Source: Clostridiales bacterium
GTDB lineage: Bacteria; Bacillota; Clostridia; Lachnospirales; WRAX01
Reading direction: 5' to 3'
Length of the DNA stretch: 64,000 bases
Assembly: GCA_031265685.1 (NCBI GenBank)
Contig: JAISCI010000073.1
Location: 8,915-72,914, forward strand
Part shown: positions 1 to 64,000 of the stretch, piece by piece
Position numbering within the stretch: the first letter of the stretch is position 1
How the letters are laid out: every line of letters starts with the position of its first letter
Program-made: the position numbers and the translations under genes
Notes under the pieces: model-generated
What the model was told of the DNA's origin: nothing
Database searches by the model: none
Seen by the model: only the letters and a program-made list of their open reading frames with translations

Positions 1-6
1 GAATAA

Positions 7-51
7 CGAAAAAACCGCGGAAACGTCTTCTTGACCGACGTTTCCGCGGTT
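7..51 (-). terminator. Rho-independent terminator downstream of the GH2 gene
   Basis: Perfect 15-bp inverted repeat AACCGCGGAAACGTC (13-27) / GACGTTTCCGCGGTT (37-51) with a 9-nt loop. On the minus strand it is followed by a T-run (A-run 9-14 on plus). The CDS stop codon at 55-57 is 4 nt away. Confidence 0.8.
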
Positions 52-54
52 TCC

Positions 55-3000
55 TTATTCTGCGTCCGGTTCCATCGGCGGGGTCAGGGGACTGAACGCC
101 GCCGGATCCCACACGAACGCCTTGATTTTATAGCCGGGCGGAAGCTTGCTTACGTCGAAGCCGAACGCAAACGCCTGTTCGGCGTCAACGGACGCGGTAT
201 CCGTCCGAATCGCGGCAAGCCGCCCATCAGCCGTGTACACGCCGACGATAACGTACACAGGGACGGGCGCTCCGGTCGTGTTGCGCACCGTTACCGTGAC
301 GGCCGCCGTCCCGCCATCCAGCTCCGCGGAGACCGTCGCAGTCAGCGCGGGGATAACCGCCGCGTCCGTGTAGACGATAAGGTTGTCAACCTTGATCGCC
401 GTCTGGTACGTTCTGAAGCCGACCTTGCCGCCGTCGGAGCGTATGCCCTCCAGCGTGCCGCAATATACGTCGTTGACGTACAGCGCGGCGGAATCGGCTG
501 TGTTGACCACCTTAAAGTGGACGGCTCCGCTCACCGCCAGATCCAGCCCGACCTCGCCCGGGAGGATGAACAGGCGCTCCGCCGCGTCCACTGCCGTGCC
601 CGCGACGAACTCGAATATCTCGATCCTGACGCCCTGCTCGGCGGACATGTTGAGACGCGCGTGGACATAGTTGTCCTTGCCTTCGCCGTCTTTGTAGTAG
701 CGGAATACGATGCCGCCCGCCGCGCCGGACGCGGTGAGGTTATACGTCATGTCGGCTTCGATGGTATAATCCCGCCAATCGGTTTCGCCGGTTATGACAA
801 GCGTCGTGCCTGACATGCTGAGCTGGCCGTCGCTCAGCGTCGGGGCGGTTCCGGAGACGACGGTCCATTCGCCCGCTTCGTAATCGTCGAACGGCTCGTA
901 GAGCAGCACGCCTTCGCCGACGACGACGAGCGCTATCTCTTTTCGCGCCAGAATATCGCCGCCGCTCCAAATCTCCGCCATCAGCCTGTATTCGCCCTCG
1001 GTCGTCTCCGGGGATACCGTAACGGGCGCCTGGAACGCCTTCGTTTCAAACGCCGACGCGTTTACGTCCGTATCGGACACCGCAAAGCCTGCGGGGACGC
1101 CCGTGAATACGACCCGCGCCGTAATCGGATCCGCGCCCGTGTTGATAAGCGAGCCTTCGATCTGCCGCGTCGCGATTCCCGCGAACGTCAGTTTGTTCGT
1201 CGTTATGGAAGCGATCGGTTTGGCTTCGACCTGGACGTCGCCGACGGTTATCGGCACTGGTTCGCTGTACTCTGAGAGAGTACCGCCGTTCAGCGAGGCC
1301 ATCGAGAAGTAGTAGGTTTCGCCGTCTGCAAGGCCTGTTATGAGCGCCTGGTTGATCTGCTGGCGGTGCAGCGTAACCGTTTGATCCGGCGCGGCGGGAT
1401 CAAGACCGTATTTAATCACGTAGCCCGTGGACTTCGCGACGGGGTCAAACGTTAGGCTGACACGATCCGCCCCGGGTACGCCGCCGAGGATCTCCGGAAC
1501 GGCCCGCTCCTGATCCGCGCCCTCCGGCGTGACGGATATCGTCTCGGACCAGCAGCTCTCCGCCGTGTCCGTGACGACGCGGAAATTATATACATACTCG
1601 ACTCCCGGCGAAAGCCCGTCAACGCGGTACGCGCCGCCGGATGTTATGCCGGTTCGCGTAGTCCATGTTTCAGACGACGCGGCGCGGTAGCGTATCTCGA
1701 ACTTCGTGCCGTTCTTCGGCCAGTCGTTGTAGATATAGCCTACGTAAAACCCGCTGGCTATCGGCTCGGTGTGCAATATGATCGGCGGCGGCAGCGTTTC
1801 GGGGCTGTCCGCGCCCTGCGTGCGCGCTTTGACGACCGTGGATGCGGCGGTCTGCCCCTTAGCGTTTCTGGCCGTAACCCGGAACTGGTACTCCGTATCG
1901 GGGCTGAGGCCGGACACGGCGACGAAATCGTACAGCGTGGCGGTTCCGCTGGAGCCGAAACTTGTCGTGCCGTACGAAACCGTGTAGCTCGTCGCGCCCT
2001 CGGCTTTCGTGAACACGACGCGCGCGCCGGTTGTGCTGGTCACGATCTCTTTGATCTCCGGAACGGCCAGCGGGACGGAAACGTAGCTGAACGTCTCGTA
2101 TATCTCGTATCCCGTCGGCGCGACGACCGAGCCGCGCACAAGGCTGACGCCGCCCTCCGGCACGTTGAAAGCGAACGCGAACGCGCCGGTATAGCCGGGG
2201 TTCGAGCGCTCTATGGCGGGCAGGCTTATCAGCTTGCCGCCCGTCACATCGCCCGCCGAGTCCCGGATCTCAAGCTTGAGGAAATAACCTTCCATATAAT
2301 AGGAAGGGATCAGCGACGACGGCTTGATCGTCAGCGCCGCCGCGACGGACGCTACCGTGTCTTTCGCGGCGGTGTCGCCGGAAACGGTCAGCGTCAGCGA
2401 CTGCACGGGGGTGGACGCCTTGCGCATATTGTCGAACGCCAGTTTCTTGTCGCCCCAGACGGTCGTCGCGCCCCAGGAGCGGTTCTCGTTGGTGTTATAG
2501 GTGTAGGCGCTGCCGCTTGTCGCGTTGAAATTGGAACGGTAGTCGTTCAGCGTCCAAGACGACGCGGCGAACACCTGCGGCACGCTCGACAGATCGTTGA
2601 GGAACGACTGGTACCCCGGGCTTGAGCCTTGCAGACTGTCGGAATTAACCGATCCGCCGTACTCCGACCAGAACATCGGCATCTTTTGCTTGTTCCAAAG
2701 GTTGGTCGCGTTGGACGAGAAACCGCCGTAGCTGTTCTGGCTGACGAAATCCGACGACGTCGCGACGCTGTCGTTGACGGAACCTCCGGCCGCGCTTTGG
2801 CTCGGCTCGGTTATAAAGCGCGTCGCGTCCAGTTCCGTCAGTATCAGATTGCGCATATATATCCCGTAGTTTTTGACTTCGGTGTAATTGCCGCGCAGTT
2901 CGTTGCCGATACTCCACGCTATGATGGACGGGTGGTTGTAGTCCCGGTTAATCATCTCGGTATACCACTGCGCCGCCATGTTGACGCCGATCAGGCGCGA

Positions 3001-5490
3001 GAGGCCGTTTTGCGTCATCCAGTTTTTCCATATGGCGCTCATGCCCGATTCGGGGAAGGCGTTCGGGTTCTGGTCGCCCCAGACGGCGCCTTCGCACACG
3101 AGCATGAAGCCGACCTCGTCGCAGTAGTCCAGAATCTCTTTGTTCATAGGCACGTGGCTGACGCGCCCGAAGCTCATGCCCATGGACTTCATGTAGTCGA
3201 TGTCGCGCATCGTCACGAATTCCGGCTCGGTCTGCCCGTAGGCGCGGTCGTCCCAAACGCGGTTCGCGCCCGACGCGCGGAAAACCTTGCCGTTTAGCAG
3301 CGCCTCGCCCGCCGCTTTATTGAGCGTAAACGAGCGGAAACCGATATTGTCCGAAACGGTATCCATGACATTGCCCGCCGAGTCTTTGAGGACGGTCGTC
3401 ACCGTATACAGGTTCGGTCGGTCGGTATCCCACAGCTTTACCGACGCGAGATCCACCCTCGCGGCGGAAACCCGCGCTGACGAGCCGGCCGGAACGGACA
3501 GTGCCGCCGACGCGCGGGCGGTTTCCGAGCCGTCGGCCTTGTCGGTTATGATTGAGAGAATAGAGTAAGTCCGAGCCGACGACGAGCTGTTCGTCACGTT
3601 GTATTCGATATCTACCGTGCCGGAGCTGTCCGCGATGTTCGCCGCAGGCGTGACGTGCTGCCACTCGAACCGCGCCGCGTTGCCCACGATCAGCTCCGCG
3701 CCGCCGTTGATTCCGCCCCACTTGAACCACGCGCCGTTCGCGGTATCGAGCTTGCGGATCGTATCCACGCCCCAGCCGTAGGCGTTGCTGACGGCTATGG
3801 CGACGGTATTCGCGCCGCCGTAGTTCAGGTATTGGTCGACGCGCAGATCGAACGTGGTGTAGCCGCCGTCGTGCGTACCGGCCTCGTTTCCGTTGACGTA
3901 GACTATACAGTCGTGATATACGCGGTCGAGCCGCAGATAGGCGGGATAACCTTCCGCGTCCGCGCCGACGGTGAACGAGCGCGAGTACCACGCCGTTCCT
4001 ACATATAAGTTCAATTCGTCGTTGTACGAGTTCCAGCTGCCCGGAACGGTTATGCCGCTCCAGGAAGCCGTGTCCTCCTCCGACCAGTCGTTTGCGCCCA
4101 GCGCCGCCGCGTCGGTCTTGAATTTCCAATCGCCGCCCAAGTCGGTTATGATCTTGCCGCCGTCCGACCCGGGCAGCGGGTCGGATACGGGCGCTTCCGT
4201 TGTGAAGCCGAGCAGCAGCGGCGGGTTTTTAACGCCGTCGCCGAGCGGGCTTTTAACGTCCGGGCCGATCGACACGGCGTACTCCGACGAAGCCTGAAGC
4301 GGAGCGTCCGGCGTTATCGTGACGACCGCGCCGTTCGCGCTGACCGTCGCGGGTACGAGCGTTTCGCCTTTCAGAAGCGTCACCCCGCCCGCCGTGGCGG
4401 CGTCAACCGCCGCGCTGAAATTGACGGTTATCGCCCCGGCCAAAGCCACGCCGGTCGTTTGGCCGAGCGCGGCGGTCAGATACGTTTCGCCCGGCGCGGG
4501 CGGCGAATACGTGAACGAGCGCCCGTCGGAAGCCGTTTTCGCGCCGCTGGCCGAAAACGCCGTCACCGTTACCGAAACAGCCCCCGCCGAATCGGGCGTG
4601 AACGTGTGCGTGAACGCTCCGTTGCTATCGAGCGTAAGTGCGGCGGGCGCTCCACCGCTGACGCTGATTTCCGCCGTAGCCGCTCCCGTCGTCGTCCCCG
4701 TCACCGTAACAGCCGAAACGAGCGCCGCGCCCTCGGACGGGGCGGTGATCGCCACGGTTGGGGCGGCGGTTTCGTATACGGAGAGGTCTTTGACGTAGGT
4801 TTCGCAGCCATAGGCGCGCAGACCAATGAAGTTGTTTCCGATGTCCGAGGATTTAGCGGACGTCAGCACATACGCGCCGTCAACGTAGATATCTATCGTG
4901 CTCCCGTACACGACCGCCGACAGTGTGTAGTACTTGTCATACGCGACAGGCAGGCTTACCGTCGGCCTGTTGGCCGCGGGATCCGACGAGACGGATGGAT
5001 CCGCCGCGATGGCGCCGCCGTTTATCCACTGAATCTCTTGAACGCGCTGATTGCTGCCGTTTCTGTCCAAGCGCGGGTGATAGAAATTCTTCACGTCGGA
5101 GCCGAGTGCGATCCCCGCCGACGTGCTGGACTGTCCCGCCAAAATCAGTTTCAGCGTCGTCTGAACGATATATTCCGATTTTCCGCTCCACGCCGACTTA
5201 TCTTTAAACAGGGCGGTTATGTAGCTTGATCCGGCGTAGACCGCCTTAAGTTTCAAAACGTCGTCCGTGCCGTCTTTTCCCGCCGTAAGCGTGCAATTCG
5301 CGGTCGCGTCGGTATTGAATTGGCTCACGTCCGTCAAATCAACGCTGTACAGCTTGGCGCCCAAAGCCAGCGGCCCGGCGGCCGCCGCCTGAACGCGGGC
5401 GCTCACCGTGAACAGCGACAGCACCGTCGCCAGCGACAAGGGTATCGCGAACAGTCTCTTTAGTCTTAACTTTCCAAAGCCAAATTTCAC
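55..5490 (-). CDS. Secreted multidomain glycoside hydrolase family 2 protein (GH2 core flanked by Ig-like/FN3 and LamG/DUF1080-like modules)
   Basis: 1811-aa ORF with N-terminal signal peptide MKFGFGKLRLKRLFAIPLSLATVLSLFTVSARVQA. GH2 sugar-binding region WSGITVPGSWNSY..GTAWYSRSF. Acid/base motif NHPSIIAWSIGNE and nucleophile region MFWSEYGG. Several ~90-aa FN3-like repeats (..TSYTVSYG..YQFRVTARN.., ..YVYNFRVV.., ..YYFSMASLN..). Confidence 0.85.
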   Translation of the reverse strand: MKFGFGKLRLKRLFAIPLSLATVLSLFTVSARVQAAAAGPLALGAKLYSVDLTDVSQFNTDATANCTLTAGKDGTDDVLKLKAVYAGSSYITALFKDKSAWSGKSEYIVQTTLKLILAGQSSTSAGIALGSDVKNFYHPRLDRNGSNQRVQEIQWINGGAIAADPSVSSDPAANRPTVSLPVAYDKYYTLSAVVYGSTIDIYVDGAYVLTSAKSSDIGNNFIGLRAYGCETYVKDLSVYETAAPTVAITAPSEGAALVSAVTVTGTTTGAATAEISVSGGAPAALTLDSNGAFTHTFTPDSAGAVSVTVTAFSASGAKTASDGRSFTYSPPAPGETYLTAALGQTTGVALAGAITVNFSAAVDAATAGGVTLLKGETLVPATVSANGAVVTITPDAPLQASSEYAVSIGPDVKSPLGDGVKNPPLLLGFTTEAPVSDPLPGSDGGKIITDLGGDWKFKTDAAALGANDWSEEDTASWSGITVPGSWNSYNDELNLYVGTAWYSRSFTVGADAEGYPAYLRLDRVYHDCIVYVNGNEAGTHDGGYTTFDLRVDQYLNYGGANTVAIAVSNAYGWGVDTIRKLDTANGAWFKWGGINGGAELIVGNAARFEWQHVTPAANIADSSGTVDIEYNVTNSSSSARTYSILSIITDKADGSETARASAALSVPAGSSARVSAARVDLASVKLWDTDRPNLYTVTTVLKDSAGNVMDTVSDNIGFRSFTLNKAAGEALLNGKVFRASGANRVWDDRAYGQTEPEFVTMRDIDYMKSMGMSFGRVSHVPMNKEILDYCDEVGFMLVCEGAVWGDQNPNAFPESGMSAIWKNWMTQNGLSRLIGVNMAAQWYTEMINRDYNHPSIIAWSIGNELRGNYTEVKNYGIYMRNLILTELDATRFITEPSQSAAGGSVNDSVATSSDFVSQNSYGGFSSNATNLWNKQKMPMFWSEYGGSVNSDSLQGSSPGYQSFLNDLSSVPQVFAASSWTLNDYRSNFNATSGSAYTYNTNENRSWGATTVWGDKKLAFDNMRKASTPVQSLTLTVSGDTAAKDTVASVAAALTIKPSSLIPSYYMEGYFLKLEIRDSAGDVTGGKLISLPAIERSNPGYTGAFAFAFNVPEGGVSLVRGSVVAPTGYEIYETFSYVSVPLAVPEIKEIVTSTTGARVVFTKAEGATSYTVSYGTTSFGSSGTATLYDFVAVSGLSPDTEYQFRVTARNAKGQTAASTVVKARTQGADSPETLPPPIILHTEPIASGFYVGYIYNDWPKNGTKFEIRYRAASSETWTTRTGITSGGAYRVDGLSPGVEYVYNFRVVTDTAESCWSETISVTPEGADQERAVPEILGGVPGADRVSLTFDPVAKSTGYVIKYGLDPAAPDQTVTLHRQQINQALITGLADGETYYFSMASLNGGTLSEYSEPVPITVGDVQVEAKPIASITTNKLTFAGIATRQIEGSLINTGADPITARVVFTGVPAGFAVSDTDVNASAFETKAFQAPVTVSPETTEGEYRLMAEIWSGGDILARKEIALVVVGEGVLLYEPFDDYEAGEWTVVSGTAPTLSDGQLSMSGTTLVITGETDWRDYTIEADMTYNLTASGAAGGIVFRYYKDGEGKDNYVHARLNMSAEQGVRIEIFEFVAGTAVDAAERLFILPGEVGLDLAVSGAVHFKVVNTADSAALYVNDVYCGTLEGIRSDGGKVGFRTYQTAIKVDNLIVYTDAAVIPALTATVSAELDGGTAAVTVTVRNTTGAPVPVYVIVGVYTADGRLAAIRTDTASVDAEQAFAFGFDVSKLPPGYKIKAFVWDPAAFSPLTPPMEPDAE

Positions 5491-5812
5491 CGCGGAATCA
5501 GCCCCTTCGTTTCTATTATCGCTTCCATTATCAAAATACGGAACGCTCCATTGCCGTTACTTATTCATTGTACCATACCGGCAAGCCTCCCGCCTTGAAA
5601 ATCGTGCAAAACTTCTAGATTTTAATGCATGTTTGCGCGTTAGTTGTGCTTTTCTAATCAAAAATCCGCCGCCAAATATAATTATTCTATACTTAACGCC
5701 GCGCTTTGCGTGGCGAACGGATATAGCGGCAGCGTTGCGCGTGACGGCAGGATTATCCGGCTTTGGCAAACGCTTCAATCATCGAAACAACCGTGCCGTG
5801 CCGCGGCCGCTC

Positions 5813-5844
5813 CGACTGGTTTTTGAAGCGACTGGTTTTTGAAG
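5813..5844. repeat. Perfect 16-bp tandem duplication CGACTGGTTTTTGAAG x2 in the divergent GH2/rnz intergenic region
   Basis: 5813-5828 and 5829-5844 are identical and directly adjacent. Confidence 0.9.
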
Positions 5845-5906
5845 ATTTGATGCTTCCAGCCCCTTACAGGCGCGGTGATTCTGACGCTCTCCAGCGTAAA
5901 AACATG

Positions 5907-5935
5907 TTGACTAAAGAAATTTGCTGTGGTATCAT
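5907..5935 (+). promoter_or_regulatory. Putative sigma-A promoter for rnz
   Basis: TTGACT (5907-5912), 17-nt spacer, TATCAT (5930-5935) preceded by TGg (extended -10 like). It lies 57 nt upstream of the rnz ATG. Confidence 0.4.
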
Positions 5936-5991
5936 TAATGCTAGAGCGGTTGAAATTATAAAAGCGCGCGGCGTCAGAAATGAGGTAATCA

Positions 5992-6921
5992 ATGCTTGAT
6001 ATAGCTCTGCTCGGCTGCGGCGGTATGATGCCGCTTTCAAACAGGTATCTGACGGCGCTTCTGTGCCGGCTGAACGGCAGTCTGCTGCTGATAGACTGCG
6101 GCGAGGCCACGCAGGTTACTATGAAGACACTGGGCTGGGGCTTCAAAAACCTTGATACTATCTGTATCACTCATTTTCATGCCGACCATATATCCGGCTT
6201 GCCGGGATTGTTGCTGATGACGGCAAATTCCGGCAGAGAGGACCCGATAACGATAATCGGTCCGCAGGGTGTTGCGGAGATTGTGCGTTGTCTGACCGTC
6301 ATCGCGTCCGATCTGCCGTTTGAGCTGGAGTTTATAGAGATACCGCGCGGTCGCCGCGAGTTTTCAGTTTCCGCGCATGGGTACGGCGTGTCCGCGCTTC
6401 ATCTCAATCATGGCGCGGTATGCTACGGCTACAGCCTGTCCGTGCCGCGCGGCGGCAAGTTCGACCTTGAGCGGGCGAAAGCGCTTAACCTGCCTGTCCG
6501 GTTTTGGAACCCTCTTCAAAAGGGGAGCGCCGTCGAGTTCGAGGGACGGACGTACACGCCGGACATGGTTCTCGGCCCCGCGCGCAAGGGCATCAAGGCG
6601 ACATACGTAACCGACACGCGCCCCGCGCCGTCCATCCCGGATTTTGCGCGAGGATCGGATATTTTTATATGTGAGGGTTTGTACGGCGACCCGGCGCTGT
6701 CTGAAAAGGCGCGGGAGCACAAACACATGACGTTTACCGAGGCCGCGCGGCTCGCGGTTGCGGGAGGCGTAAGCGAGCTTTGGCTTACGCATTTCAGCCC
6801 CGCCATGCAGAATCCGAAGGAATTTATAGGCAACGCGCGGGCGATATTCCCGAATACGTATTGCGGATACGACCGGAAGACGGCGACTATCTTGTTTGAG
6901 GATGAGGACGAGGCGGATTGA
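5992..6921 (+). CDS. rnz: Ribonuclease Z (MBL-fold tRNA 3-prime endonuclease)
   Basis: 309 aa. N-terminus LLGCGGMMP..LLIDCGEATQ and the metallo-beta-lactamase motif HFHADHISGLPGLL. Length is typical for short-form RNase Z. Confidence 0.8.
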   Translation: MLDIALLGCGGMMPLSNRYLTALLCRLNGSLLLIDCGEATQVTMKTLGWGFKNLDTICITHFHADHISGLPGLLLMTANSGREDPITIIGPQGVAEIVRCLTVIASDLPFELEFIEIPRGRREFSVSAHGYGVSALHLNHGAVCYGYSLSVPRGGKFDLERAKALNLPVRFWNPLQKGSAVEFEGRTYTPDMVLGPARKGIKATYVTDTRPAPSIPDFARGSDIFICEGLYGDPALSEKAREHKHMTFTEAARLAVAGGVSELWLTHFSPAMQNPKEFIGNARAIFPNTYCGYDRKTATILFEDEDEAD

Positions 6922-7754
6922 ACGTCGCGATAGCGGGACTGGGGTTGATCGGCGGATCGTTCGCGAAGGCGATCGCCGCGCGGACGCGACACCGAGTGAC
7001 GGGATACGACATTTCGGCGGACGTGGAGCGACGCGCGCTCGACGCGGGATTGATCGACGGCGCGGGGCTTAATACGTTCGACGGCGCTGATTTGACGCTG
7101 ATCGCGCTGTATCCCGGAGCGGCGGCGGAGTTTATGCGAGTCAACGCGCGGCGTTTCAAACCTGGGTCGATCGTCGTCGACATGTGCGGCGTCAAGCGGT
7201 ATATCGTGAAGGCCGCGCGGGGATTGTTCGGCGAGGGCGTCACGTATATCGGCGGGCATCCGATGGCCGGGCGCGAGTACAGCGGGTTCGACGCGTCGCG
7301 GACCGAGCTTTTCGACGGAGCCAGCATGATTCTGACGCCGGACGAGACCGTCGGCCCGGACAAGCTGGAGCGGGCGCGGAATTTCTTCCTGGCGCTGGGT
7401 TTTGGCGGCGTGACTCTGACTACGCCCGACCGCCACGACGAGATAATCGCTTTCACGTCCCAGATGGCGCACATCGTCTCGAGCGGGTATGCCCAAAACC
7501 CGATAGCGCGGAATTTCAGCGGGTTTTCGGCGGGCAGTTTCGCGGATATGACCCGCGTAGCGAAGCTTGATGAGAATATGTGGACGGAGCTGTTCCTGCT
7601 GAACGCCGACTACCTGACCGAGCAGCTGGACATTCTGGTCGAGAACCTAGCGGGTTTCCGCGAAAGGATCGCCGCGCGCGACGCCGAAGGCCTTAAAAGT
7701 ATGTTGCGGCGCGGACGCGAGATCAAGGAATATTTGATGGAAAGCGAAAAATAA
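6918..7754 (+). CDS. tyrA: Prephenate dehydrogenase
   Basis: 278 aa. Rossmann motif IAGLGLIGGSFAKAI. Motifs GGHPMAGREYSGF..ILTP and HDEIIAFTSQMAHI. TTG start overlaps the rnz stop (TTGA). Confidence 0.8.
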   Translation: MNVAIAGLGLIGGSFAKAIAARTRHRVTGYDISADVERRALDAGLIDGAGLNTFDGADLTLIALYPGAAAEFMRVNARRFKPGSIVVDMCGVKRYIVKAARGLFGEGVTYIGGHPMAGREYSGFDASRTELFDGASMILTPDETVGPDKLERARNFFLALGFGGVTLTTPDRHDEIIAFTSQMAHIVSSGYAQNPIARNFSGFSAGSFADMTRVAKLDENMWTELFLLNADYLTEQLDILVENLAGFRERIAARDAEGLKSMLRRGREIKEYLMESEK

Positions 7755-8491
7755 TGCGAATGTTATTGACGATAGCTTACGACGGCTCGCTTTACGCCGG
7801 ATGGCAGCGCCAGCCAAACGCGCCGACGATTCAGGAAACGCTTGAGTCGGCGCTTTTTCGGTTATATAAAACGCCTGTGGCGGCTCAGGGCGCCAGCCGG
7901 ACGGATGCGGGCGTCCACGCGGCGGGGCAGCGCGCCGCCTTCGACGAGGCGGGCGGCGTATCCGTACCGACGGACAAACTTCCCTACGCCCTCAATACCT
8001 TTCTGCCGGACGATATACGCGCCACCGCCGCGCGGATCGTGCCGGACGGTTTCGACCCCATCCGAAGCGCCAAACAAAAGACTTACGAATATCGTATATA
8101 TAACGGGGCTTTCATGGACCCGTGCCTGCGTCGGTACGCCGAGCATATCCGCGCTCCGCTCGATATGCGATCCATGCGGCTCGCCGCCGCCGCGTTTGTC
8201 GGCGAGCGCGACTTCGCGGCTTTTCGCGCCGCAGGCGGATCCGCCAGGACGACCGTCCGCCGGATCCTCGCGCTCGGCGTATCCGAGGCGGGCGGTCTGG
8301 TCACGATACGCGTCACGGGCAATGGATTTCTGTACAACATGGTTCGGATCATCGCCGGTACGCTCGTTTACGCCGGCACAGGGAAACTTCGCGCCCAGGA
8401 CGTCCCAGGGATCATCGAATCCCGCGACCGCGCGCGCGCGGGCAAGACGCTGGCCGCAAAAGGGCTGACGCTGGTGAATATTGACTACTGA
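7754..8491 (+). CDS. truA: tRNA pseudouridine(38-40) synthase
   Basis: 245 aa. AYDGSLYAGWQRQPN and the catalytic region GASRTDAGVHAAGQ. The ATG overlaps the tyrA stop (TAATG). Confidence 0.9.
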   Translation: MRMLLTIAYDGSLYAGWQRQPNAPTIQETLESALFRLYKTPVAAQGASRTDAGVHAAGQRAAFDEAGGVSVPTDKLPYALNTFLPDDIRATAARIVPDGFDPIRSAKQKTYEYRIYNGAFMDPCLRRYAEHIRAPLDMRSMRLAAAAFVGERDFAAFRAAGGSARTTVRRILALGVSEAGGLVTIRVTGNGFLYNMVRIIAGTLVYAGTGKLRAQDVPGIIESRDRARAGKTLAAKGLTLVNIDY

Positions 8492-9226
8492 ATGCTTGAA
8501 GGTGATTACATGGCGAACCGCGCCGTACCCGAGATAACGGGTTCGCTTCGCAAACACATAATTCGCGTGCCGGATGTGATCCGCCGCGAGGCGTCCGGGA
8601 TCAGCATCATGGGCAAGACCATCTATTCTATGCTGTTCACGACGGACATAGCGATAATCCGCAACTGCAACGCCGACGCCATTATCGCCGTTTATCCGTT
8701 TACGCCGCATCCGGCGGTTACGCAGGCTATCATGTCGGCGGCGGACATGCCCGTGCTGTGCGGTGTCGGCGGCGGCACGACGCAGGGGCTGCGCTCGGTC
8801 AACGTGGCGCTGCACGCTGAGTTTCAGGGGGCGCTGGCGGTCGTGCTCAACGCGCCCGTTCCGGAGCGGCTCATCAGCGACGTTAAGGAGACGGTGGACA
8901 TACCCGTCGTGCTGACCGTCGTGTCCGAGCTGACCGACATAAGCGGCAAGCTGGCGGCTGGCGCTGATATACTTAATGTATCCGGCGGCGCGAATACCGC
9001 GAGAATCGTCCGGACCATCCGCGCCGGCTACCCGAAGCTGCCGATAATAGCGACGGGCGGACCGACCGAGGAGACGATCCGCGAGACGATCGAGTCCGGG
9101 GCGAACGCGATAACCTACACCCCGCCCTCGAACGGCGAGCTGTTTAAGGTAATGATGGAAAAGTATCGTTTGGATGAGATCGAGCGAGCGGGCAGACTGA
9201 AGGAGGGCGAGCATGGACGACATTAA
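8492..9226 (+). CDS. Uncharacterised TIM-barrel-like protein
   Basis: 244-aa ORF packed tightly after truA. It shows an alternating beta/alpha pattern with Gly-rich phosphate-binding-like ends (GVGGGTT, IIATGGPTEETI). Function is not assignable by eye. Confidence 0.6.
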   Translation: MLEGDYMANRAVPEITGSLRKHIIRVPDVIRREASGISIMGKTIYSMLFTTDIAIIRNCNADAIIAVYPFTPHPAVTQAIMSAADMPVLCGVGGGTTQGLRSVNVALHAEFQGALAVVLNAPVPERLISDVKETVDIPVVLTVVSELTDISGKLAAGADILNVSGGANTARIVRTIRAGYPKLPIIATGGPTEETIRETIESGANAITYTPPSNGELFKVMMEKYRLDEIERAGRLKEGEHGRH

Positions 9227-9725
9227 GTCAACGATAACCGATCTGGCGGGAAACGTCGCGAAAACATCGTCGCGGTTCCTCAAGTCAACAAAACTTTCCA
9301 TGGCGCTTTCGAGTGAGGAACAGAAGCTCAAAAACCTGTATATCGAGATAGGCAAGAAGGTTCACGAGATTTACACCTACGGCGGCAGCCTGGGCGGGGT
9401 GTTCGACGAGTGCTACGCTCGGCTGCGTGAGCTGGACACGCGCATAAAAGACATAAAGCGCGAGATCGCCGAGAGCCGCGGCCTGACCGCCTGCCCGAAA
9501 TGCGGCGCGAGGGTTGACCGCGACTCCGACTTCTGCCCGAAATGCGGCAGTCAGCTTTCGGGAGCAGCGCCCGCTCCGACTCGCTCTATGGTCTCTCCAA
9601 CCTATCAGACCGAGCCGGCGCCGAACGCGCCGCTCCCGGCGGAATCGGGAAAGGCCTGTCCGGTGTGCGGTCGGAGGAACGGACTTGGAGAACGGTTCTG
9701 CGTGGCTTGCGGGCGGGCGCTCTAG
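9213..9725 (+). CDS. Zinc-ribbon domain protein
   Basis: 170 aa. Two CxxC-N10-14-CxxC ribbons (CPKCGARVDRDSDFCPKCG; CPVCGRRNGLGERFCVACG) follow a coiled-coil-like N-terminus. It overlaps the preceding CDS by 14 nt. Confidence 0.65.
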   Translation: MDDIKSTITDLAGNVAKTSSRFLKSTKLSMALSSEEQKLKNLYIEIGKKVHEIYTYGGSLGGVFDECYARLRELDTRIKDIKREIAESRGLTACPKCGARVDRDSDFCPKCGSQLSGAAPAPTRSMVSPTYQTEPAPNAPLPAESGKACPVCGRRNGLGERFCVACGRAL

Positions 9726-9773
9726 GCGCGGAGTATCTCCGTAAAACAAGAAACGAGAAGGAGACAGGTTCCC

Positions 9774-10370
9774 ATGGATGGGAAGGGTAATCCGCCTGAC
9801 TTTCGGAAACTGGGATTTTATGCCGCGTTGGGCGGTGTTGCGGTTGCGGCTGTTATTATATGGATGCTTTCGGGCGGCGGGTACGCGGTGCCGGCCTCGG
9901 AGAGCGCGTATCAGGCTGAAATTGTCATCCGCGCGGACGACGGCGGCCGGAGCGCTACGCCGGATACTATCGTCGTCTACATCACGGGCGAGGTGGCGGA
10001 TCCCGGCGTCTATGAGATCGAGCGCGGCGCGCGGATCGCCGCCGTTCTTGAGTTGGCGGGCGGCGCGCTCGGCGATGCCGACCTTGGCGCGGTCAATCTG
10101 TCCAAGAAAGCTGACGACGAGGAACATATCGTAATACCGAAAGCCGGCGAAAGTCTCGCAACCCGGGAAACGAGCGGACTAATCAACATCAACGCCGCCG
10201 GCAGGGACGAATTGATGACATTGCCTGGCGTGGGCGGCGTCACGGCGGACGAGATCATACGGCACCGCGAGGAGCATGGTCCATTCCAGAACGCGCGGGA
10301 ATTGACCGAGGTGTTCGGAGTCGGAGAAAAGACGTATGAGAGACTTTCCGCGTACATAACCGCGGAATAA
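9774..10370 (+). CDS. comEA: ComEA-type competence DNA-binding protein (TM anchor, SLBB, tandem helix-hairpin-helix)
   Basis: 198 aa. N-terminal TM segment FYAALGGVAVAAVIIWML and C-terminal HhH motifs INAAGRDELMTLPGVGGVTADEII..GPF..ELTEVFGVGEKTYERL. Confidence 0.85.
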   Translation: MDGKGNPPDFRKLGFYAALGGVAVAAVIIWMLSGGGYAVPASESAYQAEIVIRADDGGRSATPDTIVVYITGEVADPGVYEIERGARIAAVLELAGGALGDADLGAVNLSKKADDEEHIVIPKAGESLATRETSGLININAAGRDELMTLPGVGGVTADEIIRHREEHGPFQNARELTEVFGVGEKTYERLSAYITAE

Positions 10371-10515
10371 CCGGATGGAGCAAAGCGGTTCCGCGCGCGG
10401 CTGTGTTTTTTGATCTTAAATTTACAAGTCAAGCGCGGCAGAAAAACAAAAATGACCCGGAGCGTGAAATCCGCCGCCATAGCGTTGCGAGGGCGGCTAT
10501 GGGGGATGCCAAGCA

Positions 10516-11060
10516 ATGAGCCGTAGCCGTCTTAGCATAAGCGAAAGGTAAAAGATACTGGTGTTAAACGCATCGGGGAAAAGCCTGCGGGCAATCTCCC
10601 GCGAAATCGGTCGCTGTGCGCCGCTGGAAAACAAGGGATTAAAAGGTATGGCGGGAGGCCTGCTCTTGGAATCGCAATGGCCGTCGGCGCAAATCCCAGC
10701 CGCTTCGCGTTTGAAAATGACTCTTACAGTATAAGTTTCAGCACTATCTGCTGAGCCGTTTGCGTGGGGGCGATACGCCGGAATAAAGGTGTTCCAGCGC
10801 AATCGCGGCGGCGCGGAAAACCAAGGCGGCGCAAAGGGGCCGCCGAAACCAGGGGCGAAATTGTTATCAGCAATCAAATTCAGGATCCGCCCGAAGAACG
10901 AGCCGCCGTAAAACCGCCGGGGAAAGCCTCAAAGCGGTATTCGGCTCTTGCGGCGGAGAAAACACTTAAGTTGCCGACGCGCCTTGGCGACGGGAAACGA
11001 ACGAAAACACAAACGGGACGCTTAATGAATATTAGCGCATACGACGAGTTTAATGAATAA
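10516..11060 (+). pseudogene. Decayed, internally deleted IS30-family transposase remnant
   Basis: One reading frame from ATG 10516 gives MSRSRLSISER*KILVLNASGKSLRAISREIGRCAP..ESQWPSAQI..T V*VSALSAEPFAWG..RNRGGAENQGGAKGPPKPGAKLLSAIKFRIRPKNEPP*. This resembles the IS30 N-terminal HTH (GKSLRAIARELGR), the WSPEQIA box and the ..RG.I.....I..RP.E.. segment, but it has three in-frame TAA stops. A tail in a different frame, LKLPTRLGDGKRT, resembles the C-terminal LN.RPRK.LG.KTP. The DDE core is missing. Confidence 0.55.
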
Positions 11061-11074
11061 AAAACAGCTAAAAC

Positions 11075-11761
11075 CTACTGACGGGATACTGTTCGGCGGA
11101 CGGCATCCCGTTTGCCGGCCACGCAAACGGCGAAAGATCCGACTTCTTCCGCCCCCGCGGAGCGCAGAGCTTCCTCACACTCGGCAAACGTTCCGCCTGT
11201 AGTGGTAATGTCGTCGACTAGAAGAACGCGCTTTGCGCGAACTAAACCGGCTTCAGCGACGAAGGCTCCGGCTATATTGGGACGGCGGAGCTGACGCGCT
11301 ACCAGAGACTGTTTTTTTGTGTCGCGGACGCGGGATAGCGCGGCCACCACCGGAACTCCGCAAATCGGTTCCATCGCCCGCGCGAGCAGTTCCGACTGGT
11401 TGAATCCGCGCTCACGCAACCGCGCCGCGTGCAGCGGCACCGGAACGATCATATCGTAACCCGTTATCCGCGAAGCGACGTCGCCGCCCCGGTCAATCAG
11501 TGAGGCTATCGCGGAAGCGGCGGGTGTGTTGCCGCCGTATTTGAAATTGTGGATCATATCGCGCGAGGCGGCGTTGTATTCCAAAAGCGCCGTGCCGCCG
11601 TCCTCGTATTGTTCCGCAAAAACAAGGCCTGCCGCGCATTCCGCGTGGAAATGCCGCGCGCCCACAGGCAGGAGCGCGTCGCAGATGGCGCAGCGCGGCG
11701 GGTAGAGCGCGTCGAGTATTATGTCTTTCAGCCTGTCAAATATTCCCTGATTCGATGACAT
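11075..11761 (-). CDS. comFC: ComF family protein (phosphoribosyltransferase-like competence protein)
   Basis: 228 aa. N-terminal Cys cluster PPRCAICDALL..HFHAEC and the PRTase motif VLLVDDITTTGGTFAEC. Confidence 0.85.
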   Translation of the reverse strand: MSSNQGIFDRLKDIILDALYPPRCAICDALLPVGARHFHAECAAGLVFAEQYEDGGTALLEYNAASRDMIHNFKYGGNTPAASAIASLIDRGGDVASRITGYDMIVPVPLHAARLRERGFNQSELLARAMEPICGVPVVAALSRVRDTKKQSLVARQLRRPNIAGAFVAEAGLVRAKRVLLVDDITTTGGTFAECEEALRSAGAEEVGSFAVCVAGKRDAVRRTVSRQ

Positions 11762-13982
11762 ATGAACTCATCCCCGAAAGCCGCCAGCCGAGCGCCGAAT
11801 ATCGTACTGTCTCGCGGTTGTTGTCCACTATGCGGCGCATACAATCGGGGTCGCCGACAAGGACGCACAACCGCTCCGCTCGCGTGATCGCCGTGTAGAG
11901 CAGGTTGCGCGTCAAAAGCATAGGCGGGCCGGGGAACATCGGCAGGATTACCGCCTTCACCTCGCTGCCCTGCGACTTGTGTATCGTCATGGCGTAGGCC
12001 GGCTCCAGCTCGTCGAGCGCGGAAAAGCCGTATCGCGCCGTCTTCCCGTCGTCGAAAGTCACGCCTATAAATCCGCCCTCGGCGTCTATTGCCTCGATAA
12101 TTCCGAGATCGCCGTTATAGACGCCCAGCCCTTCCTCGTCGGAGCGACCGCGTGAATTTTCGCAATGGTTCGCGGGGATCCGCCACGCCAGCGAGTAATT
12201 GTTGCGGATTTGCATTACCTTATCGCCCTCGCGGAAATCAAAACCGCCGTAATGCCGCTCGGACCGCCCTTGGCCGGGCGGGTTAAGCGCGCTTTGCAGC
12301 GTCGCGTTAAGCGCGCCGACGCCCAACGGCCCCTTGCGCGTCGGCGTCAGCACCTGAATATCGCGCAGCCGGTCGCCTCCGACAAATTTCGGCAACCGCT
12401 CCGCCGCCAGCTCAACGACCGCGCTGGCCACGCGTTCCGCGCCCTGCCTCCTGATGAAAAAGAAGTCTTTCGCTCCGCCCCATTCGGGATACTCGCCCCG
12501 GTTGACGCGGTGCGCGTTGAGGACTATCGCGCTCTCGGCGGCCTGCCTGTAAATATCAGTCAGACGCGCGACCGGGACGACTTCGGACGCTATAATATCC
12601 TTAAGCACGTTACCGGGGCCGACCGACGGCAACTGATCGGCGTCGCCGACGAGAACGAGCCGCGCACCCGGCCCTACCGCCGAAACGAGCGCCCCGAACA
12701 GCAAAATATCCACCATCGACATCTCGTCAATGATGACGACGTCCGCGTCTATCTCGGGTACGTCGTCGCCGCTGGCGTTCCCCTCGTGCCCCGCCGCTAT
12801 GCCCAGCAAACGGTGCATTGTCTTCGCGGGGCGTCCGGTGGCCTCGGTCATGCGTTTGGCGGCGCGGCCGGTCGGCGCGGCCAATTCCACGGTATGCCCC
12901 GCCTCGGTCAGAAGTTCTATGATCGCCTTGATCGTCGTCGTCTTTCCCGTGCCGGGTCCGCCCGTTATGACGGCGGCTCCGCTTGTGAGCGCCAGCAGGA
13001 CTGCGCGGCGCTGACCTTCGGAAAGTTCCTCGCCCGTCCGCCGGATATAATCTGCGATCCGCGCGGAAGCGTCCGCACGACCGTCTGCTTCGGAGCCGCC
13101 GGCGATGATCTCGAGCAGGCGCTTCGCCGCCTTGGTCTCCGCGAACCAAAAACGCTTCAAATAATAGGCTTCCGTGCCGTCAACATTCTGCGCTTTGACG
13201 GATCCGTCGGCGCGGAGCTGGAACAGGCACTCCTCAATCAGTTCCGTGCCGGCTCCGAGCAGTTCTCGCGAGCGCCGGATCAACTCGTCCGCCGGTAGGT
13301 AGACGTGTCCGAGCGCCTGACCCTGCGACAGAGCGTATTTTATGCCGCCCGAAACGCGGCGCGGATCGTCGTGCGCAAAACCGGCCCGCCGCGCGATACC
13401 GTCGGCGGTGACGAAGCCGACCCCGGACACGTCGTCCGCCAGTCGGTACGGGTTCGCCTTGACGACCGATATAGTCTGATCCTTATACCGGTTGTATATC
13501 TTTATGGCGTACGCCGGCGATACGCCGTACTCGGCGAGGAACATCACCGCGCGGCGCTCGTCCGCCCTCTCGCGGAACTGCTCTCCTATGGAGAGCGCCT
13601 TTTTAAGCGGCAGGCCCTTTACCTCGGCCAGCCGCTCCGGGGCGCTCTCAATGACGTCGAACGTGTCCTCTCCGAACATCTCGGCTACGCGCCGCGCGAG
13701 CTTCTCGCCAAGCCCCTTGATTACTCCGGACGAGAGATATTTCTCGATTCCGGACATCGTGGTCGGCGTCTTCCGGTATATGACGGAGGCGCTGAACTGA
13801 CGACCGTAAATCGGGTGCAGCGTGAACTCGCCCTCCATCTCGACGGTTTCGCCCTGGGCCGGCGGCGTGGCGGCATATCCGACCGCGGTTACGGGCATGG
13901 TCTCGCCGTCTGGCAGGACGCTAATGACGATGTAACCGTTCTCGTCGTTACGGAAGATCACGCCCTCCACTACGGCGGACAT
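11736..13982 (-). CDS. recD2: RecD2-like ATP-dependent DNA helicase (RecD/TraA family)
   Basis: Walker A VITGGPGTGKTT, helicase motifs VIIDEMSMVD and LVLVGDADQLPSVGPG, and C-terminal AMTIHKSQGSE. Start chosen at ATG 13982 (MSAVVEGVIFRNDENGY), which avoids overlap with the upstream CDS. The ORF also allows ATG 14021. Confidence 0.85.
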   Translation of the reverse strand: MSAVVEGVIFRNDENGYIVISVLPDGETMPVTAVGYAATPPAQGETVEMEGEFTLHPIYGRQFSASVIYRKTPTTMSGIEKYLSSGVIKGLGEKLARRVAEMFGEDTFDVIESAPERLAEVKGLPLKKALSIGEQFRERADERRAVMFLAEYGVSPAYAIKIYNRYKDQTISVVKANPYRLADDVSGVGFVTADGIARRAGFAHDDPRRVSGGIKYALSQGQALGHVYLPADELIRRSRELLGAGTELIEECLFQLRADGSVKAQNVDGTEAYYLKRFWFAETKAAKRLLEIIAGGSEADGRADASARIADYIRRTGEELSEGQRRAVLLALTSGAAVITGGPGTGKTTTIKAIIELLTEAGHTVELAAPTGRAAKRMTEATGRPAKTMHRLLGIAAGHEGNASGDDVPEIDADVVIIDEMSMVDILLFGALVSAVGPGARLVLVGDADQLPSVGPGNVLKDIIASEVVPVARLTDIYRQAAESAIVLNAHRVNRGEYPEWGGAKDFFFIRRQGAERVASAVVELAAERLPKFVGGDRLRDIQVLTPTRKGPLGVGALNATLQSALNPPGQGRSERHYGGFDFREGDKVMQIRNNYSLAWRIPANHCENSRGRSDEEGLGVYNGDLGIIEAIDAEGGFIGVTFDDGKTARYGFSALDELEPAYAMTIHKSQGSEVKAVILPMFPGPPMLLTRNLLYTAITRAERLCVLVGDPDCMRRIVDNNRETVRYSALGWRLSGMSSYVIESGNI

Positions 13983-13996
13983 GCCAGTTTTTTGAC

Positions 13997-15562
13997 TCAC
14001 CGCGCGACAGTCCATGCCCATTCGGCTATATCCGCCGCCACGCGGGGATTGATCGGGATTTTCTCCAGTTCTTCCGCGCTCAGCTGCGTGTCCGGCGCCT
14101 CGACGAAGACTCCGTTCAGCTCCTCATAGTATTTTATGGTAACGCGGTCGACCGCCCCGCTTTCCTCAACTATCTTCTCGTAGGCGTCGCGCCCGACCTT
14201 CGGCGTGATGTTATCGTCCTTGCCGACCTCGAGCACGAGGAACGGCACGCGGAGCGTCGAAAAATATTCCTTCGAGCCTTTCCCGTCGAACGTTTTGAGA
14301 TAATACGCCGGGAATCCGAAGTATGTCACGTAGGGCAGCTCCTCGTCGGTCAGTCCCTCGATGCCCGGCGCGCGCGCGTAGTCCGCATCCGACGTGTCGT
14401 CTATCACCTTGGCGCCTTTAGCCAGCGCGTACTCGTCCTCGACAGTCTGCGGGAAATCAGGCTGCGATTCGGCGTTCGCGACCGACAGCTCCTGGTAATA
14501 TTGGTAGAGTACATCCAGGAACGGCTCGGGCGAGCCGCTGAGGATTATGCCGCCGTCGAATCCGCCTTCCTCCACGATGCGCGGCGTCAGCAGACCGCTG
14601 AACACGTGGCCGACGGCGTAGATCTTGGAGAACGTCAGTCCGTCAAGGGGCGGATCGCCGTCGGGGGCGATCTTCGCGTCGGCGACAGCGGTCTCCTTCG
14701 CGGCGATCGCGTCGGCGATCACTTCCTCCTCGACGCTGAACGTCGCGGCCAAGTCCGCGTTGGAATACAGCTCCATCGGATACGCGAACGTCCAGTTGTC
14801 ATAGCGCAGAACGCACATGCCGGCCTGCGCCAGCTGATACGCCAGCTGTTTGTACATCGGCCCGAACGCGGTGGAATAATCCATTTCGTGCGCATTGATC
14901 GAGGAGATCAGCACGAAAAGCGGAACGGGCGTATCCCACTCAGCGTTTGCGGGATACGTCAGCTTGGCGTTCAGCGGATACTCCCCGCCGCTTCTTATGG
15001 TCAGGTTCTTCTCGGCGACTCCGGCCGGCAGATCCTCAGCGTCAGTCTGAACCGTCAACGGAGCGGCGGCGAACTGAGCGTCCGCGATCATTCCCTTGGA
15101 ATCGGCGACGACGACGGACATGATACCCTGTGTCTCATAGTCCGCCGTAACGGAATACAGATAGTATCCGCTCTGATCTATGACGCCGCGCTTGCCCTCG
15201 CGGACAAAACCGCCCGATACCGCCGCCATTTCATTCCATTCGGACCGGAGCGTATCGGCGGAAATACCCGAGCTGGCCGCGTAGCTCTGGTCGAACATAG
15301 CGAAGGCTTCGTCGAAACGGCCGGCGCGGACATACTCGACAAACTCGGTCACTTTCGCGTCGATCTCATCAGCCGTCAGCGTAGGCGACTCAGTGGCGGC
15401 AGGGAGTTCCTCGCCGCCCTGGGGCGGGAGCGTCGGAAGCTCGTTGGACGCCAGGCGCCCGTTGGGTTCAGACTCGGCTATCTCGGCGGTTCCGCATCCG
15501 GAAACGACCGATACGGACAGTAACACGGCCAGCGCCATGGTGATGAGCATTCGTCTTTTCAT
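13997..15562 (-). CDS. Lipoprotein with DUF3887-like N-domain and alpha/beta-hydrolase domain
   Basis: Start trimmed to ATG 15562 (MKRRMLITMALAVLLSVSVVSGCG, a lipobox), preceded by a GGAG RBS. Hydrolase-like core LFVLISSINAHEMDY..YAVGHVFSGLL. The upstream part of the six-frame ORF (to 15742) has no RBS or signal logic. Confidence 0.65.
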   Translation of the reverse strand: MKRRMLITMALAVLLSVSVVSGCGTAEIAESEPNGRLASNELPTLPPQGGEELPAATESPTLTADEIDAKVTEFVEYVRAGRFDEAFAMFDQSYAASSGISADTLRSEWNEMAAVSGGFVREGKRGVIDQSGYYLYSVTADYETQGIMSVVVADSKGMIADAQFAAAPLTVQTDAEDLPAGVAEKNLTIRSGGEYPLNAKLTYPANAEWDTPVPLFVLISSINAHEMDYSTAFGPMYKQLAYQLAQAGMCVLRYDNWTFAYPMELYSNADLAATFSVEEEVIADAIAAKETAVADAKIAPDGDPPLDGLTFSKIYAVGHVFSGLLTPRIVEEGGFDGGIILSGSPEPFLDVLYQYYQELSVANAESQPDFPQTVEDEYALAKGAKVIDDTSDADYARAPGIEGLTDEELPYVTYFGFPAYYLKTFDGKGSKEYFSTLRVPFLVLEVGKDDNITPKVGRDAYEKIVEESGAVDRVTIKYYEELNGVFVEAPDTQLSAEELEKIPINPRVAADIAEWAWTVAR

Positions 15563-15828
15563 TGATAGTCTCCTCGCTGATTTTTTATTATTATAACGCT
15601 TGCCGGCCAAGATTACAATGATAAATAATTTGTGCGGGTTATAATAAAACGCGAAAAAAACCGGCAGGGCATATCCGAAACCCGACCGCCGCGCCAAAAC
15701 CGCGAATGTATATTTTATATCTGAAGCTGACAGCTCGCGCAAAATTCATTGACGGGGATTTCATCCTTAGACCCCATTTGCCGTTTCACCCCGGCGGAGC
15801 CGAAACCGGCGCCGCCGGGGCAAGCGAT

Positions 15829-16035
15829 CTACATCACCTTGGCCGCCAAATAATCGTTTAATTTATCCACCAGCAGATCCACATCCAGCCCGTGGACGTA
15901 TCCGGCCTCTTCCAGCGTCTCGGCCTGCGCCGAGGGGCATCCCAGGCAGTGAAGCCCGGAATTCATAAGAATCGGCGCCAGCTCTATATCCTGCCGCAGA
16001 ATGTCGCCGATTATCATGTCCTTGGTTACGATCAT
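15829..16035 (-). CDS. DUF1858 / hybrid-cluster-protein-associated redox disulfide domain protein
   Basis: 68 aa. Family-typical [12 protein letters not shown].. and [16 protein letters not shown] motifs. Confidence 0.75.
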
Positions 16036-16046
16036 TCCAATCCCTC

Positions 16047-16571
16047 CTATTCAATCCATTTTATTTGGGGATAATACGAGAAATAAAGCTTCCCGATTAT
16101 CTTTTCCCTCGATACGTATTTGTTGACCCACTCGCGCGAATCGCGCGAATCGTTCCGATTGTCGCCCATCATAAAATAATGGCCCTCGGGGACGACGAAC
16201 GGCCCGCCCGTGTAACGCGAAGGCTCGCGGATAAAATCGTCGCGGAGCGGTTCGGGGTCGTCGTTTACGTACACTTTGCCGTCCGCGATGGTGATTGTCT
16301 CGCCCGGCAGGCCGATTATGCGCTTCACGAAAAGCTCCTCCTCGTGGTCCGGGAACGGGAACACGACCACGTCGTATCTCTGCGGCTCGGAGAACAGGTA
16401 TGTCAGCTTGAGTCCGACCACGCGCGACTCGAGCGGTATCGTGTCCAGCATCGAACCTGTCGGCACGTTGGCGTGGACGATAATATAGCCGTTTATGAAC
16501 AGCGCCGACAGCACCGCCGCCGTGATGACGACGATCCAACTGATAATCTCTTTGCGGGTTTCAGACCCCAC
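16047..16571 (-). CDS. lepB: Signal peptidase I
   Basis: TM anchor [18 protein letters not shown]. Catalytic Ser box [10 protein letters not shown], Lys box [11 protein letters not shown], and [11 protein letters not shown]. No ATG lies downstream of the mtnN stop. GTG 16571 (GGAGATGGAG upstream) is preferred, with TTG 16601 as an alternative. The 263-aa six-frame ORF extends into mtnN and is rejected. Confidence 0.8.
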
Positions 16572-16630
16572 CTGGCTCCATCTCCAATAAATTTTACTCA
16601 AGACCGATCCGCCCGGGTTTCGGACGGCGA

Positions 16631-17356
16631 TCACTGAATCCGCTCGACCATCCGCTCGATGACGTTCGCCGCGACGGCGCCCGCGCGGCCGATAAACTCC
16701 CGGAACTCGGCGTCGGCCCCGGCTCCCGATCTGTCGGATATTGTGCGTACGACGACGAACGGTATACGGTTGAGGTAGCAGGTCTGGGCTATGGCGGCGC
16801 CTTCCATCTCCACGCAGTCCGCCCGGAAGAGCTGCCATATGCGCTGGCGCCGATCCTCTCCGGAGACGAAGACGTCTCCGGTGGCGATCCGTCCGACAAC
16901 CACCTTAGGCGTGAGTTTCGCTTCGCAAAACTCATCGTCCAGCGCGGCGCGCCCCGATTCCTCCGCCGCGCGGATAAGCTCCGGGTCGGCGGGGAAATAC
17001 GTTATATCGAGCCTCGGTATGAACCCAATCGGGTCGCCGAATACGGACGCGTCGAAGTCGTGGTGAACGGCGTCCTTTGACACTACCACGTCCCCGATGT
17101 TCAGCTCGCGGTTGACCGCCCCCGCCACGCCGACATTGACAAGGTAATCAATGGCATAGAGGTCGATCAGCACTTGGGCGCAGATAGCGGAGTTCACTTT
17201 CCCGACGCCGCTTCTGGCGGCAATCACGCTCTGGCCGCGCATCTTCCCTATATAATAATCGGCTCCGACTATGTTTTTGGCCTGCACAAGTTCCATCCTA
17301 GATCGAATCTGGGAGATCTCTTCCTCCATAGCGCCTATTATGCCTATCGTTTTCAT
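16631..17356 (-). CDS. mtnN: 5-methylthioadenosine/S-adenosylhomocysteine nucleosidase
   Basis: MKTIGIIGAMEEEI N-terminus, VEMEGAAIAQ and VVRTISD motifs. ATG 17356 has a GAAGGTG RBS 7 nt upstream. Confidence 0.9.
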   Translation of the reverse strand: MKTIGIIGAMEEEISQIRSRMELVQAKNIVGADYYIGKMRGQSVIAARSGVGKVNSAICAQVLIDLYAIDYLVNVGVAGAVNRELNIGDVVVSKDAVHHDFDASVFGDPIGFIPRLDITYFPADPELIRAAEESGRAALDDEFCEAKLTPKVVVGRIATGDVFVSGEDRRQRIWQLFRADCVEMEGAAIAQTCYLNRIPFVVVRTISDRSGAGADAEFREFIGRAGAVAANVIERMVERIQ

Positions 17357-17406
17357 TTTCACACACCTTCTTAAGTCTCGCGCACAGGAAACAACATCGT
17401 AATCTT

Positions 17407-17435
17407 ATTATAACACGGGCGGGTAAAATAAACAA
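17407..17435 (-). promoter_or_regulatory. Putative extended -10 promoter for mtnN
   Basis: Minus strand reads TTGTTT (17430-35), 17-nt spacer, TG-T-TATAAT (17407-15), about 50 nt upstream of the mtnN start. Confidence 0.5.
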
Positions 17436-17494
17436 TAGTCAAAGTTGACAGATATACGCGCGGAATTCCGGTGCGCGCCCGTGTCCCCGAAACA

Positions 17495-17736
17495 CGTTCG
17501 TTTCATAAACGCCGGGAACCTCCAAGAGAGGGCGCTGTCTGCGGAAAACGGATTAGCCGCGAGGGCGCGGGGGATCGCGTTCGGGAAAGGACATATATTA
17601 TTACATATATTCTTCGCTAACGCCATGCATATTTCAATGATTTCATGTACTGAAGCGGCGAAAAGATATAATTTACGGCAATTCGCCCCGCCATCCTCTC
17701 CCGCGGCCAGGGGCTTGAGCGTTTATGAAACGACCG
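17495..17736. repeat. Copy A of a second intergenic repeat family, bounded by 17-bp terminal inverted repeats
   Basis: CGTTCGTTTCATAAACG (17495-17511) and CGTTTATGAAACGACCG (17720-17736) are 16/17 complementary. The internal block 17628-17676 recurs as its reverse complement at 61501-61552. Confidence 0.75.
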
Positions 17737-17757
17737 CGCCCCGCTCGCATTATTCTG

Positions 17758-17786
17758 TTGAAACCCGCTCCGATATGTGTTATAAT
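17758..17786 (+). promoter_or_regulatory. Putative sigma-A promoter for tsaE-tsaB-rimI
   Basis: TTGAAA (17758-63), 17-nt spacer, TG-T-TATAAT (17778-86), 37 nt upstream of the tsaE ATG. Confidence 0.6.
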
Positions 17787-17822
17787 GCGTTGCGGACGGT
17801 TGGTCCGGAGAGGACGCGGAAA

Positions 17823-18251
17823 ATGTTGCGGTACGAATCGTCGGGTGAATCCGACACATTCGCGGCGGGGCGCGACGCCGCGCGGTTGGCGGCTCCGGGG
17901 CGCGTGTTCTGCCTGCGGGGCGGGATGGGCGCGGGCAAGACTGTATTCGCCAAGGGTTTCGCGGCGGGGATGGGCGTGGCCGAAACCGTCGCCAGTCCGA
18001 CTTTCGCTATTGTCAACGAATACTCCGGCAGGCTGCCGCTGTACCATTTCGACGTTTACCGCCTCCGGGACTCGACCGAGCTGCTCGGCGCCGGCTGCGA
18101 GGAATATTTCTATAGCGACGGCGTGTGCCTTATAGAGTGGGCGGATCGGATCGCGGATATAATCCCGTCGGACGCGGTCTGGATCGACATAACCGAAACC
18201 GCTTCCGGACGGAGTATTGAGGTGTGGGAAAATGACGGTTCTCGCGATTGA
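17823..18251 (+). CDS. tsaE: tRNA t6A biosynthesis ATPase TsaE
   Basis: Start trimmed to ATG 17823 (GGAGAGGA RBS). P-loop LRGGMGAGKTVFAKG, plus SPTFAIVNEY and LYHFDVYRL motifs. The upstream part of the 268-aa ORF is non-coding repeat DNA. Confidence 0.85.
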   Translation: MLRYESSGESDTFAAGRDAARLAAPGRVFCLRGGMGAGKTVFAKGFAAGMGVAETVASPTFAIVNEYSGRLPLYHFDVYRLRDSTELLGAGCEEYFYSDGVCLIEWADRIADIIPSDAVWIDITETASGRSIEVWENDGSRD

Positions 18252-18936
18252 CGCGTCGGGTCTGCCGGCGACGGCGGCGATAGTTTCCGAATCGAAGGTT
18301 CTGGCCGAATGCGGTGTCAACCTCAAAAAGACGCATTCCGAAACGCTTCTGCCTATGATCGAACGGCTGTTTGAATCGGCGGGCATGCCGCCCGAGGATG
18401 TGGATTATATCGCGTGCGCGTCCGGCCCGGGGTCGTTCACGGGTCTGCGGATAGGCGCGTCCACGGCGAAAGGCATAGCGTTCGCTTTGGGCAAAAAGAT
18501 CATACCCGTGCCGACGCTCGACGCGCTGGCCTGCAATATATTCGGAGGAACGCATCTGACCGTTCCCGTGATGGACGCGCGGCGCTCGCAGGTGTACGCG
18601 GCGGTCTATCGCGGAATGGAGCGGCTTGCGCCGTACGCGGCGCTGACCCTTTCGGGTCTTAAAACGCTGACGGCGGAAGCGCTCGAGAGAGAGGGCGCGG
18701 CGCTTGCCGTCTTTGTTGGCGACGGCGCGGACGTCTATCGCCGCGAGCTGTCGGAGTTCCCGTTTGAAATGGCGTTCGCCCCGCCGCACCTGAACGCGCA
18801 GCGAGCGGCGACCGTCGGTACGCTTGCCGTGGGGATGGAATCATCCGCGGTACCCGAGGAGGAATTCACGCCGTTTTATATACGTTTGCCGCAGGCCGAG
18901 CGGGCGCGGCTGGCGAAGGCCGGGGAGCATATATAA
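18232..18936 (+). CDS. tsaB: tRNA t6A biosynthesis protein TsaB
   Basis: MTVLAIDASG N-terminus and GPGSFTGLRIG motif. GAGGTG RBS. It overlaps the tsaE end. Confidence 0.85.
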   Translation: MTVLAIDASGLPATAAIVSESKVLAECGVNLKKTHSETLLPMIERLFESAGMPPEDVDYIACASGPGSFTGLRIGASTAKGIAFALGKKIIPVPTLDALACNIFGGTHLTVPVMDARRSQVYAAVYRGMERLAPYAALTLSGLKTLTAEALEREGAALAVFVGDGADVYRRELSEFPFEMAFAPPHLNAQRAATVGTLAVGMESSAVPEEEFTPFYIRLPQAERARLAKAGEHI

Positions 18937-18938
18937 AG

Positions 18939-19394
18939 ATGGAAGAAATTCTAAAAATAATACCCATGCGCCGGGATCACGTCGACGCGGTTTACGCGAT
19001 CGAGCTGGGCAGTTTCTCCATACCGTGGACCAAAGGCGAGTTTTACCGCGAGCTGGGCAGCGAACACGCGGTGTATCTCGCCGCCTCGCTCGGCGGCGAG
19101 ATTGTCGGATACGCCGGAATGTGGCATATAGTCAACGAAGGTCATATAACGAATGTAGCGGTGCGCGAGGACTGCCGCGGTCAGGGCGTCGGAGGGGCGC
19201 TGGTCGCCGGTCTGCTGCGCGAGGCCGCGAAGCTTGGGATGATCGGCGTGACGCTTGAGGTGCGCGCCGGCAATGCCCGCGCCCAGGCCCTCTATTCAAA
19301 ATTCGGCTTCAGGCCGGAGGGCATACGCAAGAACTATTACTCCGACGTCCGCGAGGACGCGATTATTATGTGGAAATATTTATCTGAAGCGTAA
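18939..19394 (+). CDS. rimI: Ribosomal-protein-alanine N-acetyltransferase
   Basis: 151 aa. GNAT motif A RGQGVGGALV and N.RAQALYSKFGF. Conserved tsaE-tsaB-rimI synteny. Confidence 0.85.
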   Translation: MEEILKIIPMRRDHVDAVYAIELGSFSIPWTKGEFYRELGSEHAVYLAASLGGEIVGYAGMWHIVNEGHITNVAVREDCRGQGVGGALVAGLLREAAKLGMIGVTLEVRAGNARAQALYSKFGFRPEGIRKNYYSDVREDAIIMWKYLSEA

Positions 19395-19505
19395 CGCGGT
19401 ATCTTAACAGCGACAGTAATCAGGCAGCTGAAATATACTGAATATGAAAGAGCCGTTTTTGCCCGCGGGGACGCGGCCATTACGCGGAAGTAACCGGGGG
19501 ACGCG

Positions 19506-21872
19506 ATGATCAGAGAGCTGGAATATGACGAACTGAAAAGAGCCATCCTGCCCGAAGAGGCGGACGGTGCCGGCACCGACGGGCGATTCATCGGGCAGGA
19601 GCGCGCGCGCGACGCCATCCGCTTCGGTCTGCGCGTGGGGGATCCTGGCTACAATATTTATGTCTCCGGACCGTCGGGCGTCGGGCGGTCTTCGTTCGCG
19701 GAGCGCTTCGCCGCCGAGGCCGCCGGGGATCTGCCGGTCCCGGACGATCTGTGCTACGCCTATAATTTCGAGGATCCCCTGCGCCCGATTCTGCTGCGCT
19801 TCCCTCCCGGCGGGGGCGGAGCCTTCAAAGAAGCCGTCGCCGACACGGTCGGCGCGCTGCGCGACGAGATACCGCAGGCGTTCTCCGCGCCGGACTTCGA
19901 GGAGCAGAAGCACGAGATGCTGAAAGGATTCCAGGAGGAATTCAACAGCGTGATGAAGCGCGTTTCCGACGACGCCAAGAACAGCGGATTTTCTGTCCGC
20001 ATGTCCGGTTCGGGCGTATTCTTCCTGCCTGTAGTCGGCGAGGAAACGCTGAGCGAGGAGGACTTCGACAAGCTGCCCGAGAGCGAGAAGAACGAGATAA
20101 GCGCCCATTCGGATGAGCTGCAGGCCCGCGTCTTTGAGGTAATGCGCGGGCTGTCCGCCGATGAGAAAGCGTCTCAGAGGGATGTCCGCGACTTGGAGTT
20201 CAAGACCGGGCTGGCCGTCGTTGGGAGGCGTTTCGCCGGACTGTGCGAGGCTTACGCCGGGGACGAGAAAGTCTTGGCGTATCTCTCCGCGCTGAAAGAG
20301 GATATTCTCGACAACCTGCGGCTGTTCGCCGATGATTCCGACGGTGAGGCGGATGCGGCGCCCGGCGCTATGCCTATGACCGGTAAACGCGTCAGGGACG
20401 ACGCCGCCAAAAGGTATCAGATCAACTGCCTGACCTGTAACGACGCGGGCCGCGCGCCTGTCGTCGTCGATTATAACCCGACATACGCGAACGTGGCCGG
20501 GGAGATCGAGTTCGACTCCGAGTTCGGCAACTTCACGACGGATTTCATGAAGATAAAGCCCGGCCTGCTGCACAAGGCCAACGGAGGCATACTGATACTC
20601 CGCGCGGGGGACGTCCTCGCCGGCGGGCATGTGTGGGAGCTGCTTAAACGCGCGCTTAAGACGGGAAGACACGCCGTGGAGTCCGCGAAAGAGGCGTATA
20701 CGTTCGCCGTTACCGGGCTGAGGCCGGAACCCGCCGATATCAGTCTGAAGCTGATCCTGATCGGCGATCTGTACTCCTATGAAATTCTCCGCGCCTACGA
20801 CGACGACTTCGCCAAGCTGTTCGCGATACACGCTGCGTTCGATTTCGAGATAGAGGGCAGCGCGGAGAACGCGGCGGCCTACGCCGGATTCCTCCGTGCG
20901 CGCGCGGAAACGAGGGGTCTGACGCTGACGGCCGGCGCGGCGGCGGCCATCATCGAGCGGGCGTCGCGCGCGGCGGAGTCCAAGACCAAGCTTTCCGCCA
21001 ACTTCCATGATTTGTCGTGCGTACTGACTGAATCGGCGGTATGGGCGCGGATGGACGGCGCGCTGGAGATAACGGCGGCTCACGTGGCTAAGGCGGTTGC
21101 CGAACGCCGGCGCCGCTCGGATATGTTCGAGGAGAAGCTCGACGAGATGACCGAGAACGGCATTATCATGGTCGATACCGACGGCGCGAAAGTCGCGCAG
21201 GTGAACGGCTTGGCCGTTTACGACGAGTTCGACCATACCTACGCCAGGCCTACGCGCATCACCGCGACGACGTACTCGGGCAAGGCCGGCGTCGTCAACG
21301 TGGAGAAGGAAGCCGAACTGACCGGCTCGATCCACGACAAGGGCATGGAGGTTATCGTCGGATATCTCGGAAGGATGTACGCGCAGGAATTTCCGCTCTC
21401 GCTGTCGTGCCGCGTATGCTTCGAGCAGAATTATTCGGGCATCGACGGCGATTCGGCGTCCTCCGCCGAGCTGTACGCGATACTCTCGAGCCTGGCCGAC
21501 GCGCCGATCCGTCAGGATCTGGCCGTAACAGGGTCGATGAGTCAGATGGGCGAGATTCAGGCCATCGGCGGGGTTACGCATAAGATCGAGGGATTCTTCC
21601 GGCTCTGTGCCAGGCGCGGCCTGACGGGGCGGCAGGGCGTGATAATCCCGTGGCAGAACGTGGGCGGGCTGACGCTCGCGGACAACGTTATCGAGGCCGT
21701 GCGCGGCGGGCGGTTCCACATATATTCCATACAGACGGCGGACGAGGGCGTCCGGCTGCTGACGGGCGTCCCCGCCGGCGAGAGGAACGACAAGGGCAAA
21801 TACCCCTCCGATTCGATCCACGGCAGGGTTTATAAGAGACTGAAGGATTACTACAAGCGCGCTGATATCTAG
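19506..21872 (+). CDS. Lon-related protease with degenerate AAA module (LonC-like)
   Basis: 788 aa. C-terminal Lon protease domain with Ser-Lys dyad candidates (GIDGDSASSAELYAIL; GGVTHKIEGF). The N-terminal AAA-like domain has P-loop GPSGVGRSS (Lys replaced by Arg) and GGILILRAGD where Walker B hhhhDE is expected. A long helical insertion lies between them. Confidence 0.75.
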   Translation: MIRELEYDELKRAILPEEADGAGTDGRFIGQERARDAIRFGLRVGDPGYNIYVSGPSGVGRSSFAERFAAEAAGDLPVPDDLCYAYNFEDPLRPILLRFPPGGGGAFKEAVADTVGALRDEIPQAFSAPDFEEQKHEMLKGFQEEFNSVMKRVSDDAKNSGFSVRMSGSGVFFLPVVGEETLSEEDFDKLPESEKNEISAHSDELQARVFEVMRGLSADEKASQRDVRDLEFKTGLAVVGRRFAGLCEAYAGDEKVLAYLSALKEDILDNLRLFADDSDGEADAAPGAMPMTGKRVRDDAAKRYQINCLTCNDAGRAPVVVDYNPTYANVAGEIEFDSEFGNFTTDFMKIKPGLLHKANGGILILRAGDVLAGGHVWELLKRALKTGRHAVESAKEAYTFAVTGLRPEPADISLKLILIGDLYSYEILRAYDDDFAKLFAIHAAFDFEIEGSAENAAAYAGFLRARAETRGLTLTAGAAAAIIERASRAAESKTKLSANFHDLSCVLTESAVWARMDGALEITAAHVAKAVAERRRRSDMFEEKLDEMTENGIIMVDTDGAKVAQVNGLAVYDEFDHTYARPTRITATTYSGKAGVVNVEKEAELTGSIHDKGMEVIVGYLGRMYAQEFPLSLSCRVCFEQNYSGIDGDSASSAELYAILSSLADAPIRQDLAVTGSMSQMGEIQAIGGVTHKIEGFFRLCARRGLTGRQGVIIPWQNVGGLTLADNVIEAVRGGRFHIYSIQTADEGVRLLTGVPAGERNDKGKYPSDSIHGRVYKRLKDYYKRADI

Positions 21873-21888
21873 GCAAGGAGGAGGCGCG

Positions 21889-22740
21889 GTGGACGACATG
21901 CGTGAAATACGCGAAGAGTTTGAGGTTTTGCGCGGGAGGGCGGCGGAGGCGCTTGCCGCCCTGTCCGAACGCGAGGAGCGGTATGCCCCGGACTGGGGCG
22001 GGGCGCGCGGAGCGGCGGCGCTTCTCGCGCTCGTCGGGCGCGAGGGCGCGGGCAGACCGCCAGCCTTCGATAAGCTGGCGCGTCTCGACTTCTCGGGACA
22101 GGCGCTGGACTACGCCGATCTGGCCGAAGCCGACCTGACGGGCACGGGGTTTCGCGGCTCGTCTCTGCGTATGGCGCGGCTGAACGGAGCGGCGCTCGCT
22201 GGGGCGGACCTGTCCGGAGCGAATTTGTCCGGGGCGGACGCGAGGATGGCTTCCGCCGAGGGCGCGGCGTTTTGCCGCGCGGATCTGTCCGGCGGCGACA
22301 TGCGCGGGCTTTCGGCGGCAAAGGCCGATTTCTCCGCCGCCGATCTGACCGACGCCAGCGCGTCGGGCATGTCCGCTCCCGGCGCGATTTTCGCGGCGGC
22401 GGATCTGTCGTCCGCTTGTCTGAGCGGTTCCGACTTGCGCGGCGCGGATTTCTCGGGAGCGACAGGGCATTTTATGTCGGCGCAGAACGCCCTGTTCCGC
22501 GAGGCGGTTTTTCGCGCCGCGCACCTTGAGGACGCCGATCTCTCGGGCTGCGACCTGACCCGCGCGGACCTCTCGGGCGCGTACTGTTCCCGCGCGAACC
22601 TCTCGGGCTGCGACCTGCGCGGGGCGAAGCTGGGCGGCGTCAATTTCCACGGCGCGAACCTGTCCATGGCAGACCTGCGCGGCGCGGACAAGCCCGGCGC
22701 GAACTTCGCGGGCGCGAACCTCCGCTCGTGCGCCATGTAA
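21889..22740 (+). CDS. Pentapeptide-repeat protein
   Basis: 283 aa. GTG start 5 nt after AAGGAGGAGG. More than 30 consecutive A(D/N)LxG-type pentapeptides (ADLSGANLSGADARMASAEGAAFCRADLSGGDMRG...). Confidence 0.85.
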   Translation: MDDMREIREEFEVLRGRAAEALAALSEREERYAPDWGGARGAAALLALVGREGAGRPPAFDKLARLDFSGQALDYADLAEADLTGTGFRGSSLRMARLNGAALAGADLSGANLSGADARMASAEGAAFCRADLSGGDMRGLSAAKADFSAADLTDASASGMSAPGAIFAAADLSSACLSGSDLRGADFSGATGHFMSAQNALFREAVFRAAHLEDADLSGCDLTRADLSGAYCSRANLSGCDLRGAKLGGVNFHGANLSMADLRGADKPGANFAGANLRSCAM

Positions 22741-22803
22741 GAACCTGTATTCATAGATGGAATCAACGTCTTTTCCGCCGATTCCACTAAGGAATACAGG
22801 TTC
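22741..22803. repeat. Long hairpin immediately after the pentapeptide-gene stop codon
   Basis: Perfect 12-bp inverted repeat GAACCTGTATTC (22741-52) / GAATACAGGTTC (22792-803), with a nested GGAATC (22759-64) / GATTCC (22780-85). No T-run follows. Confidence 0.8.
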
Positions 22804-22866
22804 TAAATTCTGTTGCGCCGCGGGCGGCGTTGTGGTATCATTACTATTATTGTCAGAGAATCAGCG

Positions 22867-22929
22867 CTAATCCTATTCTAAATGACGGATAGAACTTTTT
22901 CGGTCCGCGCCTGGAATTTTGCTTGATAA
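22867..22929. repeat. Truncated (left-half) copy of the TA|CTAATC nested-palindrome element family
   Basis: CTAATCCTATTCTAAATG.. terminus, then CTTTTTCGGTCCGCGCCTG (18-nt core identical to 63569-63586), then the half module GAATTTTGCTTGAT. It ends at the deoD RBS GGGAGGG. Confidence 0.65.
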
Positions 22930-22944
22930 CGGGAGGGACAGCCG

Positions 22945-23661
22945 TTGCCTACGCCGCACAACGCCGCGAAACCGGGCGAAATCGCCGAAACAGTCCTGAT
23001 GCCGGGCGATCCGCTGCGGGCCAGGTTTATCGCGGAGACCTACCTCGAATCCGCGCGGGAATATAATTCCGTCCGGGGCATGCTGGGGTATACCGGTCTG
23101 TACAAGGGGCGGCGCGTCAGCGTTCAGGGCGGCGGCATGGGCATACCTTCCATGGGGATATACGCGTGGGAGCTGTTCGCGTTCTACGATGTGGAGACGA
23201 TTATCCGCGTCGGAACGGCGGGCGGGCTGTCGGACGGCGTCGCGATGGGCGACGTGATACTCGCGCTGTCGGCTTCGACCGACTCGAACTTCCAGTCGGG
23301 GATGGGGCTTCGCGGTCACGCCGCGCCTTCGGCGGACTTCGGGCTGCTCGAGAGGGCCGCGTCCGCCGCGCGGGGGCTTGGGTTCGGCTTCAAGGCCGGG
23401 CATGTGCTGTCCACCGACGTGTTCTACAGCGCGCCGGGCGCTTATGACTCTTGGCGGGCGATCGGCGCGCTCGCTGTCGAGATGGAGACGACCGGGCTTT
23501 ATCTGACGGCGGCGAAGGCCGGTAAGAAAGCCGTCGCGATACTTACCGTCTCCGACCACCTGTACGCCGGGGGTTCCGCCCCGCCCGAGGAGCGCGAGCG
23601 CGGTTACACAAGAATGATGGAGATAGCTCTGGAGACGGCGGTAAACGAGGGGAGTGATTGA
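22945..23661 (+). CDS. deoD: Purine nucleoside phosphorylase, DeoD type
   Basis: 238 aa. TTG start 7 nt after GGGAGGG. MPGDPLRARFIAE, GMGIPSMGIY and VEMETTGLY motifs. Confidence 0.85.
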   Translation: MPTPHNAAKPGEIAETVLMPGDPLRARFIAETYLESAREYNSVRGMLGYTGLYKGRRVSVQGGGMGIPSMGIYAWELFAFYDVETIIRVGTAGGLSDGVAMGDVILALSASTDSNFQSGMGLRGHAAPSADFGLLERAASAARGLGFGFKAGHVLSTDVFYSAPGAYDSWRAIGALAVEMETTGLYLTAAKAGKKAVAILTVSDHLYAGGSAPPEERERGYTRMMEIALETAVNEGSD

Positions 23662-25087
23662 CGTGTCCGAATTTATTTTCAACAAAAAAAGCAACCTGCT
23701 TGAACGCTGGGAATTTGACTATCCTCTGCGGAACGTGCGCGAGCCTAACCTGTACCGCAACCTGTTTTCCTATTCCGACATTCCGAAGATCGCGTTCAAC
23801 CACCGGATTGTCCCGCTCGACATGCCGGACGACATATGGATAACCGACACGACGTTCCGGGACGGCCAGCAGTCGCGGGCGCCGTACACCACGGAGCAGA
23901 TCACCGATCTGTATAAGCTGCTGGCGCGGCTCGGCGGGCCGAACGGGCTGGTGCGCCAGAGCGAGTTCTTCCTTTATACAAAGCAGGATCTGGACGCGCT
24001 CTACAGCTGCCTGTCGCTGGGGTACGAATATCCCGAGCCGACCAGCTGGATACGCGCGTCGCAGAAGGATTTCGAGCTGGTCAAATCCGTCGGTCTGAAA
24101 GAGACCGGCATACTCGTCTCGTGCTCGGACTACCATATATTCTTCAAGATGCGTATGGACCGGCAGCAAGTTATCGACCACTACCTGCGCGTCATATCGG
24201 AATGCATCGAGATGGGCGTGCGCCCGCGCTGCCATTTTGAGGATATAACGCGCGCCGATTTCTACGGATTCGTCGTGCCGTTTGTGCGCGCGCTCATGCG
24301 GCTGATGGACGAGACGGGCGTTCCGATAAAGATACGCGCGTGCGACACGATGGGCTACGGCGTGACATATCCGGGCGCGATGCTGCCGCGCTCCGTACCG
24401 GGGATCATATACGGATTGCACCACTACGCGGGCGTTCCGCACGAGCTGCTCGAGTGGCACGGTCATAACGATTTCTACCGGGCGGTTACGAACGCTTCCT
24501 ACGCGTGGCTGTTCGGTGCCTCCGCCGTCAACTGCTCTCTGCTTGGCATTGGCGAGCGCACGGGCAACACGCCGCTCGAGGCCATGATAATAGAATACGC
24601 CCAGCTGCGCGGAACGCTGGACGGCGCGGACACGACTGTTATAACCGAAATAGCCGAATATTTTGAAAAAAAACTCAAATACAGGATACCGCCGCGCACA
24701 CCGTTCGTAGGCCGCGATTTCAACGTGACCAAGGCCGGAATCCACGCCGACGGCATACTTAAAAACGAGGAGATATACAACATCTTCGACACTGATAAAC
24801 TGCTCGGGCGCCCGTGCCGCGTCGCCGTGTCGAGCACGTCGGGTCTGGCGGGCGTGGCGCATTGGTTCAACACCAGGCATTGCCTGTCCGAGAACGAGGC
24901 GCTGGACAAGCGTCACCCCGTAATACGGGAAATAAAGGAATGGGTGGACGCGCAGTACGCCGCCGGCAGAGTGACCGTCATAACGGACGAGGAACTGTCC
25001 GAAGCGGCGGACGCGGCCGTAAGTCATTTTATGGCGGATAGCGGCGGGATTAACAGAAAAAGCCGGACGGAGGAATTGGGGATATGA
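23654..25087 (+). CDS. HMGL/homocitrate-synthase-family enzyme, probably Re-face citrate synthase
   Basis: 477 aa. ITDTTFRDGQQS DRE-TIM motif and GHNDFYRAVTNA. Size and sequence style match the clostridial Re-citrate synthase group, and it is directly followed by isocitrate dehydrogenase. The start is GTG 23654 or, with a better-spaced GAGGGGAG RBS, GTG 23663. Confidence 0.6.
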   Translation: MIDVSEFIFNKKSNLLERWEFDYPLRNVREPNLYRNLFSYSDIPKIAFNHRIVPLDMPDDIWITDTTFRDGQQSRAPYTTEQITDLYKLLARLGGPNGLVRQSEFFLYTKQDLDALYSCLSLGYEYPEPTSWIRASQKDFELVKSVGLKETGILVSCSDYHIFFKMRMDRQQVIDHYLRVISECIEMGVRPRCHFEDITRADFYGFVVPFVRALMRLMDETGVPIKIRACDTMGYGVTYPGAMLPRSVPGIIYGLHHYAGVPHELLEWHGHNDFYRAVTNASYAWLFGASAVNCSLLGIGERTGNTPLEAMIIEYAQLRGTLDGADTTVITEIAEYFEKKLKYRIPPRTPFVGRDFNVTKAGIHADGILKNEEIYNIFDTDKLLGRPCRVAVSSTSGLAGVAHWFNTRHCLSENEALDKRHPVIREIKEWVDAQYAAGRVTVITDEELSEAADAAVSHFMADSGGINRKSRTEELGI

Positions 25088-26265
25088 CGCGTGAATTAGA
25101 AGTCGCGGCGGCGAAGGAACGGTTCGGGCAGCTGCTGTACGAGCAGCTTAAAAGGGTTGACGCGATCAACGCGGCGAAGGAATTCGTCGATTTAGAGAGC
25201 TTGCCGAAGGTAATCATCGGAGTGGTCGGCGGGGACGGCATCGGGCCTTCGATAACCGGGCAGGCCGCGCGCGTGCTTCGGTATCTGCTCGCGGACGCCG
25301 AGGCGGCGGGAAAGGTCGAGTTCCGGATTATAGAGAATCTGACGATCGAGAATCGCCTGGTCTGCGGCAAACCCATTCCGGACGGCTGCCTGGACTCTCT
25401 CAAGGCGTGCCACGTCGTCCTGAAAGGCCCGACGACGACGCCCCAGGCCGGGGATTATCCCATCAACATCGAGTCGGCGAACGTGGCCATGCGCAAGGAG
25501 CTGGATCTCTTCGCGAACGTCCGCCCGGTGCGCGTGCCCGAGCTTGGCATAGACTGGACGTTCTTCCGCGAGAACACCGAGGGCGCGTACGCCGTCGGCA
25601 GCTCCGGCTTCGACGTCAACGGCGATCTGGCGATAGATTTCACGGTCGCGACGACGGAGGGTTCCGAGCGGATCATCCGCGCCGCGTTCGAGTACGCGCG
25701 GAATAACGGCAAGACGCGCGTTACCGCCGTCACGAAAGCGAACGTTGTCAAGACGACGGACGGAAAGTTTCTGACCATCTTCCGGCGGATCGCCAAGGAG
25801 TACCCGGGCATAACCGCCGACGAGTGGTATATAGACATAATGACGGCCAAACTGATTGACGACGACCGCCGCCGCGATTTTCAGGTGTTCGCGCTCCCGA
25901 ACTTATACGGCGACATACTGACCGACGAGGCGGCGCAGATCCAGGGCGGCGTCGGGACGGCCGGCTCCGCGAACCTGGGCAAGCGATACGCGATGTTCGA
26001 GGCGATCCACGGTTCCGCGCCGCGCATGGTTGCGGAGGGCCGCGAGATATACGCCGATCCCTCGAGCGTTATGCGGGCGGCGGCAATGCTGCTCGGGCAT
26101 ATCGGCTATCGCGGCGAGCAGGAGCTTCTCAGCCGCGCGCTCGACCATTGCGGGCGGGGCGATCGGGGCAAAGTCTGCACGGGCAGGCCGAACGGCGCGA
26201 CCACGGCGGAGTTCGCGGATTATGTGACGCGGACAATCTCCCGTTACGCGGAAGAGAGAGTATAA
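25084..26265 (+). CDS. icd: Isocitrate dehydrogenase (isocitrate/isopropylmalate dehydrogenase family)
   Basis: 393 aa. GDGIGPSI N-terminal motif, VTKANV.K, and NLYGDILTDEAAQIQGG.G.AGSANLG. Confidence 0.75.
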   Translation: MTRELEVAAAKERFGQLLYEQLKRVDAINAAKEFVDLESLPKVIIGVVGGDGIGPSITGQAARVLRYLLADAEAAGKVEFRIIENLTIENRLVCGKPIPDGCLDSLKACHVVLKGPTTTPQAGDYPINIESANVAMRKELDLFANVRPVRVPELGIDWTFFRENTEGAYAVGSSGFDVNGDLAIDFTVATTEGSERIIRAAFEYARNNGKTRVTAVTKANVVKTTDGKFLTIFRRIAKEYPGITADEWYIDIMTAKLIDDDRRRDFQVFALPNLYGDILTDEAAQIQGGVGTAGSANLGKRYAMFEAIHGSAPRMVAEGREIYADPSSVMRAAAMLLGHIGYRGEQELLSRALDHCGRGDRGKVCTGRPNGATTAEFADYVTRTISRYAEERV

Positions 26266-26285
26266 AGCGGAAGGGGGGCGGGGTT

Positions 26286-26648
26286 ATGACGCTGGTGTGT
26301 TATTCGCGCTGCGGCACGTGCCGCAAGGCGCGGGTTTGGCTTGCGGAGCGCGGGGCGGCGTTCGACGCGCGGGATATAAAGGAAAACACGCCGACCGAAG
26401 CTGAGCTGCGGCGGTGGGCGGCGCTCGCGGGGCTGTCCGCGCGGAAGCTCTTCAACACGAGCGGGCTGGCGTACCGCGCCGCCGGTCTGAAAGACGCCGT
26501 GGGCGATATGACCGACGACGAGATGTTCGCCGTTCTTTCGGGGGACGGGATGCTCGTGAGGCGCCCGATCCTGATCGGAGACAGCTTCGCCCTGTTCGGG
26601 TTCAAAGAGGATAAGTGGGCGGAAACATTGGGAGGCCGCGGGTTATGA
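26286..26648 (+). CDS. ArsC/Spx/MgsR-family protein
   Basis: Start trimmed to ATG 26286. 120 aa, MTLVCYSRCGTCRKARVWLAE with a CxxC motif, plus LVRRPILI near the C-terminus. Confidence 0.7.
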   Translation: MTLVCYSRCGTCRKARVWLAERGAAFDARDIKENTPTEAELRRWAALAGLSARKLFNTSGLAYRAAGLKDAVGDMTDDEMFAVLSGDGMLVRRPILIGDSFALFGFKEDKWAETLGGRGL

Positions 26649-27310
26649 TCAAACTTGGCAACGACTGGGACGAATTTCTGGACGAGGAGACACGGAAGCC
26701 GTATTACCTTGAACTGCGTAAGTTCCTTAAGTCCGAGTATTCCTCGCGGCGGATATACCCGCCCATGAACGACATATTCAACGCCATGCGGCACACGCCG
26801 CTCGCGAACGTCCGCGCCGTCGTCCTTGGGCAGGATCCGTACATAAACCCCGGCGAGGCGCACGGGCTGGCGTTTTCGGTTCAGCCCGGCGCGAAGGCGC
26901 CGCCGTCGCTGCGCAATATCCTGAAGGAGCTTCATGACGACGCGGGCATACCCGAGCCGCCGAACGGATGTCTGCTCAAATGGGCGGATAACGGCGTTAT
27001 GCTGCTCAACAGGGTTCTGACGGTCGCGGCGGGGGCGAGCCGTTCCCACGCCGGGCGCGGCTGGGAGACGTTCACGCGGGCGGCGATCGAGCGCGTGAAC
27101 GCGAAGGAAGCCCCCGTCGTATTCCTGTTGTGGGGGAAGGACGCTCAGGGCGTCGCGGAATACATAACGAATCCCCGGCACTTGGTTCTGACGGCGGCTC
27201 ACCCCAGCCCGCTGGCGGGAGGCCGTTTTTTCGGGTGCCGGCACTTCTCGAAGGCTAACGAGTTCCTGACGCGAAACGGCGCGGAGCCTATCGACTGGAG
27301 TTTAGAGTAG
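26645..27310 (+). CDS. ung: Uracil-DNA glycosylase
   Basis: Start ATG 26645 (ATGA overlap with the previous stop). VVLGQDPY catalytic motif, GLAFSV, LLNRVLTV, and HPSPLA near the C-terminus. Confidence 0.9.
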   Translation: MIKLGNDWDEFLDEETRKPYYLELRKFLKSEYSSRRIYPPMNDIFNAMRHTPLANVRAVVLGQDPYINPGEAHGLAFSVQPGAKAPPSLRNILKELHDDAGIPEPPNGCLLKWADNGVMLLNRVLTVAAGASRSHAGRGWETFTRAAIERVNAKEAPVVFLLWGKDAQGVAEYITNPRHLVLTAAHPSPLAGGRFFGCRHFSKANEFLTRNGAEPIDWSLE

Positions 27311-27329
27311 AGAATAAGGAGACGGCGCG

Positions 27330-28043
27330 ATGGAGCCGGTTATTATCGGAGACAAGCTGTACGAAGGCAAGGCGAAAGCAGTCTACGCGACGGGCGATCC
27401 GGACGTGCGCGTCATCAAATACAAGGATTCGGCCACGGCGGGCAACGGCGCCAGAAAGGCCGAGATCGCCGGTAAGGGCGAACTGAACCGGAGGATCTGC
27501 TCTAAGATTTTCACAATGCTGAATAACGCGGGTATTCCGACGCATTTTATCCGCGACCTCGGCGAGGACGGGCAGCTCGTGAAAAAATGCGCTATCATCC
27601 CGCTGGAGGTTATAGTGCGGAATGTCGCCGCCGGCAGTTTTTCGGCGCGGTTCGGCGTTCCGGAGGGCGCGGCCCTCTCGCGGCCGACGCTCGAGTATTG
27701 CTATAAAGACGATGCCTTGGGCGACCCTATGATCAACGACTATCATATAAAAGCTCTCGGTCTGGCGTCGGACGGCGAGCTGGCCGAGACGGCGCGGCTC
27801 AGTTTCGAGATAAACGAGCTGCTGTCGGCATATTTCCGCAAGGCCGGGTTGCGGCTCGTGGATTTCAAGCTGGAGTTCGGGCGTACGCCGGACGGCATAG
27901 CGCTCGCGGACGAGATTTCGCCGGACACGTGCCGCCTGTGGGACATGGAGACGAACGCGAAGCTGGACAAAGACGTCTTCCGGCGCGGTTTGGGCGATCT
28001 GGCCGGGGCATACGCCGAGGTGCTGAGGAGAATATCCGGATGA
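27330..28043 (+). CDS. purC: SAICAR synthetase
   Basis: 237 aa. LYEGKAKAVY, PLEVIVRN, and LADEISPDTCRLWD motifs. Confidence 0.9.
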   Translation: MEPVIIGDKLYEGKAKAVYATGDPDVRVIKYKDSATAGNGARKAEIAGKGELNRRICSKIFTMLNNAGIPTHFIRDLGEDGQLVKKCAIIPLEVIVRNVAAGSFSARFGVPEGAALSRPTLEYCYKDDALGDPMINDYHIKALGLASDGELAETARLSFEINELLSAYFRKAGLRLVDFKLEFGRTPDGIALADEISPDTCRLWDMETNAKLDKDVFRRGLGDLAGAYAEVLRRISG

Positions 28044-29470
28044 CCGATTTTTACGAAAGCCCGCTGGCAGGGCGGTACGCCGGCGAGGAGATGCGGCGTC
28101 TCTTCTCCGACGACTTCAAATTCACCACATGGCGGCGGCTCTGGATAGCGCTGGCCGAGGCCGAGCGCGAGCTGGGCCTTGACATAACCGAGGAGCAGAT
28201 CGCCGAGATGCGCGCGCGCGTCTCCGATATCAACTACGCCGCCGCGAACGCCGCCGAGCGCGAGCTTCGGCACGATGTTATGGCGCATATCCGCGCCTTC
28301 GGGGAGCAGTGCCCCGCGGCGCGGCCCATCATTCACCTGGGCGCCACCAGCTGCTACGTCGGCGACAACACCGACATAATCCGCATGAAAGAGGGTCTCG
28401 CGATCATCCGGCGGCAGGTTGTCGCGGCCGTCCGGGCGCTCGCGGCTTTCGCCGGGAAATATAAATCGCTGGCGTGCCTGGCGTACACGCATTTCCAGCC
28501 CGCCCAGCCGACGACGATGGGCAAGCGCGCGTGCCTGTGGATCGCGGATCTGCTGATGGATCTGGAGCGGCTGGAGCAGGTTTCGGACTCGCTGGCTCTG
28601 CTGGGATGCAAGGGCACTACCGGCACCGGAGCCAGCTTCCTGAGCCTGTTCGGCGGCGACGCGGATAAAGCCGAGCGGCTTGAGCGCGTTATCGCCGAAA
28701 AGATGGGCTTCGGTAAGTGTTACGCCGTTTCCGGACAGACGTACTCGCGCAAGGTCGATTACGCCGTGCTGTCTGTTTTGAGCGGGCTCGCGCAGTCGGC
28801 GCACAAATTTTCCAACGACATACGGCTGCTCTCGCACTTAAAGGCGGTAGACGAGCCGTTCACAAGTCAGCAGGTCGGGTCGTCCGCAATGGCGTACAAG
28901 CGCAACCCCATGCGTTCGGAACGCATGGCGTCGCTGGCGCGGTTCGTTATCGTGGACGCCCAGAACGCCGCGCTGACGGCGTCCGAACAGTGGTTCGAGC
29001 GCACGCTGGACGATTCGGCGAACAAGCGTCTGGCGGTATCGGAATGTTTTCTGGCGGCGGACGCGGTGCTGACACTGTATATTAACGTAATCGAAGGGCT
29101 TACCGTTTACCCGAAAGTGCTGGAGAAGCAGCTGGAGGCCGAGCTGCCGTTTATGGCGACGGAGAATATCCTGATGTACTGCGTCAAAAAGGGCGGCGAC
29201 CGGCAAACGTTGCACGAGGCCATAAGGCGGCATTCCGTATCGGCTGGACAGGCCGTCAAGCGCGACGGCGCGGACAACGACCTGACACGACGGATACTCA
29301 CCGATCCCGTCTTTAATCTGACGGAAGCCGAGCTTTCCGGCATACTCTCCGCGGGAGGCTTCACCGGCATGGCCGAGCGCCAGACCGAGCGTTACCTGAA
29401 CGAAACGGTATACGAAACGATAAACAGATACGGCGGCGAACCCGGTTTCTCCGCCGAAGTGAGCGTATAG
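28040..29470 (+). CDS. purB: Adenylosuccinate lyase
   Basis: Start ATG 28040 (ATGA overlap with the purC stop). SPLAGRYA.. N-terminus and the lyase signature GSSAMAYKRNPMRSE. Confidence 0.9.
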   Translation: MTDFYESPLAGRYAGEEMRRLFSDDFKFTTWRRLWIALAEAERELGLDITEEQIAEMRARVSDINYAAANAAERELRHDVMAHIRAFGEQCPAARPIIHLGATSCYVGDNTDIIRMKEGLAIIRRQVVAAVRALAAFAGKYKSLACLAYTHFQPAQPTTMGKRACLWIADLLMDLERLEQVSDSLALLGCKGTTGTGASFLSLFGGDADKAERLERVIAEKMGFGKCYAVSGQTYSRKVDYAVLSVLSGLAQSAHKFSNDIRLLSHLKAVDEPFTSQQVGSSAMAYKRNPMRSERMASLARFVIVDAQNAALTASEQWFERTLDDSANKRLAVSECFLAADAVLTLYINVIEGLTVYPKVLEKQLEAELPFMATENILMYCVKKGGDRQTLHEAIRRHSVSAGQAVKRDGADNDLTRRILTDPVFNLTEAELSGILSAGGFTGMAERQTERYLNETVYETINRYGGEPGFSAEVSV

Positions 29471-29482
29471 GAGCTGAAAATA

Positions 29483-30751
29483 ATGCTTACAGCGATAGTC
29501 GGCGTCAATTGGGGCGACGAGGGCAAGGGCCGCATGGTCGATATGCTCAGCGAATCGTTCGACGTGGTGTGCCGCTATCAGGGCGGCAACAACGCCGGGC
29601 ACACCGTCGTCAACGAGAAGGGCAAGTTTATCCTCAACCTGCTGCCCAGCGGCGTCCTCCGCGAGACGACCGTGAACGTGATGGGACCGGGCATGGTTAT
29701 CGACCTGCGGCACCTGCGCGACGAGGTGGGGCGCGTGGCGGCGGGCGGCGTTAAAATCACGCCTGATAACCTGCTGATCAGCGACAAGGCCGTTATCTGC
29801 CTGCCGTTTCATCCCGTTCAGGACGTACTGGAGGAAGAGCGTCTGGGCGACAGGCGGTACGGCTCGACGCGCCGAGGTATCGCGCCCGTATATTCGGATA
29901 AATATATGAAGAAAGCGCTGCGCATGGGCGACCTGTTTTCCGGAAACCTGGCGACGCGCGTATACGATATATGCGAATGGAAAAATCTTACGCTAACCGG
30001 AGGATACGGGGCGCAACCCGTCGATCCCGGAGACGTGGCGGCGTGGCTGACCGAGTTCGGCGACTGGGCGAAACCGTTCGTCGCCGACGTCTCGGATTAT
30101 TTGTATTACGCCGCGCGGGACAAGAAGAATATCCTCTTCGAGGCTCAGCTCGGCGCGCTCCGCGATATAGACTACGGCATCTACCCCTATACGTCGTCCT
30201 CGACGACGCTGGCCGCCTACGCCCCCATCGGCGCGGGAGCGCCCGGGCTTAAGCTCGATTCGGTCATAGGAGTGGTCAAGGCGTATTCGTCCGCCGTCGG
30301 CGAGGGGCCGTTTACGGCGGAGATGTTCGGACCCGAGGCCGACCGCCTGCGCGAGGCCGGCGCGGAATACGGCGCGGCGACGAGCCGCCCGCGGCGCGTC
30401 GGACCGTTCGACGCCGTGGCGAGCAGATACGGCGCTCAGGTTCAGGGCGCGGACGCCCTGGCGCTGACAAAGCTCGACGTGCTCGGGTACATGGACCGCA
30501 TACCTATCGTCACGGCCTACGACATAGACGGCGAGCGGACGCGCGACTTCCCCTCCGGCGACGCGCTCGAACGCGCCGTCCCGGTCGTCGAGTACGTGGA
30601 AGGCTTCGCCGAGGACGTCTCGAAGTGCCGTTCCGTCCGCGATCTGCCCGTGGCGGCGCGGAATTATGTCAGCCGGATCGAGTCCGAGTGCGGCGTGCCC
30701 GTGAAATACATCTCCGTCGGCGCGGATCGCGGGGCGTGCGTCGTGCTGTAA
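29483..30751 (+). CDS. purA: Adenylosuccinate synthetase
   Basis: 422 aa. P-loop VNWGDEGKGRMVD, GGNNAGHT, and GTTRRGI-like STRRGIAP. Confidence 0.9.
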   Translation: MLTAIVGVNWGDEGKGRMVDMLSESFDVVCRYQGGNNAGHTVVNEKGKFILNLLPSGVLRETTVNVMGPGMVIDLRHLRDEVGRVAAGGVKITPDNLLISDKAVICLPFHPVQDVLEEERLGDRRYGSTRRGIAPVYSDKYMKKALRMGDLFSGNLATRVYDICEWKNLTLTGGYGAQPVDPGDVAAWLTEFGDWAKPFVADVSDYLYYAARDKKNILFEAQLGALRDIDYGIYPYTSSSTTLAAYAPIGAGAPGLKLDSVIGVVKAYSSAVGEGPFTAEMFGPEADRLREAGAEYGAATSRPRRVGPFDAVASRYGAQVQGADALALTKLDVLGYMDRIPIVTAYDIDGERTRDFPSGDALERAVPVVEYVEGFAEDVSKCRSVRDLPVAARNYVSRIESECGVPVKYISVGADRGACVVL

Positions 30752-30830
30752 TTATAAGTGGACGGACGCCGGAATAGAGTATAGAAAAACTCATACTGTT
30801 TCAGAATTAAGGTTGACATTTGTTTTTAAG

Positions 30831-30912
30831 GTTCGCGCCCATGAAGTTCGCGTGACAGGATTTTGCTTGAATCACGCAAAATTCATCCAGGCAAACTTCA
30901 GAACCGCGCTGA
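30831..30912. repeat. Partial copy (central hairpin module) of the nested-palindrome family in the glmS leader
   Basis: GGATTTTGC-ttgaatcac-GCAAAATTC (30858-30884), flanked by TGAAGTT / AACTTCA. The 3-prime side CACGCAAAATTCATCC is shared with the copy at 58541-58556. Confidence 0.7.
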
Positions 30913-30968
30913 CGCTCTTAGAAACGAGTGCCGCCGTCTGACCCGAAACAGTGTCAGGAGGGTTATAT

Positions 30969-32795
30969 ATGTGCGGAATAGTCGGGTTCACGGGGACCGC
31001 CCCGGCCGTCCCGATCCTTCTCGCCGGGCTGGCCAAACTGGAGTACAGGGGATACGACTCCGCCGGCGTCGCCGTCTCGGACGCGGGCGGGATAACGGTG
31101 ATAAAAGCCGGCGGCAAGCTGGCGAACCTCACAGCGCTGGTGGAAAAGCACGGCGGGATACCGAGCGCGTGCGGTCTCGGGCATACGCGCTGGGCGACGC
31201 ACGGCGCCCCCACCGACGTAAACGCGCACCCGCACCTGTCGTCGTCCGGGCGTATCGCGGTGGTGCACAACGGCATTATCGAGAATTATCAGGAATTGAA
31301 GGAGCGGCTTATAGCGGAGGGCTTCTCGTTTGTGTCGCAGACCGACACCGAGGTAATCGCCAATCTTATTGATTACCACTACGCCGGCGATCTGGCCGGC
31401 GCGGTGGCGGCGGCGCTGAGCGAGCTTACGGGTTCGTACGCCGTCGGCGTTCTGTCGGTGGACGCGCCGGGCGAGATAGTCGCCGCGCGGAAGGACAGCC
31501 CGCTCGTCGTCGCCATGATGGAGGGCGGCGCGGCCATGGCCAGCGACATCCCCGCGCTGCTCGGGTATACCCGCGACTTCTATTCCGTCGAGCGTGGGGA
31601 GATAGCCGTCCTCACGCGCTCCGGCGTAAGCTTCCTAGGCCCGGGCCGCGAGCCGCTTACGAAAGTAGCGTTCCACGTGGATTGGGACGCCGAGTCCGCC
31701 AGCAAGGGCGGCGCGGATACGTTCATGATAAAGGAAATATTCGAGCAGCCGAGGGCGCTTCGCGACACCATCTCTACTAAGATCAAAGGCGGAGAGATCG
31801 TCTTCCCCGAGTTCGCGCCCAGCGCCGGCGAGATCCGCGCTATCGACCGCGTGTTCGTCGTGGCGTGCGGATCGGCGGCCCACGCGGGTATAGTCGGCAA
31901 GAGCGCCATTGAGACGCTGGCCCGCGTCCCCGTCGAGGTGGAGCTTGCCAGCGAGTTCCGGTACAAGAATCCGATTATCACGGACCGCTCGCTCGTCGTC
32001 GCCATAAGCCAGTCCGGAACTACCGCCGACACGCGCGAGGCGCAATCCTACGCGAAGTCGAAAGGCGCGCGGACGCTCGCGGTAATCAACGTCGTCGGCA
32101 GTCAGATCGCGCGGGAAGCGGACAGCGTTATATATACCAACGCCGGGCCGGAGATAGCCGTAGCGACGACGAAGGCGTATTCGTGCCAGCTGGCGGTTAT
32201 GTATATGCTGGCGGTTTATCTTGGCCGCAAACTGGGCACAATCGGCGACGAATACAACCGCAGGCTGATCGCGGCGCTGACGGCCCTGCCGGATCAGATC
32301 GAAACGGCTCTCGGGACGGACGCGTTCGCCAAGGAACTGGCCGGGCGGTACAGCGCCGCTACGGACGTGTTCTTCATCGGGCGCGGCGCGGACTACGCCG
32401 CCGGACTGGAGGCGTCGCTGAAGCTAAAGGAAATATCTTATATCCATTCCGAGGCCTACGCCGCCGGCGAGCTGAAACACGGCACGCTGGCGCTGATCGA
32501 GCGCGGCACGCCCGTCGTCGCGGTGGCCGTGTGCGAGAAGCTGTTCGACAAACTCATGAGCAACATCAAGGAGGTGCGCGCGCGGTTCGGCGAGGTGATC
32601 GGCGTGACGTGGCGCGGCAACCGCCGCATGGACGATGAGTGCGCCGCCGTGTTCGAGGTGCCCGTAACCGAGCCTGTGTTCACGCCGTCGCTGACGATTA
32701 TACCTCTGCAGCTTTTCGCGTACTATATAGCCGCGGCGAAGGGCCTCGACATAGACAAACCGCGAAATCTGGCAAAAAGCGTTACCGTTGAATAA
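30969..32795 (+). CDS. glmS: Glutamine--fructose-6-phosphate aminotransferase
   Basis: Start ATG 30969 (MCGIVGF, Cys2 nucleophile) after a CAGGAGGG RBS. 608 aa, with SIS-domain motifs and the C-terminal KPRNLAKSVTVE. Confidence 0.95.
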   Translation: MCGIVGFTGTAPAVPILLAGLAKLEYRGYDSAGVAVSDAGGITVIKAGGKLANLTALVEKHGGIPSACGLGHTRWATHGAPTDVNAHPHLSSSGRIAVVHNGIIENYQELKERLIAEGFSFVSQTDTEVIANLIDYHYAGDLAGAVAAALSELTGSYAVGVLSVDAPGEIVAARKDSPLVVAMMEGGAAMASDIPALLGYTRDFYSVERGEIAVLTRSGVSFLGPGREPLTKVAFHVDWDAESASKGGADTFMIKEIFEQPRALRDTISTKIKGGEIVFPEFAPSAGEIRAIDRVFVVACGSAAHAGIVGKSAIETLARVPVEVELASEFRYKNPIITDRSLVVAISQSGTTADTREAQSYAKSKGARTLAVINVVGSQIAREADSVIYTNAGPEIAVATTKAYSCQLAVMYMLAVYLGRKLGTIGDEYNRRLIAALTALPDQIETALGTDAFAKELAGRYSAATDVFFIGRGADYAAGLEASLKLKEISYIHSEAYAAGELKHGTLALIERGTPVVAVAVCEKLFDKLMSNIKEVRARFGEVIGVTWRGNRRMDDECAAVFEVPVTEPVFTPSLTIIPLQLFAYYIAAAKGLDIDKPRNLAKSVTVE

Positions 32796-32797
32796 TG

Positions 32798-32924
32798 CTG
32801 GTTCCATTTAGATTTGTGGATAAAAATTTTTTAAGCGTCCGCGCGTCTCTGAATTTTGCTTGATTCACGCAAAATTCCAGGCGCGGACTGAAAAATTTTT
32901 ATTCGTCTCATAAAATGGGATTAG
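32798..32924. mobile_element. 127-bp copy of the nested-palindrome MITE-like family between glmS and glnA
   Basis: Arms CTGGTTCCATTTAGATTTGTGGATAAAAATTTTTTAAGCGTCCGCGC and GCGCGGACTGAAAAATTTTTATTCGTCTCATAAAATGGGATTAG surround GAATTTTGC-ttgattcac-GCAAAATTC (32851-32877). The right end AAATGGGATTAG is identical to 41112-41123. Confidence 0.75.
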
Positions 32925-32947
32925 CGCAATACCGGGAGGAACGGCGA

Positions 32948-34234
32948 TTGGGATATACTGACAGAGAGATACTCAGCTTCATCCGCGATAACGACGTAAA
33001 ATTCGTCCGGCTGGCCTTCCGCGACCTGTTCGGGCGTCAGAAGAATATAGCGATAATAAGTTCGGAGCTGGAGCGCGCCGTAACGAGCGGTTTCGCCTTC
33101 GACGCGTCGAGCGTGCGCGGGTTCGCTGGCGTCGAGCGCTCGGATATGTTCCTCGCGCCGGATACCGGCACGCTGGCTGTCTTGCCCTGGCGTCCGGGGC
33201 ACGGACGCGTCGCGCGGCTCTATTGCGACGTAGTCCTGCCGGACGGCTCTCCGCACCCGAGCGACTTCCGGGCGGCGCTGCGCCGCGCGGGCGAACGCGC
33301 CAATAAACTGGGGTATACCGCCGAGATCGGTGTGGAATGCGAATTCTACCTGTTCAAGACCGACGAGGCCGGAAAGCCTACCGACGTCCCGCTCGACGAG
33401 GGCGGGTACCTCGACGTCTCCCCGCTCGATATGGGCGAGAACGTCCGGCGCGAGATCTGCCTGGCGCTGGAGGGGATGGGTATCACCCCCGAATCCAGCC
33501 ATCATGAGCGCGGCGCGGGTCAGAACGAGGTTGATTTCCGGCATTCGGGGGCGCTTGCCGCCGCCGACAATTTGATGACGCTCAAATCCGTCGTGCGCGC
33601 CGTCGCGCAGTCCAGCGGGCTTTCCGCGTCATTTCTGCCTAAGCCGCTGGCGGATCAGGCTTCCAGCTGTCTGCATATAAATATCTCCCTCAAGAAGAAC
33701 GGCGAGAACGTGATCAAGCTGCCGGACGGAGAGCACAGCCCAGAAGCCGGGGCGTTCATGGCGGGGATACTGGCTCGCGCGGCCGAGCTTGGCGCCTTTA
33801 CGAACCCGATACCCAATTCCTACGACAGGCTGCGCTCCCCCGGCGCCCCGAAGTACGTGTCGTGGAGCCACCAGAACCGTTCCGCGCTGATCCGTATCCC
33901 CGCCGGGGAGCGGGACCGCGCCCGGATAGAACTGCGCTCGCCGGACCCGTCTCTCAACCCGTACTTGGCGTTCTACCTGCTGCTCATGGCGGGGCTTGAC
34001 GGCATAGAGGAAGGCCTCGCCCCGCCGCCGCCCTCCGACGGCAACCTCTTCGAGGGTTCGCCGGGTCTGCCGCGATTGCCAGAGACGCTGCCGGAGGCGC
34101 TTTCGCTGGCGGCGGGTTCGGCGTTCGTAGCCAAATATGTCAACGAATACGCGCTCTCGCGATACTTTGCCGGGAAGGAAGCGGAGAAGGCGGAAGAGAT
34201 CCGAAAGGCTGTTTTGTCTTGCGAAGCGTACTGA
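32948..34234 (+). CDS. glnA: Glutamine synthetase type I
   Basis: GS beta-grasp and catalytic motifs (VKFVRLAF.D..G..KN; HHERGAGQNEVDF; NSYDRL; ELRSPD). Preferred start is TTG 32948, 7 nt after GGGAGGA, giving M-GYTDREIL, which aligns with the usual M..YT.EDI N-terminus. ATG 32915 of the six-frame ORF has no RBS and lies inside the repeat terminus. Confidence 0.85.
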   Translation: MGYTDREILSFIRDNDVKFVRLAFRDLFGRQKNIAIISSELERAVTSGFAFDASSVRGFAGVERSDMFLAPDTGTLAVLPWRPGHGRVARLYCDVVLPDGSPHPSDFRAALRRAGERANKLGYTAEIGVECEFYLFKTDEAGKPTDVPLDEGGYLDVSPLDMGENVRREICLALEGMGITPESSHHERGAGQNEVDFRHSGALAAADNLMTLKSVVRAVAQSSGLSASFLPKPLADQASSCLHINISLKKNGENVIKLPDGEHSPEAGAFMAGILARAAELGAFTNPIPNSYDRLRSPGAPKYVSWSHQNRSALIRIPAGERDRARIELRSPDPSLNPYLAFYLLLMAGLDGIEEGLAPPPPSDGNLFEGSPGLPRLPETLPEALSLAAGSAFVAKYVNEYALSRYFAGKEAEKAEEIRKAVLSCEAY

Positions 34235-34788
34235 TAGTATCGGGGACGGATAAGAGCGCGGAATATTTACGGGAGATGCTCGCCCGGGACGGCGGCCGCG
34301 AGCTTTCTTTCGCGCGGAGCTGCGGCGAAGCCCGCCGCGCGATGATGGAGCGCCCGTTCGACCTGTGCGTCATCAACGCGCCGCTGCCGGACGAGTTCGG
34401 CGACGAGTTGGCGATGGATACCGCCGAGCGCGGCGCGGCGCAAGTCATGCTGATCGTGCGCGGCGAGATGTTCGGGCCGGTATCCGAGCGCGTCGAGGAT
34501 CACGGGGTGTTCACGCTGGCCAAGCCTTTGACCAGGGAGCAGTTCTGGGGAGCGCTCAAGCTGGTCGCGGCGGCGAGCGCCCGCCTGTCGCGGATGCGTA
34601 ACGAATATCAGCGGCTGGAGCAGAAGCTGGAGGACACGCACGTAGTCAATCGCGCCAAGTTCCTGCTCATGCGGTATATGTCGCTGACCGAGCCGGAGGC
34701 TCACCGGTATATCGAGAAGCGGGCGATGGATATGCGCCTCCGCCGGCGCGACGTAGCCCAGACGATAATCAAGACGTATGAGAGATGA
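34219..34788 (+). CDS. ANTAR-domain antiterminator with receiver-like domain
   Basis: 189 aa. C-terminal ANTAR helix pattern VNRAKFLLMRYMSLTEPEAHRYIEKRAMDMRLRRRDVA. The N-terminal CheY-like fold has FDLCVINAPLPDEFG where DL..LD..MP is expected. TTG start overlaps the glnA end by 16 nt. Confidence 0.8.
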   Translation: MRSVLIVSGTDKSAEYLREMLARDGGRELSFARSCGEARRAMMERPFDLCVINAPLPDEFGDELAMDTAERGAAQVMLIVRGEMFGPVSERVEDHGVFTLAKPLTREQFWGALKLVAAASARLSRMRNEYQRLEQKLEDTHVVNRAKFLLMRYMSLTEPEAHRYIEKRAMDMRLRRRDVAQTIIKTYER

Positions 34789-36227
34789 TGGGTATGGATG
34801 ATATAGGTGAGACGATATTCAAAAAACCCGCCGAGGAATGCGCGGTTTTCGGCACAAGCCTTCTTATCGGCGAGGCCGCCGGGATAACCTGCAACGGCCT
34901 GATGGCGCAGCAGCACAGAGGGCAGGAGGGCGCGGGGATCGCCGTGCTCTCGGGCAGCGCGATTACGTGCGTAAAGAACCGCGGGCTGGTTTCCGAGGTG
35001 TTCTCCGGGGATGCGCTTAGTCAGCTGCCGCCCAGCGGCATATCGGTCGGGCATACGCGTTACTCGACGACGGGTTCAAATCATCTGAAAAACGTCCAGC
35101 CATTTGTGACGGAATACCTGAAGGGCCGTATCGCGACCGTCCACAACGGCAACGTGGTCAACGCTACGGAGATACGCTCCGAGCTGAAGGAGCGAGGCGT
35201 GGATTTCTCCGCGTCCAGCGACAGCGAGGTTATATCGGCGCTGATCGCGTATGAGGCGCTGGAGGCGGGGGATATCGTGGGGGGCGTAGTGGGCGCGGCG
35301 AAGCGGCTGCGCGGGGCGTTTTCCCTCATCGTCATGAATAATGAGAATAAACTGATCGCCGCGCGCGACCCTTACGGCTTCCGGCCGCTCTGTTTCGGGC
35401 GCAACGAATGGGGACGCGCCGTCGCCAGCGAATCGTGCGCGCTCGATTCAACCGACTTCGCTTTCGAGCGCGACGTGGAGCCGGGCGAGGTGATCGCGTT
35501 CCAGAACGGCGGGGTCATATACGACGAGAAGCCGCTGACCTCAGCGAGCGTCGGGCTGTGCGTGTTCGAGTACGTCTATTTCGCTCGGCCCGATTCCGTC
35601 GTGGACGGGCTTTCGGTATACGAGGCGCGGTACAACATGGGCGCGAGGCTTGCCGCCGAACATCCCGTCGAGGCGGACGCCGTGTGCGGCGTGCCGGATT
35701 CGGGGATAGAGGCGTCGTTCGGGTATGCCGCGGCGAGCGGGCTGCCGCTGGTATCGGGATTCGTCAAAAACCGCTACATCGGGCGCAGCTTCATCTGTCC
35801 GACGCAGACGGCCCGCGAGTCCGCCGTAAAAATGAAGCTGAACCCGCTCCGCGCGAACATTGAGGGCAAGCGGATCGTCCTGGTGGACGATTCGATAGTG
35901 CGCGGCACGACCAGCGCGAAGATCATAGCGGCGATGCGCGGCGCCGGGGCGCGGGAAGTGCATATGCGCGTATCGTCGCCGCCGTTCCGCCACGCGTGTC
36001 ATTTCGGCACGGACATAGACCGCGAGGAGAACCTGATCGCCAACCATATGTCGGTATCGGAGATCGCGCGGAAACTCGGCGCGGACTCGCTGGGCTACAT
36101 CAGCGAGGATGGGCTGCGTATCGCGTGCGGCAAGTGCCGCCTGCCGTTCTGTATGGGGTGCTTCAACGGGCGTTACGGTGTGGATCCGAAGGGGAGCAAT
36201 CTGGGAAAGATGCTGATGGAAGGCTAG
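34785..36227 (+). CDS. purF: Amidophosphoribosyltransferase
   Basis: 480 aa. Propeptide followed by the Cys nucleophile in ..EECAVFG, then QHRGQEGAGIA, PRTase motif VLVDDSIVRGTT, and C-terminal Cys ligands. Confidence 0.9.
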   Translation: MMGMDDIGETIFKKPAEECAVFGTSLLIGEAAGITCNGLMAQQHRGQEGAGIAVLSGSAITCVKNRGLVSEVFSGDALSQLPPSGISVGHTRYSTTGSNHLKNVQPFVTEYLKGRIATVHNGNVVNATEIRSELKERGVDFSASSDSEVISALIAYEALEAGDIVGGVVGAAKRLRGAFSLIVMNNENKLIAARDPYGFRPLCFGRNEWGRAVASESCALDSTDFAFERDVEPGEVIAFQNGGVIYDEKPLTSASVGLCVFEYVYFARPDSVVDGLSVYEARYNMGARLAAEHPVEADAVCGVPDSGIEASFGYAAASGLPLVSGFVKNRYIGRSFICPTQTARESAVKMKLNPLRANIEGKRIVLVDDSIVRGTTSAKIIAAMRGAGAREVHMRVSSPPFRHACHFGTDIDREENLIANHMSVSEIARKLGADSLGYISEDGLRIACGKCRLPFCMGCFNGRYGVDPKGSNLGKMLMEG

Positions 36228-36235
36228 GCGGCGCA

Positions 36236-37018
36236 ATGAAACGTTATTTTGACGGAATTGTTCACCGGAACAAGCGTATAGCGCCCGGAGTGTTCGATAT
36301 GACGGTCGCGGGGGAGGCGGTGGCGGCGCGGCCCGGGCAGTTCGCCATGCTGTATCCCGGCGGGGATTCGCGCCTTCTGCCGCGCCCGATCAGCTTTTGC
36401 GGCGCTGACGAGAAGAACGGGCTGTACCGTTTCGTGTACCAGGCGGCGGGCGGCGGGACTACTCTGCTGGCCGCGCTCGAGCCGGGACGGACGATCCGGG
36501 CGTTGGCGCCGCTCGGCAACGGTTTTCCTGAGACACGCCCCGGGGAGAGGGCCGCGATAATCGGCGGGGGGCTGGGCGTTCCGCCGCTGTTATGGCTGAC
36601 TAGATCGCGCGCCGCGTCCGGCGCGGAGGTATCCGTATTCCTCGGTTTCCGCTCCGACCCCATACTATTGCGCGAGTTCGCGGAGACGGGCGCGGGGGTC
36701 AGCGTTTCGACTGACGACGGTTCGATGGGGTTTCATGGAAACGCCGCCGATATGTTCGAGAATTTCGCGGACGAGCCGGCGTTCGACACGGTGTACGCGT
36801 GCGGCCCGAAGCCGTTGCTGGCCCGAGCCGCGGGAATCGCGGAGAAAATCCGCGCGGCGTGCTATGTCTCCGTGGAGGAGCGCATGGCTTGCGGCGTCGG
36901 AGCTTGTTATTGCTGCGCCGTCGAAACGCGCGGAGAGACAAAGTACCGGAAATGCTGCGCGGACGGCCCTGTTTTCGACGCGAAAGAACTGGTATGGGGG
37001 GCGGGTGCCGTTGGCTGA
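36236..37018 (+). CDS. pyrK: Dihydroorotate dehydrogenase electron-transfer subunit
   Basis: Start ATG 36236. 260 aa, with an FAD/NAD-binding fold (RPISF, GGGLGVPPL) and the C-terminal 2Fe-2S ligand cluster CGVGACYCC...C. Confidence 0.85.
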   Translation: MKRYFDGIVHRNKRIAPGVFDMTVAGEAVAARPGQFAMLYPGGDSRLLPRPISFCGADEKNGLYRFVYQAAGGGTTLLAALEPGRTIRALAPLGNGFPETRPGERAAIIGGGLGVPPLLWLTRSRAASGAEVSVFLGFRSDPILLREFAETGAGVSVSTDDGSMGFHGNAADMFENFADEPAFDTVYACGPKPLLARAAGIAEKIRAACYVSVEERMACGVGACYCCAVETRGETKYRKCCADGPVFDAKELVWGAGAVG

Positions 37019-37913
37019 CACGAGCGTTAGTCTGGCGGGCGTTACGTTTAAGAATCCCGTCATAACCGCTTCGGGGACGTTCGCTAGCGGCCGCGAGTAT
37101 GCCGAGCTGACCGATTTGTCCCGTCTGGGCGGCATAACTACAAAGGGCGTATCCATGGAGCCGTGGCCGGGCAACCCGCCGCCGCGCGTCGCCGAGACGT
37201 ACGGCGGTACGCTGAATTCCGTCGGACTGCAAAACCCCGGAGTGGAACGGTTTCTGGCGGAAGACGCGCCTTTTCTGCGCGGGTGCGGGGCGCGGGTTAT
37301 CGTCAACATCTGCGGGCATACCGTGGATGAATACGCCGCCGTGGCCGAGGCGCTTGCGGATTCGGGCGCGGACATGCTCGAGCTGAACATCTCCTGCCCG
37401 AACGTGAAGCGCGGCGGCATCGCGTTCGGAACCGACCCGGAGCGAGTGCGCGAGGTTACGGAAGCCGTCCGGAAGAAGGCGCGTCAGCCGCTGATCGTCA
37501 AGCTTAGCCCGAATGTGACGGACATAACCGAAATAGCCCGCGCGGCGGAAGACGGCGGCGCGGACGCGCTCTCGCTGATAAACACGCTGCTCGGCATGAA
37601 GATCGACATACGCCGCCGCCGCCCCGTCCTGGCGAACGCCGTGGGAGGGCTGTCCGGACCGGCGATCATGCCCGTCGCCGTGCGCATGGTTTGGGCGGTC
37701 GCGAAGGCCGCGCGCGTGCCGGTCGTCGGCATGGGCGGCATAATGACGGCGCGTGACGCGATCGAGTTCATCATGGCGGGCGCCGCGGCCATAGCCGTCG
37801 GAACCGCGACGTTCCGCGACCCTAACGCGGCGGTATCCATCGCGGAGGGAATTGAGCGATTCATGGATGAAAACGGCATAAACAGCTTGAGTGAGATAAG
37901 GGGAATAGTATGA
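37005..37913 (+). CDS. pyrD: Dihydroorotate dehydrogenase B catalytic subunit
   Basis: GTG 37005 (or TTG 37011) overlapping the pyrK end. LAGVTFKNPVITASGTF, NSVGLQNPG, ELNISCPN, and GGLSGPAI motifs. Confidence 0.85.
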   Translation: MPLADTSVSLAGVTFKNPVITASGTFASGREYAELTDLSRLGGITTKGVSMEPWPGNPPPRVAETYGGTLNSVGLQNPGVERFLAEDAPFLRGCGARVIVNICGHTVDEYAAVAEALADSGADMLELNISCPNVKRGGIAFGTDPERVREVTEAVRKKARQPLIVKLSPNVTDITEIARAAEDGGADALSLINTLLGMKIDIRRRRPVLANAVGGLSGPAIMPVAVRMVWAVAKAARVPVVGMGGIMTARDAIEFIMAGAAAIAVGTATFRDPNAAVSIAEGIERFMDENGINSLSEIRGIV

Positions 37914-38497
37914 TCGGCAAAGATCGCGCGGAATGGATACTTACGGAATCCGGGGCGCTGCTGACCGGGCATTTTATACTGACAAGCGGCAGACACGCGC
38001 GGCAATACATGCAGTGCGCTAAGGTTCTCCGCCGCCCGGATTTCGCCGGGGAGCTATGCTCCGCGCTGGCCGAGGCGTTTGGGGGCGACGGCGTAGAGCT
38101 GGTCGCCGCGCCGGCCATGGGCGGTATAATCGTCGGCTACGAGATCGCGCGTCAGCTGGGCGTGCCGAGCGTATTCGCCGAGCGCGAGAACGGCGTCATG
38201 ACTTTCAGGCGCGGTTTCGCCGTGGAACCTGGTCAGCGGGTGCTCGTCGCCGAGGACGTGATCACGACGGGCGGCAGCGTCCGCGAGGTTATCGCGCTTG
38301 TCGAGGCCGCCGGAGGTATCGTCGCAGGGGTCGCGGTCCTTGTGGACAGATCGGGCGGGGCGGTCGGGTTCGGCGTAAAAAAAACGGCGGCCTATACCGC
38401 CGTCATCGAGTCGTTCGAGCCGGAGAGCTGTCCGCTGTGCGCGGCAGGCGCGGCACCGGCCGTAAAGCCGGGGAGCCGGACTTCTCCCCAAAAATGA
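37910..38497 (+). CDS. pyrE: Orotate phosphoribosyltransferase
   Basis: 195 aa. GHFILTSGRHARQY, PRTase motif VLVAEDVITTGGSVRE, and C-terminal CPLC..G.P..KPGSR. Confidence 0.9.
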   Translation: MIGKDRAEWILTESGALLTGHFILTSGRHARQYMQCAKVLRRPDFAGELCSALAEAFGGDGVELVAAPAMGGIIVGYEIARQLGVPSVFAERENGVMTFRRGFAVEPGQRVLVAEDVITTGGSVREVIALVEAAGGIVAGVAVLVDRSGGAVGFGVKKTAAYTAVIESFEPESCPLCAAGAAPAVKPGSRTSPQK

Positions 38498-39515
38498 AGT
38501 ACAGGATCACCGCCGCGACCTCGAACATACCGAGCAGCCCGAACAGCGGGTATACCCGCCCGACAAGCTCCGAGAAGCCTGTATGCGCGGCCGCGGCGCA
38601 TACCAGCGTGACGCCCAGCTTGACGGCGGTTTTTTTCGCACCCCATCGCGCGCATATCCAGTCCACTACGGCGAAGCCGTTGGCGACGGCGCTCGTCATA
38701 ATCGCCGCGACGAGGACAAAGACGTACACGCCCTCGATCAGTCTGCCGTGGCGACGGGCGATCAGCATCATAGGAATCTCCACGCGTTCGTACAATCCGG
38801 CGTTAAGATAGAGCGGCAAGGCGAAGCAGAAGCCGAGCGCTGTCAGGAACAGCCCACCGCAAAGGCCGGCGAGCTTCGCGGTTTTTCTGTTATTTACCAT
38901 ACCGCGCATACCCGACAGCACGGTTATCGCCGTCACGACGTTGTACGAAGCGTACGTGAGTGCCGAATAGACCCAGTCCCCTCCGATGGCGCTCCGGACG
39001 CCGGCGAACGCGGGCTGGGCGTCCGTAAAGAACGCGTACAGCCCGAAGAACACGCCTCCGGCCATGAGAATCGGCGCCAGAAAGGCGTTAAGCGCCAAAA
39101 GCCCTCTGGCGCCCGTCAGGAAGATTACGAAGCAGACGGCGGCCAGCGCCAGTACTCCCACCGAAAACGGAAGCCCGAACGCTTCCCGCCCCATAGCCCC
39201 AGCGCCCGCCAGCATCGCGCAGAACAGCACGCCGATAAAGAGCGTCGAGGCGGCGCTCACAGCCTTGCCGAGCCGTTCGCCGAATACGGCGCGCGCGAAC
39301 CCGTCCCAGCCGTCCAGCCGGAGCCTTGCGGAAATATCCAGAACCGCCCAGCCCGACAGCGCGAAAACAACGCCGGCGACAGACAGCCCGACGTATCCGG
39401 CGTCACCGTGCCGCACGAAGAAGCGGATTATCTCCTGCCCCGAGGCGAATCCCGCGCCGAGTACGACAGCGGTGTATATCCCGGCGGCGTTCAGAGCGTT
39501 TTTGACGTCGTTCAT
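38403..39515 (-). CDS. YkvI-family membrane protein (putative transporter)
   Basis: 370 aa with about 10-11 predicted TM segments. N-terminus AVVLGAGFASGQEIIRFF is typical of the YkvI family. The last ~31 codons run antisense to the pyrE 3-prime end. Confidence 0.6.
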   Translation of the reverse strand: MNDVKNALNAAGIYTAVVLGAGFASGQEIIRFFVRHGDAGYVGLSVAGVVFALSGWAVLDISARLRLDGWDGFARAVFGERLGKAVSAASTLFIGVLFCAMLAGAGAMGREAFGLPFSVGVLALAAVCFVIFLTGARGLLALNAFLAPILMAGGVFFGLYAFFTDAQPAFAGVRSAIGGDWVYSALTYASYNVVTAITVLSGMRGMVNNRKTAKLAGLCGGLFLTALGFCFALPLYLNAGLYERVEIPMMLIARRHGRLIEGVYVFVLVAAIMTSAVANGFAVVDWICARWGAKKTAVKLGVTLVCAAAAHTGFSELVGRVYPLFGLLGMFEVAAVILYFIFGEKSGSPALRPVPRLPRTADSSPARTTR

Positions 39516-39541
39516 ATCGTCGCCCCTTGCGCGGCGGGGGC

Positions 39542-39570
39542 GCGCTCTCGCCGCCCCCGCCCAAATATCA
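39542..39570 (-). other. GC-rich hairpin between spoIVA and the YkvI-like gene
   Basis: GGCGGGGGCG (39542-51) / CGCCCCCGCC (39561-70) with a 9-nt loop and no T-run. It may act as an RNA stabiliser or weak terminator. Confidence 0.3.
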
Positions 39571-39576
39571 GAGTAT

Positions 39577-41055
39577 TCAGAGTATAATGCAGATAAGGCC
39601 CCGGCTGCCCTCGTTGATGATCTTCTGGATGGCCTCCTGCAGCTTCATCTGCGAATCCTCGGGCATACGGTACAGCTTGCCCTGTATCCCCTCGCGAACC
39701 ATTTCGGACATGGACTTGCCGAACATGTTGAGCTGCCAGATCTTCTCGGGGTCGCCCTCCATCTCCCGCGTGAGATTGTCAACCAGTTCCTGGCTCTGCT
39801 TCTCCGTGCCGACTATCGGCGATATTTCCGTCTCTATATCCGCGCGGATCATATGTATCGCCGGCGCGGACGCTTTCAGCCGCACGCCGTATTTCGAGCC
39901 GTGTCGCACGAGCGCCGGCGCGTCCAGCCGCATCTCCTCCATCACCGGGGTTACTATGCCGTAGCCCTTGCGATTCACGTCTTCGAGCGCGGCTTTCACC
40001 TTGTCGTGTTCGCGCTTGGCCTCGGCCAGCACCTTGATTGTCGATATAAGCTGATATTCGCCGCCGATGTCCATACCGGTCGTTTCGGACAGCACCTTAT
40101 AGAACAGGTCGTCGGCGACAGAAGCCTCGATGAGCGCCGACCCGGTGCCCAGGTCGATCCGGTCCAGGAAGGCTTTCTTTATATGTTCGCTCGCCTCGAG
40201 CGACTCGGCCGCGTCCTTTATTCCGCGCAGTTTGCCGACGCACTTCGCGATCTCCTTGACGCACGCGACGATGGACGACTTGAGCCAGTGATCCATGCCC
40301 AGCGTCTCGATCCATTTCGGGGTGTTGATTCGGATCTCGCGCACGGGGAATTCGTACAGCACGCCCTCGAGTATCTGGGTTATGTCCTCGGGCTTGAGCT
40401 GAGCGGCGTTGACGGCGATGGCGGGTACCGCGTACTTCTCGGAAAGCTCCGCCTTAAGCGTGTCGGTCTCGGCGGCGTATGGCCGCGACGTGTTGATCAG
40501 GACGACGAACGGCTTGTTGATCGCCTGCAGCTCGGACACGACGCGTTCCTCGGCGTCGATATAATCGGCGCGGGGGATGTCCGTGACGCTGCCGTCCGTG
40601 GTCACGACGACGCCTATGGTCGAATGCTCGTTGATGACTTTCTTGGTGCCGTACTCCGCGGCCTCGGCGAAGGGAATCTTATCCTCAAACCAGGGAGTGT
40701 TGATCAGGCGCGGTTCGTCTTCATCGAGATAGCCGCTGGCCGACGGCACGATGTAGCCCACGCAGTCGATAAGGCGGACTTTGGCGTTCGTCGTGTCGTT
40801 CAGCTTGATCTCGGCGGCTTCGTTCGGGACGAATTTAGGTTCGGTAGTCATGATCGCCTTCCCGGTTCCGGACTGGGGCAGTTCGTCGCGGGCGCGCTCA
40901 CGGTTATGGGCGTTGTCGATATTAGGAATTACCAGAAGATCCATAAAGCGCTTGATAAACGTGGATTTCCCCGTCCTGACGGGGCCGACCACCCCGATAT
41001 AGATATCGCCGCCGGTGCGCTCGGCAATATCTCTGTAAACGTCATAGTCTTGCAT
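39577..41055 (-). CDS. spoIVA: Stage IV sporulation protein A
   Basis: 492 aa. MQDYDVYRDIAERTGGDIYIGVVGPVRTGKSTFIKRFM (Walker A) and full-length similarity to the SpoIVA architecture. Confidence 0.95.
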   Translation of the reverse strand: MQDYDVYRDIAERTGGDIYIGVVGPVRTGKSTFIKRFMDLLVIPNIDNAHNRERARDELPQSGTGKAIMTTEPKFVPNEAAEIKLNDTTNAKVRLIDCVGYIVPSASGYLDEDEPRLINTPWFEDKIPFAEAAEYGTKKVINEHSTIGVVVTTDGSVTDIPRADYIDAEERVVSELQAINKPFVVLINTSRPYAAETDTLKAELSEKYAVPAIAVNAAQLKPEDITQILEGVLYEFPVREIRINTPKWIETLGMDHWLKSSIVACVKEIAKCVGKLRGIKDAAESLEASEHIKKAFLDRIDLGTGSALIEASVADDLFYKVLSETTGMDIGGEYQLISTIKVLAEAKREHDKVKAALEDVNRKGYGIVTPVMEEMRLDAPALVRHGSKYGVRLKASAPAIHMIRADIETEISPIVGTEKQSQELVDNLTREMEGDPEKIWQLNMFGKSMSEMVREGIQGKLYRMPEDSQMKLQEAIQKIINEGSRGLICIIL

Positions 41056-41085
41056 GATGAACCCCCTCGGTTTGTAAACGGCTTA

Positions 41086-41125
41086 TACTAATCCCATTTA
41101 TCCGTCTTTTGAAATGGGATTAGGC
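41086..41125. mobile_element. Mini copy (termini only) of the nested-palindrome family in the spoIVA upstream region
   Basis: TA|CTAATCCCATTT (41088-99), a 12-nt loop, then AAATGGGATTAG (41112-23). This is a perfect 12-bp inverted repeat, 33 nt upstream of the spoIVA ATG. Confidence 0.7.
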
Positions 41126-41238
41126 TTAGTCTTATTCAATGATATATATGCGGCGGTGGTGGGGATTATCCCATTTGACGGGGAATCGGAAATGCGGTAA
41201 AAACGGCCCGCCCTTATAATGGGCCGGCCGTCGTGTCC

Positions 41239-42918
41239 TCACAATCCCTTCAGAAACTTCATGCCGTCGTCCGCGCCGCTCACTCCGCCAAGCCCCGCGT
41301 CCACCGCTGCCGAGACTTCCTTGCGGGATGTTCGCCGGATGATCTCTTTGACGGTGGGTATCGCTCCGCCCGACACGCTCAATTCGGTTATGCCGCAGCC
41401 GATGAGAAATTTTGTCATCAGGGGGTCGGCGGCGGTCTCCCCGCAGACGCCGCACGGTATGCCGCGCTTCTCGGCGGAACGCGCCGCGCGCCGTATAAGC
41501 CGCAGCACCGCCGGATCGTAAGCGCTGCAGAGCCGCGCCGTGTTCCGGTTGCCGCGGTCGGCGGCCATTGTGTACTGTGTCAGGTCGTTAGTGCCTATGC
41601 TGAAAAAGTCGGCTTCCTGGGCGAAGTGATCGGCGAGAACCGCCGCCGCCGGGGTTTCGACCATTATGCCCACGGGCGGGCATGAACCCGACGCCTCCCG
41701 CGGCAGGTCCGCCCGGACCGACTCGATAAGCGCCTTAGCGCGGCGCAGTTCCGATACCGCGGATATCATCGGCAGCATAATCCGGATGTTCCCGTAAACC
41801 GACGCGCGCAGGATCGCGCGGAGCTGGACCGTGAACAGCTCCGGTCTGTCCAGGCAATAGCGTATCGCGCGCCATCCGAGGAACGGGTTATCCTCCCGCT
41901 CAATGCCGAGGTACGGCACGGCCTTGTCGCCGCCGGCGTCCAGCGTTCGGATTATGACGGACTTCCCGGCGAACGCGAGAGCCGCTTTTTTGTATACGGC
42001 GAACTGTTCTTCCTCGGTCGGCGCCGACTGGCGGTTCATGTACAGGAACTCGGTGCGGAACAGCCCTACGCCGTCCGCGCCGGATCCGGAGGCAGGTTCT
42101 ATGTCCGATTCCAGCCCGATGTTGACGCAAAGCTCCAGCGCGAAACCGTCCGTCGTGACGGCGGGCAGGTGACGGCAACGCTCCAGTTCCGCCTTTCGGC
42201 GCGCGCGTTTTTCTATCTCCCCGCGGCAACGCTCCAGAACGTCCTCGGGCGGATCGACGATGATCTCCCCCGACGCTCCGTCCACGACGACGAGCGGCGA
42301 CCCATCCGGCAGATCGGAGACCTGAACGCCCGAAACGGCGGGTATCCCCAACGAGCGCGCTATGATCGCCGTGTGCGACGTTTTGCCGCCTGTTTCGGCG
42401 ACAATGGCGCAAACCATCGCCGGGTCGATCGACGCCGCGACGGACGTGGTAAGCTCGCGAGCGGCCAGAACAGTACCCTCCGGCAAGCCGCCCGTGTCAA
42501 ATAACGTCCTGCCAGCCAGCACCCGCAGCAGGTTCGACTTAATGTCGCGCAGGTCGGAAGCCCGCGCCGCCAGCAGCGCGTCGCCCATAGACAGGAAGAG
42601 TTCGGCGTACCTGTCTATGACTGTCGCGGCGGCGAATTCGGCGGAACAGTTCTCCGAGGCTATCATGCCGTCCATCTCGGACGTCATGACAGGATCCGAC
42701 AGCAGCATGGCGTGGCTCTCCAAGATATCGCCGCGCTCGCCGCCTTGAGCGGAGGCCTTCTCGGTCAGCAGCGCCGTAAGGCGGGCCAGCGCTCCGGCCA
42801 TTCTTTCGCGCTCGTCCGGCCGGGCGGAACCGCGCTCCACGCGCGTCTCGCCGTCCGGCAATACGACCAGCTTTCCGACGGCGATACCGTCGGAAACGCC
42901 CGTGCCTTTCAATACCAT
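41239..42918 (-). CDS. ptsI: PTS Enzyme I (phosphoenolpyruvate-protein phosphotransferase)
   Basis: Start trimmed to ATG 42918 (MVLKGTGVSDGIAVG). Active-site His region GGKTSHTAIIARSLGIPAV, and C-terminal FFSIGTNDLTQY. Confidence 0.9.
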   Translation of the reverse strand: MVLKGTGVSDGIAVGKLVVLPDGETRVERGSARPDERERMAGALARLTALLTEKASAQGGERGDILESHAMLLSDPVMTSEMDGMIASENCSAEFAAATVIDRYAELFLSMGDALLAARASDLRDIKSNLLRVLAGRTLFDTGGLPEGTVLAARELTTSVAASIDPAMVCAIVAETGGKTSHTAIIARSLGIPAVSGVQVSDLPDGSPLVVVDGASGEIIVDPPEDVLERCRGEIEKRARRKAELERCRHLPAVTTDGFALELCVNIGLESDIEPASGSGADGVGLFRTEFLYMNRQSAPTEEEQFAVYKKAALAFAGKSVIIRTLDAGGDKAVPYLGIEREDNPFLGWRAIRYCLDRPELFTVQLRAILRASVYGNIRIMLPMISAVSELRRAKALIESVRADLPREASGSCPPVGIMVETPAAAVLADHFAQEADFFSIGTNDLTQYTMAADRGNRNTARLCSAYDPAVLRLIRRAARSAEKRGIPCGVCGETAADPLMTKFLIGCGITELSVSGGAIPTVKEIIRRTSRKEVSAAVDAGLGGVSGADDGMKFLKGL

Positions 42919-42943
42919 TACATCCCCCAATTCTATCGCGTTT

Positions 42944-43210
42944 TTACAGCTCTCCCAGGCCGCTCTCGACAGCCACGGCCACGGCGGCCATGCAGGCTTC
43001 CTCATCGTCGCCGCTGACGCGCAGGATTATTTTGTCGCCGCGTTTGACGGCGGCGCTGAGGATTCCTAGCATACTCCGCGCGTTGTACTCGTTTCCGCGA
43101 ATCTCAAAGCGAACGTCGGACTTGAACGGCAGTATCGCCTTCGCGAATACGCCCGCGGGACGCATGTGCAGTCCGGACGGGTTCTTGATAGTAAGACCGC
43201 GCTCTTGCAT
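42944..43210 (-). CDS. ptsH: Phosphocarrier protein HPr
   Basis: 88 aa. His-15 region NPSGLHMRPA and a Ser-46-like region ARSMLGILS. Confidence 0.9.
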   Translation of the reverse strand: MQERGLTIKNPSGLHMRPAGVFAKAILPFKSDVRFEIRGNEYNARSMLGILSAAVKRGDKIILRVSGDDEEACMAAVAVAVESGLGEL

Positions 43211-43241
43211 TGCCGCCTCTCCTCTCTATAAACCAGTGTCA

Positions 43242-43450
43242 TACTAATCTCCATTTAAGGAATAGAAAAAATTTTTCAAGTCTGCGCCTGAACCAAGGTA
43301 ATTTTCGCGTGACAGAATTTTGCGTGAATTGAAGCATTATCGTGTGGTTCAAACGATAATGCGATGCAAAATTCGTCCGTGCGAAAATTCATTACGCGGA
43401 CGCGCTTCCGCTTTGAAAAATCTTTTCTACCAGTCTAACAGAGATTAGTA
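43242..43450. mobile_element. Full-length (205-bp core) nested-palindrome MITE-like element flanked by TA/TA
   Basis: The core 43244-43448 begins CTAATCTCCATTTAAGG.. and ends ..CAGTCTAACAGAGATTAG. It contains nested inverted repeats AATTTTCGC/GCGAAAATT, GAATTTTGC (43315-23)/GCAAAATTC (43366-74) and GCATTATCG (43334-42)/CGATAATGC (43354-62). There is no ORF. TA dinucleotides sit at 43242-43 and 43449-50. Confidence 0.8.
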
Positions 43451-44158
43451 TCAATCGCAGTACATTATTGTTGCGTGCCGGTGAAACTGCAGTACCGAAG
43501 CCGGCGCCATCGGCGTAACCGGTTCCTCGATCATCCTGCGCAGCGCCTCTTTCTTGTCCTCGCCGCACGCGATCAGCAATATGCCGCGCGCTTGCATAAT
43601 CGTGTTGATGCCCATGCTTATAGCTTTCTTCGGCATCTCCTCGCCTTTCGCGAAGAACCGCGCGTTGGCCTCCAGCGTGTCTTCCGTCAGATCGACAAGA
43701 TACGTCTCGCGCGCGAAGCTGTCCGACGGCTCATTGAAGCCGATGTGCCCGTTGCGGCCAATGCCGAGCAGCTGCAGATCTATGCCCCCCGCCTTCCGGA
43801 TCGCTTTCTCATACCGCGCGCACTCCGCCGCCGCGTCGTCCGTCGAGCCGTCCGGGATGTGAATGTTCTCTTCTTTTATATTGACGTACTGGAACAGCTT
43901 TTCGCGCATATAGTACCGGTAGCTGCGGGGGTGGAACGGCGGCAGGCCGTAATACTCGTCCAGATTAAACGTCGTTATGTCGGCAAAGTCGATTACCCCG
44001 CCGATGCGGAGCGCGGCCAGCTCGGCGTAGACGCCTTCCGGCGTCGATCCCGTCGCGAGACCCAGCGTGCTCCTTGGGTTGTGTATCATCTGCGCCGCGA
44101 TGAATATGGCGGCTTTTTTGCTCAAGTCCTGATACCCCGACGTTTTTATTATTTTCAA
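43451..44158 (-). CDS. nagB: Glucosamine-6-phosphate deaminase
   Basis: 235 aa. TTG start after AAGGGGG. LGLATGSTP, GIGRNGHIGFNEP, and ISMGI motifs. Confidence 0.9.
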   Translation of the reverse strand: MKIIKTSGYQDLSKKAAIFIAAQMIHNPRSTLGLATGSTPEGVYAELAALRIGGVIDFADITTFNLDEYYGLPPFHPRSYRYYMREKLFQYVNIKEENIHIPDGSTDDAAAECARYEKAIRKAGGIDLQLLGIGRNGHIGFNEPSDSFARETYLVDLTEDTLEANARFFAKGEEMPKKAISMGINTIMQARGILLIACGEDKKEALRRMIEEPVTPMAPASVLQFHRHATIMYCD

Positions 44159-45091
44159 TTATACCGCCCCCTTCCCTTTGCGGCACAGGCGTATCGCGCC
44201 CCAAACGGGTTCCCGTTTGATCTCCGCTACGCTTACGCGCGGATAGACGGCGCTTACGCGCGCGGCGAACATCGCCAGCAGCGTTGGGTTGTTCTGTATG
44301 CTGCCGCCGCTGACCGCGACGCTCAGATCGTCCTGCCCAAGCTTTTTAAGGATAGCGTCCGTGAGCGCGAACAGCTCCTCGGCGGCTTCCTCGAGTATCT
44401 CGCGGCAAACGGCGTCGCCCGCTTCGGCGCCTTCCTGAACCATGACGCAAAACTCCGCTATCTCGGGCTTGCCGATGCCTCCGTCTCCGTAAAGGGGTTC
44501 GATGGCGTCCGGCAGGTTGGACACGCCGAGTTTATCCATGACCTTCCCCGTGAGGACGGTCTGGCGGCCGCGCCCGTCGTAGGCCAGAAACGCGCGGCGG
44601 ATCGCCTCCTTGCCGATCCAGTACCCGGAGCCGCCGTCGTCGAGGATGTGCCCCCAGCCGCCGCACCGCGCGATTGTGCCGTCCGCGCCGGCGCCATACG
44701 CGATGGAACCCGTTCCCGAGATGATTATAACGCCCGGGCCTCCGTCCGTCGCGGCGGCCAGCGCCAGAAGGCTGTCGTTGACGGCGGCGACGGGGCAGGC
44801 GAAACCGGACTCGCGCACGAGGCTCTCCATCTGCCCGCAAGCCGCAGGAAAGTCCAGCCCGGCGCTGCCGACGCATACGCCGAGACATCCCTCGGGCGAA
44901 AGCCCGCCTTCCGCGAACATCCGCGCGAACAGCGAACGCAGTGTTTCGCGCACCTCGGAAACCTGGTTCGACGCCAGGTTGGTGCTGCCGCCGTACAGTA
45001 CAGCCACAGGCTCCTCGTTCTTATCGACCGCGAGCAGCCGGCTCTTCGTGCCGCCGCCGTCGATGCCGACGTAATACTCCATATGCCGCAT
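44159..45091 (-). CDS. N-acetylglucosamine kinase (BadF/BadG/BcrA/BcrD ATPase family)
   Basis: 310 aa. YVGIDGGGTKSRL phosphate-1 motif, ISGTGSIAYG, and GGWGHILDDGGSGYWIG. Confidence 0.75.
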   Translation of the reverse strand: MRHMEYYVGIDGGGTKSRLLAVDKNEEPVAVLYGGSTNLASNQVSEVRETLRSLFARMFAEGGLSPEGCLGVCVGSAGLDFPAACGQMESLVRESGFACPVAAVNDSLLALAAATDGGPGVIIISGTGSIAYGAGADGTIARCGGWGHILDDGGSGYWIGKEAIRRAFLAYDGRGRQTVLTGKVMDKLGVSNLPDAIEPLYGDGGIGKPEIAEFCVMVQEGAEAGDAVCREILEEAAEELFALTDAILKKLGQDDLSVAVSGGSIQNNPTLLAMFAARVSAVYPRVSVAEIKREPVWGAIRLCRKGKGAV

Positions 45092-45129
45092 ACAGCAAAC
45101 CCTTTCGGAATTTTCAAAATTTACGAGAT

Positions 45130-46446
45130 TTACTTAAAGAATCTCGGCAGGTACCGCTTGTGCGCCTCCAGCATCTCGAGAACCACCGCCTTCGCCGCCG
45201 AGTCGGACGGCGTGAGCGGGTTGACCGAAAGCGCCAGAATGGCTTTGTCAGCGTCGCCCTCGACCGCCGCCTCGACCACGAGCCGCTCAAACGACTTGAT
45301 TTGCTGAACCAGTCCGCTGACCGCCATGGGCAGTTCGCCGACCGCGAGCGGCACGGGTCCTCCGCCCGTTATGACGCAGCTGACCTCGACGGCGCTCTCC
45401 GCCGGTATCCCCGCGATCGCGCCGTTGTTGCGCGTGTCCACGGCCTGTATGTCGCGCCGGTCGGTATAAATTGATTCGATAAGGCTGCACGCCGCGTCCG
45501 AATAATACGCGCCGCCGCGCGCCTCGAGCTGGGGCGGCTTGACGTCGAGCGTCTCGTCGCGGTACAGCTCGAACAGCTCTCGCTCGATCTTCTGTACCTG
45601 CCGCGCGCGCGTCTCCCCGGCGCGGAACCGCTCAAGCTCATCCGCCAGCTGCCGGTCCTTGAGATAGTAGTAGCTGTGGTACGGGCATGGCAGTACGCCG
45701 AGCGCCCGCAGAAACTCCGGCTCGTACCGCGCGGGCATGATGTTCTTCATCGTCGCCGCGCCGCGCTCCGGATCGGACGCAAGCTCAAGTAGCCGCCGCG
45801 TTACGTCCTTGCCGTCCAGCAGCGCGCGCAGCGCGTAAACCATGTGGTTAAGCCCTCCGAACGTGACGTTTACGCGATCCGCGCCGACGCCCAGCAGTTT
45901 CGCTATCTCCCTGCTCATGTGGATGGGTACGTTGCAGAGTCCGACGACGCGCTTTACCGCGCCGTAACGCAGACAGGCCTCCGTGACCATCCCGGCGGGG
46001 TTCGAGAAGTTGATCAGCCACGCGTCCGGGCAAAGTTCCCGCATGTCCTCCGTTATATCGAGGATAACGGGTATCGTCCGGAACGCGTTGAACATGCCGC
46101 CCGCGCCGTTCGTCTCCTGCCCGAGCATACCGTGCTCCAGCGGGACGCGCTCATCAATCTCGCGCGCCGCCAGCTGCCCCACGCGTATCTGCGTCGTTAC
46201 GAAATCCGCGCCCGCCAGCGCCTCTCGGCGGTCATACGAGAGCCGCACGTCTATCGGTAAGCCGGACTTTTTGACCATGCGGCGCGCCAGCGCCCCGACT
46301 GTCTCCAGCTTCTCCCTGCCCTCTGGGATGTCAACCAGCCAGATCTCACGCGCGGGAAGCTCGGCGTAGCGCTTGATAAAGCCCTCGATCAGTTCCGGCG
46401 TGTAACTGGAGCCGCCGCCGATCGTGACTATTTTCACGCCGTCCAT
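45130..46446 (-). CDS. GH4 6-phospho-beta-glucosidase (ChbF/CelF-like)
   Basis: Start ATG 46446 (GAGGGA RBS). KIVTIGGGSSYTPELIEGFIKRY NAD-binding N-terminus, NFSNPAG, and GLCNVP. Confidence 0.85.
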   Translation of the reverse strand: MDGVKIVTIGGGSSYTPELIEGFIKRYAELPAREIWLVDIPEGREKLETVGALARRMVKKSGLPIDVRLSYDRREALAGADFVTTQIRVGQLAAREIDERVPLEHGMLGQETNGAGGMFNAFRTIPVILDITEDMRELCPDAWLINFSNPAGMVTEACLRYGAVKRVVGLCNVPIHMSREIAKLLGVGADRVNVTFGGLNHMVYALRALLDGKDVTRRLLELASDPERGAATMKNIMPARYEPEFLRALGVLPCPYHSYYYLKDRQLADELERFRAGETRARQVQKIERELFELYRDETLDVKPPQLEARGGAYYSDAACSLIESIYTDRRDIQAVDTRNNGAIAGIPAESAVEVSCVITGGGPVPLAVGELPMAVSGLVQQIKSFERLVVEAAVEGDADKAILALSVNPLTPSDSAAKAVVLEMLEAHKRYLPRFFK

Positions 46447-46454
46447 CCAATCCC

Positions 46455-47204
46455 TCACAGTTCCGCGAAGGAACACAGCTCATGCCCGTTCGCTTTGATA
46501 AAGTCTTTTATCTCTTTACCGGTGAGAACGTCCATCTCGAAGAAGCGCCGCGTGTTGTACGAGCTGTTCTTAAAAAGAAACAGGTCGCAATAGGCCGGGT
46601 GGCACATGATCTCGAGAGACGCGCCCCGCCGCGGCGATATTATCTCCCGGAGGCGTTCGGCGGTCGCGCCGCCGCCGTAGAACGTATCGTCGAAGGCGTC
46701 GGTCGTCACGATACCCGCGTATTCGCCCGTCAGCAGGCTCCTGTCATACATACGGACCTTGACGCCGTATTTTTTCGCCAGCTTGAGGAACACGCCGGAC
46801 ACGCCGGGCAGTTTGTGCGTATGGTGGTGACTGTCGAAATGATCGGGGATTATGTCGGCTTTATATACCTTCCTGATCTGCGCCTCGTATTCGGACTCTA
46901 CCTCCGCCAGATCCAGCTCCCCGGCTCTGGCGCGGCGCTCCGTCTCCGTCAGTTTGAGGAAATTTCCGTCGGCGTCCGTCAGCGTCCTGTACGCGCCACC
47001 GACGGCCTTGCCCGCCGTCAGCGTCAGATGGACGCCGACGCCAAGCCCGGGGTTCCGGCGCGATACGCGCGCGGCGTGCCCGAAACCGGGCATACCCGCC
47101 ATCATCGTGGTCGATCGGACGACGCCGTTCCGGTAGGACTCAATGATGCCGAGGTTGACGCCCTTGGAATGCCCGAAGTCGTCCGCGTTCACAATTATTT
47201 TCAA
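46455..47204 (-). CDS. chbG: ChbG/YdjC-family carbohydrate deacetylase
   Basis: 249 aa. MKIIVNADDFGHS.GVN.GI metal-binding N-terminus and DSHHHTH. Confidence 0.8.
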   Translation of the reverse strand: MKIIVNADDFGHSKGVNLGIIESYRNGVVRSTTMMAGMPGFGHAARVSRRNPGLGVGVHLTLTAGKAVGGAYRTLTDADGNFLKLTETERRARAGELDLAEVESEYEAQIRKVYKADIIPDHFDSHHHTHKLPGVSGVFLKLAKKYGVKVRMYDRSLLTGEYAGIVTTDAFDDTFYGGGATAERLREIISPRRGASLEIMCHPAYCDLFLFKNSSYNTRRFFEMDVLTGKEIKDFIKANGHELCSFAEL

Positions 47205-47524
47205 CTCTTCTCACCCGCCATTCTGCCGTACAGATCGACGAACTCCCGCGCCAGTTCCTTCGCGAGCATGGCCGTCATGATATGATCCTGCGCGTGAACC
47301 ATGAACAGGTTGATCTCGGTGCGCTCGCCCCGCGCCTCCGCCTGAATCAGACCGGTCTGCGTCTCGTGGACTTTGCGCGTCTCGCCCTCGGAGGCTTCAA
47401 GCGCTTCGCGCGCGGCTGCCATATCGCCTTCCTTCGCCAGGCGGATCGCGTCCATCGCGAAGCTCCGCGCGCTGCCGGCGCTGACGATCAGCTCCATTAT
47501 GAGTGTCTCCATCTTGCTATCCAT
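47201..47524 (-). CDS. PTS lactose/cellobiose-family EIIA
   Basis: 107 aa. Three-helix EIIA pattern IVSAGSARS..A...A..GD...A and LFMVHAQDHIMTA with the phosphorylatable His. Confidence 0.85.
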   Translation of the reverse strand: MDSKMETLIMELIVSAGSARSFAMDAIRLAKEGDMAAAREALEASEGETRKVHETQTGLIQAEARGERTEINLFMVHAQDHIMTAMLAKELAREFVDLYGRMAGEKS

Positions 47525-47623
47525 ATATATCCACCGCGTTTCGCGTTAATTTTACGGATCCCCCGCCCTTGGGGGTGCAGGCGGGGGATAAGGTTCTATC
47601 TTAAGGTTCAGTGTCAGGCGCGT

Positions 47624-47672
47624 CCAGCTTCCAGCCTCTAGCTTCCAGCCTCTAGCTTCCAGCCTCCAGCTC
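47624..47672. repeat. 14-bp tandem repeat (CCAGCCTCTAGCTT x ~3.5) straddling the EIIC stop codon
   Basis: 47631-44 and 47645-58 are identical. 47659-72 is CCAGCCTCCAGCTC. The EIIC TAG (47652-54, minus strand) lies in the second unit. Confidence 0.85.
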
Positions 47673-48989
47673 GCGCTTCTCCTCGATCTTATCCGCGATC
47701 TTTACGAACGGCAGATAGATAAGTACGGACAGCGCCAGGTTGATGAGCTGGACGACCGGCGCGCGCCAGTCCATTCCTGTCGCAAACAGGCCGGAGAGTA
47801 TCGGCGGCGTGGTCCAAGGGATCATATAGCTGACCGGATTCACAAGGCCGGCGGCCGTCGCGGCGTAAGCCACGATAAGGCTGACGATCGGCGCGATGAT
47901 GAACGGAACAGCGAATATCGGGTTCAGGACGATCGGCAGGCCGAACAGCACCGGCTCGTTGATATTGAACAGGCCGGGAGCCGCGCCCAGGCGTCCGATC
48001 ATGCGGTTCTGTTTGGACTTGCCGATAAGGATCAGCGCGATCACAAGCCCGAGGCCGACTCCGACTCCGCCCATATAGATGAAGGCGTCCGCGAAGGACT
48101 TATTGAAGATAAGCGGCGACGCCCCGCTGAGATTGTTCGCCACGGCGTTGGCGTTGAACGTCTGGAGTATGCCCTCAAACATATTCGCGCCGTGTACGCC
48201 GAACAGCCAGAAGATATGCGTCAGCAGCACTACCGCGAGGCCGAACCCGAACGTTCCGGAGGCTTCCGCCATCGGGGCGACGAACGTCTTGTTGGCTATG
48301 TCGAAGAAGTTGGTGTAGCCCTCCGCTCCGTATGTACCGACAAGCGCCGCAACGACGTTGACGATAAGCACTGTGAGTATGGCCGGGAAGAGCGACGCGA
48401 ACGAGCGCGCCACGGCGGGCGGAACGCCGTCCGGCATTTTGATGACCAGTTTATCCGCCTTGGACAGCCGCACGAATATCTCGGTAGTCACAAGGGCCAG
48501 GATGATACCGACGAACAGCGCGCCGGAATTGAGGTATCCCCAGCTGAGATTGCCCCACGCGCCGTCCGCCGACACCTGCGGAACCACGCTAAGATACGTG
48601 GCCAAGGTGACTATCGCCGCGGAGAGCTTGTCGCCGTCGTACCATTTGGCGAGGTTATACGCGATCGCGGCCACCGCCAGCAGCGACAGCATCCCGAACG
48701 TACCCCACCACACGTTGCCGTTCAGCGTTACGATCCACTGTAGCGCGCCGATCTCACCAAGGACTTCCTTGAGCATCGTCTTACCGCCGTCCATACCGCT
48801 GCCGATCGGAAAATTGTTGATCAGCGTCACGATAGAACCGACGATCATGATCGGCATAACCGTGACGAAGCCGTCGCGGATAGCGCCGAGATGGCGCTGA
48901 CGGCCGATCGCCCCCGCCGCCAGCGAGAACTTGTCAACAAATCCGTCCAAAAACTTGGACCAGCCTTGCTTTGCCGATTTCTCAGCCAC
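47652..48989 (-). CDS. PTS cellobiose/chitobiose-family EIIC permease
   Basis: Start GTG 48989, 8 nt after AAGGAGG. 445 aa and multi-TM. It begins ..LAAGAIGRQRHLGAIRDGF and has NEPVLFGLPIVLNP, typical of lactose/cellobiose EIIC. The upstream 42 codons of the six-frame ORF are repeat DNA. Confidence 0.85.
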   Translation of the reverse strand: MAEKSAKQGWSKFLDGFVDKFSLAAGAIGRQRHLGAIRDGFVTVMPIMIVGSIVTLINNFPIGSGMDGGKTMLKEVLGEIGALQWIVTLNGNVWWGTFGMLSLLAVAAIAYNLAKWYDGDKLSAAIVTLATYLSVVPQVSADGAWGNLSWGYLNSGALFVGIILALVTTEIFVRLSKADKLVIKMPDGVPPAVARSFASLFPAILTVLIVNVVAALVGTYGAEGYTNFFDIANKTFVAPMAEASGTFGFGLAVVLLTHIFWLFGVHGANMFEGILQTFNANAVANNLSGASPLIFNKSFADAFIYMGGVGVGLGLVIALILIGKSKQNRMIGRLGAAPGLFNINEPVLFGLPIVLNPIFAVPFIIAPIVSLIVAYAATAAGLVNPVSYMIPWTTPPILSGLFATGMDWRAPVVQLINLALSVLIYLPFVKIADKIEEKRELEAGS

Positions 48990-49054
48990 TGCTTTCTCCT
49001 CCTTAATACTTTCATATTCCCGACAGACGCTGACAGCGCCCGTTTGTGACCGGT

Positions 49055-49282
49055 GAATTTTGCATCGCATTATCGCTTGATGGAATTTTGCGTGAACCAT
49101 GCAAAATTCGTTCACGCGATAATGCTTCGAACCCGCAAAATTCCGCCTGAATCCGCAAAATTCTCAAGTAAATTTTGCCTGAACCCGCAAAACGAATTTT
49201 GCATCGCATTATCGCTTGATGGAATTTTGCGTGAACCATGCAAAATTCGTTCACGCGATAATGCTTCGAACCCGCAAAATTC
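49055..49282. repeat. Two identical 89-bp triple-nested hairpin units (139-bp period) of the GAATTTTGC family between the EIIB and EIIC cistrons
   Basis: Unit 1 (49055-49143) equals unit 2 (49194-49282), 89/89. The unit reads GAATTTTGC-atc-GCATTATCGC-ttgatg-GAATTTTGC-gtgaaccat-GCAAAATTC-gttcac-GCGATAATGC-ttcgaaccc-GCAAAATTC. The 50-bp spacer also contains GCAAAATTC and AAATTTTGC. Confidence 0.9.
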
Positions 49283-49288
49283 TTAACC

Positions 49289-49597
49289 CTATTTCCCCGC
49301 CAGCTCAAGTATCTGCGCCAGCACCTTCTCGCCGTCCATGCGGCCATAGGCCATCATATCGACGACGCCGAGCTTTGTGGCTGTCCCCGCGACCGATTTT
49401 TTGAAAGCGCTCTCAAGGTAGCGCACCTGAGGCCCGAGAAGCATTATATCCGCCTGGGCCGGAGCTTTGCGGGCGTCCGCCTCGCCGACCGCGCGGACGT
49501 CTACATCTACCCCTTTCGCCAGCGCCGCTTTCCGAACCTTCTCAACCAGCAGGCTGGTTGACATACCGGCGCAGCAAACGAACATCACTTTTATCAC
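49289..49597 (-). CDS. PTS cellobiose-family EIIB
   Basis: 102 aa. MIKVMFVCCAGMSTSLLV with the phosphorylatable Cys, and LLGPQVRY. Confidence 0.85.
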   Translation of the reverse strand: MIKVMFVCCAGMSTSLLVEKVRKAALAKGVDVDVRAVGEADARKAPAQADIMLLGPQVRYLESAFKKSVAGTATKLGVVDMMAYGRMDGEKVLAQILELAGK

Positions 49598-49665
49598 GCA
49601 ACCGCCTCCGTTCTATATTCTTGCCTCCTGCCTCTTGTTCCTATATTATGTGCGCGAAACGCGCG

Positions 49666-50805
49666 TTAACTCAAAAACTCGAACGCCTTGAAAATCTTGT
49701 CCGCGCCGTAGACAAAGCCGCCGCACAGTCCGGCTATGCTCATCAGCGCGCTGGGGATCACTTCCGGGCGGCGGAATGTCGTTTCCGCCAAGGCCGCGTC
49801 TATGCCGTCAAACAGAGACTGGCCCAGCTCGAGATATTCGCCGCCGACCGCCACTGTCGGTATGTCGAGCGTCAGTACGCAGTTGTATATCAGTCTGCCC
49901 AGTTCAAAGCCCGTCTCGAATATCGCCCGGCGGACGGTTTCGTCGCCGTCCTTCGCCAATGCCACGATCCGCTCGAACGTAAGCGTCTCATCCGCTTCCG
50001 TCAGCCGCCGCGCCCGCTTGATCAGGCCGTCCATCGCGATTACGTCCTCGGCGCTGCCGCCGCCCGGCAGGATCGAATAGCCGATCTCACCGGCGGCGCA
50101 CCCGACGCCCTCGTAGAGTTTCCCGTCGATAACTATTCCCGCGCCAAGCCCCACTCCGCACATGACGTAGATCAGGCTGCCGGGCGGCGTCTTGAGTCCA
50201 AGCCGCGTCTCCCCGACAGCGGCAAGGTTGACGTCGTTGACGACGTATACGCCGGTCGCGTAGCGTTCCTGCAGGAAGTCCGGCAGGGCGATCTCCGTCC
50301 AGGCGTGGTGGCGCTCCTTCGAGAAATGTTCCCCGGCTTCGCCCTTTATGACGCCGGGCTGGGATATAACGATAGCCCCGAGCTTATCCGGCGCCACGGA
50401 AGCGTCGCGCAGAATAACGTCGAACGCCTCGCCCACGAGCCGGCGGCGCTCCGCGGGCGACGCGCCCGGCGGCGCCTTGACCTTGCCAAGCCCGGCCAGC
50501 TGGTATCTCAAATCGCACACAGCGCACACCGGGTCGCGGAAAGACAAATCCACCGCCCCGACATATTTGAAGCGCTCGTTGACGCGTATCAGGATCGGCT
50601 TGCGACCGCCCGACTTCGCGGCTTCGCCCTCACCCTCCTCCAACAGCACTCCAGCCTTGATCAGATCGGACACGTTGCTGGAAACGGCGGGTTTGCTGAT
50701 GCCAAGCTCTTTGGCGATCCGCGCTTTGGAGATGCCTCCGCTGCCTATAATCAGATCAATTATGGCTTTTTGATTGATGGCGCGGCTCGCCGACCTATCC
50801 GCCAC
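49666..50805 (-). CDS. ROK-family transcriptional regulator
   Basis: 379 aa. N-terminal wHTH ISKARIAKELGISKPAVSSNVSDLI, a ROK sugar-kinase-like body (GVGLGAGIVIDGKLYEG) and a Cys/His region. Confidence 0.8.
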   Translation of the reverse strand: MADRSASRAINQKAIIDLIIGSGGISKARIAKELGISKPAVSSNVSDLIKAGVLLEEGEGEAAKSGGRKPILIRVNERFKYVGAVDLSFRDPVCAVCDLRYQLAGLGKVKAPPGASPAERRRLVGEAFDVILRDASVAPDKLGAIVISQPGVIKGEAGEHFSKERHHAWTEIALPDFLQERYATGVYVVNDVNLAAVGETRLGLKTPPGSLIYVMCGVGLGAGIVIDGKLYEGVGCAAGEIGYSILPGGGSAEDVIAMDGLIKRARRLTEADETLTFERIVALAKDGDETVRRAIFETGFELGRLIYNCVLTLDIPTVAVGGEYLELGQSLFDGIDAALAETTFRRPEVIPSALMSIAGLCGGFVYGADKIFKAFEFLS

Positions 50806-51521
50806 AAAGTAATTTATGGCCGCAACCCCCGTTCTAGAGACTAGAAGCTAGAAAGATTAAGAGCAAGTTCAAAACCGTTGCCGACAGCTTGGTAAGTAAT
50901 TATTTCTTACTAAGTATAAAGCTATGATGAGTTGTTTGTCAAGGGGGTTTGAAAAAAATTTTGGTTATTTTTCTTAGACTGTCAATGTTACATCCTAAAT
51001 TCCCGTAAAAAATTATACCTACAGGAGGAAATGGGTACGGATGTTGCGTGAATACCTTGAAAATAAGGGAATATCGCGGTTTTTAACATAGTTGCGCGCT
51101 CCGCCGTGCCGCTTCGCCGCTTATGAATACAATGTCTGAGTCAGGCTTTACAGTGAGCGTGGGTATATGTATTTACAATGTATTCCGATTCGCCTTGAGA
51201 CTGTATTTTTCGCGTCTACCCTGGGCATACTGTTCTTATTTAGTTCTTGGAGGAGACTGGCGGCAATCACGCCCGCTTTTGACGACGTCGATACCGGTGA
51301 AAATCATTGCGGCGCTCCTTAAAAAATTTGGCTCCGTTTTTGTCCGTCCAAAATTCGCGCGTAATGCCATAGCCGCATACTCAGCATAAAACAGCCGGAC
51401 ATACCCCGGCGCTGGCGTTGTAATCAAGCCGCAGCGCCTGAAACTGTTTCAGGTTTGAAACATTATGACATTATAGGGATGCCGCACAGATCTAAATGAA
51501 AGGATTGTATAATGAAACCCT

Positions 51522-52379
51522 GTGTTTTTCATTATACGAGGTGCCTGTACGCGTAAACTCAAAGTTGTGTCGCTGTACGCTTTCGTTTCGATCGTCGGCG
51601 TGGGTGCGGTATTCGCGCTGGCGTTGCTGGCGAACGCCCGTTTTATACCAATCCGTATCGCTGGCGTCGCCCGGGAGGCGGACGATTCCAGCGCGGCGCT
51701 CGTAGATCGGGTCTACGACCCTAACTTTGTGTTCGCCGACCCGCCCGCGCTGGAAGCCGGGATCTACCTGCCCAAATACGACCTGACCGCGCCGGAGGAA
51801 GCGGAGCGGCTGGCCAGCCGTTTCGGCATAGACGCGGCGGCCACCGAAACTGACGACCGCTATTTCTTTGTGTCGGAGACCGGTCGCTTGGCTGTGGATA
51901 AATACGGCGGCGGTGTCGCGTTCGCCTCGGAAGGCGGCGAAACGCCGGGCGAGTGGGATCCGACGGCGCTCGCGATCGAGACGCTGCAAGGATACGGCAT
52001 TTCCACCGAGTGTATCTCCGCGGCGGAGCGGGCGGCGGGCGGGCGGCGGATCGTGGAGCTTTTCGCGGGGCTGGAGGGACGCGCGGATATGTCCGCGCCG
52101 CGCCGCCTGACATTCGACGCCGAAGGGCGCCTTCTGGAACTGCGCTGCTCTTTCGCGCGATACGAGCGCATCGCGACAGCGCGAATTATGACGACGCGCG
52201 CCGCGTATGCCTTGCTGCCAACGGATTCGCCCGATAAGGATGGACGTATCGATCTGAAGCGCTGCGAGCTGGTGTTCATCGCCGCCGACAGCGTTATCCA
52301 GCCCGCGTATCTATTCACGGGAGCGACTCCCGGCGGGGCGAACTTTTCATATTTTGTCAAGGCGGCGGTGTATGATTGA
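51522..52379 (+). CDS. Hypothetical membrane-anchored protein
   Basis: 285-aa ORF in high-GC coding-like composition, with a single N-terminal TM segment (VSLYAFVSIVGVGAVFALALLA). I recognise no motif. The start codon (GTG 51522) is uncertain. Confidence 0.45.
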   Translation: MFFIIRGACTRKLKVVSLYAFVSIVGVGAVFALALLANARFIPIRIAGVAREADDSSAALVDRVYDPNFVFADPPALEAGIYLPKYDLTAPEEAERLASRFGIDAAATETDDRYFFVSETGRLAVDKYGGGVAFASEGGETPGEWDPTALAIETLQGYGISTECISAAERAAGGRRIVELFAGLEGRADMSAPRRLTFDAEGRLLELRCSFARYERIATARIMTTRAAYALLPTDSPDKDGRIDLKRCELVFIAADSVIQPAYLFTGATPGGANFSYFVKAAVYD

Positions 52380-52422
52380 AGAAAGTTCCGCGAGCGCCCG
52401 ACGCTGATGGCAAAAGATTTTC

Positions 52423-52498
52423 GCGCGGATATGTCCGCGCCGTCTGACATTCAACGCCGAAGGGCGCCTTCCGGAACCGCGCCGCTCTTTCGCGCGAT
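52423..52498 (+). pseudogene. Duplicated fragment of the preceding gene
   Basis: 52423-52498 matches 52091-52172 of the CDS (GCGCGGATATGTCCGCGCCG..CTGACATTC.ACGCCGAAGGGCGCCTTC.GGAAC.GCGC.GCTCTTTCGCGCGAT), with a 6-bp deletion and about 5 mismatches. Confidence 0.7.
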
Positions 52499-52666
52499 TA
52501 TATTTCTTACCCGAAAAATTCACCGAGCAATACAATTTAAGTCCGTCGCCTCTAAAACGAAGCCCGCTTAAACTCGCGCTTTGTTACGCGGGCGGGTGAT
52601 TTTTTTGATTGATTACATACGTACGAGTCGTAATCGCCAACGTCCTCGTAATACGAGACTAGGACG

Positions 52667-52915
52667 TTGGCGATGCCGCCTCGCGCCGAACATCCTATTA
52701 TGAAAATAGTCTTCCGCACCCGGATCGGCCTTCTTCTCGGCGTATTCCAGAATAAACTTGTTGGTCCGCGTCGCGGCTACGTCAACCCCCTTGTGGTTGT
52801 CGTGGTTCAGTCAGTCGGCGTTGCCGGCGTCTCAGTATTCGGATATGTCCGCGCCCACGTCGAGAGGGCTTTCCTTGGATGTGACGAGCTGCTGGTTTCC
52901 GACAAGAATTCACGA
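52667..52915 (-). pseudogene. Gene remnant with three in-frame TGA codons, unknown family
   Basis: A single minus-strand frame reads ..YS*ILVGNQQLVTSKESPLDVGADISEY*DAGNAD*LNHDNHKGVDVAATRTNKFILEYAEKKADPGAEDYFHNRMFGARR.. No intact start or RBS. Its family is not recognised. Confidence 0.35.
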
Positions 52916-53531
52916 ATACATCAAACTTTCGACTTGAAATAACGCGCGTGGGTGTTATAATAGTAACGAGTTGCAAGCGTCCCCAAAAGCTCAATACGCT
53001 CAAAGAAGCCGAAAGCGCCGTTAAGGCTTTAATCAATGAAAATGATAAGAGCGGCGGCGAAAGTTTGAAACAAACCATAGGACGGAGGGAAAGTTTGATA
53101 CAACGTCACACGCCGAGATCTTATTAAAGGCAAAACAGACGGGATGGTCGTGAAAACCGCCGCCGCGATATTGCTGATTAGGCGAAAGCGCGACAGGACC
53201 GGTTCTTGTGTAAAGACGCGCTGCTTGGTTTTTTGGCTTCGCGGTATAACCCGGGGTTATATCGTTTTGTGTTTAAGTAACATAGGACAAATAACCGTCA
53301 TAGGTTTTCGGGCTATGAGGGGTTTCTTCCTGGAACGGTTTGCGTCGGCATTAGCGTCAGCCGTTGCGATACACGCTGCGATAAAGCCGCGGCGGACATC
53401 AACCCCTCAGCATACAAAGCCTTGACTGGACGCGCGTGCTGCAGCGTGCCTTCTCCGCGCATAGCGGCAGGTAAATAAACCCATAGACGACGTTTCATTA
53501 CTCGTTGATTTTGAAAGGATGTGTATATAAA

Positions 53532-53741
53532 ATGGCGAAAAAGACACTGAAAGTAGGCGGAATGTCGTGCGACCATTGCGTGGGCGCCGTCACGGCGGCT
53601 ATTAAATCCCAGCCGGGCACGATGTGCGTCAAAGTTGATCTTGGTAGGAACACCGCGTCTTTCCAATACAATCCCGAAAAAGCGACGCTTGAGCAAATCA
53701 CCCAGGCCATCGCCGAAGCGGGATACGAGGTTGGAGCGTAA
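53532..53741 (+). CDS. copZ: Heavy-metal-associated domain copper chaperone
   Basis: Start ATG 53532. 69 aa, with MAKKTLKVGGMSCDHCVGAV (GMxCxxC) and a ferredoxin-like fold length. Confidence 0.85.
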   Translation: MAKKTLKVGGMSCDHCVGAVTAAIKSQPGTMCVKVDLGRNTASFQYNPEKATLEQITQAIAEAGYEVGA

Positions 53742-53747
53742 GACCGC

Positions 53748-53784
53748 GGCGGGAACCATGTTCAGGTTCCCGCCTTTTTCTTTT
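53748..53784 (+). terminator. Rho-independent terminator after copZ
   Basis: GGCGGGAACC (53748-57), a 7-nt loop, GGTTCCCGCC (53765-74), followed by TTTTTCTTTT. Confidence 0.85.
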
Positions 53785-53891
53785 CCATAGTATTATTGTG
53801 ACCTGTACAACGCGATTAACGCCTCGATTGTAACCAACAAGCCTTTTCCCCATATTATGTTATTGAACGTTTTTATAGGGGGAACCATTTT

Positions 53892-54791
53892 ATGGCTACC
53901 TTTGAGCTAGGCCGAGACTTCGGCAGAAAAACCACCAATGACATCGGTGAAGCGGGTGTCGTCGGCGCCGCGAGCTGCGGGCTGGACCCCAGGCGCGTCC
54001 GCGAGGAATGCCTTATTTCGCTTAAAGTTTACGACGCTTGCCGCCTGCAGGAGTGCCTGACGGACAAGGAGATCGGCCCCGCCCGAGCCGCCGAGAACGG
54101 CTGTGTCTGCGCCGAACAGTACAGAGAGGGCGAGATTATTACTCCGCCCGCGAACGCCGCGTCGGTCACGATCGACCGGCTTGTCGTGAAAAAGGTCATC
54201 ATCGTCGATAAGGAACCGTGCGCCTTCAAAAAAGGTTTCTGGGACGTGGATCTCAAATACGTATTCGAGTATCGGCTGATCTTCCGCGAGGCCGACGGCT
54301 CGCCGATCGGGCAGGTAAGAGCGAACAGCATTTTCAACAAGCGCGTTACGCTTTTCGGCTCGGTCGGCACCGACATCGTAATCTCGACGGATTTGTTCAG
54401 CCATGTGAACGGCGAGTCGGCTATGCTCAACGCTGACCCGTTCATCCTGGTCGAGTCGAAGGCGGTCGCGCTGAACGCCGAACTCAAGTACTCCCGCTTC
54501 CCGCACCATCACCACCCCCATCCCGAACCGGCGGAGCCGAACCGCGTTACGGTCGCTATCGGACTGTTCACGATCGTGAAGCTGTTCCGCATAGTACACC
54601 TGCTTGTGGAATCGCGCGGGTTCGCCGTGCCGCCCATGGGAATCGACATCTCGCCGCTCGATCCGTGCGATTTCTTCGACGGGCTGGACTTTCCTATGGA
54701 TATATTCGCGCCGCCGCAGAAGCCGGAATTTCTCGCCGGAATATCCAACAACATCCCAGCCGAGCGCAAGAGCGGGCCTTGCGGGTGCTGA
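53892..54791 (+). CDS. Hypothetical Cys/His-rich protein
   Basis: 299 aa. GGGGGAAC RBS-like sequence upstream. It contains LKVYDACRLQECL, a PHHHHPHPEP run and a C-terminal GPCGC. No signal peptide or TM segment. It has its own terminator. Confidence 0.6.
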   Translation: MATFELGRDFGRKTTNDIGEAGVVGAASCGLDPRRVREECLISLKVYDACRLQECLTDKEIGPARAAENGCVCAEQYREGEIITPPANAASVTIDRLVVKKVIIVDKEPCAFKKGFWDVDLKYVFEYRLIFREADGSPIGQVRANSIFNKRVTLFGSVGTDIVISTDLFSHVNGESAMLNADPFILVESKAVALNAELKYSRFPHHHHPHPEPAEPNRVTVAIGLFTIVKLFRIVHLLVESRGFAVPPMGIDISPLDPCDFFDGLDFPMDIFAPPQKPEFLAGISNNIPAERKSGPCGC

Positions 54792-54810
54792 CGGAGGTCA
54801 TAAGATACAC

Positions 54811-54843
54811 AAAAAGAACCGTCGGGACCGGCGGTTCTTTTTG
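54811..54843. terminator. Bidirectional terminator between convergent genes
   Basis: AAAAAGAACCG..CGGTTCTTTTT hairpin with an A-run on one side and a T-run on the other. It lies between the 53892..54791 (+) and 54859..55935 (-) genes. Confidence 0.75.
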
Positions 54844-54858
54844 TGAACGTCTTATTCT

Positions 54859-55935
54859 CTATTTACCGGAATTATAAACCGCCCCGGGCGCGGGTTCGTA
54901 CTTCAGCTTCAGCAGCTCGCTGACAGTCACCAGCGTATACCCATCCTCAACCAGATTCTTTATAACGGCGTCCGCCGCGTCAACCGTGGAGCTATGTATA
55001 TCGTGCATGAGGATGACCGCCCTGTCGTTCGCGTGCTTCTTTACGTGCTTTATTATCGCGTTGGCGTTCTTGGACTGCCAGTCGCGCGTGTCCACGTTCC
55101 ATAGGATCAGCGACATGCCGCGTTCGGCGGCGGCCGCGCGCACCGTGTCGTTATAATCGCCGTATGGCGGGCGCAGCAGCGTCGGGACGACGCCGGTTAT
55201 CTCGGCAATCGCGGCGTTTGTGTCGTCCAGCTGAGCGGCGAGCGATTCCGCCGACAGCTTAGTCAGATACGGATGATTCCAAGTGTGGCTGCCGATCTCG
55301 TGGCCGTCCTCCGCCATCCTCGCGAGCGTCTTCGCGTTCGCCGGATCCTTCAGGTGGTACGCCTGAACGAAGAATGTCGCCTTCACGTCATTGTCGCGCA
55401 ATATATCGAGCAAGCGGTCGGTAGTCTTGTGCGCTGGTCCGTCGTCGAAGGTTATCGCGATATACTTTGCCTCGGCGCCCGGCGGCGGATCGGTCGGCGG
55501 ACTGGGCGATGGCGCGGGCGGCTGACTGGGCGGCGGGGTGGTCGGACTGGGGGGAATCAGGGTCGGACTGGGAATCGGGGTCGGACTGGGAATCGGGGTC
55601 GGAGTGGGAGTCGGCGGCGGGGTCGGACTGAGAGTCGGCGCCGGCGAACTGAGAGTCGGTGATGGCGGCGGACTGGGGCTTACCAAAGGCGACGCCGAAA
55701 TAACCGGCGGCGGCAGAAACATGCCTGGCGTGACGGACGCGGGTTTAACCGTCGGCAAAAGCGCCGGAACGGCCGTCACCGCCGCGATTATGCCTCCGGC
55801 GGTCGGCAGCGCGTCTTGCGCGCCGAGCTTGTTTTCAAAATTAGCGAACACACCGGCGAACGCCGCCGCGCTGAACAGCGCCAGAAGGACGACGAACCGC
55901 CAGTAGACGTCCCGAATCTTTTTTCTTTTGCCCAT
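54859..55935 (-). CDS. Polysaccharide deacetylase (NodB domain) with TM anchor and Pro/Ser/Thr-rich linker
   Basis: Start ATG 55935 (GGGGAG RBS). TM segment VVLLALFSAAAFAGVF, linker PSPPPSPTLSSPAPTLSPTPPPTPTPTPIPSPTP.., and NodB motifs ITFDDGP, GSHTWNHP, LLRPPYG, and ILMHD. Confidence 0.85.
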   Translation of the reverse strand: MGKRKKIRDVYWRFVVLLALFSAAAFAGVFANFENKLGAQDALPTAGGIIAAVTAVPALLPTVKPASVTPGMFLPPPVISASPLVSPSPPPSPTLSSPAPTLSPTPPPTPTPTPIPSPTPIPSPTLIPPSPTTPPPSQPPAPSPSPPTDPPPGAEAKYIAITFDDGPAHKTTDRLLDILRDNDVKATFFVQAYHLKDPANAKTLARMAEDGHEIGSHTWNHPYLTKLSAESLAAQLDDTNAAIAEITGVVPTLLRPPYGDYNDTVRAAAAERGMSLILWNVDTRDWQSKNANAIIKHVKKHANDRAVILMHDIHSSTVDAADAVIKNLVEDGYTLVTVSELLKLKYEPAPGAVYNSGK

Positions 55936-55965
55936 CGTTGCTCCCCTATATCTGTCTTTTGCCGT

Positions 55966-55994
55966 ATTATACGACGAAACGCGGCAAAAGGCAA
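55966..55994 (-). promoter_or_regulatory. Putative sigma-A promoter for the deacetylase gene
   Basis: Minus strand reads TTGCCT (55989-94), 17-nt spacer, TATAAT (55966-71), 31 nt upstream of the ATG. Confidence 0.5.
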
Positions 55995-56038
55995 GGGGTT
56001 TATCGGATTGGCCATAAATCGCCCGCCATAAAAACAAC

Positions 56039-56073
56039 CCGTCGGCAGGCCGTCGCCGACAGGCTGAGATCAC
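56039..56073 (-). terminator. Rho-independent terminator after the small acidic-tail membrane protein gene
   Basis: Minus strand reads CCTGTCGGCgacggccTGCCGACGGG followed by TTGTTTTTAT. Confidence 0.7.
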
Positions 56074-56097
56074 CCCTCCGTCGGGGCGGTTTATCCG

Positions 56098-56334
56098 TTA
56101 CTTCTCAAAATCCTTCTCCTCGGCGAAAAAATCGTTTTCCTCACCGCCTAAGTCGTCGTCATCGTCAAAGTCGAAATCATCAAAATCATAATCCTCGGAT
56201 TTGCTGAAGAGCTTGACGGCCAGAAACGCGGCGGCGGCAGTGACAAGCGCCAGCAGCGCGCTCGTGACGATGAGCGCCACCGCCAGCGCCGAAAGTCTCT
56301 TCCTCGGTTTGGCTTTGATCTCGATATTATTCAT
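56098..56334 (-). CDS. Small membrane protein with poly-acidic C-terminal tail
   Basis: 78 aa. One TM segment (LSALAVALIVTSALLALVTAAAAFLAV), then EDYDFDDFDFDDDDDLGGEENDFFAEEKDFEK. Placed between the Nudix gene and a terminator. Confidence 0.5.
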   Translation of the reverse strand: MNNIEIKAKPRKRLSALAVALIVTSALLALVTAAAAFLAVKLFSKSEDYDFDDFDFDDDDDLGGEENDFFAEEKDFEK

Positions 56335-56366
56335 TCTATCTACCCCTTTTCAAATGTGATACAAAA

Positions 56367-56807
56367 TCATCGTCCGCCGGATCTCGCCTCGCGTAGCGAA
56401 TCATAGACGGCGAGCGCGCGTGAGAGTATCTGCCTCTCGTCGCTGAATTTAAGCAGGTGGATCGCCTCGTGCCGCTTGTAGAACCCCGCGTCGGCAAAGT
56501 ATTCCTCGGCCTGGGGCTGGCAATGGAAAGACATAGCCCGCATAAGATACCAATGAACCGTCTTGTCGACCACATCGGAAGCGCCCTTGAACGAATAGCG
56601 CGTCTTGCCGATATATTTGACTATACGCGCGTTGACGCCGGCTTCTTCCCGAACCTCGCGCCAAGCGGTCTGCTTGTGGCTCTCGCCCGGCTCGAGGGTG
56701 CCTTTAGGAAGTACCCACCCGATATATTTGCCGCACTGATTTTTATAAAGCAACAATATTTTGTCCCGATGGATCACAACACCTCCGCAACTCAGCGCCT
56801 GAATCAT
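56367..56807 (-). CDS. NUDIX hydrolase
   Basis: Nudix box GWVLPKGTLEPGESHKQTAWREVREEAGV. Start ATG 56807 (GGAG 10 nt upstream). ATG 56858 is also possible. Confidence 0.8.
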   Translation of the reverse strand: MIQALSCGGVVIHRDKILLLYKNQCGKYIGWVLPKGTLEPGESHKQTAWREVREEAGVNARIVKYIGKTRYSFKGASDVVDKTVHWYLMRAMSFHCQPQAEEYFADAGFYKRHEAIHLLKFSDERQILSRALAVYDSLREARSGGR

Positions 56808-56895
56808 AGCAATCAACTCCAAACGATCTGTAGATGAATTATAAGCCTTTGCCGGCAATTAATCAACTGTTTTTTTGCCGCGGCGCGTTTGTTTA

Positions 56896-59265
56896 TTACT
56901 CCATATATTTGGCCTTCACCCTGCGAAGCGCCGCGAGCATCGGCCCGGCGGCGACGGCCAGAAAAAACGCCGTAGCCGCGCCGTGTATCGCGTCGAAAGC
57001 CGCGCCTCCGGCGAAAGCCGCCGCAAACGTCGCGGCGGTGGGGTTAGGATCCGCCGTCAGAGCCATTTGCGTATTCATTATTCCGCCGTAGACGACGAAC
57101 GCGGCGGCGGCGCCGAACGCCGCGAGGACGAAACGGTTCTTTTCGCGCTGTCTACCGAACAGTATGCCCGACAACAGCCCGATTATCCCCATCGCGAACA
57201 TCTGCCACGGCGTCCACGGACCCTGCCCGAAGAACATGTTGCTGACGAAAGCCGCGGCCGCGCCCGTCATGAAGCCCAGCTCCCCGCCGAGCGCGCTGCC
57301 GGCTATAATCACGACCGCGACGGTCGGCTTGAACTGAGGCGTCATGAAGAAAGCCGCCCTGCCCGCCGCGGCGATAGCCGTCAGCGCGGCGACAAGGATC
57401 AGCTCGCGGGGTTTCGCGCCGCGCCGCTCAAAAGACAGCGCGAACGGCAGCGATGTTTCCAGCATGATCATCAGCGATATAAAATAGTACTTCCTGTCGC
57501 CCATCAGGTACAGCCCGGCAAGCAGCGTCGGCGGGACGGCGCACAGCGACGCCGCGTAGAGAGCGAGGCGTCCTTTCGGACGGCTCGGAGAGGGCGGCGC
57601 GTTTTCCGGTTCGGTCGGACGGGGCGGCGACAACCGCGCGGCGGGTTTTTCCGGCGAGCCGCCCAGCGCGGCTATTACGTCGCCGGCGGTTACCGCGCCC
57701 GGTATGATGCCGCGCGAGATACGGTTGGCGGCGGTGGTATAGAAGCTTGATCCGGAGAAAAATTCCACGGGAGCGCCCTCCGATACCGCCGACCCGCGGA
57801 ACATCATAACGCAGCGGTCCGCGTGCTCCGCGCAGAACTCGGCGTCATGGCTTACGATCATCACCGCCGCGCCGTCAGACGCGAGCCGCCGCAGTATCCC
57901 GGCCAGAACGTCCTTGAACGCCGCGTCGAGACCCTTGGTAGGCTCGTCCAGCAGGAGTACGCGAGGACGCGTCAGGAGAACCTTCGCGAGCGCCGCGAGC
58001 TGGCGCTCACCGCCGGAGAGATCGTATGGATGGACGTCCATAAGCCCAGTAAGACCGCACGCCTCAGCCGCTTCGTCAACGCCTTCGGGAGCGGCGTCCT
58101 CCAGTTCCCCGCGGACGGTGTTCCGCGTGAACAGCGTCGTCGGATCCTGCGGCAGCAAAGCGACGGAGGCGTCCGACGACACTCTCCCGCGATACGGCAG
58201 GGCAAGCCCCGCGCACACCGCCAGCGCCGTCGATTTGCCCGCGCCGTTCCCGCCCATGACGGCGGTTATCTCGCCGTACCGCGCCTCGAGGGTAAGATCG
58301 GCCAGCGCGTCGGGCGCGTCCTTCCCGTACCGGAACCACACGCCCCGCAGCGAGACGGCGGTTTCACCGGGCTTCGCGGGCACGCGGACGGGCGGCGCGT
58401 TCGGGACGCTCGCCCCGGCCAGCCACTCCCGCCCCTCTCGCGCGCTCATGGGGCACGGCGGCTCGCCCGGAACCGACGCCCATATACGCGCCGCCGTCGG
58501 CATAGAGCGGAACAGCCGCCTCGTAAATTTTGCCTGGTTCACGCAAAATTCATCCCCCCGTATCCGTTCGGCGACGTCCCTCGGAGCGCCCTCCGCGACG
58601 ATCGCCCCCCCGTCCATAACGATAAGATGGTCGGCGAGAGGCAAAGCGTCCTCCAGGCGGTGTTCGGTCATGATTACCGTAACGCCCAGTTCGCGGTTGA
58701 TCCTCGCCGCCGCCCCGAGGAAATTTGACGCGGCGACAGGGTCGAGCTGACTGGTCGGTTCGTCCAAGATGAGGGCGTCGGGCTGAGCGGCCATGACGGA
58801 CGCCAGATTCAGGATCTGCTTCTGACCTCCGGAAAGCTCCGACACTTTTTTCCCGAACCACTCGCCTATACCGAAAAACGACGCGGTTTCGGCCACGCGC
58901 AGGCGTATCACGGGCGGCGGCGCACCGAGACATTCCAGGCCGAACGCCAGTTCGCGCCAGACCGTGTCAGTCACGATCTGATTCTCCGGACTTTGCGACA
59001 CGAAGCCGATCCCGGCGCAAAGTCCGCGCTCCGTATGTTCCGCCGCCGGCGTCCCGCGGAAATAGACGCCGCCCGTAAGCGACCCGCCGGGGGTTACGGA
59101 GGGCTTGAGACAGCGCAGCAGCGTGGTTTTGCCGCAGCCGGACGCACCGCATACCACGGCGAAGCCGCCTGCCCGGATCGACAGGCTGACGCCGGAGATC
59201 GCCGCGCGCGCCCGTCCCGGATACGTGAAGCTTACGTCTTCGAGCCGGAAGATCTCGCTTTCCAC
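56896..59265 (-). CDS. ECF transporter fusion protein: tandem ABC ATPase domains (EcfA-EcfA') plus a C-terminal S-component-like membrane domain
   Basis: 789 aa, GTG start. ABC1: GASGCGKTT, LSGGQKQ, LILDEPTSQLD. ABC2: GGNGAGKST, LSGGERQ, LLLDEPTKGLD. The C-terminal ~230 aa form about 6 TM segments with FFGQGPWTPWQMFAMG, typical of ECF S components. Confidence 0.8.
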   Translation of the reverse strand: MESEIFRLEDVSFTYPGRARAAISGVSLSIRAGGFAVVCGASGCGKTTLLRCLKPSVTPGGSLTGGVYFRGTPAAEHTERGLCAGIGFVSQSPENQIVTDTVWRELAFGLECLGAPPPVIRLRVAETASFFGIGEWFGKKVSELSGGQKQILNLASVMAAQPDALILDEPTSQLDPVAASNFLGAAARINRELGVTVIMTEHRLEDALPLADHLIVMDGGAIVAEGAPRDVAERIRGDEFCVNQAKFTRRLFRSMPTAARIWASVPGEPPCPMSAREGREWLAGASVPNAPPVRVPAKPGETAVSLRGVWFRYGKDAPDALADLTLEARYGEITAVMGGNGAGKSTALAVCAGLALPYRGRVSSDASVALLPQDPTTLFTRNTVRGELEDAAPEGVDEAAEACGLTGLMDVHPYDLSGGERQLAALAKVLLTRPRVLLLDEPTKGLDAAFKDVLAGILRRLASDGAAVMIVSHDAEFCAEHADRCVMMFRGSAVSEGAPVEFFSGSSFYTTAANRISRGIIPGAVTAGDVIAALGGSPEKPAARLSPPRPTEPENAPPSPSRPKGRLALYAASLCAVPPTLLAGLYLMGDRKYYFISLMIMLETSLPFALSFERRGAKPRELILVAALTAIAAAGRAAFFMTPQFKPTVAVVIIAGSALGGELGFMTGAAAAFVSNMFFGQGPWTPWQMFAMGIIGLLSGILFGRQREKNRFVLAAFGAAAAFVVYGGIMNTQMALTADPNPTAATFAAAFAGGAAFDAIHGAATAFFLAVAAGPMLAALRRVKAKYME
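58525..58551. repeat. Hairpin module of the repeat family embedded in frame in the ECF ATPase gene
   Basis: Minus strand reads GAATTTTGCGTGAACCAGGCAAAATTT, 25/27 identical to the canonical GAATTTTGCGTGAACCATGCAAAATTC at 49083-49109. It encodes EFCVNQAKF in the linker after ABC domain 1. Confidence 0.8.
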
Positions 59266-60107
59266 ATCAAGTCACCCATGATTTCCAGAATGAGGGGGAG
59301 GGCGCAGAGCGCCAGGTAGGCCGCGCCGCCCAGTACGGCGACCGCGCCGCCCCCCGCTCGCAGCGTCGGGAAATAGCGGAACCGCAGGCCGCCGGGCGCC
59401 GCCGCGATCACCGCCGCCGCGCATACCGCGATAAACGCGAGCGCCGCCGCGTCGCGCCGCGTGAACCTGAATATACCGAACGACGTCCGCCCCGGAAGGC
59501 CGAAGCCCCGGCTTCTCATGCTGTCCGCCGTCTCCACGGCGTTTTCGAGCGCCCACACAGTCATAATCGACACCACGCGTATGCCGGACCGAACCCGTCC
59601 GCCGCGTATGCCGATGCCGCGCCGCGCCGCCGCGATGGCCCCCGCCTGCCGGATATACCTGGGGACGAACCGGAGCGCCGCCGTCAGAGCGAGCGCGATC
59701 GACGGCGCCGCCCCGCGCAGCAAATGGAACGTTTTGTCCGACGTCATGACGGCGCCGAAGCACGCGAACCACGCCGTGATCCCCGCCAGCGCCAGCGCGG
59801 ACGCGCCGCCGTAGGCGACCGATTCGAGCGTGAGCGGGTTGCCGTCCGGCAGATAGGTCAGGATCGTCGCGCCGCGATGGTTCACGAGCGGGTTGATTGC
59901 GGCCGCCAGTATCATCGCGGGTAGCATAAAGACCAGCGCGAACCGGGCGGCTTTCGCGCCGTTCAATCGAAGGGCGTAAGCGAAGGCGCAGACGGCGGAG
60001 ATAATCAGGCACGCAGGGTGGTTCAGAGTCATGCCGAAAGCCAGGACGGCGGCGAAGAACGCGAAATTGACGGCGGGATGATAGGAGGCGAAAGCCCCGA
60101 CGCGCAT
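59232..60107 (-). CDS. ECF transporter transmembrane (T) component, CbiQ/EcfT family
   Basis: Start ATG 60107 (GGAGG 9 nt upstream). 291 aa, multi-TM, with Arg-rich coupling-helix-like segments (ALRFVPRYIRQAGAIAAARRGIGIRG; SMRSRGFG). Confidence 0.75.
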   Translation of the reverse strand: MRVGAFASYHPAVNFAFFAAVLAFGMTLNHPACLIISAVCAFAYALRLNGAKAARFALVFMLPAMILAAAINPLVNHRGATILTYLPDGNPLTLESVAYGGASALALAGITAWFACFGAVMTSDKTFHLLRGAAPSIALALTAALRFVPRYIRQAGAIAAARRGIGIRGGRVRSGIRVVSIMTVWALENAVETADSMRSRGFGLPGRTSFGIFRFTRRDAAALAFIAVCAAAVIAAAPGGLRFRYFPTLRAGGGAVAVLGGAAYLALCALPLILEIMGDLMWKARSSGSKT

Positions 60108-60187
60108 AGCGATACCTCCGGATACAAAATAAAAGCCGCGGCAATCAAAGATCGTCACGACCGTATTCCCATGAACGCAAAAGAATC

Positions 60188-60217
60188 AAACCTGACCAAT
60201 CCCGTTCAGGTTTTTTT
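60188..60217. terminator. Hairpin with flanking A/T runs (probable terminator of aqpZ-ridA; also reads as a + strand terminator)
   Basis: AAACCTGA (60188-95), a 10-nt loop, TCAGGTTT (60206-13), then TTTTTTT on plus. On minus it is followed by GATTCTTTTG. Confidence 0.5.
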
Positions 60218-60262
60218 CCCGTCCCGGAGCGTCTCCCTTACATTTCCTCTTTAGGTTCCTTG

Positions 60263-60317
60263 TACTAATCTCCATTTAAGGAATAGAAAAGATTTTTCAA
60301 TCTAACGGAGATTAGTA
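60263..60317. mobile_element. 51-bp internally deleted mini copy of the nested-palindrome element, flanked by TA/TA
   Basis: The core 60265-60315 reads CTAATCTCCATTTAAGGAATAGAAAAGATTTTTCAA + TCTAACGGAGATTAG. That is the left 37 nt of the 43244 copy (36/37 identical) joined to its right end. TA sits at 60263-64 and 60316-17. It overlaps the last 5 codons and the stop of the RidA gene. Confidence 0.8.
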
Positions 60318-60679
60318 TTATACGCTATCGCGTCTAGCTGGAAGCACAAACCGCCGTCTTCGCCGCCTTTATGCGCAAATTCCGTCTGTATGGATTTTCG
60401 GGCGGGGTACTTGCCGCGAAACCGCTCCTTGACAACTTTTTCCATAATCGGGATATTCCAGATATCCCTGAACATCGCGTCGAACTTAACTACCGATTCA
60501 AGCGTTAATCCGACAAGCGAAAGCCGTGTTTCCAGTTCATCAAAAGCGCCTCGGATCTGCGCCTCGGCTGGTTGGCCCACATTGCCCACGCAATAATTGA
60601 CGAATACGAAGCCGCCCGCCTCGACAACGCCGGAATGCGCCCACTCCTCGTTTACGTCGTAACGCTTTATTCCGCTCAT
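60302..60679 (-). CDS. RidA/YjgF-family protein
   Basis: 125 aa with the YjgF/chorismate-mutase-like fold pattern (..VEAGGFVFV.. , ..PARKSIQ..). Confidence 0.65.
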   Translation of the reverse strand: MSGIKRYDVNEEWAHSGVVEAGGFVFVNYCVGNVGQPAEAQIRGAFDELETRLSLVGLTLESVVKFDAMFRDIWNIPIMEKVVKERFRGKYPARKSIQTEFAHKGGEDGGLCFQLDAIAYNTNLR

Positions 60680-60700
60680 ACCCGGTCCCCCTTCCCGCCG

Positions 60701-61375
60701 TCAGCTCTTAGGCAGGATTGCCCCGAACGCGAACGCCGCCAGCGTAGCGCCGATCAGCGGCGCGACGACAAACAGCCACGCCTCGCCAAGCGCGGCTCCG
60801 CCCGCGAACAGCGCCGGACCGAAACTCCGGGCAGGGTTGACGGAAGTCCCCGTCAGCGGTATCCCGACGATGTGTACGAGCGTGAGCGTAAGCCCGGTCA
60901 CGATTCCGGAGACAGATTTTTTCGTCTCGTCCGCCGTAACCCCGAGGACAGTGAACACGAATACGAACGTCAGGACGATCTCCACGGCCAGCGCGCCGAT
61001 AAGCCCGCCCGCCCCGAACGCGTTCGCGCCCAGCGCCCCCGTCTGGTCAACGGCGTAAGCTGAGGAGATAAGTTTCAAAAACCCGGCTCCGGCGACCGCG
61101 CCAAGCGCCTGCGCGATGACGTACTTGGCAAGATCCGCGCCGGAGAGCCGCTTGTCCAGCCACATGGCCAGCGAAACAGCCGGATTGACGTGACAGCCCG
61201 ACACGCCTCCGAACACATACGCGCAGGCGACCGCCGACAGCCCGAACGCGAACGCGACGGCAAGGTATCCGCCTGGGGACGACGCCCCAAGGAACACGAC
61301 GGCGCCGCAGCCCATAAAAGTCAGAATCGCGGTGCCAATCAGCTCGGCGGCCATCTTTTTCGGCACCGGCGTCAC
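60701..61375 (-). CDS. aqpZ: Aquaporin (MIP family)
   Basis: 224 aa. Two NPA boxes (HVNPAVS, SVNPARS) and six TM segments. Confidence 0.9.
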   Translation of the reverse strand: MTPVPKKMAAELIGTAILTFMGCGAVVFLGASSPGGYLAVAFAFGLSAVACAYVFGGVSGCHVNPAVSLAMWLDKRLSGADLAKYVIAQALGAVAGAGFLKLISSAYAVDQTGALGANAFGAGGLIGALAVEIVLTFVFVFTVLGVTADETKKSVSGIVTGLTLTLVHIVGIPLTGTSVNPARSFGPALFAGGAALGEAWLFVVAPLIGATLAAFAFGAILPKS

Positions 61376-61500
61376 CCCCCATTCAGAATTTTACAGAGTA
61401 TAACATGTTTCAGGACGGTTGACAAGGGGATTATTTCAATCCCGCTCATCGTCCCTAACCGTGATCTCTGCCGCACGGGCGGATGAATGGGGTGGTGGAT

Positions 61501-61694
61501 GTAAATTACATCTTTTCGCCGCTTCAGTACATGAAATCAATGAAATATATGCGGACTTAGCGGGAAATGCGTGTTATAATATACAAATTTGCCTTAAAAG
61601 ACAACGCTACCCGGGCAACAGCATCCTCACGGTGTCCGAGCTTCCGCGGAGCGTCCGTTCTCTCGGATGCAGCCGGGAGTTTATGAAACGAACG
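61501..61694. repeat. Copy B (inverted) of the second intergenic repeat family
   Basis: 61501-61552 is the reverse complement of 17628-17676 (about 47/50). GTTTATGAAACGAACG (61679-94) is the reverse complement of 17495-17510. It contains TG-T-TATAAT at 61572-80 on the plus strand. Confidence 0.75.
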
Positions 61695-61753
61695 TATTCA
61701 ATCCCGCGGCAAACGCGCGCGAATAATTCCCTCTTTTTTTTCGCGCGCCCATA

Positions 61754-61762
61754 TGCTATAAT
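61754..61762 (+). promoter_or_regulatory. Putative extended -10 promoter element for prs
   Basis: TG-C-TATAAT at 61754-62, 74 nt upstream of the prs ATG. No good -35 element. Confidence 0.4.
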
Positions 61763-61835
61763 AGCCGTCGGGAACACGGACGGCACTGAGTCGGATCCTG
61801 CCGATCCGACAGATTCACACGGAGGAGAGTGCGGA

Positions 61836-62906
61836 ATGAACGGAGTAAGCGCAAGACTGCCCCTGACGGCGCGGGAGATCGACCAGCTCCCAAACGTAAC
61901 GTCGGGCAATATTCTTGTTTACACGTGCAACTCGAATCGGGCGCTGGCGGCTTCCATCGCCAAAAAGCTCGGGATCGGCCTGGGCAAGTCGGAAGTCGGC
62001 ACCTTTTCGGACGGTGAAATCTATACGCGCATCGAAGAGACTATAAGGGGCGCGGACATCTACATCGTCCAATCCACGTCTCCGCCGGTCAATAATAACC
62101 TGATGGAGCTTCTTATAATGATCGACGCGATGAAACGCGCCTCGGCGGGTCATATCAACGCGCTGATACCGTATTTCGGATATGCCCGCCAGGACAGGAA
62201 GGCCCGGGCGCGCGACCCGATCACGGCGAAGCTGGTCGCGAACCTGCTGACCAAGGCCGGGGCGGACCGCGTTATAACCATGGATCTGCACTGCGCCCAG
62301 TTGCAGGGCTTCTTCGACATACCTGTCGATCACCTGCACGGGCAGCCGATCCTGGTCGAGTACTATGCGGAGAAATTCAAAGACGTCATGGACGAGGTGA
62401 CGGTCGTTTCGCCGGATCTGGGCAGCGTCTCACGCAGCCGCAATTTCGCGGCTCGTCTCAACGCGCCGCTGGCCATAGTGGACAAGCGCCGTCCGAAGGA
62501 CAACGAGACGGAAGTACTTAACATAATAGGGGATATTGCCGGCAAGCGCGTGATTCTGGCCGACGATATAGTGGACACGGCGGGCACGCTGACGGGAGCG
62601 GCGAAGGCACTGCTCGCGCGCGGCGCGAAAGAGGTCTACGCTTGCGCGACGCACGCGGTGCTGTCGGGCAGCGCCATAGAGAGGCTCACGGAGTCGCCGA
62701 TCACCGAACTGATGGTGCTCGATACCATCGACCTCGCGCAGGACAAGCGGACAGGCAAGATTCGGGTGCTGTCGGCGGCGGATCTGTTCTGCGAGGCCAT
62801 AAAGCGTATCCACGGCGGGCTGTCCGTCTCCGAGCTGTTCTACGCGCCCGAGCTGAGCGCGAGCGGGAAAGTGCGGGAGATCATCCTGCCGGGAGCGGCG
62901 GGGTAA
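61836..62906 (+). CDS. prs: Ribose-phosphate pyrophosphokinase
   Basis: Start ATG 61836 after GGAGGAG. FSDGEIY, DLHCAQLQGFFDIPVDHL, and PRPP loop VILADDIVDTAGTL. The upstream 139 codons of the six-frame ORF are intergenic repeat DNA. Confidence 0.9.
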   Translation: MNGVSARLPLTAREIDQLPNVTSGNILVYTCNSNRALAASIAKKLGIGLGKSEVGTFSDGEIYTRIEETIRGADIYIVQSTSPPVNNNLMELLIMIDAMKRASAGHINALIPYFGYARQDRKARARDPITAKLVANLLTKAGADRVITMDLHCAQLQGFFDIPVDHLHGQPILVEYYAEKFKDVMDEVTVVSPDLGSVSRSRNFAARLNAPLAIVDKRRPKDNETEVLNIIGDIAGKRVILADDIVDTAGTLTGAAKALLARGAKEVYACATHAVLSGSAIERLTESPITELMVLDTIDLAQDKRTGKIRVLSAADLFCEAIKRIHGGLSVSELFYAPELSASGKVREIILPGAAG

Positions 62907-62909
62907 TAT

Positions 62910-63503
62910 ATGCGTCTGATATTCGGGCTGGGCAATCCCGGGCGCGATTACGAGCGCACGCGGCATAACACGGGCTTCGAGGTAATCGGCAAGCTGGCCG
63001 CCGATCACGGAATCGCGATAAACCGCGCGAAGTTTCGCGGCGCCTACGGAGACGGATTCATAGCGGGCGAGGCGGTCAAGCTCGTCATGCCGCTCACATT
63101 TATGAACCTGTCCGGCGAGTGCGTCCGCGATTTCGCCGAGTATTTCCATGTCCCGGCGGCGGATCTCATCGTCGTGTACGACGATATAGCCTTGCCGCCC
63201 GGGAATATTCGTGTGCGCGCGAAAGGTTCGGCGGGCGGGCATAACGGGATGAAGAACATCATATACCATCTCGAAACCGACGAATTTCCGCGCGTGCGCG
63301 TCGGCGTCGGCCCGCCGCCCGAAGGCTGGGATCTGATCGATCACGTGCTGTCGCGTTTCACGGATCGTGAAACGGAGGCGTTCGTATCCGGCGCGACGGA
63401 CGCGGCGGACGCGGTCGGGGCGATCATTTCGGAGGGAATCGGTCGGGCTATGGCCAAGTTCAACAGGAGACGGGAAAAGCCGCCCGGCGAAGGGAACGGC
63501 TGA
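62910..63503 (+). CDS. pth: Peptidyl-tRNA hydrolase
   Basis: 197 aa. LIFGLGNPG..Y..TRHNTGF and GGHNGMKNI motifs. Confidence 0.9.
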   Translation: MRLIFGLGNPGRDYERTRHNTGFEVIGKLAADHGIAINRAKFRGAYGDGFIAGEAVKLVMPLTFMNLSGECVRDFAEYFHVPAADLIVVYDDIALPPGNIRVRAKGSAGGHNGMKNIIYHLETDEFPRVRVGVGPPPEGWDLIDHVLSRFTDRETEAFVSGATDAADAVGAIISEGIGRAMAKFNRRREKPPGEGNG

Positions 63504-63643
63504 TACTAAGGAATTTCGCGTGAATCAAGCGAAATTCATCTTCCACTTTAAAGGACGCCAAATATTTTTTCGGTCCGCGCCTGAAGCCGCGCGGACGCGC
63601 AAGCTCGAAAAAATATTTGGCACAAATCTAAGTGAAATTAGTA
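63504..63643. mobile_element. 136-bp copy of the nested-palindrome family flanked by TA/TA between pth and mfd
   Basis: TA (63504-05), then CTAAG.., then the hairpin GAATTTCGC-gtgaatcaa-GCGAAATTC (63511-37). Next comes the long palindrome CCAAATATTTTTTCGGTCCGCGC..GCGCGGAC..CGAAAAAATATTTGG, then ..GAAATTAG and TA (63642-43). Confidence 0.75.
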
Positions 63644-63658
63644 TGAAAGGAAGATTAG

Positions 63659-64000
63659 TTGTCAGTTAACGCGATAGCGGCAACCCTGATAAAATCTCTC
63701 TCGGCTCACCCGGCGTTTCGGGAGCTTTCGGCGGCTATGGGGCGCGGCACCGGAACGTTCGCCGCGGACGGAACGGTTCCCGGATGCGGCGAGCATATCG
63801 CCGCGGCGATACAGGCCGAGTCGGGACGGCCGATACTGTTTGTCACGCACTCCGAGCGCCGCGCGCGGGAGGCTTACGATAACCTGCGCTTCTTTCTGGG
63901 CGAAGGGGTGTTTTTGTACCCTTCGCGCGATACGGTGTTCTATCAGGCCGACGTAAAGAGCGCCCGAATAGCGCGGGAGCGCATGTCGGCGCTGGCCGCG
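63659..64000 (+). CDS. mfd: Transcription-repair coupling factor, 5-prime partial (runs off the window)
   Basis: Open frame from TTG 63659 (in-frame TAG immediately upstream, AAGGAAG RBS) to the window end. It reads LSVNAIAATLIKSL..GTVPGCGEHIAAAIQAESGRPILFVTHSERRAREAYDNLRFFLG..LYPSRD, which matches the Mfd N-terminal pattern. Classical pth-mfd synteny. Confidence 0.7.
   Translation, partial: MSVNAIAATLIKSLSAHPAFRELSAAMGRGTGTFAADGTVPGCGEHIAAAIQAESGRPILFVTHSERRAREAYDNLRFFLGEGVFLYPSRDTVFYQADVKSARIARERMSALAA

Follow-up and report, generated by a model that had tools for sequence, protein, structure and literature searches.

What is the palindromic sequence that separates nagB from ptsH in this genome, and how did it come to lie there? 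We examined it within a 64-kb stretch of DNA, hereafter the window. A preliminary description had presented the sequence as a 205-bp MITE-like element with TA on both sides, the type copy of a repeat family. It lies with the nagB stop on one side and the ptsH start on the other, and consists of the following parts.

43242-43450: copy A, 209 bp, a complete copy of the putative T-type MITE, with ends TACTAATC...GATTAGTA and three nested central hairpins
43242-43299, plus strand: left arm, from the arm alignment (nhmmer E 2.4e-15)
43300-43389: centre, three nested hairpin units with innermost loop TGTGGTTCAAA
43390-43450, minus strand: right arm, reverse complement of the arm consensus (nhmmer E 3.7e-12)
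43239-43241: left 3-nt direct repeat, TCA
43451-43453: right 3-nt direct repeat, TCA, which read on the opposite strand is the TGA stop of the nagB-like gene (43451-44158, minus strand)

Anatomy and copies of the element

Copy A is the nested palindrome that had been described; the sequence was as quoted and the inverted repeats were confirmed. An ORF scan found no ORF of at least 60 aa inside 43242-43450. The left arm consists of a terminus (TACTAATCTCCATTTAAGG), an A/T block (GAAAAAATTTTTCAAG) and a G block (TCTGCGCC). An inverted-repeat search paired terminal arms of 39 nt (43241-43279 and 43413-43451) that are 77% complementary. Between the arms, the outermost stem pairs 43300-43308 with 43381-43389 (AATTTTCGC/GCGAAAATT), the middle stem 43315-43323 with 43366-43374 (GAATTTTGC/GCAAAATTC) and the innermost stem 43334-43342 with 43354-43362 (GCATTATCG/CGATAATGC). 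The GC content is 38.8%, compared with 60.8% for the 64-kb window. Folding gives a single long hairpin for copy A (RNA, -78.1 kcal/mol, z -8.63; DNA, z -7.92), and none of 200 shuffles folded equally well. Copy A would be transcribed within the chb-nag-ptsHI gene string, and its RNA, lying between nagB and ptsH, would fold into a highly stable hairpin. It may affect the mRNA.

Related sequences lie elsewhere in the window. Arms from six copies fit one consensus, and 11 arms enter the consensus alignment. Using nhmmer, we recovered seven arms at E <=5e-11 and three further arms at E 4e-6 to 3e-3, all within the window. Arm matches from BLAST and nhmmer fell at 22863-22927, 32791-32930, 43238-43454, 63523-63647 and 60260-60322 (E 1e-17 to 3e-4); the weakest arm listed is at 41098-41129 (E 0.003). 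Together with hairpin-pattern matches, these confirm as real all eight sites that the preliminary description had listed firmly. The sites other than copy A are as follows, where H and P denote hairpin units.

22865-22929, plus strand: copy C, a left arm and half an H hairpin, truncated within the loop; just upstream of a deoD-like gene (22945-23661)
30794-30925: copy G, degenerate, between purA and glmS; H hairpin at 30858-30884
32796-32926: copy B, 131 bp, compact, arms and one H hairpin (32851-32877), between glmS and glnA; flanking triplets TAA (32793-32795, the glmS stop) and CAA (32927-32929)
41086-41125: copy F, 40 bp, consisting of just the terminal hairpin (CTAATCCCATTT / AAATGGGATTAG), in the ptsI-spoIVA spacer; flanking triplets TTA and TTA
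49055-49282: no terminal arms, but an array made up of H and P hairpin units, in the spacer between genes for PTS IIB and IIC
58525-58551: solo H hairpin, in frame within an ECF-transporter ATPase gene (56896-59265, minus strand)
60263-60317: copy E, 55 bp, arms only, in the ridA-ecfT spacer; flanking triplets TTG and TTA
63504-63643: copy D, between pth and the next gene; arms enclosing a GC hairpin (GTCCGCGC...GCGCGGAC), without central H; flanking triplets TGA (63501-63503, the pth stop) and TGA (63644-63646)
63511-63537: H hairpin that interrupts copy D at its left terminus; stem variant GAATTTCGC/GCGAAATTC
15737-15751: half H unit CGCGCAAAATTCATT, weak, overlapping the predicted start of ORF 13997-15742

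Hence, the 64 kb hold seven arm-bearing copies. Copies measure 40-209 bp and have a GC content of 27-43%, against 61% for the window. The element is modular: conserved arms of about 60 nt enclose between zero and three central hairpins (none in D, E and F; one in B, C and G; three in A). The compact copy B and copies D, E and F, which have no central hairpin, do not bear out the 205-bp sequence as the basic unit; copy A is the most expanded version, with arms and three nested hairpins. The basic element would be about 130 bp and almost fully palindromic. The site 49055-49282, previously listed as a copy, has hairpin units and no terminal arms. In this array, the 89 bp at 49055-49143 are exactly duplicated at 49194-49282, 139 bp from start to start. 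Two proposed degenerate pieces were weak: one is the half hairpin unit at 15737-15751, and the other, 51330-51365, was not convincing.

Most copies are 70-85% alike, and the right arm of copy B and copy C are 84% identical over 63 nt. Hence, most copies are old. Copies E and A, however, agree at 37 of 38 positions of their left ends, and this similarity suggests recent spread. The end of copy E also supplies the last five codons and the stop of a RidA-like gene (60302-60679, minus strand). We used the RidA end as a proxy for an empty site; the length of the C-terminal tail in the homologue was compatible with both models. In a short-read assembly of the same strain, breaks fall inside copies A and D, and these repeats explain them. 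A Logan contig adding 8.9 kb of the source genome was all coding, with no further copy.

Flanking repeats and the terminal TA

The preliminary description had taken the flanking TA as a target duplication of the IS630/Tc1-mariner type. The pair TA/TA is indeed found on copies A, D and E, but copy B has TG/CG and copy F has TA/GC. Just outside the terminal TA, at a fixed offset, the five complete copies carry 3-nt direct repeats of the T-N-A type (A, TCA/TCA; D, TGA/TGA; F, TTA/TTA; E, TTG/TTA; B, TAA/CAA). At an offset of 2 from the CTAATC/GATTAG core, 13 of 15 positions match; three of the five pairs are perfect and the other two match at two of three bases. For these five complete copies, and with AT-rich random triplets as the null, p is ~1e-5. 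The other combinations of offset and length that were tested gave at most 16 of 25 matching positions and at most one perfect pair, the exception being TA itself (7 of 10). The boundaries of copies B and F were set by alignment to the consensus; in both, the terminal dinucleotide is changed and the triplet repeat is kept.

The middle base of the triplet is the same on both sides in all five copies. Hence, the triplets are a direct repeat and not an extension of the palindrome. An extended inverted repeat would also account for the outer T and A of T-N-A, so that the case for duplication rests mainly on these five middle bases. Three of the flanking triplets are stop codons, those of nagB, pth and glmS. 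The right arm of copy B and the related left arm of copy C both have CG (GCG-CTAATC, versus the usual ATA-CTAATC), as if the dinucleotide travels with the element. Most likely, the terminal TA belongs to the inverted repeat.

These data bear on the idea of a single 205-bp Stowaway-like MITE, inserted by an IS630/Tc1-mariner transposase that duplicates its TA target. TA accounts for only 3.6% of dinucleotides in this genome; it borders the CTAATC...GATTAG core at both ends of copies A, D and E, and at one end of copy F. There is also precedent for an IS630-related MITE, namely RUP in pneumococcus (PMC3049150). However, TA is its own reverse complement and continues the inverted repeat, so that the arms extend through it. 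The significant direct repeat is one step outside TA, where a 2-bp TA duplication does not predict it. Furthermore, the CG common to B and C points to an inherited and not a target sequence, and no IS630-type gene is present within the window. With the direct repeat outside TA, the inference of IS630/Tc1-mariner transposition loses its sole basis. The 2-bp TA duplication of Stowaway and RUP-type elements is not what we find, and we consider such an origin improbable. The flanking triplets support transposition without it. There is statistical evidence for a target duplication, but the duplicated sequence is not TA. Taking TA..TA at face value in a palindromic element can mislead, with the real duplication one step further out.

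We favour a non-autonomous transposable element, a MITE of an undescribed family, in an uncultured, spore-forming, Oscillospiraceae-like gut Clostridia bacterium. This is the best explanation as a whole and, in our judgement, a fairly probable one. The earlier description as MITE-like is supported: the element is small, has no coding capacity, has terminal inverted repeats and occurs in multiple dispersed AT-rich copies. A flanking target-site duplication is also supported, on a small sample of five copies. From the sequence we infer how such an element would transpose, and that the arms and the central hairpins would each have an enzyme of their own. Each arm would read (T-N-A target) TA-CTAATCYCCATTTAAGG..AGAAAAAATTTTTCARG-TCCGCGCC, followed by the central loop. 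Insertion would most likely be by cut-and-paste or copy-in, with the transposase supplied in trans and the 3-bp T-N-A target duplicated. In a GC-rich genome, such a target would often be the stop codon of the upstream gene, as with the TGA of nagB at copy A. The partner IS of the arm-bearing element would have ends reading TACTAATCTCC.

Duplications of 3 bp, TNA or TWA, are associated with IS5-group transposases by ISfinder and Repbase conventions. The element resembles Tourist-type MITEs of the IS5 family and PIF-Harbinger group in its T-N-A flanks, small size, AT-richness and terminal inverted repeats. However, the TACTAATC ends are presumably unlike those of the IS5 family, and no such transposase was found in the window. 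Indeed, a Pfam search of the 64-kb window detected no transposase.

The H hairpin as an independent repeat

The H unit is a 27-nt hairpin, GAATTTTGC-N9-GCAAAATTC. H and P units span 27-31 nt. Their stem is about 9 bp, and the loop (KTGRWYCAM) is conserved, as is a mismatch adjacent to it. In the window, the 27-nt hairpin pattern matches nine times at six loci (0.00 expected), and GAATTTTGC/GCAAAATTC occur 17 times (about 0.7 expected). In the H alignment, pairing holds in 95.7% of cells and double-sided changes are seen at 6 of 11 pairs, a result reached by none of 500 shuffles. Hence, the hairpin is maintained. In H, the mismatch beside the loop is T.C, and the adjoining bases are likewise conserved, with (A)G 5' of the stem and AT(C) 3' of it.

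H units are nested in one another's loops and also interrupt other sequences. The unit at 58525-58551 encodes EFCVNQAKF, a clean insertion of nine amino acids that is missing in 39 of 39 ECF ATPase homologues. The H hairpin in copy D divides the terminus into TACTAA|...|TCTTCCACTTT, where the consensus has TACTAATCTCCATTT; this insertion is 29 nt long. In a contig from another metagenome-assembled genome (L002), two H units separate three reading-frame pieces of a PAPS-reductase gene, and the pieces are colinear with intact homologues. In a further one (L003), the tail of a phage portal gene contains H in frame; in both genomes the genes entered are phage-like. We conclude that the H unit is an insertion. 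The lengths inserted vary (27, 29, 30 and 31 nt), and no consistent target duplication was found flanking them. Orientation relative to transcription or GC skew was 5 of 7, with no clear bias in numbers too few to judge. Because H also occurs in coding sequence and in other genomes without arms, it is a repeat family independent of the arms.

The insertion at 58525-58551 contradicts the earlier statement that every copy lies between co-directional genes. Nearly all genes in the window are co-directional, and the orientation of neighbours is uninformative for the remaining copies.

Could one mechanism account for arms and H alike? Both might be REP/BIME/REPIN-type sequences, single-stranded DNA hairpins copied without duplication by one HUH (Y1) transposase, either RAYT or IS200/IS605-like; the triplets would then be a target preference. 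REPs are short imperfect palindromes (~20-40 nt) kept as hairpins, and H is such a sequence. Like REPs, H has a conserved mismatch and conserved adjoining bases, and REPINs are inverted REP pairs that form a larger hairpin (PMC3116915, PMC3337134). Similarly, H units cluster and nest in intergenic spacers, their stems covary through compensatory changes and they lack a consistent flanking duplication. Conversely, H has no conserved GTAG-type 5' tetranucleotide, and it occurs in frame within genes and in phage-like DNA, whereas REPs are extragenic. Arm-bearing copies have flanking direct repeats, which HUH transposition does not make. Arms are found without H (D, E and F) and H without arms (58525, L002 and L003), and neither the window nor L002 nor L003 contains a Y1 transposase or RAYT gene. 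A single HUH mechanism is, on this evidence, unlikely.

Under the MITE explanation, H and P units would be a second repeat that has entered hairpin loops, a MITE terminus and coding DNA. As with REP sequences, a second enzyme, specific for structure, would probably recognise H in its folded form. The whole is selfish DNA of a familiar kind, namely a MITE that carries REP-like hairpin units, but a new family. It offers a worked example, from a little-known group of uncultured gut Clostridia, of selfish hairpin DNA in two layers, the one nested in the other.

A bolder proposal, to which we give little credence, is that H is a free-standing mobile element. It would be moved by an enzyme that reads the folded hairpin, would pass between the chromosome and phages of gut Clostridia and would prefer hairpin loops or ends. 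This would also cover the build-up of nested palindromes, and survival within genes where H lands in a stop-free frame. If so, H would be among the smallest mobile elements described, a new pairing of element and enzyme that is neither MITE nor REP, and would help to show how small transposable DNA can be.

In-frame insertion into conserved genes is also seen with Rickettsia palindromic elements, where a palindrome within a housekeeping gene adds a short peptide (PMC10969869). However, these elements are ~100-150 bp long, with a conserved peptide of 30-50 aa, and are confined to Rickettsia. H is 27 nt (9 aa) and also lies in the hairpin loops of other repeats.

Related systems and effects on neighbouring genes

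No named family was recognised, in agreement with the preliminary description. At the gathering score, Rfam returned no family; at E <=1, there was just a chance match of copy B to the mir-1892 hairpin. BLAST of copy A against phage and plasmid collections gave no match, and we did not find the motif in such a context in the literature. Neither the exact arm pattern nor the exact hairpin patterns matched in viral and metagenome contigs; the metagenome collection evidently lacks the window's own contig, so that these zeros say little about the source genome. Among GTDB species representatives, a narrower hairpin pattern matched two contigs only. Arms and H units were both absent from two loci of relatives (L006 and L007, 41 kb in total). 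For the ECF ATPase and the L002 PAPS reductase, the best homologues are 51-57% identical in protein sequence. Because the closest available relatives reach only about 53-57% protein identity, the arm-bearing element has no empty site at the DNA level.

The genes around several copies raise the possibility that these are host cis-regulatory elements. Operators or RNA hairpins serving amino-sugar, PTS and nitrogen genes (glmS, glnA, nagB, ptsHI and chb) would have been duplicated because they are useful. Copies cluster at purA-glmS, glmS-glnA, nagB-ptsH and chbB-chbC, and a ROK (NagC-like) regulator adjoins the chb genes. An Rfam scan gave no glmS ribozyme for the glmS gene here. Arm ends lie 10-40 nt upstream of ribosome-binding sites, some with weak outward promoter-like matches. 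However, these matches are at the noise level of the consensus, and units lie inside operons and not at promoters. Copies are also present between pth and the next gene, ridA and ecfT, and ptsI and spoIVA, and upstream of deoD. H units occur within the ECF ATPase coding sequence and, in other genomes, on phage-like contigs, and an interrupted PAPS-reductase gene is damage rather than regulation. Such a regulatory origin is very unlikely.

Specific signals were also considered. A NagC/ROK operator reading of H was rejected: the ROK-chb promoter (~50907-50960) has a different palindrome and no H unit. A promoter reading was rejected: copies B, D and E match the consensus at just 9 of 12 positions, and copy A has no match. 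The GC hairpin with A/T runs was rejected as a terminator, the T-run preceding the stem on both strands; a scan found no terminator-like site in or beside any copy.

Three bacterial repeat families resemble the putative MITE in size and setting. ERIC/YPAL elements of enterobacteria and Yersinia are imperfect palindromes of ~127 bp. Likewise, copy B is ~130 bp and nearly all palindrome, and both families lie in transcribed spacers just past stop codons, include longer variants with internal insertions and have a predicted RNA hairpin. However, no sequence similarity was found, and the host phylum differs (here, Firmicutes-type Clostridia). Internal insertions here are an independent hairpin repeat, and the flanks are 3-nt T-N-A, whereas the flanking repeat of ERIC is reported to be TA.

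BOX elements of Streptococcus (boxA-boxB(n)-boxC) share the modular plan, in which terminal modules of ~50-60 nt pair and enclose zero to several internal modules; minimal "A1C1"-like copies correspond to E and F. BOX elements also insert into one another (PMC3049150; PMC10969869). They differ in that the modules inside the present element are palindromes nested in one another instead of being arrayed head to tail, and occur alone, even inside genes. Rfam showed no relation in sequence.

Correia/NEMIS elements of Neisseria are also small, bounded by terminal inverted repeats, placed just upstream of genes and co-transcribed. In both, RNase III could cut the RNA stem of the terminal repeats, and outward promoter-like hexamers are possible, here as weak matches only (PMC10969869). 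Correia elements have 26-bp terminal repeats, a non-palindromic core and a TA duplication; here, the whole element is palindromic with a 3-nt repeat, and copy A has no promoter-like site.

A review links ERIC to RNase E effects (PMC10969869). By likeness to ERIC, a role in mRNA stability is plausible, and copies may affect expression of ptsH-ptsI, glnA and the chitobiose operon. At the protein level, two gene products are altered: the ECF ATPase carries the nine-residue insert and the RidA-like protein has a new C-terminus.

Copy A and the anatomy of its family

Copy A (window 43242-43450), a nested palindrome, sits within a minus-strand gene string, between genes for a nagB-like isomerase and HPr.

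Gene string around copy A
49666-50805, minus strand, ROK regulator
49289-49597, minus strand, PTS IIB
47652 to ~48991, minus strand, PTS IIC
46455-47204, minus strand, YdjC
45130-46476, minus strand, GH4
44159-45091, minus strand, BadF-type kinase
43451-44158, minus strand, nagB-like isomerase
42944-43210, minus strand, HPr
41239-43005, minus strand, Enzyme I

We confirmed the sequence, terminal arms and three nested inverted repeats given for copy A in the preliminary description; the arms are 39 nt long and 77% complementary. An ORF scan agreed that it has no ORF. When folded, copy A forms a single long hairpin (RNA -78.1 kcal/mol, z -8.6; DNA z -7.9). Its GC content is 38.8%; that of the window is 61%. 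Among the dispersed repeats of the window, the family of copy A is the dominant class. Here, GAATTTTGC/GCAAAATTC occurs 17 times (~0.7 expected) and the 27-nt hairpin pattern has nine matches at six loci (0.00 expected). Two contigs of a short-read (Logan) assembly from the same strain end within copies: L001, 100% identical to window 34916-43313, stops inside copy A, and L004 inside the copy at 63.5 kb (copy D). Such ends are an expected effect of a dispersed repeat on short-read assembly. An Rfam scan gave no family match, in keeping with the earlier view that the sequence is not a named family, and BLAST found no match to copy A in phage or plasmid collections. We conclude that the family of copy A is real and undescribed, and of a known kind: MITEs carrying REP-like hairpin modules.

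Aligning half-elements of six copies gave the arm consensus (A)TA-CTAATCYCCATTTAAGG..AGAAAAAATTTTTCARG-TCCGCGCCTG-GAATTTTGC. The arm profile identified seven arms at E <= 5e-11 and three more at E 4e-6 to 3e-3, all within the window. The copies differ by what lies between the arms.

Family copies and their central content
Copy A, 43242-43450, three nested hairpins between arms
Copy B, 32796-32926, one 27-nt hairpin between arms
Copy C, 22865-22929, half copy, one 27-nt hairpin
Copy D, 63504-63643, centre a GC hairpin only
Copy E, 60263-60317, 55 bp, nothing between arms
Copy F, 41086-41125, 40 bp, nothing between arms
Copy G, ~30794-30925, degenerate, one 27-nt hairpin

Because central content varies from nothing to three nested hairpins, the 205-bp "type copy" is not the basic unit; copy A is the most expanded member. 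Like ERIC, the family is palindromic along its entire length, and it shares a modular build with BOX elements (PMC3049150). Copy E and the left end of copy A are identical at 37/38 positions, suggesting that copying took place recently. Most remaining copies are 70-85% alike and probably old. The loci of two relatives (L006, L007), both distant, had no family members. The metagenome collection scanned does not include the source contig.

Degenerate copy G occupies the glmS leader (30752-30950, 199 nt). No Rfam match to a glmS ribozyme was found in this leader even at E <= 1.

A triplet repeat outside the terminal TA

Flanking direct repeats were scanned in five complete copies, at all offsets from 0 to 6 and all lengths from 2 to 5. 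The standout configuration was the 3 nt directly outside TA, with 13/15 positions matching.

Flanking triplets, left/right
Copy A, TCA/TCA
Copy D, TGA/TGA
Copy F, TTA/TTA
Copy E, TTG/TTA
Copy B, TAA/CAA

Random AT-rich triplets would reach 13/15 with a probability of ~1e-5. With TA/TA itself (7/10) set aside, remaining configurations were far weaker (<=16/25 matching, <=1 perfect pair). The middle base of the triplet is identical left and right in 5/5 copies. Since this is not expected of a palindrome, the triplet is a direct repeat, with the caveat that its outer T and A are also readable as one further palindromic pair. In copies B (TG/CG) and F (TA/GC) the terminal dinucleotide is altered and the triplet repeat kept. 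The related right arm of B and left arm of C both have CG (GCG-CTAATC) where TA (ATA-CTAATC) is usual, as would be seen if these bases were inherited with the element. Taking the dinucleotide changes, the triplet repeat and the shared CG together, we read the element as TACTAATC...GATTAGTA flanked by a 3-bp T-N-A duplication. TA had been proposed as the target duplication of IS630/Tc1-mariner-type transposition. That reading is unsupported; TA is self-complementary and simply extends the inverted repeat, and the direct repeat is the 3 nt outside it. A 3-bp T-N-A duplication is a feature of IS5-group and PIF/Harbinger transposases and of Tourist MITEs. Pfam identified no transposase in the 64-kb window.

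Three upstream triplets are actual stop codons, those of nagB (TGA), pth (TGA) and glmS (TAA). A RidA-like gene takes its last five codons and its stop from copy E. The tail length, compared with a PDB homologue, is compatible with copy E supplying the C-terminus and fits either model.

The H unit as a separate repeat

The internal hairpin (H unit), GAATTTTGC-KTGRWYCAM-GCAAAATTC, is a repeat separate from the arm-bearing element. One unit, at 58525-58551, is part of an ECF-transporter ATPase gene, where it reads in frame as EFCVNQAKF; exactly these nine residues are missing from 39/39 aligned homologues. In copy D, H splits the left terminus (TACTAA|GGAATTTCGCGTGAATCAAGCGAAATTCA|TCTTCCACTTT; consensus TACTAATCTCCATTT), and this split acts as a proxy, at the DNA level, for an empty site. 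In the 49055-49282 array, H occupies the loop of a GCATTATCGC/GCGATAATGC hairpin, the type found innermost in copy A. Hence, the two units nest in differing orders, as repeated loop insertion would produce. Net H insertions measure 27, 29, 30 or 31 nt and lack a consistent duplication. Across 14 H units the hairpin is 95.7% paired, with both-side changes in 6/11 pairs, a result reached by 0/500 shuffles. Stem variants are GAATTTCGC, GAAGTTTGC, GCATTATCG and AATTTTCGC; the loop and adjoining T.C mismatch are conserved. This pattern fits recognition as a folded hairpin.

A search of 185,579 species representatives with a narrower H pattern returned two contigs only. Both (L002 and L003, from two other MAGs) are phage-like, with Siphovirus Gp157, PAPS reductase and portal genes. 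The PAPS-reductase gene of L002 is in three reading-frame pieces, parted by two H units; once joined, the pieces are colinear with intact homologues. A third unit, within an unannotated ORF, adds EFCVVQAKL and no stop. L003 has one H unit in the portal tail, where it is in frame and encodes NFARTTQNS. The arm profile found no arms in either contig, so H units there are armless.

We suggest that the arm-bearing element is a non-autonomous transposon, whose insertion at the stop codon of nagB would have duplicated that codon. H units would have entered the centre of copy A later. In its present place copy A would be co-transcribed with neighbouring genes, and between nagB and ptsH its RNA would form a very stable stem. 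Judging from ERIC, Correia and REP elements (PMC10969869), such a stem may change how the flanking mRNA is processed or how stable it is.

Two other roles were rejected. T-runs precede the stems on both strands, unlike an intrinsic terminator, and terminator scans found no terminator-like site in or beside any copy. Against a role as operator of the adjacent ROK regulator, the ROK-chb promoter has a different palindrome and no H unit. In copies B, D and E the right arm contains outward promoter-like hexamers, at 9/12 only; none occurs in copy A.

Other features of the window

Judging by SpoIVA, encoded at 39577-41055 (minus strand), the source organism is a spore-forming Clostridium. Its proteins reach only 53-57% identity with their nearest relatives, which come from Oscillospiraceae and other Clostridia MAGs. 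At ~38000-41300, genes change from plus- to minus-strand orientation and cumulative GC skew is maximal; converging replication forks (terminus region) would give this.

A near-consensus strong promoter (TTGACA-17-TATACT, ~50907-50960, minus strand) lies upstream of the ROK regulator and chitobiose PTS genes. It is followed by the palindrome AGTAAG-N8-ACTTAC, likely the operator of the ROK protein; promoter and palindrome lie within 50900-50965. Between PTS IIB and IIC, 89 bp of the hairpin array (49055-49143) are exactly repeated 139 bp on (49194-49282); this is either a very recent tandem duplication or assembly collapse/expansion.

In a distant relative, Oscillospiraceae MAG GCA_009782475.1, the ECF ATPase orthologue (L006 10753-10913, 11648-11758) has another inverted-repeat insert, likewise in frame, in which CAGTTGA/CAGTGGA heptamers combine with their complement (peptides QLTVDSGQLTV ... 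YPLSTVH). It lies partly at the linker where the window gene has H, a linker that seems repeatedly to have accepted palindromic insertions.

ORF 21889-22740 matches the Pfam pentapeptide repeat very strongly, and ARAGORN called a tRNA-Asp (22002-22086) inside it; probably one of these two assignments is spurious. An 83-nt repeat (61501-61583 and, reverse strand, 17594-17676; 82% identity), with more similar stretches downstream (TTTATGAAACGAACGT...), is placed in the leaders of prs and an MTA/SAH-nucleosidase-like gene. It has no Rfam match and may represent a promoter or a leader RNA common to both genes. Some 1.1 kb (52380-53500) lacks a convincing gene. It opens with an 88%-identical duplicate of the preceding ORF's end (52422-52498 and 52080-52161), and its hairpin-rich part (52501-52605) is 79% identical to L003 995-1098. 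Possibly the region is what remains of an integration site. Two stand-alone palindromes unrelated to the family, at 12-52 and 54800-54855, are 86% and 83% self-complementary; the latter lies between convergent genes and looks terminator-like.

Follow-up and report, generated by a model that had tools for sequence, protein, structure and literature searches.

The 228-bp block that separates the EIIB and EIIC genes of a chb-like operon, at positions 49055-49282 of the window (the whole stretch of 64,000 nucleotides that was analyzed), is very probably an insertion, followed by a recent local duplication, of a new lineage-specific repeat family similar to the REP/BIME elements. The block contains two identical copies of an 89-nt palindromic unit. 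It is an insertion relative to the same junction in related genomes, its units are members of a family that is spread through the host genome, and the doubling of the unit is young.

The host genome (2.2 Mb in 130 contigs, 58% G+C) is a short-read metagenome-assembled genome that is 91% complete. Exact repeats in such an assembly may be collapsed or miscounted, including the number of units and spacers at the EIIB-EIIC locus.

Structure of the EIIB-EIIC gap

The genes of the operon are arranged in the order ROK, EIIB, EIIC, EIIA, YdjC, GH4, kinase and NagB, all on the minus strand (Table 1). Every reading frame of the downstream cluster, from EIIA to the NagB-like gene (43451..47524), is intact.

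Table 1. Genes and repeat features of the operon (positions in the window)
Feature	Position	Strand	Evidence
ROK-family regulator with N-terminal winged helix-turn-helix; first gene of the cluster	49666..50805	-	Pfam ROK 4e-25, HTH_24 5.6e-8
PTS EIIB, lactose/cellobiose family, 102 aa	49289..49597	-	Pfam PTS_IIB 3.3e-19
89-nt three-layer palindromic unit, copy 2, transcribed first	49194..49282	.	89/89 vs copy 1
50-nt spacer of two degenerate basic hairpins in direct orientation	49144..49193	.	direct repeat D2, 87% identical
89-nt three-layer palindromic unit, copy 1	49055..49143	.	identity, fold, covariation over 34 copies
Unique EIIC leader, 62 nt, with Shine-Dalgarno sequence AAGGAGG	48993..49054	-	sequence; no family match
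PTS EIIC, 446 aa, intact	47652..48992	-	Pfam PTS_EIIC 5.8e-48
EIIA	47201-47524	-	Pfam
YdjC/ChbG	46455-47204	-	Pfam
GH4	45130-46476	-	Pfam
BadF/BadG-type kinase	44159-45091	-	Pfam
NagB-like isomerase	43451-44158	-	Pfam
Second family cluster, at the 3' end of the gene cluster, after the nagB-like gene	43242..43450	.	sequence; 9-mer matches at 43315, 43366

The stop codon of EIIB (TAG) is located at 49291-49289, and the repeat begins 6 nt beyond it. The gap proper, 48993-49288, is 296 nt long and consists of these 6 nt, the 228-nt repeat and the 62-nt leader of EIIC. The initial annotation gave the gap as 299 bp, a value obtained when counting runs between the first bases of the stop and start codons, and not that of the gap proper. 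The start codon of EIIC is the GTG at 48992, 8 nt past the AAGGAGG motif, and the sequence agrees with the earlier observation that this gene retains a start of its own. The EIIC leader folds weakly when considered alone (z = -1.2). Together with nucleotides 49283-49288, it presumably represents the original spacer of 68 nt.

The two 89-nt units are direct repeats with a distance of 139 nt from start to start, and they are identical at every position in a direct-repeat comparison. Their homology ends precisely at the unit edges. The sequence of the unit is GAATTTTGC-ATC-GCATTATCGC-TTGATG-GAATTTTGC-GTGAACCAT-GCAAAATTC-GTTCAC-GCGATAATGC-TTCGAACCC-GCAAAATTC. It contains three concentric stems, an outer (GAATTTTGC/GCAAAATTC), a middle (GCATTATCGC/GCGATAATGC) and an inner one (GAATTTTGC/GCAAAATTC), which are separated by internal loops of 3x9 and 6x6 nucleotides. 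For a single unit folded as RNA, the energy is -37.1 kcal/mol when read as in the mRNA (z = -5.3) and -40.1 kcal/mol on the antisense strand (z = -7.3), and the value for the whole EIIB-EIIC gap is -114 kcal/mol (z = -6.9). Both the perfect identity of the units and their three stems had been recognized in the initial annotation and are reproduced here.

The 50-nt spacer had been said to carry further half-sites. These half-sites form the two degenerate hairpins, which have 8-nt loops, are located at ~49139-49163 and 49170-49192, and follow the pattern AAATTYYGC-CTGAAYCC-GCAAAA. Their loop, CTGAACCC/GGGTTCAG, is the most frequent 8-nt loop of the family. All four units at this locus are in direct orientation, and nested arrangements are found elsewhere in the genome. 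In BIMEs, units alternate in orientation, and the clusters bind IHF or gyrase.

No terminator-like hairpin with a U tract was detected in 49055-49282. The stem has an AU-rich base, beyond which the sequence continues with GUUUUG or ACCGGU.

Each unit also contains a weak sigma-70-like match, TTCACG-16 nt-GATAAT (9 of 12 positions), on the minus strand and directed towards EIIC (49069-49096 and 49208-49235). The -10 hexamer of this match comes from the B' module GCGATAATGC, and many copies of the family would therefore carry it. The match could mean that the element supplies transcription rather than structure alone, but no conclusion is based on it.

The second family cluster of the operon (Table 1) has A and B modules as in the 89-mer, with the short (GAT) and long (GTGAATTGAA) linkers in mirrored positions. 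Its B hairpin has a plain 9-nt loop.

Organization of the repeat family

A search of the host genome with the 89-mer gives 112 matches, and about 43 full-length copies are left after removal of overlaps, with 79-97% identity to the unit. The 9-mer GAATTTTGC is present in 341 copies in the genome, and its complement in 348. In the window the 9-mer is found 17 times, compared to an expected 0.84. When variants of the stem are allowed, there are about 475 basic hairpins of 26-27 nt (GAATTTTGC-N8/9-GCAAAATTC) in 402 clusters, and the family masks 31 kb, or 1.4%, of the host genome.

The basic hairpin has a 9-bp stem closed by an apparent loop of 8-9 nt. The 9-nt version of this loop is in fact x-TG-NNN-CA-y, with a G.A or T.C mismatch, a 2-bp extension (TG/CA) and a tip of 3 nt. 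The stems fall into subtypes with matched arms, GAATTTTGC, GAAGTTTGC and GAATTTCGC belonging to one type and GCATTATCGC, GCATTTTCGC and GCATTTTTGC to a second. Units are found solo, side by side, or stacked concentrically with the second stem type (GCATTATCGC), and the subtypes of different layers combine freely. Over 34 aligned copies, the linkers between the modules have fixed lengths, as they do in BIMEs: 3 nt (ATC/GAT), 6 nt (TTGAxx/xxTCAC) and 9-10 nt (TTCGAAYCAM).

Covariation across the 34 full-length copies supports the three-helix fold. In the three helices 97.2% of the cells are paired, and there are 55 compensatory cells, with changes on both sides in 10 pairs. None of 500 shuffles gave pairing or a covariation score as high as observed, and pairing falls to 29-48% if the 3' partner is shifted by 1-3 columns.

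Most of the 89-mers, and most of the small hairpins that appear to be solo, are enclosed by further outer stems. The 89-mer thus captures a single section of an architecture that is modular and layered. One solo copy (C4:19453-19542) is 97% identical to the unit and has unique flanking sequences. As both this copy and those in the PTS operon have clean edges, this subtype behaves as a discrete unit of 89-90 nt. Its terminal inverted repeats are 9 bp long (GAATTTTGC and GCAAAATTC), a feature shared with MITEs.

Tandem Repeats Finder detects 54 tandem arrays of family units in the genome, several of which are 100% identical. The next closest copy to the PTS units has 97% identity, and typical copies have 79-87%. 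Together with the perfect doublets elsewhere in the genome, this indicates that local doubling is characteristic of the family and that the PTS operon carries a young one, in line with the recent duplication proposed in the initial annotation. The array periods favor multiples of three, with 30, 33 and 36 nt accounting for about half of 53 arrays compared to an expectation of one third. This preference may be linked to the copies that are in frame within genes.

Distribution of the family in the host genome

Based on crude ORF-based gene calls, 163 of the clusters are located between co-directional genes, 47 between convergent genes and 41 between divergent genes, and 73 are at contig ends. 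Only 78 are inside called genes, compared to 309 expected at random, and about half of these are found only in over-extended 5' ends of the gene calls. The family therefore has the character of REP-type elements, that is, palindromes of 26-27 nt in high copy number outside genes.

By the same gene calls, the family is present in 176 co-directional gaps. In 44 of them the non-repeat spacer is 80 nt or less, and the insertion at the PTS junction is the largest of the 44. The density of clusters per kb of non-repeat spacer is 2.4 at these tight junctions and 0.5-0.8 in the other intergenic classes. The spacer between rpoB and rpoC (C60:16380-16460) contains two hairpins directly after the rpoB stop codon, with the GGTTCAG-type loop of the family and related GAATTCCGC stems. 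The rpoB and rpoC genes are co-transcribed and essential, and the hairpins there must therefore tolerate read-through transcription. Perfect doublets of the family are found between the genes for an AMP-ligase and a carrier protein (C62:13027-13085), and between an Orn/Lys/Arg decarboxylase gene and speE (C5:26665-26722).

The distance from the upstream stop codon has a median of about 90 nt across the family, with no peak at 15 nt or less. Proximity to a stop codon, as observed for the PTS copy, is thus not a rule of the family.

A gene for an IS1182-like DDE transposase (Pfam DDE_Tnp_1_6; C14:60239-61819) is interrupted by four separate 27-nt hairpins. Two of these add exactly nine codons in frame and the other two shift the frame, and the gene is therefore dead. 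A paralogous fragment on another contig (C75) has a hairpin at the same site with its loop inverted, and the homology between the two sequences starts exactly at the hairpin.

The inverted 9-mers at fixed spacing resemble operators, and the gene for a ROK repressor lies 400 nt upstream. The block could in principle be an array of operators for a DNA-binding protein such as this regulator, with GAATTTTGC and GCAAAATTC as half-sites. However, there are nearly 700 copies of the 9-mer in the genome, including those at the rpoBC junction and in the transposase pseudogene. The arms co-vary as discrete matched subtypes, unlike the sites of the regulon of one protein, and the relatives with the same ROK-PTS synteny do not have such sites. 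An operator array is hardly credible in view of these observations.

Comparison with related genomes

The unusual width of the EIIB-EIIC gap, another point of the initial annotation, is evident from a comparison with 17 syntenic relatives (genome and metagenome contigs). In these relatives the gap is 21-134 nt long, mostly about 21-62 nt, and a copy of the family is present in none of the 17. Their EIIC proteins are 55-69% identical to that of the host, and their start codons align with GTG 48992. The closest of them is a Bacillota genome with an EIIC of 69% identity, the same gene order and a gap of 28 nt. The metagenome scan gave only relatives of 55-80% identity, so that the comparison of spacing is at the level of genus or family.

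The family itself is confined to a narrow lineage. The degenerate hairpin pattern has 264 matches in the host genome, compared to 0-1 per genome in 400 others from the order. A search of 40 relatives found no copy of the 89-mer, and the hairpin pattern has no match in viral contigs.

The longest spacer among the relatives, 134 nt in a termite-gut contig (Ga0099364_10016283, L036:2339-2474), contains an unrelated unit of ~22 nt (AGCAAATGTGTTGAAAATTAAA) that is repeated about five times in tandem. The EIIB-EIIC junction of another lineage has therefore been the site of expansion of a different repeat.

A Logan contig that encodes an identical EIIB protein has the same TAGGGTTAA|GAATTTTGCGGG junction, and it stops 36 nt after EIIB, inside the repeat. 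An exact-protein look-up of EIIC in Logan found nothing. The family often breaks the host assembly, as the 73 clusters at contig ends show, and the duplication or even the entire insert could have arisen as a mis-join through a collapsed repeat. Such an artefact is very improbable. The junction between EIIB and the repeat is reproduced in the Logan assembly, from a run that may be the source sample of the host genome, and the adjacency of EIIB and EIIC is the gene order conserved in all the relatives. Moreover, the assembly graph requires a unit on both sides of the spacer, and hence at least two identical copies, and perfect doublets are common elsewhere in the genome.

A rival explanation is a cis-regulatory RNA dedicated to the PTS operon, an attenuator, processing site or stabilizer that has been selected to set the EIIB:EIIC ratio. 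It corresponds to the suggestion in the initial annotation that the structure could uncouple EIIB and EIIC expression in one of these roles. The sequence family is found in about 400 clusters beside unrelated genes and at some 44 other tight co-directional junctions, so it is not a structure that belongs to this operon, and all 17 syntenic relatives lack it. The identity of the two copies means that the doubling is recent, which argues against a device under long selection. A search of Rfam, PTS antiterminator targets included, produced no family match, only sub-threshold chance matches to miRNA precursor models. The orientation of the loops relative to transcription has only a weak bias (69 vs 101, ~p = 0.02), and G.U-compatible mismatches have no bias relative to A.C mismatches (37 vs 26, p = 0.21), giving no sign of selection at the RNA level. 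Against these observations stand the high stability of the structure, its position 6 nt past the EIIB stop codon, the separate Shine-Dalgarno sequence of EIIC, and the classical precedent of the REPs in the his and mal operons (PMC3184786, PMC12306157). On balance a dedicated RNA is unlikely, and a structure specific to the PTS operon is not supported. An incidental regulatory side-effect of the block is possible.

Origin of the block and search for a mobilizing enzyme

The insertion and local duplication of a REP/BIME-like element would have occurred in two steps. A copy would have landed in the spacer of ~68 nt, 6 nt past the EIIB stop codon and 62 nt ahead of the EIIC start codon. A local doubling afterwards would have produced the present arrangement of a unit, two small hairpins and a unit. 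The family may spread through recognition of the folded hairpin, or through template switching at the hairpin, together with tandem duplication of the slippage type. Its mobility is deduced from the distribution of the copies and from the presence of near-identical copies that are unlinked.

A six-frame search of the host genome (91% complete) gave no match to the RAYT/Y1 transposase family (PF01797), while control genomes were matched. A conserved 5' head (GTAG or similar) is not present in the flank logo of 186 oriented solo hairpins, which contains only the second outer stem. There is no target-site duplication at the three clean edges, CCGGT|..|CGCCT, AAAAC|..|TTAAC and GCCAA|..|CGCAG. Fragments of IS1182-like DDE elements and a weak IS110-like fragment are present in the genome, neither of which ends in the repeat, and insertion sequences are often lost from metagenome-assembled genomes.

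The multi-copy proteins of the genome, and the genes that are flanked by repeats on both sides, were considered as candidates for the mobilizing enzyme. Among them are fragments of an IS1182-like element, an integrase and a phage portal protein, as well as an amidase, DUF3801, the weak IS110-like fragment and housekeeping genes, none of which is convincing. Those flanked by repeats on both sides are ordinary housekeeping or phage genes.

A short ORF at C69:1272-1631 is located between family hairpins and has a weak match of the IS110 type (PF01548, E = 0.0014, below the curated cut-off). IS110-family elements target REP sequences in other bacteria.

A more specific proposal is that the family represents a minimal mobile DNA that has not yet been described, in which the folded 27-nt hairpin, or a stack of hairpins, would be recognized by a non-RAYT enzyme and inserted preferentially into or beside other hairpins. 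Each added layer leaves a linker of 12 nt, equal to a 9-nt loop plus 3 nt. This, the free mixing of layer subtypes and the four hairpins in one transposase pseudogene would fit such a process. Nesting by insertion was modeled with the linkers parsed as target-site duplications; the flanking triplets do not match, and the model is therefore kept as a hypothetical one. The proposal as a whole is rather doubtful. If it is correct, hairpin-targeted insertion would build concentric 'Russian-doll' palindromes and perfect doublets, even inside operons and genes, and would rapidly supply this lineage with new mRNA structures between cistrons.

Possible effects on the PTS operon

As the downstream genes are intact, and as hairpins of the same or a related kind occur at the rpoBC junction and in other operons, we infer that the block is co-transcribed with the operon, is non-terminating and is not strongly polar. 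On the mRNA, the block would form either two hairpins of -37 kcal/mol or a single long duplex in which the two units pair with each other. The likeliest effect would be an incidental one similar to that of REPs, on differential mRNA stability or processing. The hairpins could stop 3'-exonucleases and thereby shield the ROK-EIIB segment. Alternatively, the duplex between the units could be a site of double-stranded cleavage.

REPs in intercistronic regions affect mRNA stability (PMC3184786), and they reduce translation of the upstream gene only if they are located less than 16 nt from its stop codon (PMC12306157). By analogy, a role as a stabilizer or processing site is plausible for the block, and it would not be specific to the PTS operon. 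As the structure begins 6 nt past the stop codon, termination of EIIB translation may be disturbed. Translation of EIIC would start independently at its own free Shine-Dalgarno sequence.

An annotation of this genome should treat the 296-nt gap between EIIB and EIIC, like many of its other long spacers, as a repeat insertion, and not as an unannotated gene or a dedicated riboswitch-like element. The family is abundant, confined to one lineage, concentric and evidently still duplicating, and no RAYT was found with it, which makes it a convenient system for the spread of palindromes without a known transposase. A second question that it opens is how much the expression of an operon is altered by a new hairpin of -37 kcal/mol. 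The natural place to examine this is the PTS locus, as it has the largest insertion at a tight junction and an 'empty' syntenic comparator in the relatives.

Comparison with known repeat elements

The closest analogues in behavior and architecture are the REP/BIME elements of enterobacteria. Those of Escherichia coli and Salmonella are likewise short imperfect palindromes in hundreds of copies, nearly always extragenic, that are found solo or in clusters assembled from a few unit types with linkers of fixed length. They also undergo local tandem amplification, and they too were first noticed in intercistronic positions in operons (hisJ-hisQ, malE-malF). On the other hand, the sequences are unrelated. 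The stem of the present family is rich in A+T although the genome has 58% G+C, in contrast to the G+C-rich stems of REPs, and neither a 5' head of the GTAG type nor a RAYT gene was found here. Another structural difference is the concentric stacking in up to three or more layers, since REPs stand next to each other in alternating orientation. A different host is involved as well, an uncultured member of the Bacillota, and some copies are in frame within genes.

The REPINs, REP doublets that form hairpins and are mobilized by a RAYT (Pseudomonas fluorescens, PMC3116915), are further analogues. As in the present family, what replicates is a long hairpin composed of smaller palindromes, near-identical copies are unlinked, evolution takes place within one genome, and the family is lineage-specific. 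A REPIN, however, is built from two inverted REPs with a spacer between them and needs a RAYT that is flanked by REPs; no Y1 transposase was found here, and the layers of the present family use two different stem types.

Further analogues are the co-transcribed MITEs, such as Correia/NEMIS of Neisseria, ERIC/IRU of enterobacteria and BOX/RUP of pneumococcus. These elements are 90-200 bp long, have terminal inverted repeats, form a long imperfect hairpin and insert between the genes of operons, as is observed here. The transcripts of Correia elements are processed by RNase III. Correia units differ from the present family in having a TA target duplication and defined termini, as there is no duplication at the three clean edges described above. 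Correia units carry promoters and IHF sites (PMC3184786). Compared to MITEs in general, no parent insertion sequence that shares its ends was found for the family, and the hairpins in fact interrupt the IS1182-like remnants that this genome contains.

For the intragenic copies, the palindromic elements of Rickettsia provide an analogue at the level of the family, as some copies are in frame inside protein genes (two in-frame copies of 27 nt in the present case). The Rickettsia elements differ in being 100-150 bp long and known mostly from coding regions, whereas the PTS copy is intergenic.

Two features that define the REPs associated with RAYTs, the head motif and the RAYT itself, are thus missing from the family, as is one that defines MITEs, the target-site duplication. 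The most suitable description is that of a new family, specific to its lineage, within a known kind of element. REP elements came to light in 1982 through an unusual palindrome that separated two cistrons of a transport operon. Taken as given, the present finding repeats that story in an uncultured gut Bacillota.
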